Assembly (NCBI GenBank): GCA_002269645.1
Contig: NIVC01002898.1
Location: 62,001 to 126,000, forward strand
Length of the DNA stretch: 64,000 nt
Source of the DNA: Macrostomum lignano
Taxonomy: Eukaryota
Reading direction: 5' to 3'
A program made the translations under genes and the position numbers. Each line of letters begins with the position of its first letter. Position 1 is the stretch's first letter. The notes beneath the pieces were generated by a model. That model saw only the letters and a program-made list of their open reading frames with translations, was not told the DNA's origin and did no database searches. Positions 1-64,000 of this stretch are shown here, piece after piece.

Positions 1-3000
1 TGAGCCAGTGGTCACTGCAGCCGTAGCGGCAGCATTTATCGGATCCTTGCAAAATAGAATTTCTTTTCTGGCATTCCAAATCCCAAATGGCTTTCATAAA
101 CGCACAGTTCCCCGTTGGAAAGCCGAATACAAAGTGCGGCGTCAGCGTTAGCTGACTCGCATGTACGCACCTGAAATGGTAAGAGTGAAGCGTCTGAAGT
201 AAATAACGATGCATAGTGTTATATTTTTAAATAATACCGAAACGAAACAATCTTCTCAGTTTTGAACATAAATGGAGACAGTACTCAAGGGCACAGTGGG
301 AGATATCCTGGAAGTGGTTGCCATGGAAGGGGGAGCGCTGCCTGGGAGGGGTAGAGTGGGAGAGGAGCCCGAGAGGGGTAGCCTGGCAAGAGTAGCCAGG
401 AAGGGTAGCCTGGGAGCGCTGTCTGGAAGAGGTTGAGTGGGAGATAAAGCCCGGAAGGGCTGCCTGGGAGGGGTAGAGTCCGGTTAGCCTGGAGGGGCTG
501 TCTGGGAGGGCTGTCTGGGAGGGCTGTCTGGGAGGGCTGTCTGGGAGGGCTGTCTGGGAGGGGTAGCCTGTGAGAGGTAGAGTGGCAGGGTGTGGAAAAT
601 GACAGCAGGGTATGGGGAAGGCCGGCAGGGTGTGGGGAAGGGTAGCAGGAAATAGGGAAGGCCAGCAGTAGGGAAGGCAGGCAGGGTGTGGGGAAGGACA
701 GCAGGGTGTGGGGAAGGGTAGCAGGGAGTAGAGAAGGTCAGCAGGATGTGGGGAAGCCGGCAGGGTGTGGGGAATGCCAGCAGGGAGTGAGGAAGGCCTG
801 CATTGATGGGGAAGGACAGCAGGGTGTGGGAAGGGTAGCAGGGAGTAGGGAAGGCCAGCAGGATGTGGGGAAGGACAGCAGGGTGTGGGGAAGGTTAGCA
901 GGGAGTAGGGAAGGCGAGCAGGATGTGGGGAAGGCCGGCAGGGTGTGGGGAAGGGTAGCAGGAAATAGGGAAGGCCGGCAGGATGTGGAGAAGCCGGCAG
1001 GATGTGGAGAAGTCGGCAGGGTGTGGGGAAGGGTAGCAGGGAGTAGGGAAGGCCAGCAGGAAGTGGGGAAGCCGGCAGGGTGTGGGGAAGGCCGGCAGGG
1101 TGTGGGGAAGGGTAGCAGGAAAAAGGGAAGGCCAGCAGTAGGGAAGGCTGACAGGGTGTGGGGAAGCCGGCAGGGTGTGGGGAAGGGTAGCAGGGAGTAG
1201 AGAAGGTCAGCAGGATGTGGGGAAGCCGGCAGGGTGTGGGGAAGGCCGGCAGGGTGTGGGGAATGCCAGCAGGGAGTGAGGAAGGCCTGCATTGATGGGG
1301 AAGGACAGCAGGGTGTGGGGAAGGGTAGCAGGAAATAGGGAAGGCCAGCAGTAGAGAAGGCTGGCAGGGTGTGGGGAAGGGTAGCAGGGAGTAGGGAAGT
1401 CCAGCAGGAAGTGGGGAAGCCGGCAGGGTGTGGGGAAGGGTAGCAGGGAGTAGGGAAGGCCAGCAGGAAGTGGGGAAGCCGGCAGGGTGTGGGGAAGGCC
1501 GGCAGGGTGTGGGGAAGGGTAGCAGGAAAAAGGGAAGGCCAGCAGTAGGGAAGGCTGACAGGGTGTGGGGAAGCCGGCAGGGTGTGGGAAGGCCGGCAGG
1601 GTGTGGGGAAGGGTAGCAGGAAATAGGGAAGGCCAGCAGTAGGGAAGGCAGGCAGGGTGTGGGAAGGACAGCAGGGTGTGGGGAATGCCAGCAGGGAGTG
1701 AGGAAGGCCTGCATTGATGGGGAAGGACAGCAGGGTGTGGGGAAGGGTAGCAGGGAGTAGGGAAGGCCAGCAGGATGTGGGGAAGGACAGCAGGGTGTGG
1801 GGAAGGGTAGCAGGGAGTAAGGAAAGCCAGCAGGGTGTGCGGAAGGCCGGCAGGGTGTGGGGAAGGGTAGCAAGGAGTAGGGAAGGCCAGCAGGATGTGG
1901 GGAAGCTGGCAGGGTGTGGGGAAGTCTAGCAGGATGTGAGGAAGCCAGCAGGGTGTGGGGAAAGCCAGCAAGGAGTAAGGAAGGCTGGCAGGGTGTGGGG
2001 AAGGACAGCAGGGTAGGGGAAAGACAGCAGGGTATGGGGAAGGACAGCAGGGTGTAGGGAAAGCCTGCATTGGTAGTGAAGACAAGCAGGGTGTGGGGAA
2101 GGACAGCAGGGTGTGGGGAAGGGTAGCAGGGAGTAGGGAAGGCCAGCAGGATGTGGGGAAGGCCGGCAGGGTGTGGGGAAGGGTAGCAAGGAGTAGGGAA
2201 GGCCAGCAGGATGTGGGGAAGGCCGGCAGGGTGTGGGGAATGCCAGCAGGGAGTGAGGAAGGCCTGCATTGATGGGGAAGGACAGCAGGGTGTGGGGAAG
2301 GGTAGCAGGGAGTAGGGAAGGCCAGCAGGATGTGGGGAAGGACAGCAGGGTGTGGGGAAGGGTAGCATGGAGTAGGGAAGGCGAGCAGGATGTGGGGAAG
2401 CTGGCAGGGTGTGGGGAAGCTGGCAGGGTGTGGGGAAATCTAGCAAGGAGTAAGGAAGGCTGGCAAGGGTGTGGGGAAGGACAGCAGGGTAGGGGAAAGA
2501 CAGCAGGGTATGGGGAAAGACAGTAGGGTGTGGGGAAGGCTAGCAGGATATGGGAAAAGCCAGCAAGGTATGGCCATGTGGGAAGGCCAACAATATACAA
2601 TGAAGGCCAAGCAGGATACATTGAAGAGCAGCAAGGTTTGTGAAAGACAGCAGGGTATGGAAAAGGCCCATAAAAGACAATGAAGGGCAGTAAGGTATGG
2701 GAAAGGCTTGTATTGATAAGAAAAGGTAGCAAGTGTTGTAGGAAGGCCATCAGGGTAAGATATGGTAAAGCAAGGGCAGTAGGGTGTAACCATGTAGGGA
2801 AGGCTAGCAGGTTATGGGGAAAGGGAAGGTTAAAAAAAATATAGAACCTCTAAATACTAAATACTAATTTCAGGCTCAACCTATAACATAAAATAGTAGA
2901 ATAGAACCCAATTTATCAATAAAATAAAAAATAAAAAATACATCCATTTATGGAATATATATAATAGGCTATTAGTATAGTATATTAGAACCCTAAATTA

Positions 3001-3629
3001 TGGTTGTTCAATATATCTATCAATATAGCTAGCTTTACTAAATAGTTTCTCTCCTAAACTCAGGATTCAGGGTTCAGAAAAAAGAATATTGAATATATAG
3101 CCCTAGGCCTAGCTTAGTCACACAGTTATTGCATTCAGTTACAAAATTGTGCATAGGCCTAGCTACAAACTGAAACTGAGCGCCATCCAAGTTCACTTAT
3201 TGAACTTTAAGTCGAGTCGTATTGTTCTCCTCCTGTTCTAATATTAATTCGCTGGGCCTATTAATATTGTGGAAATAATAAACAGCTAGTACTTAGTAGG
3301 CCTACATAAAATAATGTTAAATGTTAACACTTACACTTGTAAGTTGTAACTAAGTCATCCTGACCTAATATTTATCTAGCATTCTAGTGACACTAAAATA
3401 CTGTACTAGAGAATAGTAGCGTAGTAGGTTAGTAAAATCGCTAGGCCTACTTTGCATTAGTGAACTAAAAAATAAGCAAAAACGTCTGTTCAAATTTGTG
3501 CCATATTTGGCCCTTGTGCGCATAAAAAAGGCGGTCTATAGCATGCTACTGTATCATATAGCATGATACGGACTGCCTTATAGGCGGTTTTTGCCGTGTT
3601 CTATACCGCCTAACGTGTATATACGGGTG
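1..3629 (+). mobile_element. Right inverted arm (truncated by the window start) of a second copy of the giant foldback element
   Basis: Near-identical to 58295-61925 (offset 58294-58296), including the minisatellite variant pattern. Identity stops exactly after ...TATATACGGGTG (3629), the same terminus as the 50023-61925 element. Confidence 0.85.
560..2830 (+). repeat. G-rich composite minisatellite (AGGGTGTGGGGAAGGCCGGC / AGGGTAGCAGGGAGTAGGGAAGGCCAGC modules) inside the element arm
   Basis: Directly visible tandem modules, preceded by a 13-bp GGGAGGGCTGTCT array (~495-560). Explains the P/H/L-rich ORFs in the track. Confidence 0.95.
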
Positions 3630-4408
3630 CAGAATGGGATATATTAAAAAAGTCAAATTCAACCATTCTATTTCTATACTCTAACAGTCTAACAAGGCAT
3701 ATGGGAACTTGTTTTGCTTCAGGTGATATTGGTTTAAAATGGAATAATTTCCTGATTTGATTCTATATAATTTATTTTAGAAGCACATAGTTGATCATAT
3801 ATTTCAAAATAATATTCTAATTTAGTAGGGGCCTAGCCTAGCCCTAGTCTTTAGGTTCATAAACAATATTTATTTTGTTGCTTTATTTAATTGTTACTTG
3901 TATCTTTTAAATTAACCATATAAGGTAGATCTACAAACTATTTCTAGTAGGCCTAAACATTAAACAATATAATATAATTATCTCTGACATATGAGCTAAC
4001 TAAGGCAAAAGGGAGACAGAAGAGGGTTCAAAATTTTTGTTGTTTACATATGAGGTAGGGGAGGAGAAAGAAAATAAAAATTTGAAATGGGGTTGTTTGG
4101 GTTTTTTTCAAAACTAGTTAGCGTTGCATTCGCACGAATCAAGCCAAAAATTGCACAGACAAATCGCAACAAAATTCTTCTCCTGTTTTACTCCGACAGC
4201 CGGGGTCCTCAAGTTCTGGGGGGAGGGTAGTCGTAATCGTAGTGGAGCAGTCGTGTAGTGGCGAGGTCATTCAAATTGATGAAACACCGTAGTTGGAGAT
4301 TCCTGACTCATTAAAATAATGCGTCAAATAGCTGAGTTTGTTACTTTCAGTAGGGTAGTTGCTGCCACCACCATAATTTATGTATTACGGAATGGATAAG
4401 TCTCAGAG

Positions 4409-4984
4409 CCAGTGTGCGGATCATGTACCCGTGTACGCCGGAAAAAATTCGGGCGTCAAGGACTTTGTACGCCAGTGTACGCCAAAAACAAAAAGTTGCA
4501 CTCAAATGTACACTAAAAATTCCAAAAAAGGGTCATTCGGTTTTCACGAGTAGAGTTTTCTAGGAAAGGCTTTCGTATGAAAAGTGTCTTTAAAATATTA
4601 CGAATATTGTCAGTTTAAACAAACTTAAATAACACCTACAAAAAATATCATGCAAAGTTAATACTTTCAGCAAAATTTTACACTAGTTTAATTTTTTTTT
4701 AACTTAAAATAAGCAAAAAGTTTATCACTGACGATATAAATTTTCCTTTACTTTACGTAAAAACATTAATTTACATTACAATTTTCATGCACGGCATGAA
4801 TTGATTCACCAAAATTTGTACGCCAAAAAAGTATGCGTGGCTGTGTTACTTGTGTACGCCAATAGTGTACGCCAACAAAGTGCGCCAGGGGTTGTGTACG
4901 CCGATTGTGTACGCCAAGGACTGAGGGTGGCCGTTTTGTACGCCGGAAAAGTTCCGGCGTACATGCATACCATCCGCAACCTGG
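4409..4984. mobile_element. Non-autonomous DNA transposon (hAT/P-type MITE)
   Basis: Imperfect TIR CCAGTGTGCGGAT... / ...ATCCGCAACCTGG. Flanking duplication TCTCAGAG (4401-4408, 4985-4992). About ten subterminal TGTACGCC motifs. Confidence 0.85.
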
Positions 4985-6611
4985 TCTCAGAGCTATCTTT
5001 GTGATGAGAACTTGGTTATTTTATGCCCTATGGGCAAATGACTCAAGAAATACTATGGCTGAACGTTAACAAATGAAATTAATGGCTTATTTAATAATGC
5101 CAGTTATTATTTAGCTTGGTTGAAGATAAACAGCAGGCGAGCATGGGATAAAAGATAATATTATTATTGGTTCACAAGAGATGGATTCCCTTGCTGCTGT
5201 GCCAGTGCGCTAGGTCAAACTTAATAAATAGAATGGTTAATTAATGAAAACAACTATTAAATTGAAGGAGGCAGGGAATCAACAAAATAATAAGAACAAA
5301 TGGGTTGGATGAAAATAAAAGGAAAGGGAGAGGTGGTCGTGGTGGTGGAGAGTGGTTGAGGAAAACAGGGCACAAAAAAGCGGCATAAATAATCAAAAAG
5401 GGACACTGACAAACACTGGAAACAGATGTTGGGCAACAAAATTCACAGGATGGAATAGGCTAAAATATGTTGGGACACTGCACGGATAAACAAAATTCAA
5501 CTTAGGGAACAACAAAAAACAGTGAAAGGATGCAACCAGGCCATGGAAGGAATGGGGAGCTGGGCAAACGATGGACAAAAATTGGGGTGAAAAGACAGCG
5601 GATGGGACGGTATATTATAGTTTTGATTGCACTTTAAATTATTAAAAATTAGGTTCAATCAATTACTTATAGCATCCCACCTGCCACAACATAGTTAGAG
5701 CAAAAATTTTAGCAATGGTATATTAAATGGTACATTATTTTTAACAGAGTCCTCATTTCATGGAAATCAATGCACTGTTATTATTAGTCATATAATGCAT
5801 AGACTAGATGCTTAGATAGAACTTGGTTGGTTGGTCATCTAGCAATTAGGACTGGTTAACAAGGGTAATTACCTTTATTGGACTTAAAATAGTATCTACC
5901 TATAGAGTGGCTGCTTGAGCTAGGCCTAACAAAATAGATAGTAATCTAAGGTGCTATCAATAGGTCTAAGAATACCTATTAATTTAAGCAAGTTGAAAGC
6001 TTCAACATGATAGCTCTTCAAATAAGACCATATGCCTTAGTAGCCTTCAATCATTAGGGGTACCAACTAAACTGTGGAAACTGTATGCAGATAGGCCTAT
6101 AGAATGGATTACAATCATTTTGGTGACAAGACAATTCAGTGACAGTCGTTTTAGTGACAAGCAAAAGTTATTTCAATGACAAACAAAAGTCATTTTGGTG
6201 ACAGGGCTAATTGTTACGTTGGGTAGCAGATTTAGAAACATTTATTTAAAAATAAAACTTATAAGTTTTTTCCTTATTTGAGGCCTTACTAAAATGGTTT
6301 ATCAGTTTTGTATTTCATTTTGTTTTTTTACTCTAATGCAGTTTGGTCAATACTTTGTATATGATATACATACCACATATTATACCCCCTCTGCACCTTG
6401 GTTGGATAGTCATTACTAGAAAAGCATTAGACTGTCAACTGACACTTTGTCTCTGGGTCATACTGGTACACCCAGGTCTCATCCCGACTAACAATGTCAA
6501 AAACTTTCCTTGATGCTCTGCCAGCAAATTCTCTTAGCATTTTCTCGCACCAGTCCACCCTGACCCATCTCTGCTCCTGTGACAGCAAATGAGGCACCTA
6601 TTGAGTGCATA

Positions 6612-6900
6612 CATACATGCGCAACGTCCAAAATTCGGTCGGCCGTGCGACTTAGTTTTAACAAAAATGCGACGTAGTTTTTGGCCAAAAATGCGACTTA
6701 CATGTAAAAAAACCCTAAAGCAAAATTAACGCAACTTTGGGTAAACGGCGGGAGTAACTATGACTGTCTTATCAGGCAAAAATGCCTCGTCAGCTACTTA
6801 GTACTACTGCGTGGGTATTTTTTGGGTGGGCATTTTTTGCGACTTCCTTGGTTGGCTGCCAAATCAGTCGGCCGGATCGGCCGACTGTTGCGCATGTATG
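6612..6900. mobile_element. 289-bp P-superfamily-like MITE
   Basis: Perfect 14-bp TIR CATACATGCGCAAC (6612-6625 / 6887-6900). Perfect 8-bp TSD AGTGCATA (6604-6611, 6901-6908). Internal CAAAAATGC repeats and a 9-bp-stem hairpin at 6866-6886. Confidence 0.9.
6739..6802 (+). pseudogene. 28S rRNA fragment (helix 69-71 region) inside the MITE
   Basis: GGGTAAACGGCGGGAGTAACTATGACT is 27 nt identical to the conserved eukaryotic 28S sequence as I recall it. It is followed by gTCTTA-tcaggcaa-AAATGCCTCGTCAgCTAcTTAGT, versus 28S CTCTTA-AGGTAGCC-AAATGCCTCGTCATCTAATTAGT. Confidence 0.85.
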
Positions 6901-9448
6901 AGTGCATAGCTTCTGCATTGCAGACCCAGGTGTTCATATAGGATAAAGTGCACTTGCCCCGATCCAATGCCTAGTTGCAACTGTGACTTGTCATAGGTTA
7001 TGTGCCTATTCTGGTTTACCAGTTGCTCAGCTTCATTGATGCTATGCTGGGTTATAGCTGTTGAGGGCCAACCACTGCAACCTTCATCATTCAGGCAGGT
7101 GCACTGCAAATAAAACTCGCAATACCAGTTATACATAGTTGCTTGAGATGGAGACTCATTAGGGAAGGTGGTTGCAAGCCAAGAAAAACATTTTGCTAGC
7201 ATCAGGTTGCACTTGAAGTCATAGTATATCATTGCACAAAAATTGCGATTTTCAAGCTCCATGACTTTTAGCATAGGGTGCCTGCTTAATCAGACTTTAA
7301 CTCAGAGTTAGCTAAGTGAATGGCAACAAGACTTAACATGCAATAATGGCAAATAATTTAGTTAATAGGTGAATGCTGGCAAATAAAAAGTTTTACTTTT
7401 TCCTTTCCATTCTAAAGACTTTTGGAGTGACCCTCATATAAACCAAGAAACTAGTCAATCTAGACTTGAACTATCTAGTTGAACTATTTAGAATCCAAAC
7501 TTAAACTTTATACACTTGTGGTCTCTAGAAGTACATATGTATATTTCTTTTATATCTAGCAACAAAAATAACTTCAGACCTATTCAAATTTCTTGTTTTC
7601 TACTATGAGTAGAGTATCTCAAAGCAGCTTTACTTTTGATAACAGAGAAAATGATTTTCTATCATACCTAAAGGAAACAGTTGTAAAACTGCGGATGGCG
7701 TCTGGTATGCTTTTGAAATTATTCCTAAAGTTCAGTGCATGGATAGGTATGCAGCACTTGTGCGCACACTGCCCTGTCTTGCTGGCTGCTGCTCTAGCAA
7801 ATAAATATACATGTAAGATGGTCTAATACCTTTGTGGAAAAGTCTATACACTCGTAATTTCTCATATAATGCTTAGAATTTGGAATTTATAAGAAGTGAA
7901 TTTCAATTTAAAAAAAATTGGAAATCAAAATTTTGGAATTGTGTAAGAGTAACTAAAAATCAACTAATTTTTTCTTTATATGCATGTATTTGTTTTGCAT
8001 AAGTAGTAAATCAAGAGTAAAAAAGTGAGTTTTGGTCATATTAAACTTTGCTTTTCTGAATTTTGATTTTGGAAAATTTCAATTATGATTTTGAAAATTT
8101 AGTGAATTTTTATTTTGACAGAAAATGATTTCTAATAATCCTAAAGTGCAGTAAAATAATTTGACTTTCTAAAGCACGCATCTGCAGGTTTTTAGCACTT
8201 ATTCCAATATTTAAATGAGAACAATTTATTTGAAAATAGGGCCTAAACAGAAACAGAAATAAAGCAGAAAATAAATCCATGTTATAACAGAACTAAATCT
8301 GGAGATTTTCTGCATCTGTTATTTATATTCACATTGATTCCACAAAATAGTAATCGACATCTATATCCACATTTTAGTATACAAATCCATTATGCATCCA
8401 TTTCCGCAGTTTAGTTTCTACCAATCATTAGGTGCCATGGCTAATTATAGCACATTTTCAATAGTGCAAATAGCCTTTAAATAGTCACTATCAAATATTC
8501 TAAAATAGTTCCACAATCTAGACTTTGACTTATAAGGAACTGCATACCTTTTATTTTCTTTTTAAGACTTAGAATCTAAAGTAACTTCCCATGTTTTAAA
8601 AGCTACTAGAGTTAGATGCCATGTTGGTATTATTTTCTTATGATTTTGAGTTGCTTAGAATTAGACAAGAAATAAAGCAAGGGAATGTACCTGAAAAAAA
8701 GAATATAAATAAATAAAAAACAAGAAACAGCATGTTAGAATTCTGCAATCATTTTACTAAATAACCAAACTAAAACTTCATTTTTGTTTTTTCTAGTCAT
8801 GATCCTATTGGAATACAATTTCAAATCCTGCAGACATGGCACATGTTTATAAACATTATGCTTAGGTGTGGTAAATGTTATATATAAATATAACTAATTT
8901 TGCAGTAGTGCAACATGGCACCAAAATTCCACAACTTTGTGTCGCAGATAGTTGTACACTATGTGCAGTTATTCCAATAGAGGTCATGATAAGAAAAGAA
9001 CTAGAATAGTGTTTAAATATAATTTTTTAATGTTAAAATTTAAGAATAAAATCAATATCATACATGCAAGTTAGATAAAGCAATGCTAATATCAAATAGG
9101 TTATCCAAAAAAACAAAATGCAAAAGGGTCATTCCACGATAGGGTCCCATCATGTTTTTGAACTTTAAGCACTTGTTACTTTTGAATCATAATAGATAGA
9201 ACATAGCTGCTTATGAATTCTAAAACAACTGAACACATAGCAGAGCATAAACTATGCTGATGGTCGTTTGGTAACTTTTTACGTTAGTAATGGCACACTG
9301 CCACACATAACATTAAGAAACATCATCACAATGTTATGATTCAGAAGAGTTGGCATAACATTTTCAGTGCAAAACTCTCACCCAAACTGATTAAGTGAAA
9401 GAAATCATCAGTTTTTATCTAGCCCCAGGGTAAGCAATCAAAGTAGCT

Positions 9449-12400
9449 ATGCGTCGAACTCGCTGTTCAGTGCGTTTCTGCGAAGAGCGAGCCAACTGTG
9501 ACACTGACCAAGCCATCGCTAGCGTGCGCTGCGACCAGTGCGGCTCCGACCAATGCGTCAGATGTGACGAGGCCATACACAGCGCAACCAGGTTGTCCCA
9601 ACACGATCGGGTAGCCATACCCGAACCAGACAGCGCCGAATTGTGCCAACACGTTGGCTGCCGACGTGCTGTTAACTATGCCGACGTGTACTGTACTATT
9701 TGTCAGAGAAATTTCTGCTACGATTGCGACGCTAAAGAGCACAAGCAGGCTGGCCGGTCGCATTCTAGGAAATCGTTTGCTCAGCGCCGTGCCGATTTAG
9801 CCCTGCTAGAGACCGACAATATTGGCGTTGTTGCTGCGCCTACTGCTACTAATAGTAATAGGTTCAGTAGCAACAGTCCGCCGAGTAGACTGGGCACCGA
9901 GCCAGAGCCAGATGATGACGAATTTAGTGACGCTGGGGAAATGAATTCAACTAATGCTGATGGTGTCGATAAATTCTATAGTTTGTCAGCCCCTGTTGCT
10001 GGGACTATTATTACTGATCAGCCTGCTAGGTAAGGCTTGCACCGTTTTCCTATGGGCCTGCATTTATGTCTTCCGGAATTGCCCTGCCTCTCCCTTCAGA
10101 TTCCAAAAATCACCCCATCACATCCCCAGAATCACCCCCTCACATCCCCAGAACCACCCCTCAGATACCCAGATTCGCCACCCCTCACATCCCCAGAACC
10201 ACCCCTCAGATACCCAGAATCGACACCCCCAGATCCCCAGATTCGCCACCCCTCACATCCCCAGAATCACCCCTCAGATCCCCAGAATCCCGCTCTGAGA
10301 TCCCCAGAATCCCGCTCTGAGATCCCCAGAATCCCGCTCTGAGATCCAAAGAATGGCCCCATAAATCTCCAGAATCGCCCCATTAAATCCCCAGCATTGC
10401 CCCATCAAATCTCCAAAATTGCCCTATCAAATCCCCAGAATCGCCCCATCAAATCATTAGAATCCCTTTCTCGCTTCACAAGAACCCCCGAGCTCTAGAT
10501 AATATTTTTTAAAGAAATTAAACCTCTTCAAAATTTTGAACGCAACGCAGAACGTCTTGGTCGCGCCAGTCGCCGCCCCAACACGACACCACCCCGTCGC
10601 CGCCGCCGCTCCCGGCTCCGATCGCCGCTCGACTGATCGACTCTCGCGAGCGCCTCCTAGTTGATAGCGGCGCCAAGCTGTGCGACCTGCTCGACTGTCC
10701 CGAGGTCAATTTCCGACGCTTGCCTGTCGTGTCAATTGTTGGCAAAACTGGAGACGGCAAATCGCACACGCTTAACTTTGCCTTCTTCAACGGGTCCAGC
10801 GTGTTTCACACATCGGACGATCCGCTGTCCTGCACTGTGGGCGTCTGGGCCGCGCTGGGACGGAATAGGCAGTGTCTACTGTTGGATACAGAGGGCCTGC
10901 AGGGTGCCGCTACCTCCGTGGCTTGCAGGTGAATTGTTGGATTCAATGTACATTAATGACTAGAATGGGTCACCCTCCTAGAGTCCCAGATGCTCAGTTG
11001 CTGGGCCAGCCTCCCAGATTCTCAGTTGCTGGGCCAGCCTCCCAGATTCTCAGTTGCTGGGCCAGCCTCCAAGATTCTCAGTTGCTGGGCCAGTCTCCCA
11101 CAGTGTCAGTTGCTGGGCCAGCCTCCCAGATTCTCAGTTGGTGGGCCAGCCTCCCAGATTCTCAGTTGCTGGGCCAGCCTCCCAGATTCTCAGTTGCTGG
11201 GCCAGCCTCCCAGATCCTCAGTTGCTGGGCCAGCCTCCCAGATCCTCAGTTGCTGGGCCAGCCTCCAAGATTCTCAGTTGCTGGGCCAGTCTCCCACAGT
11301 GTCAGTTGCTGGGCCAGCCTCCCAGATTCTCAGTTGGTGGGCCAGCCTCCCAGATGCTCAGTTGCTGGGCCAGCCTCCCAGATTCTCAGTTGCTGGGCCA
11401 GCCTCCCAGATGCTCAGTTGCTGGGCCAGCCTCCCAGATTCTCAGTTGCTGGGCCAGCCTCCCAGATTCTCAGTTGCTGGGCCAGTCTCCCACAGTGTCA
11501 GTTGCTGGGCCAGCCTCCCAGATTCTCAGTTGGTGGGCCAGCCTCCCAGATCCTCAGTTGCTGGGCCAGCCTCACAGATCCTCAGTTGCTGGGCCAGCCT
11601 CCCAGATCCTCAGTTGCTGGGCCAGCCTCCCAGATCCTCAGTTGCTTGGTCATTCACCTCTCTCCATCCCTAACAAAAATCCCGCAGACAAGTGTCGCTG
11701 CTCCTAAAGGTGCTGGCCATCAGCGACATAGTGATCTACCGGGCCCGCTGCGAGCGCCTTCAAGACGACGCTTTCGCCTTTCTAAGCGATGCCAGCCGCG
11801 CATTTGTCGACGTTCTTCGCCCGGCGTTGATAGAAAAATCTGGCAATCGTTCCGGCGCCTACGACGACTGCGAGGCCGAAGGAGAAGAAGTTGACGAAGA
11901 GGACACCCGACCGGCCTTGCTGGTGTTTCACGAGACTCGGCACACTCGCACACTTGGCGCTGACCGCGGCGACGGCAAGGAAGACGAGGATGACAGCGGC
12001 GGAGAGGCTTTTCGGTGAGGCTTCAATAAAGTTTAGAATGCTCTAAACTTGTTAATAATTGTTAATAATCCCCAAATTTCGTTTTGGTTAATGGTTAGGA
12101 GTCAGGACGTAATCTAAGGATAATTCCTAACCTGGAGATGATCTCCAACCTAGAGATAATCCCAATCTACAGATAATACCAACCTAGAGATAATACCAAC
12201 CTATAGATAATCCCTAACCTAGAGATAATCCCTAACCTAGAGATAATCCCAACCTAGAGATAATCCCAACCTAGAGATAATCCCAACCTAGAGATAATCC
12301 CAACCTAGAGATAATCCCAACCTAGCGATAATCATAACCTAGAGATAATCCCTAACCTAGAGATAATCCCAACCTAGAGATAATCATAACCTAGAGATAA

Positions 12401-15400
12401 TCCCAACCTAGAGATAATCCTAACCTAGAGATAATCTCAACCTACAGATTATCCAAACCTTGAGATTAACCTTACGATAATCCTTAATCTTAAGATGATT
12501 CTTAATCTACGTTTAGATAAAATCATTTATCTGGAGTTAGCCCTAATCCGAGAATAATTCCATCGCTATTCGCTAATCACACCCAAAATACAATCCTCAA
12601 CCTGGACGTAATCCCTTTATTAAAGAGAATCCCCAGGAATCTCCATCCTTATTTTGAATAAATCCCATGAATTCATTTTTATCCAGCCGCCGCTACGCCG
12701 AACTCGGCTGCCATTCGGACGGTTTTAGTCGACTTGACTATGTCGGCGTTCGCTCCTCGGACAGCGGTGCCGGCGGCACCAATTTCGAGCCGCTGCGTCA
12801 TCGAATCGACCGCCTCCTGGCCAGCAGGCGCGGCCGGAAACCCGACGGAGTTGTCAAGCGTCTTCGCCTGCTGTCCGAGCGGTTCAAAGCTGATGCTAGT
12901 CGAGCCAGCCTGCCCGACACTGCCGATGTCGATATGGACGAGTCGGTCGACTCGGCTGCTGAAGAATACGCCGACGCTGAGAATTTTGTAGCCGCGCCCG
13001 GGCCCCAGCCTGCCGAGTATTTCACCTGCCAGGTTGGTTGGCTAGCATCTCTCTGTACTGCCTTGCTCTCCCTGCCGTAATAATGTAGAATTCCAATTAT
13101 AGGCGCTAGGCGGCACCGGTTGCTGAGTTCTCACTTGTTTGTCAACTGGTCCTAACCTCACCTGGACCTCACCTGTAGATATACACGTAGACACGAAGCT
13201 CTATTTCTTGGTCATTAAGTAGCCAGGTTATGTTCTGGTCATTAAGTAGCCAGGTTATGTTCTGTTCATTAAGTAGCCAGGCTACCATCTGGTCATTAGT
13301 AGCCTGGTCATTAAGTAGCCAGGTTATGTTCTGGTCATTAAGTAGCCAGGTTATGTTCTGTTCATTAAGTAGCCAGGCTACCATCTGGTCATTAGTAGCC
13401 TGGTCATTAAGTGGCCAGGTTATGTTCTGGTCATTAAGTAGCCAGGCTACCATCTGGTCATTAGTAGCCTGGTCATTAATTAGCCAGGTTATGTTCTGTT
13501 CATTAAGTAGCCAGGCTACCTTCTGGTCATTAGTAGCGTGGTCATTACATGTAAGTAGCCAGGTTATGTTCTGTTCATAGCCAGGCTACCATCTGGTCAT
13601 TAGTAGCCTGGTCATTAAGTGGCCAGGTTATGTTCTGGTCATTAAGTAGCCAGGCTACCATCTGGTCATTAGTAGCCTGGTCATTAAGTGGCCAGGTTAT
13701 GTTCTGGTCATTAAGTAGCCAGGCTACCATCTGGTCATTAGTAGCCTGGTCATTAAGTAGCCAGGTTGGTTATGTTCTGGTCATTAGTAGCCTGGTCATT
13801 AAGTAGCCAGGTTATGTTCTGGTCATTAGTAGCCTGGTCATTAAGTAGCCAGGTTATGTTCTGGTCATTAGTAGCCTGGTCATTAAGTAGCCAGGTTATG
13901 TTCTGGTCATTAGTAGCCTGGTCATTTAGTAGCCAGGTTATGTTCTGGTCATTAGTAGCCTGGTCATTTAGTAGCCAGGTTAGGGAGTACGAGATTTGCT
14001 AGCCGAGGTTTGCTAGCCGAAATCTGCTAGCCGAAATTTGCTGACCGAACTTCTTGCCACCGGTGTCAGAAGATTGCTTGTTTTCTGGCAATGGTAATGC
14101 ATGGTTTTAGTTAAAAAAAATCCAGAGAAGTGGGTAAAAATCCCAAATATTCTATATAACTAAAAGCATCAGCATCAGTTCAAGTGCTTGGAAAGTCAGT
14201 TTGTCATTGTGGGGGGATAGAATTCCTTACTAAACTGTCATGGCTAAACATTAGCAGAGAAGGCTATAAAAAGTCTCTAGCTAATAAAACTTCCTGAGTT
14301 CGGCTAGCCAAATTGCTGCTTAATTACCGGTTTTGGTTGGATTCTCACTAGCAGATTTCGGCAAGCTAAATCCTCGCTAGCAAAATTCCTGCTAGCAAAC
14401 TTCGGCTAGCAGATTTCGGCTAGCAAACCTCGGCTAGCAAACTTCGGCTAGCAGATTTCGGCTAGCAGATTTCGGCTAGCAAACCTCGGCTAGCAGATTT
14501 CCTGCTAGCAAATTTCATCGACCCGCCAGGTAATGTTCTGATCATTAGTATATAGAATGGTTTCTGGTCATTAACCATGGTGACTCTGTAATGTTAGTAG
14601 TCAGCCTGTTCAATATTTTAGTCATTTTTAAGGTCATTGAGGTATTCCTGTTTTGTGTCCTTGAACTGCTTGCGTATTACCGGGTATTTTGTTTGCTCAT
14701 CAAAGAAAAAAACTTTCCCCAACTCGCAGACCCGCTGCCTGAGCTGTCAGGCAAAGTGCAGCCAAGCCCAAGGTCACGCTGGAGGTCACGCGATTCGTTC
14801 GGCCGGTCCAGGCGCCGCCGCCACAGCCGAGTGCCGGCAATATGCCCAGCTAGATAACCGTCAGTACATTTGTTTGAGCTGCGAACGGACCCGGGGCAAA
14901 CGCAGCGTAGCCGCCTACATCCTAGAGTCCGGTTTGACCAGCTACGCTTTGCATGGCTACGCTTTGACCTGTTCTCTATGCGGCGTATTGCAGCGCAGTC
15001 GGCAGTATTGGTACGGCAATCAGGATCCGATTGAGGCTGGCCTGGTGCGAGCCGAGTTCGTTCACGTCTGGCCTAACGGAGAAGCGGTTAGTGTGTTGTT
15101 TGTATTAGCTTTTGGGCTGATTAGTACCGCTCTTAAAGTACATTTGGGGATTATTTTAAAGTATATTTAGTGAGCGTTTAAAAGTATATAAAGTATTTAA
15201 AGTACATTTGGCAATTATTTCAAAGTACATTTGGCAAGTATTTTAAAGTTACATTTAACAAGTAATTAAAAGTACATTCAGTGTACATTTAAGTACTTAC
15301 TAATAGTACACTTGGCTTATATAATTTTACGGACTCCTTAAAGTACATTGAAGCACACTCTTTAAATTACATTTAATTTTATTTCTTTTTACTCCATTAT

Positions 15401-17945
15401 GCAATTCAACTTCTGAATTATTCCTTAACCACCTTCAAAAGTACACCAAATCAATACGCATTTCTAAATTAGTTTAGCTCCATGTTTAAGGTGAAATTTA
15501 GCTTCACCTTTCCTTTTAAAGTATGATTTGCATTAGTAACAACTGGAAAAAAGACAAACATTTATTTATTGAAATAATATTTGACAGAGCTTATATTTCA
15601 TTTGTTTTGTGATTACTATCCCACTTACAGACTGAGGCATCGGTAACCCTTCACTTTTTAGTTCGTCTTGCTTTGCATTTGAGTTGCTTTTAGCGCACAA
15701 ATTTTGGTTTGAAATTTTTTACGCGGAGCGTTTGATTTAAATTTAGAAACTTTTTCTGCGCTTAAAATAACAAATAACAACAGATTAGGCGATTTTATTC
15801 CGCAACTAATTGGTTAGTTTAAATGAAACAGATTGATGCATTATTGACATTTTCAATATCATTATAATTGCTGCATTTTTTCTGTTTTGTTGAAGTTATG
15901 TTCGCTTTTTAATTCTACACTTTTGTGCTCTGCTCATGCAGCCTCTTTTTACCATCCTTTTTAATGCCCTCTCCTCAGAGCTAGCCACTCCAATCTACAG
16001 ATCTAGCCACTCCAATCTACAGATCTAGCCACTCCAATCTACAGATCTAGCCACTCCAATCTACAAATCTAGCCACTCCAATCCACAGATCTATTTACTC
16101 CAATCTACAGATCTAGCCACTCCAATCTACAGATCTAGCCACTCCAATCTACAGATCTAGCCACTGCAATCTACAGATCTAGCCACTGCAATCTACAGAT
16201 CTAGCCACTTCAATCCACATATCTATCTACTCCAATCTACAGATCTAGCCACTGCAATCTACAGATCTAGCCACTCCAATCCACAGATCTATCCACTCCA
16301 ATCTACAGATCTAGTCACTGCAATCTACAGATCTAGCCACTTCAATCCACATATCTATCTACTCCAATCTACAGATCTAGCCACTCCAATCCACAGATCT
16401 ATTTACTCCAATCAACAGATCCATCCGCTCCAATGTAGCCACTTAAGTACCCAGATATAGCCTGATGATTGCTTCACTGTTTCAAACCATCATAAAACTG
16501 TCCGTCACCAGGCCACGCCGGATCTGCAGAGCTCGCTAAACGCTGGTCAGCGCTTACTAGAAGGCGTCTCTTACGCATTCGGCACAGTTAGCGCCGTAGC
16601 TGGCGCCGCTCTCCCCACCCGAGCGGTGGCCGACTACATTTCCGACAGCATCGCTCCGGCTAAATGGGTGCCCAATTCTACCATTAAGGAGTGCAAAAGA
16701 TGCCAAACTGATTTGGCTGGCATTGGGGCTCCTAGTAAGCACCACTGCAGAGCTTGCGGCCAGGTGAGTGCGTTGCTTTGAAACTGTCATATTAGTAATA
16801 TAAATAATCATATAATTGATGATACCTGTCCCAATAGGGCCAGGTGTGCAACCGACAGCTCAGCCGCAGCTATTGCGCGGCGCATCTGAAGGCTGCGTAC
16901 GGCTGTTCAATCCAAGGACGGGGGGGGGTCGCCACACACACCCTCAATTACCCCAGCTAATGCTGGCACCCATTTTACAGCTAGGTGAACTGAAGCAATG
17001 CGGAGTTAAGTGTCTTGCTCAAGGGTACAAATTATTCCGAGTGATTAGGCTACGACTCATGTGTGAATTTCATTCAAACTTACTGGTACCTGCAATATCA
17101 AGTCACTCCGACCCAATTCAAATCTACACAACACACTCGCTCCAACACACATTTAATTTTGTTTGTTTGCTACATAAGTTACAACTTTTAAACTGGGGGC
17201 TGTGTGCACCCTGGCGCACTTTAAGCGACATTGTCAGGCATTACTGCCAATTCCGCCGACTCCCCTGAGCAGGCACACACTCACAGGAGTGCACAGCGGC
17301 CCTGACGTTAGGCATGTACACCTCACTGTGCCTTAGAAATTGGCCTTCAAGGCCGTTAATTGCGCGAGCAGAGCCAAACCGAGGTTCCAATTTAGAACCA
17401 AAGTTAATGTGACTGCACTTGGAATGGAGCCTGGGCCATCAGGCTAAGCCTCAAAGACTACTAGCATACCGTCCAGAAATCAGGTATACCGGTGTTTTCT
17501 GCATCCGCAGGGATTCTGTGACCCGTGCAGCAGCAGCCGAGTCCCAGTGATTGGCTACGGGCCTGACCCAGTTCGAGTTTGCATCGACTGTGCTGATAGA
17601 TCGCCTGACCAGGGCCCGCTGGTAGCTCCTGACGACGGCACCCGACTCAGACAGTACAGTGAGCTCGTGTCCACCGCCTGCACAGCCGTCATCACCGGGG
17701 CTGCTGGGGCTATAAAAAGCTACGCCAGGCCGAGCTATTGGCAGCCGGATCACCTGGCTGTACGCTGCGCTGTCTGCCGGACTGAATTCAATCCGCCAAC
17801 TGGCTTGCCGGTGCCTCTGCATCATTGCCGGCTCTGCGGTCTTGGCGTTTGCGATGCCTGCTCGCGCGGCCGCGCCCCAGTGCCATCCAGAGGCTGGGAG
17901 AGCAGCGTCAGAGTGTGCGATAAATGCGTCCAATCGGCTGCCTGA
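9449..17945 (+). CDS. ZFYVE1: Zinc finger FYVE domain-containing protein 1 (DFCP1) orthologue, ~891 aa
   Basis: Exons 9449-10029, 10551-10928, 11688-12014, 12687-13032, 14730-15086, 16512-16763 and 17511-17945 are all GT-AG and phase-consistent (2676 nt). Domains: N-terminal B-box-like Zn fingers; P-loop VVSIVGKTGDGKSHTLN, DTEGL and LLLKVLAISDIVIY; EYFTC..CLSC; two FYVE domains (KHHCRACGQGFCDPC, HHCRLCGLGVCDAC). Confidence 0.95.
10105..10445. repeat. ~21-bp minisatellite (CACATCCCCAGAATCACCCCT), ZFYVE1 intron 1
   Basis: Visible tandem array. Confidence 0.9.
10985..11645 (+). repeat. 28-bp minisatellite (CTCAGTTGCTGGGCCAGCCTCCCAGATT), ZFYVE1 intron 2
   Basis: Period 28 (10993 to 11021). Same family as the eIF5 intron 3 array. 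Confidence 0.95.
12120..12480. repeat. 17/18-bp minisatellite (AACCTAGAGATAATCCC), ZFYVE1 intron 3
   Basis: Period 17 (12241 to 12258). Confidence 0.95.
13205..14580. repeat. 27/15-bp composite minisatellite (GGTCATTAAGTAGCCAGGTTATGTTCT), ZFYVE1 intron 4, split by a foldback insertion
   Basis: Array runs 13205-13982 and resumes briefly after 14525. Confidence 0.9.
13983..14524. mobile_element. Small foldback element with inverted 15-bp subterminal arrays (possibly Mutator-like)
   Basis: Left arrays TTTGCTAGCCGAAA; right arrays are the reverse complement (TTTCGGCTAGCAAA). GGG...CCC ends. Flanks GCCAGGTTA / GCCAGGTAA form a 9-bp duplication with one mismatch. Confidence 0.7.
15975..16440. repeat. 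22-bp minisatellite (CTAGCCACTCCAATCTACAGAT), ZFYVE1 intron 5
   Basis: Visible tandem array. A degenerate AAAGTACATTT array also occupies ~15135-15360. Confidence 0.95.
16960..17030 (+). mobile_element. CORE-SINE central domain
   Basis: CCCATTTTACAGCTAGGTGAACTGAAGCAATGCGGAGTTAAGTGTCTTGCTCAAGGGTACA closely resembles the MIR CORE consensus CCCATTTTACAGATGAGGAAACTGAGGCACAGAGAGGTTAAGTGACTTGCCCAAGGTCACA. Confidence 0.7.
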
Positions 17946-18439
17946 TTTTGTTTGTTTTGAAAAAAAGTGAACGATTAATTTTTTAAGTTACAGTTTGCCT
18001 ACTAACAAGTAGCAGTAGTAGATTGTTATCTCTTTGCCAGCTAACCATCGAAGACAGTCTGGGCCACTGTACACTCTGTGCTAGTGGGTATGGAATGGGC
18101 ATGACTGACTGCTGACTAACACGTATTGACTTTCCTGTATTGATTTCTTGATGGCATTGGTATATTCCTTGTGTGCCTGAACTGGGTGACTTTGGTACTT
18201 TGCGGAATCTTATAAAGTGTCTGGAGAGTATTTAAGATAAAGGAGTTTTTTTTAACTAAAGATAAAGATAATCTTTCGACTGTATTGGAAATATTGATAA
18301 AAATGTATACTCTTGATACTACTTACTTTAGTTAGTAGTTTACTAGTTTTACTAAATGACGACTAATTCTTACTTAATTATTTTTTTATGATGCACAGAT
18401 TTTTTTAGAATAACTAGATGTGTCAATCACATACAAGAT

Positions 18440-19070
18440 TAAAAATAGTAGAGCGTCTACTCATTTTCAGTAGTTTGTCTGCACTATGTAACTTGAATTT
18501 AATGAGGTAGCTAAAATTTCCTTTCCTTTCTCCTGGGTTTGCGGTTTCAAGAGCATACAAACTTAAGAAATGACAAGCATTTAATTCGATGTACACAAGT
18601 GAACGCTAGACGGACGAAATTCGGCCTAGGGGGTGGGGGCAGGCCCAATCTAGCTCAGCCAATAAGCGAGCAGTGAGGAGAGAGGTCAAAGTCAGACGGA
18701 CGAAGCCTGGGGAAAGGCCCAATCTAGCTCAGCCAATGAGCGAGCAGTGAGGAGAGAGGTCAAAGTCAGACGGACGAAGCCTGGGGAAAGGCCCAATCTA
18801 GCTCAGCCAATGAGCGAGCAGTGAGGAGAGAGGTCAAAGTCAGACGGACGAAGCCTGGGGAAAGGCCCAATCTAGCTCAGCCAATGAGCGAGCACTAAGG
18901 AGGGATGTTAAAGTTGAGCCAAGCGGGCAAGAAGACAGCCAAACTGTTTATCGGTATGGCGGGGGGGGCTGGTGCGCCACCCCTTTTCTCTCTTTCTTGC
19001 TGCTGGACTAGGGTTTTTCAAGTTTTGCTGCAATCTTCAGTCTTAGAGTCGGTAAACCATAATTTAGCTC
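18440..19070 (+). mobile_element. Dispersed LTR-like repeat with a 74-bp tandem CCAAT module (copy 1)
   Basis: About four 74-bp units (GGCCC at 18642, 18716, 18790, 18864). Flanks align with 39010-39730, e.g. GCATTTAATTCGATGTACACAA. Confidence 0.75.
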
Positions 19071-19781
19071 GTAACTATCATAGATTAGTGCATGTTTGCG
19101 ATTTACTTATCTCGTTAGTTTATTATCTGTGCTATGATGCAACAATCCCAAGCAATTGTATAAAAAATGAGTTTACTATTACAAAATGCGTCTTTCGCCG
19201 TGGCTTGAAAATGTAAATTCAAAAAGCCCGTATTTAAGCAACCTGTTGTTTATAAAGTTTTCGTTTTAAAGAGTTCATAAAAAATTGTTGAATCACGTCC
19301 TGATATAGTCAGTAGCTTAAAGCTCTTTGATTTCTCTGGAATTTTTGGTTTGTTCAAATCTATCACGCTTTAAATCCTCACTGCACTACTAAACCGATTC
19401 CAGTGGTATTGTCTCCGTTTTTCATCTATTACTCGTATTATCCTGTATTATTATTATCCAGATAAAAGCGCGCGCTTTCAATGAAAAAGGAATATTTTAA
19501 GAAATTTTCTATCTGCTATCTGTGTGTAGGCTGGTGTGCAGGTGATGTACAAAATATTTGTTTTTGTATTGCAGTGATTTACTGGCTCACTCAAAAATAT
19601 TCTCTGTTTTCAAATGGCCTTTTTCATCTTTATAAGTTATCCATTTGTATCGAAAGGATCAAGTTTTTAAGAATTTTTGTTGCCCTTTATTCAGCAAAAC
19701 ATCATTCTCATCTGTTTTTTAATGCGATTCTATCGCTAATTAACTTTGAAAATGTGTGTGCTTAAACTATAATACTGTGTA

Positions 19782-20000
19782 TCAGGTCATCCGGAAAGTT
19801 CTTGGCTCAAGTTGCTCATAATTTTGGCTGTGTTTCTCTTAATATTTAGAAATTTATTTAGACATTTAGCTGGGCTGGGAGGTGCTTGGTTTTATCCCAA
19901 AGCAACTTCTCGCCAACTAAAAAAGTTCTCCAACAAAGTGGAGTTAAAATAAAGTTGATCGTTGTGATTTCTTTAGCAGGAACTTTCCGGTTTGCCCTGA
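19782..20000. mobile_element. 219-bp mariner-type MITE
   Basis: TIR TCAGGTCATCCGGAAAGTTCTTG / reverse complement TCAGGGCAAACCGGAAAGTTCCTG. TA duplication at 19780-19781 and 20001-20002. Confidence 0.85.
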
Positions 20001-21281
20001 TAGCAATGTTTACTATATTGTGTTTACTATATCATACCGTATGTGTATAGTTTCTGATCAAACTGTATTTTTCATCTGTGACTGTAAAGTTTGCGTGTAG
20101 TTTTCTAGCTACTTTATTATTTTAAAAATATCACTGCTTAACTCTCATTGAGATTTATCTGTTAATCTCAGGATTTTACTACGTATAGATAATTGATTCT
20201 GCAAGTTTTTGTGACGAATAACTGAAGCCGTACTCATGACAACAGGCACTAATTAGCAATATAGTATCAGATGCACTACTGCTCGTGATGCGAGTAGTTA
20301 TATATGTTCCTCTTGAGCTGCGCAGATTATAGTATATTGGATTGTATGAAAAACACTGAGGAATGAATGTACAGATAGCTCAACCTTATGGGACATTATG
20401 GTAGTTATTACGGGACAGCGATACGAGTACTTGCAAATAGGAACAGCAGATCAACTATTTCGTGGGGTTCCACAGGAAGGATTTGCAACTCAAAACTCTT
20501 GTCGAGGCAAAGCAACTTTTGCCTTCTGTATACAACCTGGATCCCGCGGTACCAGTTAAGACAGGACTATGAAATAAGGGAGGAAGGAGTGTGGTGTCCA
20601 GGGCCTAGATGTTGCCTTACGCTCGTATAGACCTTAACTATAGACCTCGTATAGAACGTTACGTTCATTCTTCCCGCTCTTCAATTCCCCAGCTGAAAAC
20701 AGGGTGAGGCTAGCTTACACGCTGTTAAAGCAACTATTACGTTTGCAAGGCTTTGTGCACTTTTGAGTCATGTATCTAAATGAAAAAGCTGTGACTTGTC
20801 GTAGATAAAATAGTGATATGCTGTACAAGTGCTACTTACTAAAATACTATAATCTTTTCGGTCCCCATGAAGAATTGTGCAACCTATTTACTGTAAGTGC
20901 TGTAAAAGTAGCACGTGTTTTGATTTTAACAAATTGAAAATCTATATATATGCGTTACTAAATGTGTTTGTTATAACCGCGACAACTATCTGTAGTTTAT
21001 GTTACCATTTGTACACTTGAATCAGCTGAAATATATTTTAAAGTGTGCAATATAAAAAATGAAAGCGCATGTTATTATTAAACTCAAAATTGTATCGCCT
21101 ACTAGTTTAGGTAACTTAAAAAATTGCTCGCGAAAGTTTGCGTTTAAATTTTTTACCCTGCACAGGCATATCGATAAGCAGCTTATGCTGGAGTGGGAGC
21201 TGAGGAATTTTAGACGCTGGAATGTGTTGATAATTCGTACAGTGGGTGCCTTGCTCTCTGCGAGTACTACTCGATTGCAGG

Positions 21282-22305
21282 TGTGATAAATAGGCAATTA
21301 GATAATAGCATGCACGGTGAGCAATTATTTAGGCCCTAGACAAACCTACTTGGAGCGTTCGGAGATTTTAAAGCTATTAATCCTAATCGCCTATCGCCGG
21401 TCGGCGAGTTCTACCAGTCTTCTCCAATAGCCGCAGGTACAGTACAAGAAAATAAAGAACACGAGGGAACACAAACCGGAAGATTTAGAGAGTGATAATC
21501 CTATGTGATACAACTGATAATTGGCTAGACGATTTAATTTGATTATTTCGAGTTACAAGATTCAAGCAATTCGCGACGCAGATAATTAGACTGATGATAA
21601 CGAATAGTAACGATTAATAATAATGATTATATTACGCACTGACAAGCGGATCTCAGCTTGAAGAAGAAGAAGGAGGCACCGAACACAGGACCACGGAGAA
21701 AGACTCCTAACCCCTGGCCTAAGCCAGAACCTACTCTCAAACGAGAGCCCTGCCGAATCGACCGTTCAACGGAGTACCGACTAAATTCTATCGGCACTGC
21801 CCTTCAGTGTAACACTGAGGCCCTCGGGGTCGAGGCCGCGTACTTGATCAGATCCGACAGTCTCTATCTAACCGTGCTTGATAGCGACGACGTCAGACAA
21901 GGATGCCGAATCGTTCCGCTATAAGACTAAAGCGGTTGGGCGGGGAACAAAACACGGACCGGGGTGATGAATTCAGGCGCCTCAAAGCGCGAACCAACAA
22001 GAGGGGAGAAATCGGGCCACCGGCCGGGAAGCTGGACAAGACAAAACCGGGGAAAGAGAGGAGAGAAGTGAGATCCGATTGCCAGATGATACACTTTCAT
22101 ATATAGTCAGAGTCACAACCCCTCAAAACCCCCTCAAGCCGGGTGGTGGTCGTCTGGCCGGCCGCTTGCTTAAGCCGATTTGCACTGTGCCCGCGGCGCC
22201 GGGTAGAATTGAAACTTGCCGCGTGCCAGGGTCCAGGCCGGTTCTGATTGGCTGACCGCGCAAAGCTGGGGCTCGCAGAAAAACTCAACCCTCCGCTGAG
22301 TCACA
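21282..22305 (-). mobile_element. Possible solo LTR / promoter-bearing element
   Basis: TGTGA...TCACA ends. On the minus strand: CCAAT (22247-22251), TATATATGAAAG (~22094-22105) and ATTAAA near 21535. No TSD found. Confidence 0.4.
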
Positions 22306-23763
22306 AAATTGCGTCTAACTCTAACCTGTTTACGCAAAATTGATTCCAACTAACAAGGAAAAAGTACACAAAAAACGCATGACTAAACTAAAGCAAAATA
22401 ACAATTCAATAACAATATAGAAACTAATGCAGTCAATTTACAACAAAATACACGCAAAGATGCTCACACTACACAGGTACCATGGATGAAAAATAAAAAG
22501 GAAAAGAGACATGCAGCTTGTTACGTGTATACATGTATGTCTAAACCTTGAATATCAGTTGGGATTTACGTGGATTTGAATGGAACTCTATTCAAATATT
22601 ATACAATAGCTGCTGCTTGTAACAGTTACAAGCAATTTCTTATCTCAAATTTTTGCCAGAAAATGGCACCGAATTTAACAAAACTATACGAGCGTAGCAT
22701 AGTACTCTGCATGTACACCATTTTATATGCTACAGCTAGAGTACACATACACATGAGACTATAAACGGTATTAAAGAAATAGACAAAAGAAATATAGCAA
22801 TAAATTTGGCATTTAAGAATATGAAGTAAGAAAATAAGTAAAAATACAACTTTGTCAGACGATTAATTGAGGGTGAGATGTACATGTAAAGAGTAATCTT
22901 ACGATAATTGAGATTGGGGTGAGATTGCATGAGTAAAGCCAATTAGACAGCTATGCGCATGCCAAATGTTGAGAAAAAATTAAGGATTTTAGGGGCATGT
23001 ATTAGTAAAGTCGGAAAGTTAATTTACATTACGATCCGATGTAATATGATCGGAAAACATGTATAATGTCATATTTTCCGATCCGGAGTTTGCCGTCAGT
23101 AGTAAGGTAGTAGCCCATCAAACTCTTAATGGATTTACATTTGTCATGCAGATTGTCGATTTGTCCCAGACAGAATCTCACGGATAGATTATCCTTAAAT
23201 TGTGCAAATATCCTCTTGTTTATGTTTTTCACTGTGTGAGATAAAATAAAGACTGCACGAGTGAAGATTCCAATTTTTAAACATTATAGTGGAATTTTAG
23301 TTACATGTAGTTTGGAGTTGTGACAGAAATTAATTGCCTCTCTCCTGCAATGGTTTTTCTCGAAAGAATTGAAAACAAAATTTCATTGACAAACCGTAGA
23401 GTAAAAGTTTAAGTTGTCTCAATAATACTAATTGGTGTTGGCGATAACTAGCATGACAAAATAGAGATCGCGTATGATCGGCGGCCACGCGTGTACGGCA
23501 GACTGCCGTTTAAATAAATTTGATTATATTTTAACGTACGTACAGCGGTGTCTGCTACAAAGTTTCATGAACGTCTCAAAAAAACCAGGTAGAGCTAAAT
23601 AGGCAGTCAACTTTTTTGATGGTATTTGATTCAGTAGTTTGTTTTATACATGATTTTTGCGCAACTTTTTAAACTGTCTTGCTCTTTCATATTATCGAAC
23701 CAGAATCGTTTTGAAGCTTTTCATATTGTCTGTTCCGTTTTCAGAATCGGTTCCAGAACCCTG

Positions 23764-24585
23764 GGGCCCGTGCTATAGAATACTCTTTAACTCCTAAATC
23801 CTTAAGAGTGTCCTAACTCCTAGCTCCTAGCTGGCTTTTCTGTGCTATAGAATCAAGAGTAAATTTTAAGAGCTAGGAGGCTCCTTAAGGACGTTAGGTC
23901 TTAGGAGACTCCTGGGTGAATTTAGGAGAACTCATTAAGGTCCGTGGCATGCTATAGAATTAGGAGAGGAAGTCTAGGAGCTAGGAGCTAGGATTTGGCT
24001 TTTAGGAATGATTCTAGGAGCGTGTGTCCTATAGAATGAGAAAATTTTGCTCCTAACTCTTGACTACTAAGCAAGAGTTCAAGGGCCAATTTTCACTCTT
24101 AGACAAGCTAGGATTATAATGTTTTTGGACAGCGAATCGGATTCTGATAAGGAAGGAGTCAATGATAGACGCCGTCGACAATTTTTCCTTTGCTCTTCAT
24201 ATTTCCCCATACTTTGTCATGGACATATTGCTAGTCCTTTCCTTGCGGAGTTGGGTCAAAGCCAAACTTTTCATGGCATTCCAATATCACGTCTTGCCAC
24301 ATAGCAATCTTCGCATTCTTGTTATAGTTGTACTAAATGCACTAAAGAGAACCTCTTTGCGTGCAGCGATGGTTCTCACAAATGATATTTTTGAGCAATT
24401 TGCATTTTCACTCCTAAGATTCAATCCTTAAGGACTGTAGTTAGGATTGTGATATAGCACACAACTCTCTATCATCCTTAAACAATTGCACAACACTTCT
24501 TGAACACACCCCAACTCCTAGGCTGCATTCCTTGCAAGAACTCCTAGCTCCTAACTCCTGACTCCTGATTCTATAGCATGGGCCC
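23764..24585 (+). mobile_element. PIF/Harbinger deletion derivative (822 bp)
   Basis: TIR GGGCCCRTGCTATAGAAT. 3-bp TSD CTG (23761-23763, 24586-24588). Many CTAGGAG/CTCCTAG subterminal motifs. Internal acidic-then-basic ORF start MFLDSESDSDKEGVNDRRRRQFF. Confidence 0.85.
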
Positions 24586-26589
24586 CTGATCCGATTTTGG
24601 AATTCAGTTCAAGAAATTTTCTCGATCCATTGTCACGTTTACACTTTAACAATAAAATATAGGCCTATTTGAAATTGTCAATTTTTTATTATTGATATAT
24701 TAGTACTCTGTTTTTTTCATAGGCCTATCCAAGACAAAGCAAAGTCAAGGAAAGACAAAATTAAATTATAAAGACTGACAAACATAAAATAGATTCAAAG
24801 CTTTTCATTTTCCTACCAATTCTGGTTCTGGAACCAATGTTCATGAAAAAAAGCCTAAAAGAAGTCAACAAAAGTTACTGCTAAAATACGTGACAATACA
24901 AGTGCTATTGTAGACTGTTTCTGCCTTATGAAATTGTAATGGTACTAATCTAAAGTCAGACTAAACAGTTTAACTTCGAGCTATAGCCTGTGCCTTATAC
25001 CTGCATCTGGCTATATTGTACATACATATTAGATGTCATTGTCATGAGTCGAAGTATCATTTTACCATGTCCTATTTATAACCATATCTAATAATAGTAG
25101 TAATACCTATCAGTCTAGTAATCAGTCTAGTAATACTTGTATCATACCAGTTTTTAACACAGGCCCATATTTATAATTATAATAGACTAGGGCCTAGGCC
25201 TCCTAATACTAATAGGCCTAGTTTTATTTCTTATACAATCTATCAATCTGATTTAATACAAGGCTTATTACTAGAAATGACAAAATCCTAGTCTTACCAA
25301 TACCAATCCTAGGATTATCAATATCTAATTGGGATATCCTAGTCAAAGATAATCCCAAGACCTGGAATTATTAATCCTAATAATATCCTTGACCTAAGTA
25401 TTGTAAAGCCTAATCCCTTGATTCCAAAATTTTTTTTCTCAATCCTGGAATCTCAATAGAGATTTAATAATTAGTAACTACATTAAGACAAAATACTAAA
25501 TCAATAGCAAATGATTTCATGAGCTAACTATACTTGTTGACCTTGTAATGTTCTAACTTTCTTGTGTACTTAATCTAATATTATTTTTTCTTTTGTATAG
25601 TTATATGTTGCTACAAAAAGTCACCTAATGGATTCTGAAAAGTAACAAAAGTATATAAGTATAATTTTATATTAGCATGAAAAAAATGCTTTTTAGTTTA
25701 GGCCTAAGCCTATAAATTTGTGCTAAATCAAAGAAAAATAGAGAATAAGAAGATGAGACTAGGAGGTTTGACTAGAAAGAAAGATTGCTAAAATAGAAAA
25801 AACAGACAAAAAGGAATGAATAAGAGGAGAAAAAGAAATATATATATAAAGGAAAAGACACAAGAGTCAAGACAAAACAATAGTCAATTTGTTAATAGTC
25901 AATAGTCAATTTGTCATAATGCTCTTAAATTTTGCTGAAGGGCTAAATAGCCACATTAGTTAACTACTTTTGTTCATAATCATATTGTAGCTGAGAATTA
26001 GGCATAAAAGTCAAGGCATTTAGAAAAGATAGAACAAATATTCAAATTGGATAAGCCTATTTGATATTTGAAAAAAAATATGAGTCATATAGAAGTTTTT
26101 ATGCATGTCTGCTTAAAAAGACACCTTAGACACACACAAAGAAAGATGCTTTATAAGCTGAGATATTCTATAGCAAATGTTATTACAACATTTCCCAATA
26201 TACCAAATACAGTATATAATCATTTTTTAAAAGCCACTACATTGTCACACTTTGCTCTTTCTAAATGAAAATTGCACAACTGTTTTACACAGTTTTCCTA
26301 AGATCATGAGTTTTCTGGATTGCAAACCTTATTTTTACTTAGTTAGCCTAGGCTTAGCTATATTTTAACTATTGTTTTTGATTTTTTGTAATTATAATCT
26401 TCATTATTTTAGATGCAATTTTTTGTATCGTATGGATATATAGACACTTTAGAGTTAAATAAAACTCGTGTTTCTAATTTCTAACTATAATGAAAAGAAT
26501 ATATGAAAATTGGCATAGCCATACTACAAGGGAAAGTAAAAAAGTAATGATAATTTTGTTCTCATGGGTGTCAAACTTCAAATGGGAAT

Positions 26590-27740
26590 CTACTTTTCTA
26601 TAGAGTCTCCCTTCAAGGTTAGGCACTTCTCCATGTGGTATCGCCATCTTTCTAGACCATACGCGTAGAACTCAGGAGGCTATGCAGCAAGCCACTGTAT
26701 AGTAGCCTTTTTGGCAGCCTCTTTGTCCTCATGTTGGACTCCTTTAATTGCTTCCTTCAGTTTGGGAAACAATAAAAAGTCTGAAAGAGCCAAATCAGGG
26801 CTAAATAGAGGATGCTGGAGGATTTCTTAGTGGAAATATTGCAGGGCTTCACATCAGAGCCAAGAAGTGTGAGCTGGTGCATTGTTATGGTGAAAGAGAA
26901 TCATATAGTGCAGCTTGCCAAGTCACTTTTTGGCTAGTTTGGAGTGGAGCTTTTGCAAAAGCAACTCATATTATGTGGCATTGATGGTCTTCTGGCTTTC
27001 CAAGAAGTCTACCATCACCACTCCCTCAACATCCCAAAAGATGGTCATCAAGACCTTCGCTGCAGACCATTCTGTATAGAACTTCTTGGGGCCCGCTGAA
27101 CCTTGTGGCAGCCACTCCTTAGATTGGACCTTGGACTTTAGATTGTACTACTAAAATATCAATGTTTCATCCTTGATCACTAAGCACAGGTAAAAGTTTC
27201 TGAATCAGCATTTAAGCAGTTCAGCAGGTTGATGGCGCATTCAGTGTGCTGAACCCAGTGTTCAAGCAGCAACAGCTGCGGGACCCAGCAGGCACTCAGC
27301 TTGCTCAGACCAAGACAGTCCATCACAATGGAGTGAGCACTGCCATGAAAGATGCCCACTTGGTCAGCAATATTGTCTATGGTCAAGCGCCAATCCTGCT
27401 TAAGTACAAAGGGTGTTGCAAAAGTTTCCAGACTAATGCTAATCCTGGTGACAATTTGTGTTTGATTTCACTGAAAATTGATGTCTATGGTATTCAGTCA
27501 TAGAAAAAAAACTTTTCATAAAATTTTTTGCAACTTAGTCAATCACAGCAATATGCAATGTGGACTTTCCAGACTGCTAGGCATCTTTTATGGACCCTTG
27601 GCCTTTCTTGAAAGTCTAAATCCAGCAATAAATGGTCATATCTAATGGAGCAGTGTCCCCATAGACCTTCAAAGCGTCATTGATTTTGGCTGGCTTCCAA
27701 CCAAGTTTTACAAAAAACTTCACATTTTATGCAAGCTTCA
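26590..27740 (-). pseudogene. Second decayed mariner transposase (different family from 6380-7274)
   Basis: NVKFFVKLGWKPAKINDALKVYGD (N-terminus); LSACWVPQLL; QSKEWLPQGS..PKK...AAKVLMTIFWDVEGV; HNNAPAHTS; HPLFSPDLALSDFLLFPKLKEAIKG; C-terminal KCLTLKGDSIEK*. Contains stops and frameshifts, and a small insertion at about 27405-27560. Confidence 0.92.
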
Positions 27741-28914
27741 ATTTTTTAATTTTCCATTGCTGAAAGGGTATACTGTGATTAGTGTCATCATGCAGACAGA
27801 TATCAATCACTTTAGAAGAACCAAAACTTTGTCAAATAAAGAACAAAATAGTTTTTTTTTTCAAATGAAACCAGTTGTAGTTCAATACCTCTTATATTTT
27901 ATGCATTACAACAAAATTATTGAATATCATTACTTTTTTACTTCCCCTCATATAAGTAAATTTATTCTTGTATAAAAAATTCTTACTACTTATTTTACTT
28001 TTTCAATATTTTGCTTTTTTACTTCCAATTAAGAAACAACTTGAAATATAAAGTTATGTCTAGGCCTACCATAAAAAATCAAAGACACTGATATTGACAA
28101 AAGCTAAAATTGGCAAATGCATTTGTTTTATAAATTATTTTATCCAATTTAATGTTTACATTTTTTCAAAGAGTGGGGGGACCAAGCACATTTTGCCACA
28201 ATACAGATCTGCACCTTTCATCCCCCTTGGGTCTTTACCCTTTAGAATCTGCCCCTCAACAGATTTTTGGTTGTATTGTACTAGGCCTACTAATAGGCCC
28301 AAATATTTGATACTGAAGAACCAGTTAAAAAAACAAGTTCATTATAATTTGATGCATTCTTAGAAAGTCCAATTCCACTGTACAGTCAGCCCTATCAATG
28401 TACAATTGTACCCCTGTTGTTGGCCAGCTCTACCACCCCACCTTCACCACTAGTTGCCTAGATTCAAATGCCCTTTTTCTAGTCTATTTAAAGTTTGGAC
28501 TGATGTGCTCTCTGTCTAAACCTTGTAAAAAGCCATTCAAACTCAGTTTGTGTCTCATTACTCTTCTTATTTGTCATTAAAATTGACACCTAAGGGAGGC
28601 AATTCTCCCTTAAATTTTTGTTGCTTTTTGACTTATTATATTTGTAAAAATAAAGTATACAATGCAAATAGTACATTATAGTTGGCATAGTTCTATCTAA
28701 TGCATATTGAAATTTTTAGTAGCTATTCCTAGACCTGTCTAAATAATAAATGTTGACAATGTTTACCACCATCATTATTTAAATTGTTATTGAAATAGAC
28801 TTTACAGCTCGTAGAAAGCTTATACTTAGATTATTGCATATTAGGTAGACTTAAATTTTCATCTAGGTTTGTTTATATGTTAGTTGGTTAAACAGTCGAC
28901 AGTTACTGACATCA

Positions 28915-29198
28915 ATGAACCCCATAAATGCTCCCCTTCCAGTACCAACTGGACTCAGCATCCAGCTGTGCAACCTGTCAATCTCGACAATTACACAATC
29001 GCATGCCGTTTATCTCCGCAACAGCAGCCATCACGACGCGCCGACACAGCCGACGTAAAGGACTCCATGCAATTCAAGCCGCCTGGTTCTGTAGGAAGAA
29101 AGCGTTAAAATTCGCGGATTATGCGCTTAGCTGAAAACGGCGACCGGATCAACGTTGTACACACTGTCGAATACGCTACTAGCCAGCGCAACTGCTAA
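28915..29198 (+). promoter_or_regulatory. Cluster of upstream AUGs/uORFs ahead of eIF5
   Basis: AUGs at 28915, 28928, 29003 (in frame with 28928) and 29067 all have a pyrimidine at -3 and non-G at +4. The AUG at 29121 has A at -3. The main AUG at 29333 has A-3 and G+4. Inclusion in the mRNA is not shown. Confidence 0.5.
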
Positions 29199-29332
29199 TT
29201 CAACTATTTACTTTCAGTTTTATTATATTTATATAATTATTAAAGACAGCTTAAGCCTCTTTAACACAACTACTAATAACTAAACAAATTTAAAACTTGA
29301 ACAGTTGGGAACTAAAATAACAATTTAAAACA

Positions 29333-32300
29333 ATGGCTCTTAACGTGAATCGCGAAATTAGCGACGACTTTTATCGCTACAAAATGCCCCGCCTGATTGC
29401 GAAAGTCGAAGGCAAAGGCAACGGCATTAAGACTGTCATTGTCAACATGCACGAGGTTGGCAAAGCGCTCTGCAGGCCGCCAATTTATCCAACTAAATAT
29501 TTCGGCGCCGAGCTGGGCGCCCAGACCCAGTTCGACCAGAAGAATGATCGCTATATTGTTAATGGGGCCCACGATGCCGAGAAGTTGCAGACTATTCTAG
29601 ATGGCTTTATTAAACGGTTTGTTGATTTTAATTATTGTTCTTGTTCAGGGAGGGGGTTGTAACTATTTTGGTTATCCTACTAAATCGGCCTTCACATTTT
29701 TATTCCCTAATAGTACAACAAATAGCATTTTTTGACTAGCACGCTTGTAATTCCTTTTGATTCTTAATTAGCATCTCAGTAATCCCCCTTGAAGACCTAA
29801 TTAGCATCTCAGTAATCCCCCTTGAGACCTAATTAGCATCTCAGTAATCCCCCTTGAAGACCTAATTAGCATCTCAGTAATTCCCCTTGAGACCTAATTA
29901 GCATCTCAGTAATCCCCCTTGAGACCTAATTAGCATCTCAGTAATCCCCCTTGAAGACCTAATTAGCATCTCAGTAATCCCCCTTGAAGACCTAATTAGC
30001 ATCTCAGTAATCCCCCTTGAGACCTAATTAGCATCTCAGTAATTCCCCTTGAGATCTAATTAGCATCTCAGTAATTCCCCTTGAAGACCTAATTAGCATC
30101 TCAGTAATTCCCCTTGAGACCTAATTAGCATCTCAGTAATCCCCCTTGAAGACCTAATTAGCATCTCAGTAATCCCCCTTGAGACCTAATTAGCATCTCA
30201 GTAATCCCCCTTGAAGACCTAATTAGCATCTCAGTAATCCCCCTTGAGACCTAATTAGCATCTCAGTAATTCCCCTTGAAGACCTAATTAGCATCTCAGT
30301 AATCCCCCTTGAAGACCTAATTAGCATCTCAGTAATCCCCCTTGAGACCTAATTAGCATCTCAGTAATCCCCCTTGAAGACCTAATTAGCATCTCAGTAA
30401 TCCCCCTTGAGACCTAATTAGCATCTCAGTAATCCCCCTTGAAGACCTAATTAGCATCTCAGTAATTCCCCTTGAGATCTAATTAGCATCTCAGTAATTC
30501 CCCTTGAAGACCTAATTAGCATCTCAGTAATTCCCATTGAAACCTAATTAGCATCTCAGTAATTCCACTTGAAGACCTAACTAATATCTTAGTAATTCCC
30601 CTTGAAGACCTAATTAGCATCTCAGTAATTCCCTTGAGCCTTAATTAGCATCTCAGTAATTCCCCTTGAGACCTAATTAGCATCTCAGTAATTCCCCAAG
30701 AGCCTTTAAGCCTCAGTATCTGCAACACTAAACGCTCCGTCCCCCCCGCCGCATCAAACAGCTACGTACTGTGCTCGGAGTGCGAGAACCCCGAGACCGA
30801 TCTGATTGTGAAGAGCCGCGGCAAGCAGGGCGAGCTGTACGCCAAATGCAAGGCCTGCGGCAGCACTGGCACCGTCGTGGACAACAGCCGCACCACCCAG
30901 TTCATTATTAAGAATCCGCCAGACGAGACCGGACTGGCCCTGGCCTCTAGCACCAAGTCTGGCGCCGGCGGCGGTAAAAAACAGCGCCGCGGAGGCGCCG
31001 GCGCCGACAAGCAGGCCGACCGCAGCCCGGAAGCCGGCAACAGCGACGAGAACGACGAGCAGCAGCAGAAGTTGATGGACGAAGAAGATGGCAACGAGAT
31101 TGGCGGCGACGGATTCGATAGCGACAACGGCGAGTGGGAAGACGGCCCCGTCGGCGTTGAAGAACGAGTCGAAGAGCTGCCGGAATCGATCCGGCGCCTG
31201 ATTGTCACCGAGGATCTGCTGCAGCTGACACCGCAGGATAGGGCTGATCGGTAGCGCCGCTTCTGCTATTTTTATTCTAACAAAAAAATTTTGTTAGAAG
31301 CCTGATTTTCGACATGCTAAAATCCCAATTTGACAAACCTAAATCCTAAAACTACAGTCGGGAAATCCCAATTCCACCATCCGGGAAATCCCAATTCCAC
31401 CATCCGGGAAATCTCAATTCCACCATCCGGGAAATCCCAATTCCACCATCCGGGAAATCCCAATTCCACCACCCGGGAAATCCTAATTCCACCACCCGGG
31501 AAATCCAAATTCCACTACCCGGGAAATCTCAATTCAACAATCCGGAAAATCCCCACCACCCAGGAAATCCCACTTCCACAATCCGGAAATTCCCAATTTC
31601 AAAATCTAAAAAATCCCAATTCAACCCATGCGGAAATCCTCAAAAAATCAAAATTCAGTCAGGTAGCGAATGCTTTTAACTACTAAGCTTGATAATTTCA
31701 ACTAAACCATACGAAGCAATGGTTACTAGTTGCTATCCGGAAGTGTTGTCCAATAAAACAAATTTAAGTAATCTTGATATTTCTGTGTTGCGTCAGTTAA
31801 CTGTGCCTTTTTGCCATTCGGAGCAAAATTTGTTCCGATTAGAGCAAGCTAAGAGCAAGCTTTTAGCTGACTGGATGATTGCCTGTCTCGACAAGAGACA
31901 AAACACTTCAGCAGTATTCGACTCCATGATTTATTACTTGGCTGGCTTTACTACTGATATTTCCCTCAGCTTTTTTCTCTGCAGTTAACATTTCCTAATA
32001 TGGTTGTGTAGCTGCTGTTATTATCTGACAGTTGAGATTGTTCATTAATTTATATTGGAATATAGCTTGAGCAGGGTTTCAACTGTTACATTGCGTATGC
32101 ATAGTAGGGACTCAAACTATCAAATGTTAAGCAGGATAAATTGAGCACCTATCTAATGGCGCCAGAATACGAGGTAAGCATCTGATAGCGCCAGAATGAG
32201 TCTCCAATGGCGCCAAAATGAGTCTCCGATGGCGCAAGACTGAGTATGCGATGGCGCCAAAATGAGTTTCCGATAGCGCCAGATTAAGCATCTAATGGCG

Positions 32301-34910
32301 CCAGAATGAGCATCTGATGGCGCCAGAATAAGCATTTGATGGCGCTAGAAAGAGCATCTGATGACGCCAGATTAAGCATCTAATGGCGCCAGAATGAGCA
32401 TCTGATGGCGCCAGAATAAGCATTTGATGGCGCTAGAATGAGCATCTGATGGCGCCAGAATAAGCATTTGATGGCGCCAGAATGAGCATCTGATGGCGCC
32501 AGATGGAACATCTGATGGCGCCAGAATGAGCATCTGATGGCGCCAGAATCTAAGAGGTCACAATATCGCCGATTAGAGCTAGGCTACATTTCAATGCTTA
32601 CACAGAGAATTCCTCTCGTTCAGATATCCCATTATCCGGCTCCTACCCCCCTCCCAGCTTCCACAAGATGCTGAGCGACAAGCTGGCCTCAGGATTCACC
32701 AAGGACACACCGCAGGAGCTGCTTCAAGAGGCCGACAGGCTGGACATTCGCGACAAAGCTGTCGTTGTAGTCGCCGAAGTGCTGCTGAACAACCCCGGCA
32801 CTTTGGCCGCCGACATCACCAAGAAGTACAGGTCCGTGTTCCTGGCCTTCACCAATGGCAATCCGCGCTCGCAGAAATATCTTATCGGGGCTGTGGAATC
32901 GCTTGTCCAGCGCTACAAAGACGCTCTGCTGGACGCCAAGCGGATTCCTAATCTATTGAACGCTTTCTACAATGCCGACCTGCTGTCCGAGGAGACCCTG
33001 ATCGAGTGGGCCGACAAAGGGGTAAGACAAGTTTGCGCTGTATTTCTCTGCTAATTTTTTTACTAGTTAAAAAAATGAAAATAACCCAGTGCTTGTCTCT
33101 CTCTGCCTATTCTAGGTCAGAGATAAGCTTGGTGTTCTGTCTGTCCTCTTAGTGTAATTTTGCTGCGTTAAATTTAGAATCACGTGGTTTGTAGCCAAAA
33201 CCTCTCTCTAGTGACGCACGCTCGCTATTTTTAAAAGCATTTTTAAGCAACTGCGAGTATACTGTAGACTAAAATGGAATTTTAGGCTCTGTGTAATTGT
33301 AAAATATTCAGTAGTTCCTTTTCTAGGTAATTGACTTTCAGATATTTTTGCGTATTCTTTTTATTGCTGTTTCTTGAAAAAGCAGCTAGAGGTTTCTTTA
33401 GGTTTAATCTGGCAGGGCGGCCCAGCAACTGAGGATCTGGGAGGCTGGTGGCCCAACAACTGAGGATCTGGGAGGCTGGTGGCCCAACAACTGAGGATCT
33501 GGAGGCTGGTGGTCCAGTAACTGAGGATCTGGGAGGCTGGTGGTCCAGTAACTGAGGATCTGGGAGGCTGGTGGCCCAGCAGCTGAGGATCTGGGGGGCT
33601 GGCCCAGCAACTGAGGATCTGGGAGGCTGGTGGTCCAGTAACTGAGGATCTGGGAGGCTGGCCCAGCAACTGAGGATCTGGGAGGCTGGCCCAGCAACTG
33701 AGGATCTGGGAGGCTGGCTCAGCAACTGAGGATCTTGGAGGCTGGCCCAGCAACTGAGGATCTTGGAGGCTGGCCCAGCAACTGAGAATCTGGGAGGCTG
33801 GCCCAGAACTGGGGATCTGGGAGGCTGGCCCAGAAACTGGGAATCTGGGAGGCTGGCCCAGCAACTGAGAATCTGGGAGGCTGGCCCAGAAACTAAGAAT
33901 CTGGGAGGCTGGTGGCAAAGCAACTGAGAATCTGGGAGGCTGGTGGCAAAGCAACTGAGGATCTGGGAGGCTGGTGGCAAAGCAACTGAGGATCTGGGAG
34001 GCTGGTGGCAAAGCAACTGAGGATCTGGGAGGCTGGTGGCAAAGCAACTGAGGATCTGGGAGGCTGGTAGCAAAGCAACTGAGGATCTGGGAGGCTGGTG
34101 GCAAAGCAACTGAGGATCTGGGAGGCTGGTGGCAACTGGCAAAGCAACTGGGGATCTGGGAGGCTGGCCCAGCAACTGATGATCTGGGAGGCTGGCCCAG
34201 CAACTGATGATCTAAGAGGCTGGCCCAGCAACTGAGGATCTGGGAGGCTGGTGGCCCAGCAACTGAGGATCTGGGAGGCTGGCCCAACAACTGAGGATCT
34301 GGGAGGCTGGTGGCCCAGCAACTGACACTCTGGGAGGCTGGCCCAGAAACTGAGGAGCTGGGAGGCTGGCCTAAAAACTGGGGATCTGGGAGGCTGGCCC
34401 AGAAACTGGGGATCTGGGAGGCTGGGGTGGCAGATGGGGGACTTTATGCCAATAAGCATTCTCCATAGGATAATCGCAATGATGAAAGCATTACGCCAAT
34501 TCAAGTGTCCAGGCCTATGAGTCTGCCATGATCTGTTTACACGAGTCCTGAGCTTATCCTATATAATCACCTCTGTTGGCCTTCATACGCTGCAAATCCT
34601 TCTAAATGTCTCCCTCTCTGCCTGCACATTTTGTTTTATTCAGCCAACCAAGCGTCACACTGGCGACCGGAAGCTGAGCAAGCAGATCCACGAGCTGGCC
34701 AAGCCCTTCATCACCTGGCTGAAAACTGCCGACGTTGAGTCCAGCGACGAGGATGAAGAGGAGGAGGAGGAGCAGCAGAAGCCGGAACAGAAGCCAAAAG
34801 CTAACGGAGCCGCTGCTGGCAAGCCGGTGGAGAAGTCCCAGCAGCAGCAGGCCAAGCAGGCGGCAGTGGAAGAAGATAACGAATCCGATGTGGACATCGA
34901 CAACATCTAA
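29333..34910 (+). CDS. EIF5: Eukaryotic translation initiation factor 5, ~467 aa
   Basis: Exons 29333-29616, 30762-31250, 32658-33021 and 34644-34910 are GT-AG and phase-consistent (1404 nt). N-terminus [32 protein letters not shown]; Zn finger [10 protein letters not shown]...KCKACG; W2 domain with [15 protein letters not shown]. Confidence 0.97.
29762..30700. repeat. 32/33-bp minisatellite (CTAATTAGCATCTCAGTAATCCCCCTTGAAGAC), eIF5 intron 1
   Basis: Period 33/32 (29765 to 29798). Confidence 0.95.
31340..31625. repeat. 23-bp minisatellite (GGGAAATCCCAATTCCACCATCC), eIF5 intron 2
   Basis: Visible tandem array. Confidence 0.9.
32145..32550. repeat. 22-bp minisatellite (GAGCATCTGATGGCGCCAGAAT), eIF5 intron 2
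   Basis: Visible tandem array. Confidence 0.9.
33412..34425 (-). repeat. 28/31-bp minisatellite, reverse complement of the ZFYVE1 intron 2 unit, eIF5 intron 3
   Basis: GCCCAGCAACTGAGGATCTGGGAGGCTG is the reverse complement of CAGCCTCCCAGATCCTCAGTTGCTGGGC. Confidence 0.95.
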
Positions 34911-35893
34911 TTAATCATTAATAATATTAATATAAACAGTGATAATATAACGATACTACTAATACTAAATAAGTAGTTCCTCCTAGCCGGACATTTTTGC
35001 TGGGGAATTTTTTTGGTGTCGGGTATCTACGATTATAATCAATAATACTCCTTTGTTAAAAAACGATTTATATACATACTCGCTGCACTAACTCGCTATC
35101 TGTCTGTTTTTTTTTGTTATTTATTTACATCGTTTTTTGTGTTATTTTCTTTCGCCTCATAATTAATACGGCCCCGCCAACCCCAGTTAAGATAAATCAG
35201 TTAATTAGCTGTTGCGCTCCTAGTGTAGTGTTTGAACATCGCAGTGAGTTGAACATTTGCGTTTTTGCGTTGTCCGGTCTGATACATAAACTATCCTGCA
35301 TAACGAGCTGTATTTATCTATGAGTACAGTTACCCTGGAAACTGATTTTCCAGCTTCTTTGTCATTTCATTCTGTATTTTTATTGGCTATTGATAATACT
35401 ATAATTAAACTTTATCCAGACCAGAAAGCATCCGGGTAAAATTTTTGTTTTTGTTTTTACAATTTATTTAAATAACATGCCTACAGACTACTGTCAGTAG
35501 GACAGAAGAGAAAAATATTAATAAATGTTCAAAATATACTCGGTCGCTTTCTGAATTTGTTTCCCCAAAACCAAGTCTGCACTGAATGCCTGTTATTTCT
35601 TTAATGTCGTTTAACTTGCACCGCCCGTTAATCCTCTAATTTTGTGTTGTGAGCTCGATTTTGAATTTCCAAACACAAGTTTGTCCGAATCATTCTGTTC
35701 TAAGTAGTAACTAGGCTTTGCTGTCTAGGCAACTCTTAAACGAGCCCTGATGGCCTGAATACCCTCAAAAATTTATTTATCAATAAACTCTCAGTCTCCG
35801 TGTGATTTGAAAAAAACATCTGCTTCTTTTTGTCAGCTAAAATTAAAAAACTTTATTGACTTGTTTAGTGTCTCATTTCATTTTTACTTTGAC

Positions 35894-38360
35894 GTCACTA
35901 AGTTCACAAACCATTGGGTCAGCAAGTTCACAAACCATTGGGTCAGCAAGTTCACAAACCATTGGGTCAGTGAGGTCACAAACCATTGGGTCAGTGAGGT
36001 CACAAACCATTGGGTCAGCAAGGTCACAAACCATTGGGTCAGTAAGTTCACAAACCATTGGTTCAGTGAGGTCACAAACCATTGGGTCAGTGAGGTCACA
36101 AACCATTGGGTCAGCAAGTTCACAAACCATTGGGTCAGTGAGGTCACAAACCATTGGGTCAGTGAGGTCACAAACCATTGGGTCAGCAAGGTCACAAACC
36201 ATTGGGTCAGTAAGTTCACAAACCATTGGGTCAGTGAGGTCACAAACCATTGGGTCAGTGAGGTCACAAACCATTGGGTCAGTGAGTTCACAAACCATTG
36301 GGTCAGTGAGTTCACAAACCATTGGGTCAGCAAGTTCACAAACCATTGGGTCAGCAAGTTCACAAACCATTGGGTCAGTGAGGTCACAAACCATTGGGTC
36401 AGTGAGGTCACAAACCATTGGGTCAGCAAGGTCACAAACCATTGGGTCAGTAAGTTCACAAACCATTGGGTCAGTGAGGTCACAAACCATTGGGTCAGTG
36501 AGGTCACAAACCATTGGGTCAGTAAGTTCACAAACCATTGGGTCAGTGAGGTCACAAACCATTGGGTCAGCAAGTTCACAAACCATTGGGTCAGTGAGTT
36601 CACAAACCATTGGGTCAGCAAGTTCACAAACCATTGGGTCAGCAAGTTCACAAACCATTGGGTCAGTGAGTTCACAAACCATTGGGTCAGTGAGTTCACA
36701 AACCATTGGGTCAGTGAGTTCACAAACCATTGGGTCAGAAAGTTCACAAACCATTGGGTCAGAAAGTTTACAAACCATTGGGTCAGCAAGTTCACAAACC
36801 ATTGGGTCAGCAAGTTCACAAACCATTGGGTCAGCAAGTTCACAAACCATTGGGTCAGCAAGTTCACAAACCATTGGGTCAGTGAGTTCACAAACCATTG
36901 GGTCAGTGAGGTCACAAACCATTGGGTCAGTGAGGTCACAAACCATTGGGTCAGTGAGGTCACAAACCATTGGGTCAGTGAGGTCACAAACCATTGGGTC
37001 AGCAAGGTCACAAACCATTGGGTCAGTAAGTTCACAAACCATTGGGTCAGTGAGGTCACAAACCATTGGGTCAGTGAGGTCACAAACCATTGGGTCAGTG
37101 AGTTCACAAACCATTGGGTCAGTGAGTTCACAAACCATTGGGTCAGCAAGTTCACAAACCATTGGGTCAGCAAGTTCACAAACCATTGGGTCAGTGAGTT
37201 CACAAACCATTGGGTCAGTGAGGTCACAAACCATTGCGTCAGTGAGGTCACAAACCATTGGGTCAGCAAGTTCACAAACCATTGGGTCAGCAAGTTCACA
37301 AACCATTGCGTCAGTGAGGTCACAAACCATTGGGTCAGCAAGTTCACAAACCATTGGGTCAGCAAGTTCACAAACCATTGGGTCAGCAAGTTCACAAACC
37401 ATTGGGTCAGCAAGTTCACAAACCATTGGGTCAGTGAGGTCACAAACCATTGGGTCAGAAAGTTCACCAACCATTGGGTCAGTGAGTTCACAAACCATTG
37501 GGTCAGTGAGTTCACAAACCATTGGGTCAGAAATTTTACAAACCATTGGGTCAGTGAGTTCACAAACCATTGGGTCAGTGAGTTCACAAACCATTGGGTC
37601 AGTGAGTTCACAAACCATTGGGTCAGAAATTTCACAAACCATTGGGTCAGTGAGTTCACAAACCATTGGGTCAGTGAGTTCACAAACCATTGGGTCAGTG
37701 AGTTCACAAACCATTGGGTCAGTGAGGTCATAAACCATTGGGTCAGTGAATTCACAAACCATTGGGTCAGCAAGTTCACAAACCATTGCGTCAGTGAGGT
37801 CACAAACCATTGGGTCAGCAAGTTCACAAACCATTGGGTCAGCAAGTTCACAAACCATTGGGTCAGCAAGTTCACAAACCATTGGGTCAGTGAGGTCACA
37901 AACCATTGGGTCAGCAAGGTCACAAACCATTGGGTCAGTAAGTTCACAAACCATTGGGTCAGTGAGGTCACAAACCATTGGGTCAGTGAGTTCACAAACC
38001 ATTGGGTCAGCAAGTTCACAAACCATTGGGTCAGTGAGTTCACAAACCATTGGGTCAGCAAGTTCACAAACCATTGGGTCAGCAAGTTCACAAACCATTG
38101 GGTCAGCAAGTTCACAAACCATTGGGTCAGTGAGGTCACAAACCATTGGGTCAGTGAGTTCACAAACCATTGGGTCAGCAAGTTCACAAACCATTGGGTC
38201 AGCAAGTTCACAAACCATTGGGTCAGCAAGTTCACAAACCATTGGGTCAGTGAGTTCACAAACCATTGGGTCAGCAAGTTCACAAACCATTGGGTCAGTG
38301 AGTTCACAAACCATTGGGTCAGCAAGTTCACAAACCATTGGGTCAGTAAGTTCACAAACC
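35894..38360. repeat. 24-bp satellite, ~103 units (CAAACCATTGGGTCAGNNAGKTCA)
   Basis: Period 24 (8-aa periodic translations in several frames). Variation is almost confined to three positions. Confidence 0.97.
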
Positions 38361-39009
38361 AGCAATGAAATTTTATTTCTTAATTTTGAAAAAGAAAATC
38401 ATGATCAAAATCAAGGACAAAAAATGAATTTTATTCTTTTGCGTGAGTTGCATTATCAAAGCCTATTATGACTTAACTTGTATGTATTGTACAGTAATTA
38501 ATGATTAATCACATAGGTAGGGTTTTACATCAATAGAAACAAACAGCATCAGAATACTGCAGGACCAGCCATTTTGCACTATGCGGAGATGCAGTTGTGA
38601 GCTGAATTATACAGCAATTAAAAGAATCCAGTTTGGCACACGCTAATTAAAGATACGTTAAAAAACGAATGTTGAATAGTAATTAGCATAAGACCATAAG
38701 TAGTGGGGTCTATACGGCTTCAATTTGATTAATCGCATAAGAGTGAGTACTAAAAGCTGGCTAAGACCTGCTTAGCGTGTGGACACGAGGCTAAGGTATT
38801 TTACATGCAATTAGTACATTTAAGTCTTGTAGAAATGTATCTACAGCCCTTAAAAGGGCCGCTTTACAACAGACATCAGTGTATTTTTGTTAGAAACTTG
38901 CGTAAAAATATTTCCTCATTGATTGATTTCTTATACTCGTATGGAAGCAGATCGTCTAGCAAAAATAACAGATACTAGTAGAACTACTAAATATACCACT
39001 CGCAATAGA

Positions 39010-39730
39010 AGGGAAAAATAGAGCGCCTACTGATCTTTCAGAAGTTGTCTTCTGCTCAGTGTAACTTACGAGCGTAATTTAAATGAAATGAAACAGCTAG
39101 AATTTCCTTTCTTTCCTCGGGGTTTTTTGTCGCCTCAGGAGCATATGGGGTTAAGAATGAGCAAGCATTTAATTCGATGTACACAAATGAACGCCAGACG
39201 GACGAAGCTCAGCCTAGGGGAAGGCCCTATCTAGCTCAGCCAATGAGAGAGAAGTAAGGAGAGAGAGATCAAAGTCAGACGAACGAAAATCAGCCTGGGA
39301 AAAGGCCCAATCTGGCTCAGCCAATGAGAGAGCAGTAAGGAGAGAGATCAAAGTCAGACGAACGAAAATCAGCCTGGGAAAAGGCCCAATCTGGCTCAGC
39401 CAATGAGAGAGCAGTAAGAAGAGAGATCAAAGTCAGACGAACGAAAATCAGCCTGGGAAAAGGCCCAATCTGGCTCAGCCAATGAGAGAGCAGTAAGGAG
39501 AGAGATCAAAGTCAGACGAACGAAAATCAGCCTGGGAAAAGGCCTAATCTGGCTCAGCCAATGAAAGAGCAGTAAGGAGAGAGGTCAAAGGCAGTTGTTT
39601 ATCGGCCTGGCTGGGGGCCACCCTTTTTCTCACTTGCCCACTGTGCACACGACCTAGATTTTGGGTTTTTTAAGCTTTCCTGCTACAATCTTCAGACTTC
39701 AGTCTGGAGTCGGTAGAACAGGATTTAATG
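39010..39730 (+). mobile_element. Dispersed LTR-like repeat with a 79-bp tandem CCAAT module (copy 2)
   Basis: About five 79-bp units (39223, 39304, 39383, 39462, 39541). Homologous flanks with 18440-19070. Confidence 0.75.
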
Positions 39731-40025
39731 AAATAAACTGTTATAAAGACAAAAAACACTAATCTTGCTACTGAAAAGAGTAGACAAGCGCATTTTTGCG
39801 AATCACATATCTGGTTATTCTTCTAGGGTATCTGTAGCTCAACCCCTCAAACCGCGTCACTCCAACTGCATAGAGAAACCGTTATTAAAGCTTCATCTAT
39901 TTAAGCTGAAGTACATGAAACGAAAATCGGTCTGAGATTTCCATTACTTTTCTATCTTTGATTGCTGATGCTGTAAATGTACACACAGAATGTGAATTTA
40001 TTAACTTAATAATTCTTTAGAATCC

Positions 40026-40463
40026 TCACGAATCCCCTCCATCCTCTTCCCGATCGTGCTGCTGCTGTCCAAATCTGACGCCACGGCCTCCGCTAGCGAC
40101 TCCCCGATTCATATAGTAAGCCAGCATGGAGTACAGCAGCGGCATGCCCTGGCAGCTGGGATCTTCGCGCAAGTTCAACTCTCTGGACAGCAGGCTGCGA
40201 CTCAGCCGGGCCTGCGGTTGTCCGCTCTCGGCCGCCAGCACCGATGCCGCATTGGAGTACTCGTTGAACTCGAGGTATTCTCGAATTAATTCGTTAATCA
40301 GCAGGTTCTCGTTGGACAGTCCGGGTCGCTGCTGGCCAGACGGCCGCGGCTCCTCGAGAGAGCGATAGATCTCAGCCCTGAGACTGGCCCTGATGTCTTG
40401 CAGGACTCCACGCGATTCCAAATTCTCTTTCAATGCCGATTTCAATTCGTCAACGGATGCCAT
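40026..40463 (-). CDS. CEP20: Centrosomal protein 20 (FOPNL/FOR20), LisH domain, 145 aa, intronless
   Basis: MASVDELKSALKENLESRGVL..IRASLRAEIYRSL...LSNENLLINELIREYLEFNEY...ASVLAAESGQP...L.RELN...PLLYSML matches the FOR20 family pattern. Confidence 0.93.
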   Translation of the reverse strand: MASVDELKSALKENLESRGVLQDIRASLRAEIYRSLEEPRPSGQQRPGLSNENLLINELIREYLEFNEYSNAASVLAAESGQPQARLSRSLLSRELNLREDPSCQGMPLLYSMLAYYMNRGVASGGRGVRFGQQQHDREEDGGDS

Positions 40464-40946
40464 TTGATCAAGTGGGGGCTTTTTTGAGATTTTTATCTTT
40501 AAATAGCCTATTGCACTACAGAAACAAGTAAAAACGAGCGATTTTTATGGTCAAATTTGAAGATTAAAAAAACTAAAACTTTAAAAAGTAGCCTAAATTA
40601 AAGAAAAAACTCATAAACACGGATGATGTTGTACAAATCTGAAATAATTTTTCTCTCAGGTAATCTTTATTCGAGTTACATACTTACAAAACAAATTATT
40701 GTACAAATCAATTAGGCAATCTTTGCTAGACAGATATGCACGCATCATGGAATCATGCTTTGGCAGTGGCGCAGCTAAAAAGTATTTATTATTACTTATA
40801 TAACTTTCAGAGAAAAAATATTTGTGTACATGATTTTTGTTTTGTGGCTCTCGAAACTTAAACTGGATAGCTTATGTACTAACAGTAGTTAGTAACCTCA
40901 CTCAATTTAAACGAGTCCCTCTAATCAAAGAAGAGAATATAGATAG

Positions 40947-41382
<436 letters not shown>

Positions 41383-41698
41383 TTCCCCAGCTGCAAATTA
41401 CCCAATATACTGCCAGCACATGCCAGATAAAAGTGCAAAAAGACACAGTAGGCCCATCGTAAAAAAACAGAAAATATGGAATCTGTCAATAATAATGAGT
41501 ACATTTAGACGCAACAGATGACTCGCAGTCAAACAGTGCCTATTATTATTGGAGGTAGTAATCAATGATTTCTGTTCGCAAAATAAATCAGTACAGTACT
41601 TTAAGTTTGAATTGCTTGTGATTTGCAAAACCAATGCACTTCCAATTTGATTAATAGAAAAAATTCAGAGACCATAAGGTTATAAAATTATTAATTAT

Positions 41699-46449
<4,751 letters not shown>

Positions 46450-49127
46450 TTCTTTGCCTAGGTTGTATTTTCTCTAGAGGACCCTCAGACTCGCTGGTTT
46501 CCTATTGAAGATTTCTCCGGCATTAAAAACAGAAGTTGAAAAAAGACACTCATTTTAACCCTAAATACAGTAAATAGCGGAAGTCAAATTTAGCTGACAT
46601 GTCAGCTTCTATAAATACAGATTATTGATAAAGCTTATTTACTATTTATTGAACAGCATTGATAAGTGGTAAGTGGAAAAAAGATAACAAAAAGATGATT
46701 TTATAATCAGTTTTTTTAAACTGTAGCACAACTCTAGCTAGGACCCCTGGTTTGAATCTGTGAGTGGCCAAATACCTTGAGCCTGTGTGGGCGTGTGTAT
46801 GAGTGCCTGCCTGTGTACAGTATTGGAGCACTTGTGTGTACTCAGAAGTCAGCAGAATGATGCAAGATACGTAGCTAAGCCGATTTTCTATAATTAACTA
46901 ACTAGGCCTAGTGGCTTCAGCTTTGAGTTTTTTATTGAGTTTTTTATTGAGTTTATTGAGTTTTTTATTTTTTATATGTTTTCCTTGTGGCCCATTTGCA
47001 TTTCTATTTAACCCACCTTCCTTTACTTTTTTTAACACTCACTTTCTCCTCTCTCTCTCTCGCTCTCTTGCCCTTTTCTCCTTTTCTACATTTCAAACTT
47101 GCTTATTTGCCTTTGCTTTCTTTTCTTGGTTCTTGGCTGTTTCTATATTTATACTTACTTTAGCACTTGAGTTCCTTTTAAATTAGCCTCTTTGCACTAC
47201 CATCACCTCCCATTTATCACTTGTTATCAGCTCGGAACTGAAAATTATTAACAATAAATAATGATGCACATCAATTTATATTTATTCTTTGACCAATAAA
47301 ACCATAGATTTATCTTAACTACACTTGTACTTTACCCATAGGGCAAAAAATAACCCATTCTCAACTCTAAGCAAGCTCTAAGAATCTAAGTCTCCATAAT
47401 ACAATAATTATAGTTGTGGCAATATCACACTACTATTAGTAAGCTTTAACACAATTGATGCATTATTTTTGTATCTAATAACCAGAGAATAACTGCAGTA
47501 CTGCACCCAATTTCCAACTATTCAACTACAACTTCAACTACCTCCCCTTAGAATTGGGAACCTTGGTAGATGGAGTAAACTTGGCAGATTTTTTTATTGA
47601 ACTGCATGATTTTTGTGCAAACTTAAATGATGGCAACAATTCAAATTTGCTAAACCACCCCAACTTTAAAATGACAGCAACCATTTATCAATAATTTTTT
47701 CCCAAACTGACTTCATCTCACTTTTTTCTTTTTTCACTTTTGGCCTTGCTCTTTTGATATAATCTAAGATTTTTGCTCATTTTGCTAAATATATGAGTCA
47801 TGACCAAAAAGTTTTGATAATTCCCTTAAATATAAGCAAGCCTTAGATATAGTTTCCTATAGACTCAATTTGAAATGTTTGAAAACAAAAAATGTATATT
47901 TTATAAAATTAAACTCAAGACTTTATATTAAAAAAAATATTAATATAGGACTCAATCTAGTCTAGACAAAAGTTTTATAAGTGCTACAGGGGTCTTGGGA
48001 GAGGGAAGTTATCCTATTGCTGACACCAAATTTGTTGTAGGGTTCTTTTCTCTTTACTGAAATCTCACTGCTTGCTACCAAAACTGTTGTAGGGGGGGGG
48101 GGTCGAGGGTTATTGGGAATTTTCAGGGTTTTCTTAGAATTCGGGGCGAACTGCGCAATTTATACTACTAACAGGAGTAAGCCGTAGGTTGCTCCTGGTG
48201 GCGTGGTGTGTCCGAGCGGCAAGACACCATTTCTATTCTCAGTCCGGGAAATATAGATGGGAGAGGGGAATTAAGGGCTTCGCGATGGATCGGAGTTGCC
48301 TGGGAAAGCGTACTAATGGGGAATTTCTAAATACTAATAGGGAATGCTGACAGCATTAGATAAGAAGGCAATCTGCCTAATGAATGTGGGAAATTTCGAC
48401 TAGGAAGGGTTGGGATTGGGAGCGGGGATGCCGGGGGGGGGGCAGACTGTATGTCTGAGGGAATAAGGCTGTACACCTGAGCAGACAGACTGTCCACTAA
48501 AAGGGGGGAGGGGCAGAAGCAGCGGGCGCCAGTTCTGCTGGGAGAAGGGAAAGAGACAAAACTCGGGGGGGGGGCAGGATTGAATGTCCCTGGGAAAGGG
48601 GGAAGAAGTTTTAAACACTTCTAACTGTACAAGCTTCGCAGGGGGAAAGGCGGAACGCCTTTAAATGACTAAGATGGAGCTATTTTTAGAACAGTGTTCA
48701 GTTACAACCGCTGAATAACTAGGCTAGCGGAGGTCTCAGCGAACAAAGCAGTTCAGCAGGGAGGAAGCGAGTGTTCCTTTTCTCGATTTATTTTCTTGCT
48801 TATATAGGATTTGCTAACAAAATGGCGGACGCATTTAAACTAATAAAACACTAGATTATATGGTAGGCTACTAATCGAAACTAACAATTACTACTAATGA
48901 TAAAAAATATTTATTTATGTAGGCACAATAATTTCTTGTAGTTTTTAGAAAAATAGTTGTATTATACGTGAAATCAGTAGACAAAATAGACAAAAATAGG
49001 CAAAGTAGGCAAAATAATAGGCAACTGTTACATAAGCTTTCAATAAACCAAAATGGCATCAATTCATATGCCAAAATATTTATATCAATTTAAAAGGATG
49101 TAGTTCATATATAAGAAAATTATAATA

Positions 49128-49250
49128 ATATTTAGCTATCCTTCAGTTTCGTTCGTTTAATTATTTCTGGAATTATTTTGCCCTCTATTCAAGGGTGGTG
49201 GGGGGTGGGTGTTGGAATTAAACGAACAAAACTAGAAGATAGCCTAATAT
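49128..49250. repeat. Imperfect ~35-bp inverted repeat (small MITE-like hairpin)
   Basis: ATATTTAGCTATCCTTCAGTTTCGTTCGTTTAATT (49128-49162) versus AATTAAACGAACAAAACTAGAAGATAGCCTAATAT (49216-49250). Confidence 0.6.
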
Positions 49251-50829
49251 TTTAAAGTTTTTAATATGCCAAAAAATACTTATGTATGAATCAACCACAT
49301 AGTCTAGGTTAGCCATTTAACATGTACTGTTATGCTCAACTTTCAACCAGTATATATTGGAAAAAATATTAATTTGAAATATTAAAGACTCACACAGCTA
49401 GAGCCTATAGGTATCTATATTATATGGGGTGGATAGGCCCATTAGATTTTTAAATCTTGAAGTCAAAAAGCGTGCACATTTTGAAAATATTTCAGCAAGT
49501 CAAAGATGTAATAAAATTGATTCTGACTTTTCCTAAATTGAGTTTTGACATTGAAATTGAAATTTATAAATCAGAAATGAGCCTACAGTACATATTACAA
49601 TGCCTTGTCTACTGCCTACTCTATTCTATCATTAAATATATAGAAAATCACGAATCATTATATCCAATATCCATATTCATACACCAATTAGCGATAAAAG
49701 TGTGAGTTAGTACGTTAAAAATAGTCAACCGAATTAACATTTTAAGATAATTTCTACCTTCTTGGCTGGCTTCACGATTATATGAATCTATGCTAATCGT
49801 TATACCAACGTTAGGTTAGCAGGAGCAGCCCATGAACACTGCTGGCGCAACAGTCTGAACATATGAATACGAGTACACGTGTATGAAGCTTATCTGACTT
49901 TGATCTTTTAGACTCTTATCTAGTTGGACCAACCTAACCTCAGGCCTCTCTTCCTGAGACCTCGTCTATCGTTCGTCACCTTAACAACAAGGCTCGACCC
50001 TCGAGCCTGGACCAATTGAAAACAGCCGTATATACACGTTAGGCGGTATAGAACACGGCAAAAACCGCCTATAAGGCAGTCCGTATCATGCTATATGATA
50101 CAGTAGCATGCTATAGACCGCCTTTTTTATGCGCACAAGGGCCAAATATGGCACAAATTTGAACAGACGTTTTTGCTTATTTTTTAGTTCACTAATGCAA
50201 AGTAGGCCTAGCGATTTTACTAACCTACTACGCTACTATTCTCTAGTACAGTATTTTAGTGTCACTAGAATGCTAGATAAATATTAGGTCAGGATGACTT
50301 AGTTACAACTTACAAGTGTAAGTGTTAACATTTAACATTATTTTATGTAGGCCTACTAAGTACTAGCTGTTTATTATTTCCACAATATTAATAGGCCCAG
50401 CGAATTAATATTAGAACAGGAGGAGAACAATACGACTCGACTTAAAGTTCAATAAGTGAACTTGGATGGCGCTCAGTTTCAGTTTGTAGCTAGGCCTATG
50501 CACAATTTTGTAACTGAATGCAATAACTGTGTGACTAAGCTAGGCCTAGGGCTATATATTCAATATTCTTTTTTCTGAACCCTGAATCCTGAGTTTAGGA
50601 GAGAAACTATTTAGTAAAGCTAGCTATATTGATAGATATATTGAACAACCATAATTTAGGGTTCTAATATACTATACTAATAGCCTATTATATATATTCC
50701 ATAAATGGATATATTTTTTATTTTTTATTTTATTGATAAATTGGGTTCTATTCTACTATTTTATGTTATAGGTTGAGCCTGAAATTAGTATTTAGTATTT
50801 AGAGGTTCTATATTTTTTTTAACCTTCCC

Positions 50830-52860
50830 TTTCCCCATAACCTGCTAGCCTTCCCTACATGGTTACACCCTACTGCCCTTGCTTTACCATATCTTACCCT
50901 GATGGCCTTCCTACAACACTTGCTACCTTTTCTTATCAATACAAGCCTTTCCCATACCTTACTGCCCTTCATTGTCTTTTATGGGCCTTTTCCATACCCT
51001 GCTGTCTTTCACAAACCTTGCTGCTCTTCAATGTATCCTGCTTGGCCTTCATTGTATATTGTTGGCCTTCCCACATGGCCATACCTTGCTGGCTTTTCCC
51101 ATATCCTGCTAGCCTTCCCCACACCCTACTGTCTTTCCCCATACCCTGCTGTCTTTCCCCTACCCTGCTGTCCTTCCCCACACCCTTGCCAGCCTTCCTT
51201 ACTCCTTGCTAGATTTCCCCACACCCTGCCAGCTTCCCCACACCCTGCCAGCTTCCCCACATCCTGCTCGCCTTCCCTACTCCATGCTACCCTTCCCCAC
51301 ACCCTGCTGTCCTTCCCCACATCCTGCTGGCCTTCCCTACTCCCTGCTACCCTTCCCCACACCCTGCTGTCCTTCCCCATCAATGCAGGCCTTCCTCACT
51401 CCCTGCTGGCATTCCCCACACCCTGCCGGCCTTCCCCACATCCTGCTGGCCTTCCCTACTCCTTGCTACCCTTCCCCACACCCTGCCGGCCTTCCCCACA
51501 TCCTGCTGGCCTTCCCTACTCCCTGCTACCCTTCCCCACACCCTGCTGTCCTTCCCCACACCCTGCTTGTCTTCACTACCAATGCAGGCTTTCCCTACAC
51601 CCTGCTGTCCTTCCCCATACCCTGCTGTCTTTCCCCATACCCTGCTGTCTTTCCCCTACCCTGCTGTCCTTCCCCACACCCTGCCAGCCTTCCTTACTCC
51701 TTGCTGGCTTTCCCCACACCCTGCTGGCTTCCTCACATCCTGCTAGACTTCCCCACACCCTGCCAGCTTCCCCACATCCTGCTGGCCTTCCCTACTCCTT
51801 GCTACCCTTCCCCACACCCTGCCGGCCTTCCCCACACCCTGCTGGCTTTCCTTACTCCCTGCTACCCTTCCCCACACCCTGCCGGCCTTCCCCACACCCT
51901 GCTGGCTTTCCTTACTCCCTGCTACCCTTCCCCACACCCTGCTGTCCTTCCCCACACCCTGCTTGTCTTACACTACCAATGCAGGCTTTCCCTACACCCT
52001 GCTGTCCTTCCCCATCAATGCAGGCCTTCCTCACTCCCTGCTGGCATTCCCCACACCCTGCCGGCCTTCCCCACATCCTGCTGGCCTTCCCTACTCCTTG
52101 CTACCCTTCCCCACACCCTGCCGGCCTTCCCCACACCCTGCCGGCTTCCCCACTTCCTGCTGGCCTTCCCTACTCCCTGCTACCCTTCCCCACACCCTGC
52201 TGTCCTTCCTCACACCCTGCTGTCCTTCCCCACACCCTGCTAATCTTCACTACCAATGCAGGCTTTCCCTACACCTTGCTGTCCTTCCCCATCAATGCAG
52301 GCCTTTCCCACTCCCTTCTGGCATTCCCTACACCCTGCCGGCCTTCCCCACATCCTGCTACCCTTCCCCACACCCTGCCGGCCTTCCCCACCCCCTGCCG
52401 GCTTCCCCACTTCCTGCTGGCCTTCCCTACTCCCTGCTACCCTTCCCCACACCCTGCTGTCCTTCCCCACACCCTGCCAGCCTTCCCTACTGCTGGCCTT
52501 CCCTATTTCCTGCTACCCTTCCCCACACCCTGCCGGCCTTCCCCACACCCTGCTGGCCTTCCCCACACCCTGCCTGCTTCCCCTCATCCTGCTAGCCTTC
52601 CCTACTCCCTGCTACCCTTCCCCACACCCTGCCAGCCTTCTCTACTGCTGGCCTTCCCTATTTCCTGCTACCCTTCCCCACACCCTGCTGTCCTTCCCCA
52701 CACCCTGCCTGCCTTCCCTACTGCTGGCCTTCCCTATTTCCTGCTACCCTTCCCCACACCCTGCCGGCCTTCCCCATACCCTGCTGTCATTTCCCATACC
52801 CTGCCACTCTACCTCTCACAGGCTACCCCTCCCAGACAGCCCTCCCAGACAGCCCTCCTA
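50830..52860 (-). repeat. C-rich (inverted) copy of the arm minisatellite
   Basis: Reverse complement of the G-rich modules; the 50859-51212 translation is identical to that of 2440-2793 and 60736-61089. Confidence 0.95.
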
Positions 52861-54717
52861 GACAGCCCCTCCAGGCTAACCCGACTCTACCCCTCCCAGG
52901 CAGCCCTTCCGGGCTTCATCTCCCACTCAACCTCTTCCAGAAGCGGAGGACGATCGCAGGACTGTTTGCTGCCTGCCGCTTCAGCTGCAGTGACCGCCGG
53001 CTCAAGCGGAGGACGATCGCAGGACTGTCTGCTGCCTGCCGCTTCGGCTGCAGTGACCGCCGGCTCAAGCGGAGGACGATCGCTGCTCCGCGTGCTATCA
53101 TCTACTAGTGTTGTGAGTGCTAAGGGCGATCGAAGGACTAATGAAGAAGCATATTATCCGATTTCTTTTAGAGGAGATCTATGCCAGTTATTTATCTTCT
53201 CGTTTAATTAGCAGTGAGGAAAAAAAGACGACTATTATATGCTGCCGCTTATACACTCTACAATATCATCAGCAGAATACGTTAAATGAGGTCGTTTGAA
53301 ACAAGAGTACGTAGATGGTAAGATGGCATGTATTTAGCAGTTTAGCTTCTTCCTAGTGAAATCAGTGAATTGTGTTGGTCGCTTACAGAACCTATTCAGC
53401 TTCTCCGCTCATAGTCACTCCAGCATCAAGTGCTAACAATGCAGATTAGCTATGAACTGTATTGGAATGCTTTGCATCATGCATTTGCATTTTAAATACA
53501 AGGACTTTTTCTCTCGTTCATTGGCAGGTATCAAGATGAGACAAAGCAATGTGCATTATGCTGCTGCCTATTCATAGGACGCAGAGTGCACGCAGGATCC
53601 TCTGAGGTGAAAGAAGACGACGGTGACGACTACGACATGTATGACTATTCAGCCACATTGGACAGAAATTAGCTGTTAGCCGACGTAGCCGTATAAATGT
53701 TTGGTCACACTTCTCTGTGCCCGTGGCGTATAGAACATTTAATCCGTGACTTCTTTGCACTATTGCACTACCATCAAACGCTGACGCTCTTTTTCTCGCT
53801 CTGTAATGCTGTAACCAGTTTTTTGTCCCCCCTTGTCGAGTTTGAGAGAACTATGCAGCGCATTTTTTCGACAAGAGTTTTTCATTGTCTTTTGTCAATG
53901 TGCAGTTTTACGAGTACATGTATATACTTAACTGAGTATTGTAAACATGTGCCTCTAAAATAAAACAGACTTCACTGCTTTTAACTATGCTTTTTACGAT
54001 AATTCGCTCTGTCATGTCCTGAAACATTCCTGTTTTATCGAATTCTCTTTTGATGATGACACAAATATGGTCACAAAGAATAGTGGGAGGTAGAGCCATA
54101 TGGCGAGAGGTATAAAGTGATTTTACATGATTTTACATGATTTTACGAGAGGTATGATTTTACATTACAGTAGTCTCAATAGTTTATCTGCCCCTATTGG
54201 CCTCCCTTTCTCCTTCTCGCCCTCTGTCTCTGCAGCACCTGTTGGTTAAAAATTAGAGGAAAGCTCGGCAAGAAAAGCCTCTGTGGAAAAGTCTCGTGCT
54301 CTCATAGCCTGACATCCTGCCACTTTTTAAATAGCCATGACTTTCCTGGTACATGGACATTTACATACGTAAGTTGTTTCCATCGGATTGAGACATGATT
54401 TATAACTAGTATAGGTATATTAGTAATAGTAAATTCAGTCAGTCTTATCATATACGAGCAGTGGCGGATCTAGAATTTCATTTTGGGAGGGGGCGGTCCA
54501 AGTTTAGGAGGCCAACATGAGTAATGAGGGGCACCTATTATGAGGGGGTGCAAAAATGCTGTACTGCTGAAAATAACGAACGGGAAACACGGATTGCATG
54601 TTATTAATTTAAATACGTACGAGTATTTGATTTGAGAAGCACAATATATCGGGAAAAGTTTTGCCTTCTCTGTGACGTGCTTGGCAAGTGCACATGCACT
54701 AGCTACATGGGGGGGGG

Positions 54718-55048
54718 TTCATAAGACCGAAATTTCACAACGCCGAAACCATACTTCACAAGACCGATACTTCATAAGACCGAAATTTCACAACGCCGAA
54801 AGCTCAAAATGCAGGGCACTTCACAAGACAGAAACTTCATAAGACCGAAGTTTCACAACCCCAAAGCTTAAAATACTGGGCCCTTCACAAGACTTGCGAA
54901 CTTGCTGCCTTTTTTGCTGCCTCGTCGTTACCACGAAATACTTTTATTTGTAGTAACGAAGTTTGAACTTATGAAGTTTCGGTCTTGTGAAGTATGGTGT
55001 TTCGGCGTTGTGAAATTTCGGTCTTATGAAGTTTCGGTCTTGTGAAGG
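54718..55048. mobile_element. Small foldback element with inverted TTCATAAGACCGAAA/TTCACAACGCCGAAA arrays
   Basis: The left block (54718-54860) and right block (54965-55048) are reverse complements. No clean TSD. Confidence 0.7.
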
Positions 55049-55107
55049 ATCGTGCAGCAGTTTTTGGCGTTTTCGTCGTTCGGCGGAGTTTTAACAAAAG
55101 CTCTCAG

Positions 55108-55163
55108 CCAATCGGAAAATTCAGCGTGCGTTATAACAAATCGGCCGCGTGAGAGCTATAAAA
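55108..55163 (+). promoter_or_regulatory. Pol II core promoter-like CCAAT + TATA
   Basis: AGCCAATC (CCAAT 55108-55112) and TATAAAA (55157-55163). Confidence 0.55.
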
Positions 55164-57850
55164 GGCGGCAACTCTAACTGCGCTCGAAATATCTCCCGGT
55201 TTTTGTCCTTGCCAAGGCCTGGGGCGCTCAACTTGGCCTGATACTGCCTTCTGGCTCTTCCCCCTACGGTCCTGCCGATCTGATCCTCCTTCCCCCGGCA
55301 GTTTCGTCTTCAAAAGCTAAGTTCCCCCTGAGAAGCATCATCAATATCTCCCGGCAGTGATCTAAGAGTAGCAACGACAACCGGCAAGTGAGGAGCAACA
55401 GCGTCGCGCGTCAGTTAAGATCAGCAGCAGCATACCATCTGAGTGTTTCGGTCTCTGTGGATTCCTTGGCTACCGGCAGATAGGTCCTCCGATTAGTTGG
55501 GTGAGAGGCTCTTTTGACCTGCTTAACTGGGTGCACCCTTTGTCTAACCCCTTCCTAGGTAGTCTGATAGGATTTGCACTTTTGCTTACTTGCTTTTGTG
55601 TGCCAATCTCGAGGCAGAAGTGTTAGTTAATATTAAAAGTAGCCATTTGCTCTAACTCAATCTAAAGTGTTTAGGATTGCGGATTAAGTGAGAAAGTTAA
55701 ATCTGGAAGTTAAAGACTTGGCGTTTTCTTTATTTTTCGCAACGCCAGCTGAGATGAGCAGCTAAATCTAGAGGCAGAGGTCACAGTGGACCGGAAGCGG
55801 CACAGTTCCCAGTCAATCAGTCGATCTAAGAAATCATTATGTTAAGCATGCAAATTAAGTGCCAGACTGGCGCTTTCGCACTGTCTCAGGCAGCTAAGCG
55901 GCTAAAACGAGATAAATATTAGTCTGAAGGTCTCCAAAAGTGACAATACATCTACATCATCGCTATCTGTCGACGTGTTAACGCACATTTAGTTCCAAAA
56001 GCGTGCAGTTACGTGTACTTATACATGTACTTCTGGGAATTTGGTAATGAAATAGTACATTTGGTAGTGTATAAAGGCTCGCCAGTGCAAGAACCCCCTG
56101 CAAAAGTCCTCTGTCCCTGCATGGCCAATGCGATCTTAGTCCCAGCAGCGTCCGTTCTATTCGGCTATGACTTCGAGATTTAGACAGCTAAAAGACTAGA
56201 TGGCAGGTAAGTGCAGTGCCCCTCTAGTCGGAAGTCCGATTTCGATAGCTCCGGTTTGGTGAGCCGGGGCGCACGGACTGGTGGCAGCGGGTTAGTTAAT
56301 CTGCGGATTAGCTAATCTCTACCTTTCAAATTCTCCCTGCTTGTCTCTCGCTGTCTTCTCCTAGCTATAGGACCTTGCTGCTCGCCCACAATCTGGCTAC
56401 CATGGGGCTGACCATCTGACAGGAGTGAGAGGCCAGAGTTCTAAGTGATTCATTTCCGAATTCTGAGGCCCGAAGCTATATAAGCTTAGAAAGGCCGAAC
56501 CCATCAAATTGAAGAGAATGTCAGTTTTGATGAGCTACAGGTAAGTTTATCCCTTGCTCGAATTTCTACCGAGGAAAAAGCCTCTATTTACTACATAAGT
56601 GGCTACGTTTACACACAAGCCTTCCTTAGGCTCAACCTCAGGGATCTTAAGAGCATTTACATGTACATGGGCCCTCTCCGGGCATGCATGGCTGCTTCTC
56701 TCGCCACCGCTTCCTTCAGGGCCAGGTACTTGAGGAGCCGTGCGCGGTGCCCCAAGCTTTTCTGCCGCTCAACAGGCAGTAAAAATGCAGAACAATTTAT
56801 CTGCCACTACCCGGTCTTCACCACTCACTCACCCCGGCCCAACTCTCCGACGCTTGCAGGCCCGAGAGCATATCGATGCTCACCCGGTACCGCGCTGCAA
56901 GCGAGACCGACGCCCCCGGAGGGACATCACTTCGATGGAAGTCATTCATGGTCGCCAGAGGCTAGCGGAATTGGGCGGTCTTCTTCGCCTCCTGATTGCT
57001 GCATCCGCCGGATGATCTCCTCTGCAGCTAGGTCAAACATACTCGTGTGCATACTGGCACTAATCCATGATTGAACATACATGTAGGTGAAATACTTGCG
57101 TGAGTTGCGTCAGTGTCAATACGCTCTTGCTCCAAAATACTTGAGCTCTTGTGCTAATCTCCATTCTAGCCGTGCTTGCTTTTGCTAGTGCGAGCTTGTT
57201 CATGCAACCCAATTTTGGTGCTATTTTTAAGCCTAGCTTACTTGAGGTAGCAAATTAGCCAGACTATGTGGATAGTTTGCCATTAGCTAAGGATAGTTTA
57301 ACATTCTGAGCAGGATGAGAGACTTTTCAGGCCGCCGCGATCCGAAATTCAAACCGCGACTTGCAGTCTGGTCATTTCTTTTGCACGAACGAAATTTCTC
57401 AAATAAGTGTAACACAAAGTGAAAAAATTAGAAAACTACTTGGACGATTTGACCTTTCAAAACTGCACTAAAATGCGTGGCGCAACAGCCAAATTACCGG
57501 GTGACATCGGTCGAGAAAAAAGCTTTTTTATTTGTTATTCGGACAAAAAATAATTATAGCTCTCAATAAACGCAAAGGTAATGTGCCGCTTGGATAGAAA
57601 AACTTTATGCAGCTACGCAAAAACAACTGAAGTAATGCGCGCAACATAGAGCTGCCCGCAAAAACTTCAGCTACACAGCAACTACAAACCGCTGGTACAG
57701 GACTGCGCATCGCCAGGGTGTGAGTCCCACGAACACGCATCACTTCAGACAATCGTTCAGGAAATAAACATAGTTATTAAATAACCCTCACTTTGCCACT
57801 GTTCGTTAAGGTCGAAACGGAACCGGACTGGATGATAGCACGCGGAGCAG

Positions 57851-58320
57851 CGATCGTCCTCCGCTTGAGCCGGCGGTCACTGCAGCCGAAGCGGCAGGCA
57901 GCAGACAGTCCTGCGATCGTCCTCCGCTTGAGCCGGCGGTCACTGCAGCAAGCGGCAGGCAGCAGACAGTCCTGCGATCGTCCTCCGCTTGAGCCGGCGG
58001 TCACTGCAGCAAGCGGCAGGCAGCAGACAGTCCTGCGATCGTCCTCCGCTTGAGCCGGCGGTCACTGCAGCAAGCGGCAGGCAGCAGACAGTCCTGCGAT
58101 CGTCCTCCGCTTGAGCCGGCGGTCACTGCAGCAAGCGGCAGGCAGCAGACAGTCCTGCGATCGTCCTCCGCTTGAGCCGGCGGTCACTGCAGCAAGCGGC
58201 AGGCAGCAGACAGTCCTGCGATCGTCCTCCGCTTGAGCCGGCGGTCACTGCAGCAAGCGGCAGGCAGCAGACAGTCCTGCGATCGTCCTCCGCTTGAGCC
58301 AGTGGTCACTGCAGCCGTAG
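57851..58320 (+). repeat. 61-bp GC-rich tandem repeat at the inner end of the right arm
   Basis: CGATCG starts at 57851, 57914, 57975, 58036, 58097, 58158, 58219 and 58280. The left arm has only ~2.5 inverted 63-bp units (52942-53085). Confidence 0.95.
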
Positions 58321-58859
58321 CGGCAGCATTTATCGGATCCTTGCAAAATAGAATTTCTTTTCTGGCATTCCAAATCCCAAATGGCTTTCATAAACGCACA
58401 GTTCCCCGTTGGAAAGCCGAATACAAAGTGCGGCGTCAGCGTTAGCTGACTCGCATGTACGCACCTGAAATGGTAAGAGTGAAGCGTCTGAAGTAAATAA
58501 CGATGCATAGTGTTATATTTTTAAATAATACCGAAACGAAACAATCTTCTCAGTTTTGAACATAAATGGAGACAGTACTCAAGGGCACAGTGGGAGATAT
58601 CCTGGAAGTGGTTGCCATGGAAGGGGGAGCGCTGCCTGGGAGGGGTAGAGTGGGAGAGGAGCCCGAGAGGGGTAGCCTGGCAAGAGTAGCCAGGAAGGGT
58701 AGCCTGGGAGCGCTGTCTGGAAGAGGTTGAGTGGGAGATAAAGCCCGGAAGGGCTGCCTGGGAGGGGTAGAGTCCGGTTAGCCTGGAGGGGCTGTCTGGG
58801 AGGGCTGTCTGGGAGGGCTGTCTGGGAGGGCTGTCTGGGAGGGCTGTCTGGGAGGGGTA

Positions 58860-61130
58860 GCCTGTGAGAGGTAGAGTGGCAGGGTGTGGAAAATGACAGC
58901 AGGGTATGGGGAAGGCCGGCAGGGTGTGGGGAAGGGTAGCAGGAAATAGGGAAGGCCAGCAGTAGGGAAGGCAGGCAGGGTGTGGGGAAGGACAGCAGGG
59001 TGTGGGGAAGGGTAGCAGGGAGTAGAGAAGGTCAGCAGGATGTGGGGAAGCCGGCAGGGTGTGGGGAATGCCAGCAGGGAGTGAGGAAGGCCTGCATTGA
59101 TGGGGAAGGACAGCAGGGTGTGGGGAAGGGTAGCAGGGAGTAGGGAAGGCCAGCAGGATGTGGGGAAGGACAGCAGGGTGTGGGGAAGGTTAGCAGGGAG
59201 TAGGGAAGGCGAGCAGGATGTGGGGAAGGCCGGCAGGGTGTGGGGAAGGGTAGCAGGAAATAGGGAAGGCCGGCAGGATGTGGAGAAGCCGGCAGGATGT
59301 GGAGAAGTCGGCAGGGTGTGGGGAAGGGTAGCAGGGAGTAGGGAAGGCCAGCAGGAAGTGGGGAAGCCGGCAGGGTGTGGGGAAGGCCGGCAGGGTGTGG
59401 GGAAGGGTAGCAGGAAAAAGGGAAGGCCAGCAGTAGGGAAGGCTGACAGGGTGTGGGGAAGCCGGCAGGGTGTGGGGAAGGGTAGCAGGGAGTAGAGAAG
59501 GTCAGCAGGATGTGGGGAAGCCGGCAGGGTGTGGGGAAGGCCGGCAGGGTGTGGGGAATGCCAGCAGGGAGTGAGGAAGGCCTGCATTGATGGGGAAGGA
59601 CAGCAGGGTGTGGGGAAGGGTAGCAGGAAATAGGGAAGGCCAGCAGTAGAGAAGGCTGGCAGGGTGTGGGGAAGGGTAGCAGGGAGTAGGGAAGTCCAGC
59701 AGGAAGTGGGGAAGCCGGCAGGGTGTGGGGAAGGGTAGCAGGGAGTAGGGAAGGCCAGCAGGAAGTGGGGAAGCCGGCAGGGTGTGGGGAAGGCCGGCAG
59801 GGTGTGGGGAAGGGTAGCAGGAAAAAGGGAAGGCCAGCAGTAGGGAAGGCTGACAGGGTGTGGGGAAGCCGGCAGGGTGTGGGGAAGGCCGGCAGGGTGT
59901 GGGGAAGGGTAGCAGGAAATAGGGAAGGCCAGCAGTAGGGAAGGCAGGCAGGGTGTGGGAAGGACAGCAGGGTGTGGGGAATGCCAGCAGGGAGTGAGGA
60001 AGGCCTGCATTGATGGGGAAGGACAGCAGGGTGTGGGGAAGGGTAGCAGGGAGTAGGGAAGGCCAGCAGGATGTGGGGAAGGACAGCAGGGTGTGGGGAA
60101 GGGTAGCAGGGAGTAAGGAAAGCCAGCAGGGTGTGCGGAAGGCCGGCAGGGTGTGGGGAAGGGTAGCAAGGAGTAGGGAAGGCCAGCAGGATGTGGGGAA
60201 GCTGGCAGGGTGTGGGGAAGTCTAGCAGGATGTGAGGAAGCCAGCAGGGTGTGGGGAAAGCCAGCAAGGAGTAAGGAAGGCTGGCAGGGTGTGGGGAAGG
60301 ACAGCAGGGTAGGGGAAAGACAGCAGGGTATGGGGAAGGACAGCAGGGTGTAGGGAAAGCCTGCATTGGTAGTGAAGACAAGCAGGGTGTGGGGAAGGAC
60401 AGCAGGGTGTGGGGAAGGGTAGCAGGGAGTAGGGAAGGCCAGCAGGATGTGGGGAAGGCCGGCAGGGTGTGGGGAAGGGTAGCAAGGAGTAGGGAAGGCC
60501 AGCAGGATGTGGGGAAGGCCGGCAGGGTGTGGGGAATGCCAGCAGGGAGTGAGGAAGGCCTGCATTGATGGGGAAGGACAGCAGGGTGTGGGGAAGGGTA
60601 GCAGGGAGTAGGGAAGGCCAGCAGGATGTGGGGAAGGACAGCAGGGTGTGGGGAAGGGTAGCATGGAGTAGGGAAGGCGAGCAGGATGTGGGGAAGCTGG
60701 CAGGGTGTGGGGAAGCTGGCAGGGTGTGGGGAAATCTAGCAAGGAGTAAGGAAGGCTGGCAAGGGTGTGGGGAAGGACAGCAGGGTAGGGGAAAGACAGC
60801 AGGGTATGGGGAAAGACAGTAGGGTGTGGGGAAGGCTAGCAGGATATGGGAAAAGCCAGCAAGGTATGGCCATGTGGGAAGGCCAACAATATACAATGAA
60901 GGCCAAGCAGGATACATTGAAGAGCAGCAAGGTTTGTGAAAGACAGCAGGGTATGGAAAAGGCCCATAAAAGACAATGAAGGGCAGTAAGGTATGGGAAA
61001 GGCTTGTATTGATAAGAAAAGGTAGCAAGTGTTGTAGGAAGGCCATCAGGGTAAGATATGGTAAAGCAAGGGCAGTAGGGTGTAACCATGTAGGGAAGGC
61101 TAGCAGGTTATGGGGAAAGGGAAGGTTAAA
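58860..61130 (+). repeat. G-rich composite minisatellite of the right arm
   Basis: Same modules and near-identical variant order as 560-2830. Confidence 0.95.
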
Positions 61131-64000
61131 AAAAATATAGAACCTCTAAATACTAAATACTAATTTCAGGCTCAACCTATAACATAAAATAGTAGAATAG
61201 AACCCAATTTATCAATAAAATAAAAAATAAAAAATACATCCATTTATGGAATATATATAATAGGCTATTAGTATAGTATATTAGAACCCTAAATTATGGT
61301 TGTTCAATATATCTATCAATATAGCTAGCTTTACTAAATAGTTTCTCTCCTAAACTCAGGATTCAGGGTTCAGAAAAAAGAATATTGAATATATAGCCCT
61401 AGGCCTAGCTTAGTCACACAGTTATTGCATTCAGTTACAAAATTGTGCATAGGCCTAGCTACAAACTGAAACTGAGCGCCATCCAAGTTCACTTATTGAA
61501 CTTTAAGTCGAGTCGTATTGTTCTCCTCCTGTTCTAATATTAATTCGCTGGGCCTATTAATATTGTGGAAATAATAAACAGCTAGTACTTAGTAGGCCTA
61601 CATAAAATAATGTTAAATGTTAACACTTACACTTGTAAGTTGTAACTAAGTCATCCTGACCTAATATTTATCTAGCATTCTAGTGACACTAAAATACTGT
61701 ACTAGAGAATAGTAGCGTAGTAGGTTAGTAAAATCGCTAGGCCTACTTTGCATTAGTGAACTAAAAAATAAGCAAAAACGTCTGTTCAAATTTGTGCCAT
61801 ATTTGGCCCTTGTGCGCATAAAAAAGGCGGTCTATAGCATGCTACTGTATCATATAGCATGATACGGACTGCCTTATAGGCGGTTTTTGCCGTGTTCTAT
61901 ACCGCCTAACGTGTATATACGGGTGTTGAAAAGTATAATCTTTAATTCTGCTTTAAAAATAGCATATGAAACAAATAAAATCGTACTACTTTATTAGGTA
62001 ATATTAATTTATTCACAAAAGCAATAGTTCCTAACTTAAAATATTTGAAAACGGAATTTAACATTAGGATGAAAATCTGTAAATTTAAATTTTTTGTTAT
62101 AGCTTATAAAAATCCGGTATAGGTTGATAATGTACGCAATTCACAATTCAAAAACAATTTACTCGTATTTTCGTATCCCCGTTAATTCTAATATCCGCAT
62201 AGATTAAGGAAGGTTAGTCTTCGAGTCTTTTTCAGCTCTCTTTCGTCTGCATTGGCTCGCATATTATGTAGATCCACCAAAAAATTAACCTTACATGTAG
62301 TTGCTGGACTCCTCCGGGTTGGTCGTCGGTCTCGAGTGTGCTCGCTCCTCCTCCGCACCCCCACCCCCCGCGGATTCCGGCCCGGCAACGTGCTGGGCAC
62401 ATTAATATTTCTAGCTCCGGTTTGAATGGCCTCTCACCTGCCGAATCGATGGTATATAGCTACTATACTAGTACTGTAGTCTTGTCACACTTAAATTGCT
62501 TTTTACAGTGGGCTTCCGTTGTTTCATTTATTCGCTCTATATTTCTTCAATTGTGCCACTTTTTTATATTTGAGCCGGCCTCTTCTAACATTGTGTGTTA
62601 ATTTTGCTTGGCTTGGCTACATGTAATTTTGCTTCGTGGCCCTTTCGTATGACTTTTTAATTATACGGATATACGGATATATGCATGAATTTAGAGTTAC
62701 TTAAAGCGGCTTGTTTTAGCGGGGGCAATGTTTCTAAGAGCTGACAGAAACTTGCACAGGTAAAAACATTGATAAGTTCATCAGCTAAGGTTTGTTGAGT
62801 TTTGTTTGAACTGCGAGATACATGTCGTAGTTGTTAGGTCAATCCTATTTTTCATCCTTTTATTCTGTATTATTTTCGTACGAAGTTACATGTATATTGT
62901 AGGGAGCTGACAGAATTCCAGATGCAGTTCTCTGAAGAAAAACTTGTAACAAAACGTGTGGCTAGCGTTTGAAAAAAAAGTGATAGAATTGCCTTCTAAA
63001 ATTTCGCTGTCGGTTTCAATATTGATATTTGATTATATGGACATGAAATATGAGCGTATGCATGCGGTTTTCAGCTTTCAGTTTGCATGGTGTTAGCGAA
63101 TCAGCTCATCATCACCGAGATTAAAGAAAATCTTTAAATCCTGAACTCTAAAGCACTTAGGTAGGAAATCAAAATGACACATTGCGAGCCAATTTAGACA
63201 GAACTGTCTCGGTTGAATTCATTCCTTAGGCCGTTTTTATGTGCTTGAGCCTTGACACATTTGATGCAAAAATTATCCTGGGTGATGGCATGGACTCGGC
63301 TTGTATTCTTAAATTAGGCATGCTCTGTCCAATAGGCCAGCGCGTGCACAAACGTGCACAAAGCTAGCGACACCATGCTCAGCGGTTGGTGTGCAGACAC
63401 TTCTGCTGCTGCTGATGCTAATGCTCAATTAAGGTGTGACAGAGCCCAAAAAATAGCTTTTTTGTTAGTTAAGGTCATTTGTCAATTACGTAGTTAAACA
63501 GGAACTCACTCAGTAGCAGATAACAGATTTAGTTTGTCTCGCAATTGTTATGCTAGTTTAGTTTGCGAGTAGCCAACGAACGTCCCAGGTAGAGAAAAAA
63601 GAGGGAGATATATCCCACTAGGCATCAATTTCACTATATTTAATAGCTCAGCTGCATGTTTAGGTCAAGTGCGAATGTACGGCAGGATGAGGTGCGAGGT
63701 GGGGTGATCAATGTCAGAGGGGATGGGCAGACTGGGAGGGTTGGGGTAATGGCGCCAGAGAAAAAGGGCCGATAGCACAATACCCCTCCCAAAGTCATAA
63801 AAACAAAGACTGAATGAAATCGACAAAAATGCATTTAATGGAGTTCGTAATACGAAAATAAGAGAAAAGGATGCGGTTACTGAAAACGCGAGAACAAGGA
63901 TGAAGAGCGCTACGCAAAAAAATCGCAAAAATGTTCTTATTGAACGACACAAACTTGTTATAAAAGTAAACTAAAAATTAGGTATTTTGTAGTTCAGGTC

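What the first reader, a model, noticed from the sequence alone, without database searches (positions are those of the whole stretch)
50016..61932. 11.9-kb Galileo-like giant foldback transposon with 3-4 kb minisatellite-built inverted arms
Seen: two multi-kb inverted arms, each with an AT-rich terminal block, a G-rich minisatellite, a 13-bp array and a 61/63-bp repeat, flank a 4.7-kb spacer. The ends are CA...TG and are bounded by a 7-bp direct repeat TTGAAAA. The terminus is confirmed independently by where the copy at 1-3629 diverges. A subterminal hairpin TAGGCGGT-N16-ACCGCCTA lies near each end. Established: long TIRs with internal tandem repeats plus a 7-bp TSD define Drosophila Galileo (P superfamily), which causes inversions by ectopic recombination. 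Inference: a non-autonomous Galileo-like family with unusually long arms, acting as a vehicle that spreads minisatellites and cargo. I do not know of a description in this lineage.
Basis: partly seen in the sequence, partly recalled or inferred. Interest (0 to 1): 0.85.

Follow-up and report, generated by a model that had tools for sequence, protein, structure and literature searches.

The report
Young 11.9-kb foldback DNA transposon
This is a real, very recently inserted 11.9-kb "foldback" DNA transposon in an unidentified animal genome, with 3-4 kb inverted arms made mostly of tandem repeats and no transposase gene: a clean new member of a known kind of mobile element, not a new kind.

Summary
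An 11,903-bp element lies at 50023-61925. It has inverted arms of 3,080 and 4,095 bp around a 4,728-bp non-coding spacer. It ends in CA...TG and is flanked by an exact 7-bp direct repeat, TTGAAAA (chance about 1e-4). A third arm copy at 1-3629 differs from the right arm by two 1-nt indels and stops at exactly the same terminal base before a different flank. The outer 1,588 bp of the two arms differ at 2 positions. Further in, they differ only by repeat-unit gains and losses. The element holds no Pfam domain, THAP signature, Rfam family or tRNA, so it is non-autonomous. The best reading is a young foldback-type cut-and-paste transposon, moved in trans by an unknown transposase, that copies its minisatellites when it moves. 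The "Galileo-like / P superfamily" label rests on a single 7-bp duplication plus CA...TG ends. It is the most compatible superfamily but is unproven: no transposase was found, the duplicated site does not fit Galileo's GTANTAC preference, and Mutator-type foldbacks are not excluded. The host genome and its close relatives are absent from the searchable collections, so a genome-wide census was impossible. Interest is moderate to low.

The parts
50016..50022 (.). Left copy of the 7-bp target-site duplication TTGAAAA
   Evidence: Only a length of 7 gives identical sequence abutting both ends. Chance is about 1e-4.
50023..53102 (+). Left arm (3,080 bp), terminus 5'-CAGCCGTATATACACG
   Evidence: I1: 1,616 nt about 100% complementary; 92% over 2.8 kb; inner boundary and indel map.
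50023..50830 (+). AT-rich unique terminal block of the left arm. It carries three AGGCGGT/ACCGCCT motifs within 105 bp of the end and 4 copies of TAGGCCTA.
50040..50071 (+). Subterminal hairpin TAGGCGGT-N16-ACCGCCTA, a candidate transposase-binding site
   Evidence: sequence; motif concentrated in the termini. In one search the terminal 120 nt fold only modestly better than shuffles (z = -2.2).
50831..52805 (+). 20-bp minisatellite, C-rich on the + strand (unit CCACACCCTGCTGGCCTTCC). Units nearest the terminus are degenerate.
   Evidence: 51079-52804, 87.6 copies; GC skew -0.6.
52826..52872 (+). Short 13-bp array (about 3.5 units, reverse complement of GGGCTGTCTGGGA)
   Evidence: (sequence).
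52941..53083 (+). 63-bp repeat, 2.3 units
53103..57830 (.). Unique non-coding spacer (4,728 bp). No transposase, no THAP signature, no Rfam family, and no other copy in the window.
57831..61925 (-). Right arm (4,095 bp), terminus (reverse complement) 5'-CACCCGTATATACACG
57850..58315 (-). 61-bp repeat, 7.6 units. The innermost unit is of the 63-bp type found in the left arm.
58326..58710 (-). About 385 bp present in the right arm (and in the copy at 1-3629) but missing from the left arm
58789..58856 (-). 13-bp array GGGCTGTCTGGGA, 5.2 perfect units
58879..61117 (-). 20-bp minisatellite, G-rich on the + strand (unit GCAGGGTGTGGGGAAGGCCA, about 102 units plus degenerate units)
61118..61925 (-). 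AT-rich terminal block of the right arm
   Evidence: 2 differences from the left block.
61926..61932 (.). Right copy of the target-site duplication TTGAAAA
1..3629 (-). Third arm copy, of the right-arm type, cut by the window start. It ends at the same terminal base and is followed by the different flank CAGAATG.
   Evidence: 99.945% over 3,631 bp; only two 1-nt G indels.

Best explanation
This is a young, non-autonomous, foldback-type class II (cut-and-paste) DNA transposon.

Shown:
- The 11.9-kb unit (arm, spacer, arm) inserted as one piece into an AT-rich intergenic site and duplicated 7 bp of target.
- A near-identical arm copy 46 kb away ends at the same nucleotide in a different flank, so the family has been mobile very recently.

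Inferred:
- A transposase encoded elsewhere recognises the terminal sequence of about 16 bp and the cluster of AGGCGGT motifs in the first 105 bp. It synapses the two ends and makes target cuts staggered by 7 nt.
- The arms are ordinary terminal inverted repeats that grew to 3-4 kb through expansion of internal tandem arrays. The arrays now change independently by unit gain and loss.
- Each transposition copies these arrays to a new locus, so the element seeds minisatellites.
- The transposase superfamily is unknown. P is the most compatible with a 7-bp duplication and CA...TG ends, at roughly 0.35-0.4 within this explanation.
For: - Exact 7-bp direct repeat abutting both termini, and only at length 7 (chance about 1e-4).
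- Termini complementary except at position 3, and the outer 1,588 bp of the arms differ at 2 sites.
- The independent copy 1-3629 ends at the same base with a different flank and differs from the right arm by two 1-nt indels.
- The terminal 24-mer occurs only at the three termini, with 0 expected by chance.
- 9 of 11 AGGCGGT sites in the window lie within 105 bp of the termini.
- The arms differ only by repeat-unit-scale indels, array copy number and one deletion of about 385 bp. Real tandem-repeat turnover would produce this, and an assembly palindrome would not.
- The spacer lacks any Pfam or Rfam hit and any THAP C2CH signature.
- Literature: foldback elements have composite repeat-built arms, non-coding middle domains and target-site duplications. 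Galileo makes 7-bp duplications.
Against: - Only one complete copy, and therefore one target-site duplication, could be examined.
- No transposase and no autonomous relative was found.
- The genome is not in any searchable collection, so copy number, other duplications and empty sites are untested.
- The copy at 1-3629 is truncated by the window, so it may be a solo arm.
- TTGAAAA does not fit Galileo's GTANTAC target preference.
Confidence: 0.85

Rival explanations
1. Same foldback transposon, but mobilised by a Mutator/Phantom (MuDR)-type transposase, like Drosophila FB, Tetris and nematode Tm1, rather than by a P-type enzyme.
For: - Most foldback elements with a known transposase fall in Mutator.
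- They share repeat-built composite arms and non-coding middle domains.
- MuDR/IS256 duplications are reported to range from 4 to 10 bp.
Against: - Documented foldback and Mutator families give 8-10 bp duplications, mostly 9.
- Here the duplication is exactly 7 bp, and lengths 8-12 fail.
Confidence: 0.25
2. The structure is not one mobile unit. Either two separate arm-type elements inserted head to head around 4.7 kb of host DNA, or a local inverted duplication arose, and the 7-bp flanks match by chance.
For: - The arm at 1-3629 shows that arms exist away from this pair.
- The spacer is unique in the window.
Against: - The chance of a 7-bp match at the two fixed outer ends is about 1e-4.
- The inner arm boundaries (53102/53103 and 57830/57831) carry no terminal motif and no duplication of their own: TACTAGT and CGGACTG against TTGAAAA.
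- The terminal 24-mer occurs only at the outer ends.
Confidence: 0.05
3. Assembly artefact: a palindromic or chimeric long-read join, or a collapsed or duplicated repeat.
For: - 1.6 kb of near-perfect inverted identity.
- A 3.6-kb copy whose only differences are two homopolymer-type indels.
Against: - The arms are asymmetric in a biologically structured way: unit-scale indels, 2.3 versus 7.6 units, and a 385-bp segment in one arm only.
- They enclose a unique 4.7-kb spacer.
- They are bounded by a precise duplication. Artefactual fold-backs are symmetric about a point and have no target-site duplication.
Confidence: 0.03

Closest known systems
Galileo (P superfamily foldback-like transposon of Drosophilidae)
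   Same: - Long inverted arms with internal tandem repeats whose copy number differs between the two arms of one element.
- A 7-bp target-site duplication.
- Many non-autonomous two-arm copies.
- Transposase-binding sites tens of bp in from the end.
   Different: - Arms here are 3.1-4.1 kb, against 0.5-1.2 kb, and hold four different arrays.
- The duplicated site TTGAAAA does not fit GTANTAC.
- No P/THAP transposase remnant is present.
- The host is a non-drosophilid metazoan of unknown identity.
- Similarity to Galileo's conserved 40-bp ends could not be tested, because no Galileo sequence was available.
Drosophila Foldback (FB), Tetris, and nematode Tm1 (Mutator/Phantom-associated foldback elements)
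   Same: - Composite arms with an outer unique domain, tandem-repeat domains and an inner domain.
- Arms of unequal length within one element.
- A non-coding middle domain.
- Arrays that can seed satellite or minisatellite DNA.
   Different: These families make 8-10 bp (mostly 9 bp) duplications. Here the duplication is 7 bp. No MULE/FLYWCH transposase could be looked for.
Sea urchin TU elements (recalled from memory: Liebermann, Hoffman-Liebermann et al., 1980s; not checked here)
   Same: A marine-invertebrate foldback transposon with long modular inverted arms containing short tandem repeats and a variable middle segment.
   Different: As I recall, TU elements give 8-bp duplications and have shorter arms. 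This is a lead only, and no sequence or paper was available to test it.

Membership tests
Foldback-type transposons (structural class) | Long terminal inverted repeats composed largely of tandem repeats, often unequal between the two ends | tested here: met
   arms of 3,080 and 4,095 bp, about 65% tandem arrays, differing by unit-scale indels.
Foldback-type transposons (structural class) | Flanking target-site duplication and precise termini shared by independent copies | tested here: met
   TTGAAAA on both sides, and the copy at 1-3629 ends at the same base.
Foldback-type transposons (structural class) | Middle domain variable and commonly without coding capacity | tested here: met
   no domain, RNA family or THAP signature in 53103-57830.
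P superfamily / Galileo | Transposase with an N-terminal THAP domain and a P-type RNase H-like catalytic domain, in autonomous relatives | not testable with these tools
   This copy has none. The host genome is absent from the collections, so autonomous relatives could not be sought.
P superfamily / Galileo | 7-bp (sometimes 8-bp) target-site duplication | tested here: met
   exactly 7 bp, but from a single insertion.
P superfamily / Galileo | Target preference GTANTAC within a 15-bp palindromic motif (Galileo) | tested here: not met
   The duplicated site is TTGAAAA, and the context CCAA-TTGAAAA-GTAT is not palindromic. One site is weak evidence.
P superfamily / Galileo | Conserved terminal sequence of about 40 bp shared among Galileo subfamilies | not tested
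   No Galileo sequence was available. The figures in the papers are not held.
Mutator/Phantom foldbacks (FB, Tetris, Tm1) | 8-10 bp (typically 9 bp) target-site duplication | tested here: not met
   lengths 8-12 give no flanking repeat. The MuDR/IS256 range of 4-10 bp keeps this family open.
hAT | 8-bp duplication and 5'-YARNG termini | tested here: not met
   The duplication is 7 bp. The termini are CAGCC and CACCC. The YARNG rule is from my own knowledge.
Dada | Insertion into small RNA genes, no terminal inverted repeats, 6-7 bp duplication | tested here: not met
   The element has kb-long inverted repeats. The target is AT-rich non-genic DNA with no tRNA or Rfam hit.
Transib / RAG-like | 5-bp duplication with CAC... 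termini | tested here: not met
   The duplication is 7 bp, and only one end starts with CAC. The criterion is from my own knowledge.

The most novel reading that the evidence does not exclude
The element belongs to a currently active P-superfamily foldback family outside Drosophilidae. It would be a Galileo analogue in a slowly evolving marine-type metazoan, with the longest arms known for that superfamily. It would disperse G-rich minisatellites across the genome and supply multi-kb inverted and direct repeats for inversions and deletions. The copy at 1-3629 and the right arm already form a 58-kb direct-repeat pair.
Probability: 0.3. Interest if true: 0.55.

Novelty: new member of a known kind. 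Interest (0 to 1): 0.35.

Why it matters
If this family is active, as the near-identical copies and the intact duplication suggest, it would be a usable example of three things.
- How inverted-repeat arms grow by tandem-repeat expansion.
- How minisatellites are spread by transposition in a genome that is visibly full of them.
- Where kb-scale inverted and direct repeats able to drive rearrangements come from.

Finding its transposase would also show whether the foldback form arose in yet another lineage of the P superfamily or of Mutator. As it stands, this is a well-preserved specimen of a known class. It does not open a new question.

Tried and rejected
**Identifying the host and finding more copies**
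- Exact-protein look-ups of a host ORF and of an arm ORF found nothing.
- Three protein-database searches gave no self hit and no close relative. The MFS exon gave no hits. The FYVE exon gave a best identity of 46%. The eIF5 N-terminus was 79-81% identical to teleosts and a horseshoe crab.
- Contigs carrying the best FYVE hits come from unnamed sequencing runs and gave no information.
- Two metagenome scans, with the terminal 24-mer and the commonest minisatellite 24-mer, each found 0.
- The host is therefore only "a metazoan", and no genome-wide census was possible.

**Coding and RNA content**
- Pfam on all spacer reading frames of about 70 aa or more (E up to 1) gave nothing.
- Rfam at gathering threshold and at E up to 1 gave only a sub-threshold mir-2 match, treated as chance.
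- ARAGORN found no tRNA.
- A THAP C2CH regex over six frames found no hit in the element.

**TAGGCCTA as an element-specific binding motif**
- This idea is rejected as specific. The motif is also 10 times over-represented in the rest of the window, although it is denser in the arms.

**Other paired inverted repeats**
- A search around the other TAGGCCTA clusters found none.

**Strength of the terminal hairpin**
- The terminal 120 nt fold only modestly better than shuffles (z = -2.2). The motif cluster is the stronger signal.

**Papers**
- The Marzo 2008, Casals 2005 and Feschotte & Pritham 2007 papers are not held.
Full report

Yes, at the stated coordinates.

The sequence reads ...gaccaaTTGAAAA|CAGCCGTATATACACGTTAGGCGGT... 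at 50016-50047. At 61901-61932 it reads ...ACCGCCTAACGTGTATATACGGGTG|TTGAAAAgtataat.... The element is therefore 50023-61925, 11,903 bp. It ends in CA...TG and is flanked by an exact 7-bp direct repeat.

Among flank lengths 1-12, only 7 gives a repeat that abuts both ends. Two 7-mers drawn from the non-repetitive part of this window, or from the 500-bp flanks, are identical with probability about 1.0-1.1e-4.

The right terminus is fixed independently. A third copy at 1-3629 matches 58295-61925 at 99.945%, with only two single-G indels. It stops at the same nucleotide (...CGGGTG) and continues into unrelated sequence (CAGAATG...). The terminal 24-mer occurs only at these three ends, even with 3 mismatches allowed, against 0 expected by chance.

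**2. Anatomy**

Boundaries and sizes:

| Part | Coordinates | Size |
|---|---|---|
| Left arm | 50023-53102 | 3,080 bp |
| Spacer | 53103-57830 | 4,728 bp |
| Right arm | 57831-61925 | 4,095 bp |

Reading inward from the terminus, each arm contains:
- An AT-rich unique block of about 808 bp.
- A 20-bp minisatellite, GCAGGGTGTGGGGAAGGCCA, with a 59-60-bp higher order and GC skew of about ±0.6. The G-rich strand runs 5'→3' towards the terminus. The units nearest the terminus are degenerate.
- A 13-bp array, GGGCTGTCTGGGA.
- Remnants of a 41-bp repeat.
- A 63/61-bp repeat.

How the two arms compare:
- The outer 1,588 bp differ at two positions only. One is position 3 of the terminus (G versus C). 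The other is 50711/61237.
- Further in, they differ by indels of 16-114 bp that track the repeat units.
- They also differ in array copy number: 2.3 units of 63 bp on the left, and 7.6 units on the right, mostly a 61-bp variant.
- A segment of about 385 bp (58326-58710) is present only in the right arm.
- The copy at 1-3629 is of the right-arm type throughout.

The first 105 bp of each end carry three copies of AGGCGGT/ACCGCCT. Two of them form the hairpin TAGGCGGT-N16-ACCGCCTA. Nine of the eleven occurrences of this heptamer in the 64-kb window lie in these terminal segments.

**3. Coding capacity**

The spacer and arms contain no Pfam domain at E up to 1. They contain no Rfam family, no tRNA and no THAP-type C2CH signature in any frame. 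The long "ORFs" in the arms are translations of the minisatellite. The spacer has no other copy in the window. The element is non-autonomous.

**4. Surroundings and host**

The window is from an animal. It carries these genes:

| Gene | Coordinates | Evidence |
|---|---|---|
| ZFYVE1/DFCP1-like (B-box, P-loop, two FYVE exons) | 9.4-17.9 kb, + strand | |
| eIF5 | 29.3-34.9 kb, + strand | |
| FOP/LisH (FOPNL-like) exon | 40026-40463, - strand | |
| MFS transporter | 43.1-46.5 kb, - strand | |

The element sits in AT-rich DNA about 3.5 kb upstream of the MFS gene.

The species could not be identified:
- No self hits or close relatives exist in the protein collection.
- Exact look-ups failed.
- Two metagenome scans were empty.

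**5. What it is and how it works**

The evidence points to a single insertion of a cut-and-paste DNA transposon, and the family has moved very recently. Four observations support this:
- Precise, shared termini.
- A 7-bp duplication.
- Near-perfect outer arm identity.
- A practically identical arm copy 46 kb away.

The architecture is that of foldback elements: a unique outer domain, tandem-repeat domains and a non-coding middle. Galileo, FB, Tetris and Tm1 are all described this way.

The following steps are inferred, not shown:
- A trans-acting transposase binds the terminal sequence and the AGGCGGT cluster. By analogy, P and Galileo THAP sites lie about 40-70 bp from the ends.
- It pairs the ends and integrates with a 7-nt stagger.
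- The arms lengthened by tandem-array expansion, and they now evolve independently by unit gain and loss.
- Each transposition copies the arrays to a new locus.

The copy at 1-3629 matches the right arm and not the left. This fits copying of the whole asymmetric unit, and it predicts what should lie upstream of the window.

**6. Comparison with known families**

*Working like an X.* It works like a non-autonomous foldback transposon.

*Being a member of X.* The P superfamily and Galileo are defined by the transposase, which is not available here.
- The 7-bp duplication (n = 1) and the CA...TG ends are compatible with P.
- The site TTGAAAA does not fit Galileo's GTANTAC preference.
- The arms are 3-8 times longer than Galileo's 0.5-1.2 kb.

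Foldback structure is convergent. Most classified cases are Mutator/Phantom with 8-10 bp duplications. That criterion is not met here, although MuDR/IS256 duplications are reported to span 4-10 bp.

On their defining features, three other superfamilies are excluded:
- hAT (8-bp duplication, YARNG termini).
- Dada (no inverted repeats, targets small RNA genes).
- Transib (5-bp duplication).

I therefore file the element as a foldback-type transposon of undetermined superfamily. P is the leading candidate at about 0.35-0.4, and Mutator is second at about 0.25.

**7. Rivals to the transposon reading**

*Two independent arm insertions, or a local inverted duplication.* This requires a 1e-4 coincidence. 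It is also contradicted by the absence of terminal motifs or duplications at the inner arm boundaries.

*Assembly palindrome.* This is contradicted by the structured asymmetry of the arms, the unique spacer and the duplication.

**8. Novelty and score**

This is a clean, apparently recently active foldback element with unusually long, multi-array arms in a non-model metazoan. It is a new member of a known kind. Its family assignment and its interest score of 0.85 are too strong for the evidence. My interest score is 0.35. It would rise to about 0.55 if a P-type transposase with these termini is found outside Drosophilidae.

Noticed in passing
window 3104-61745 (22 sites; for example 3948, 5921, 6092, 24660, 24720, 25213, 25699, 28061, 28282, 46903): The 8-bp palindrome TAGGCCTA occurs 22 times, against 1.1 expected. 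Twelve sites are in the three arm copies, and ten are scattered in AT-rich non-coding DNA elsewhere. Outside the element, 10 of 18 AGGCCT sites are flanked by T...A. It looks like a genome-wide motif of unknown meaning.
   Followed up: partly
window 54700-55056 (inside the spacer): A miniature foldback of about 350 bp. It has inverted arms built from 16-bp tandem units (ACTTCAYAAGACCGAA), up to 54 nt at 94% complementary, around a loop of about 100-200 bp. It may be a nested foldback MITE. Its ends and duplication were not resolved.
   Followed up: partly
window 55100-55170: A CCAAT box (cagCCAATcgg) followed about 45 bp later by TATAAAAGG in the spacer. Downstream there are ATG...GTAAGT motifs resembling first exons (about 56195-56210 and 56518-56545). 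This could be a captured promoter or 5' gene fragment, but nothing matched any database.
   Followed up: no
window 10984-11646 and 33419-34425: The same 28-31-bp minisatellite (GGCCCAGCAACTGAGAATCTGGGA...) lies in inverted orientation 22 kb apart, at 84-87% identity. One array is inside the ZFYVE1-like gene and the other inside the eIF5 gene. Only the arrays are shared, not their flanks.
   Followed up: partly
window 18449-18914 and 39019-39594: A second dispersed repeat family. About 185 bp of unique sequence (79% identical between the copies) is followed by a 74-79-bp tandem array containing CCAAT-like motifs, in direct orientation 20 kb apart. It may be another minisatellite-carrying mobile element.
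   Followed up: partly
window 35894-38361; also 29765-30697, 41994-43047, 45422-46027, 12119-12466, 15976-16434: The minisatellite density is very high. One example is 103 copies of a 24-bp unit at 93% identity. Several hundred-bp to kb arrays lie in introns and intergenic DNA. About a quarter of the window is tandem repeat.
   Followed up: no
window 6867-7289 (-) and 27183-27467 (-): Decayed mariner-like remnants. The first has a weak Mos1 HTH_48 match (E = 0.011, below threshold). The second resembles a mariner HTH region by eye but gave no Pfam hit.
   Followed up: partly
window 40939-41382 and 43310-43680: Long (ATAG)n/(AGAC)n and (GACA)n microsatellites lie within or near the MFS transporter gene and share 88-92% identity with each other.
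   Followed up: no
window 9434-17945 and 29321-34907: A ZFYVE1-like gene and eIF5 are neighbours here. From memory, both human orthologues are on chromosome 14. This hints at conserved deuterostome-type synteny, but the host was not identified.
   Followed up: no
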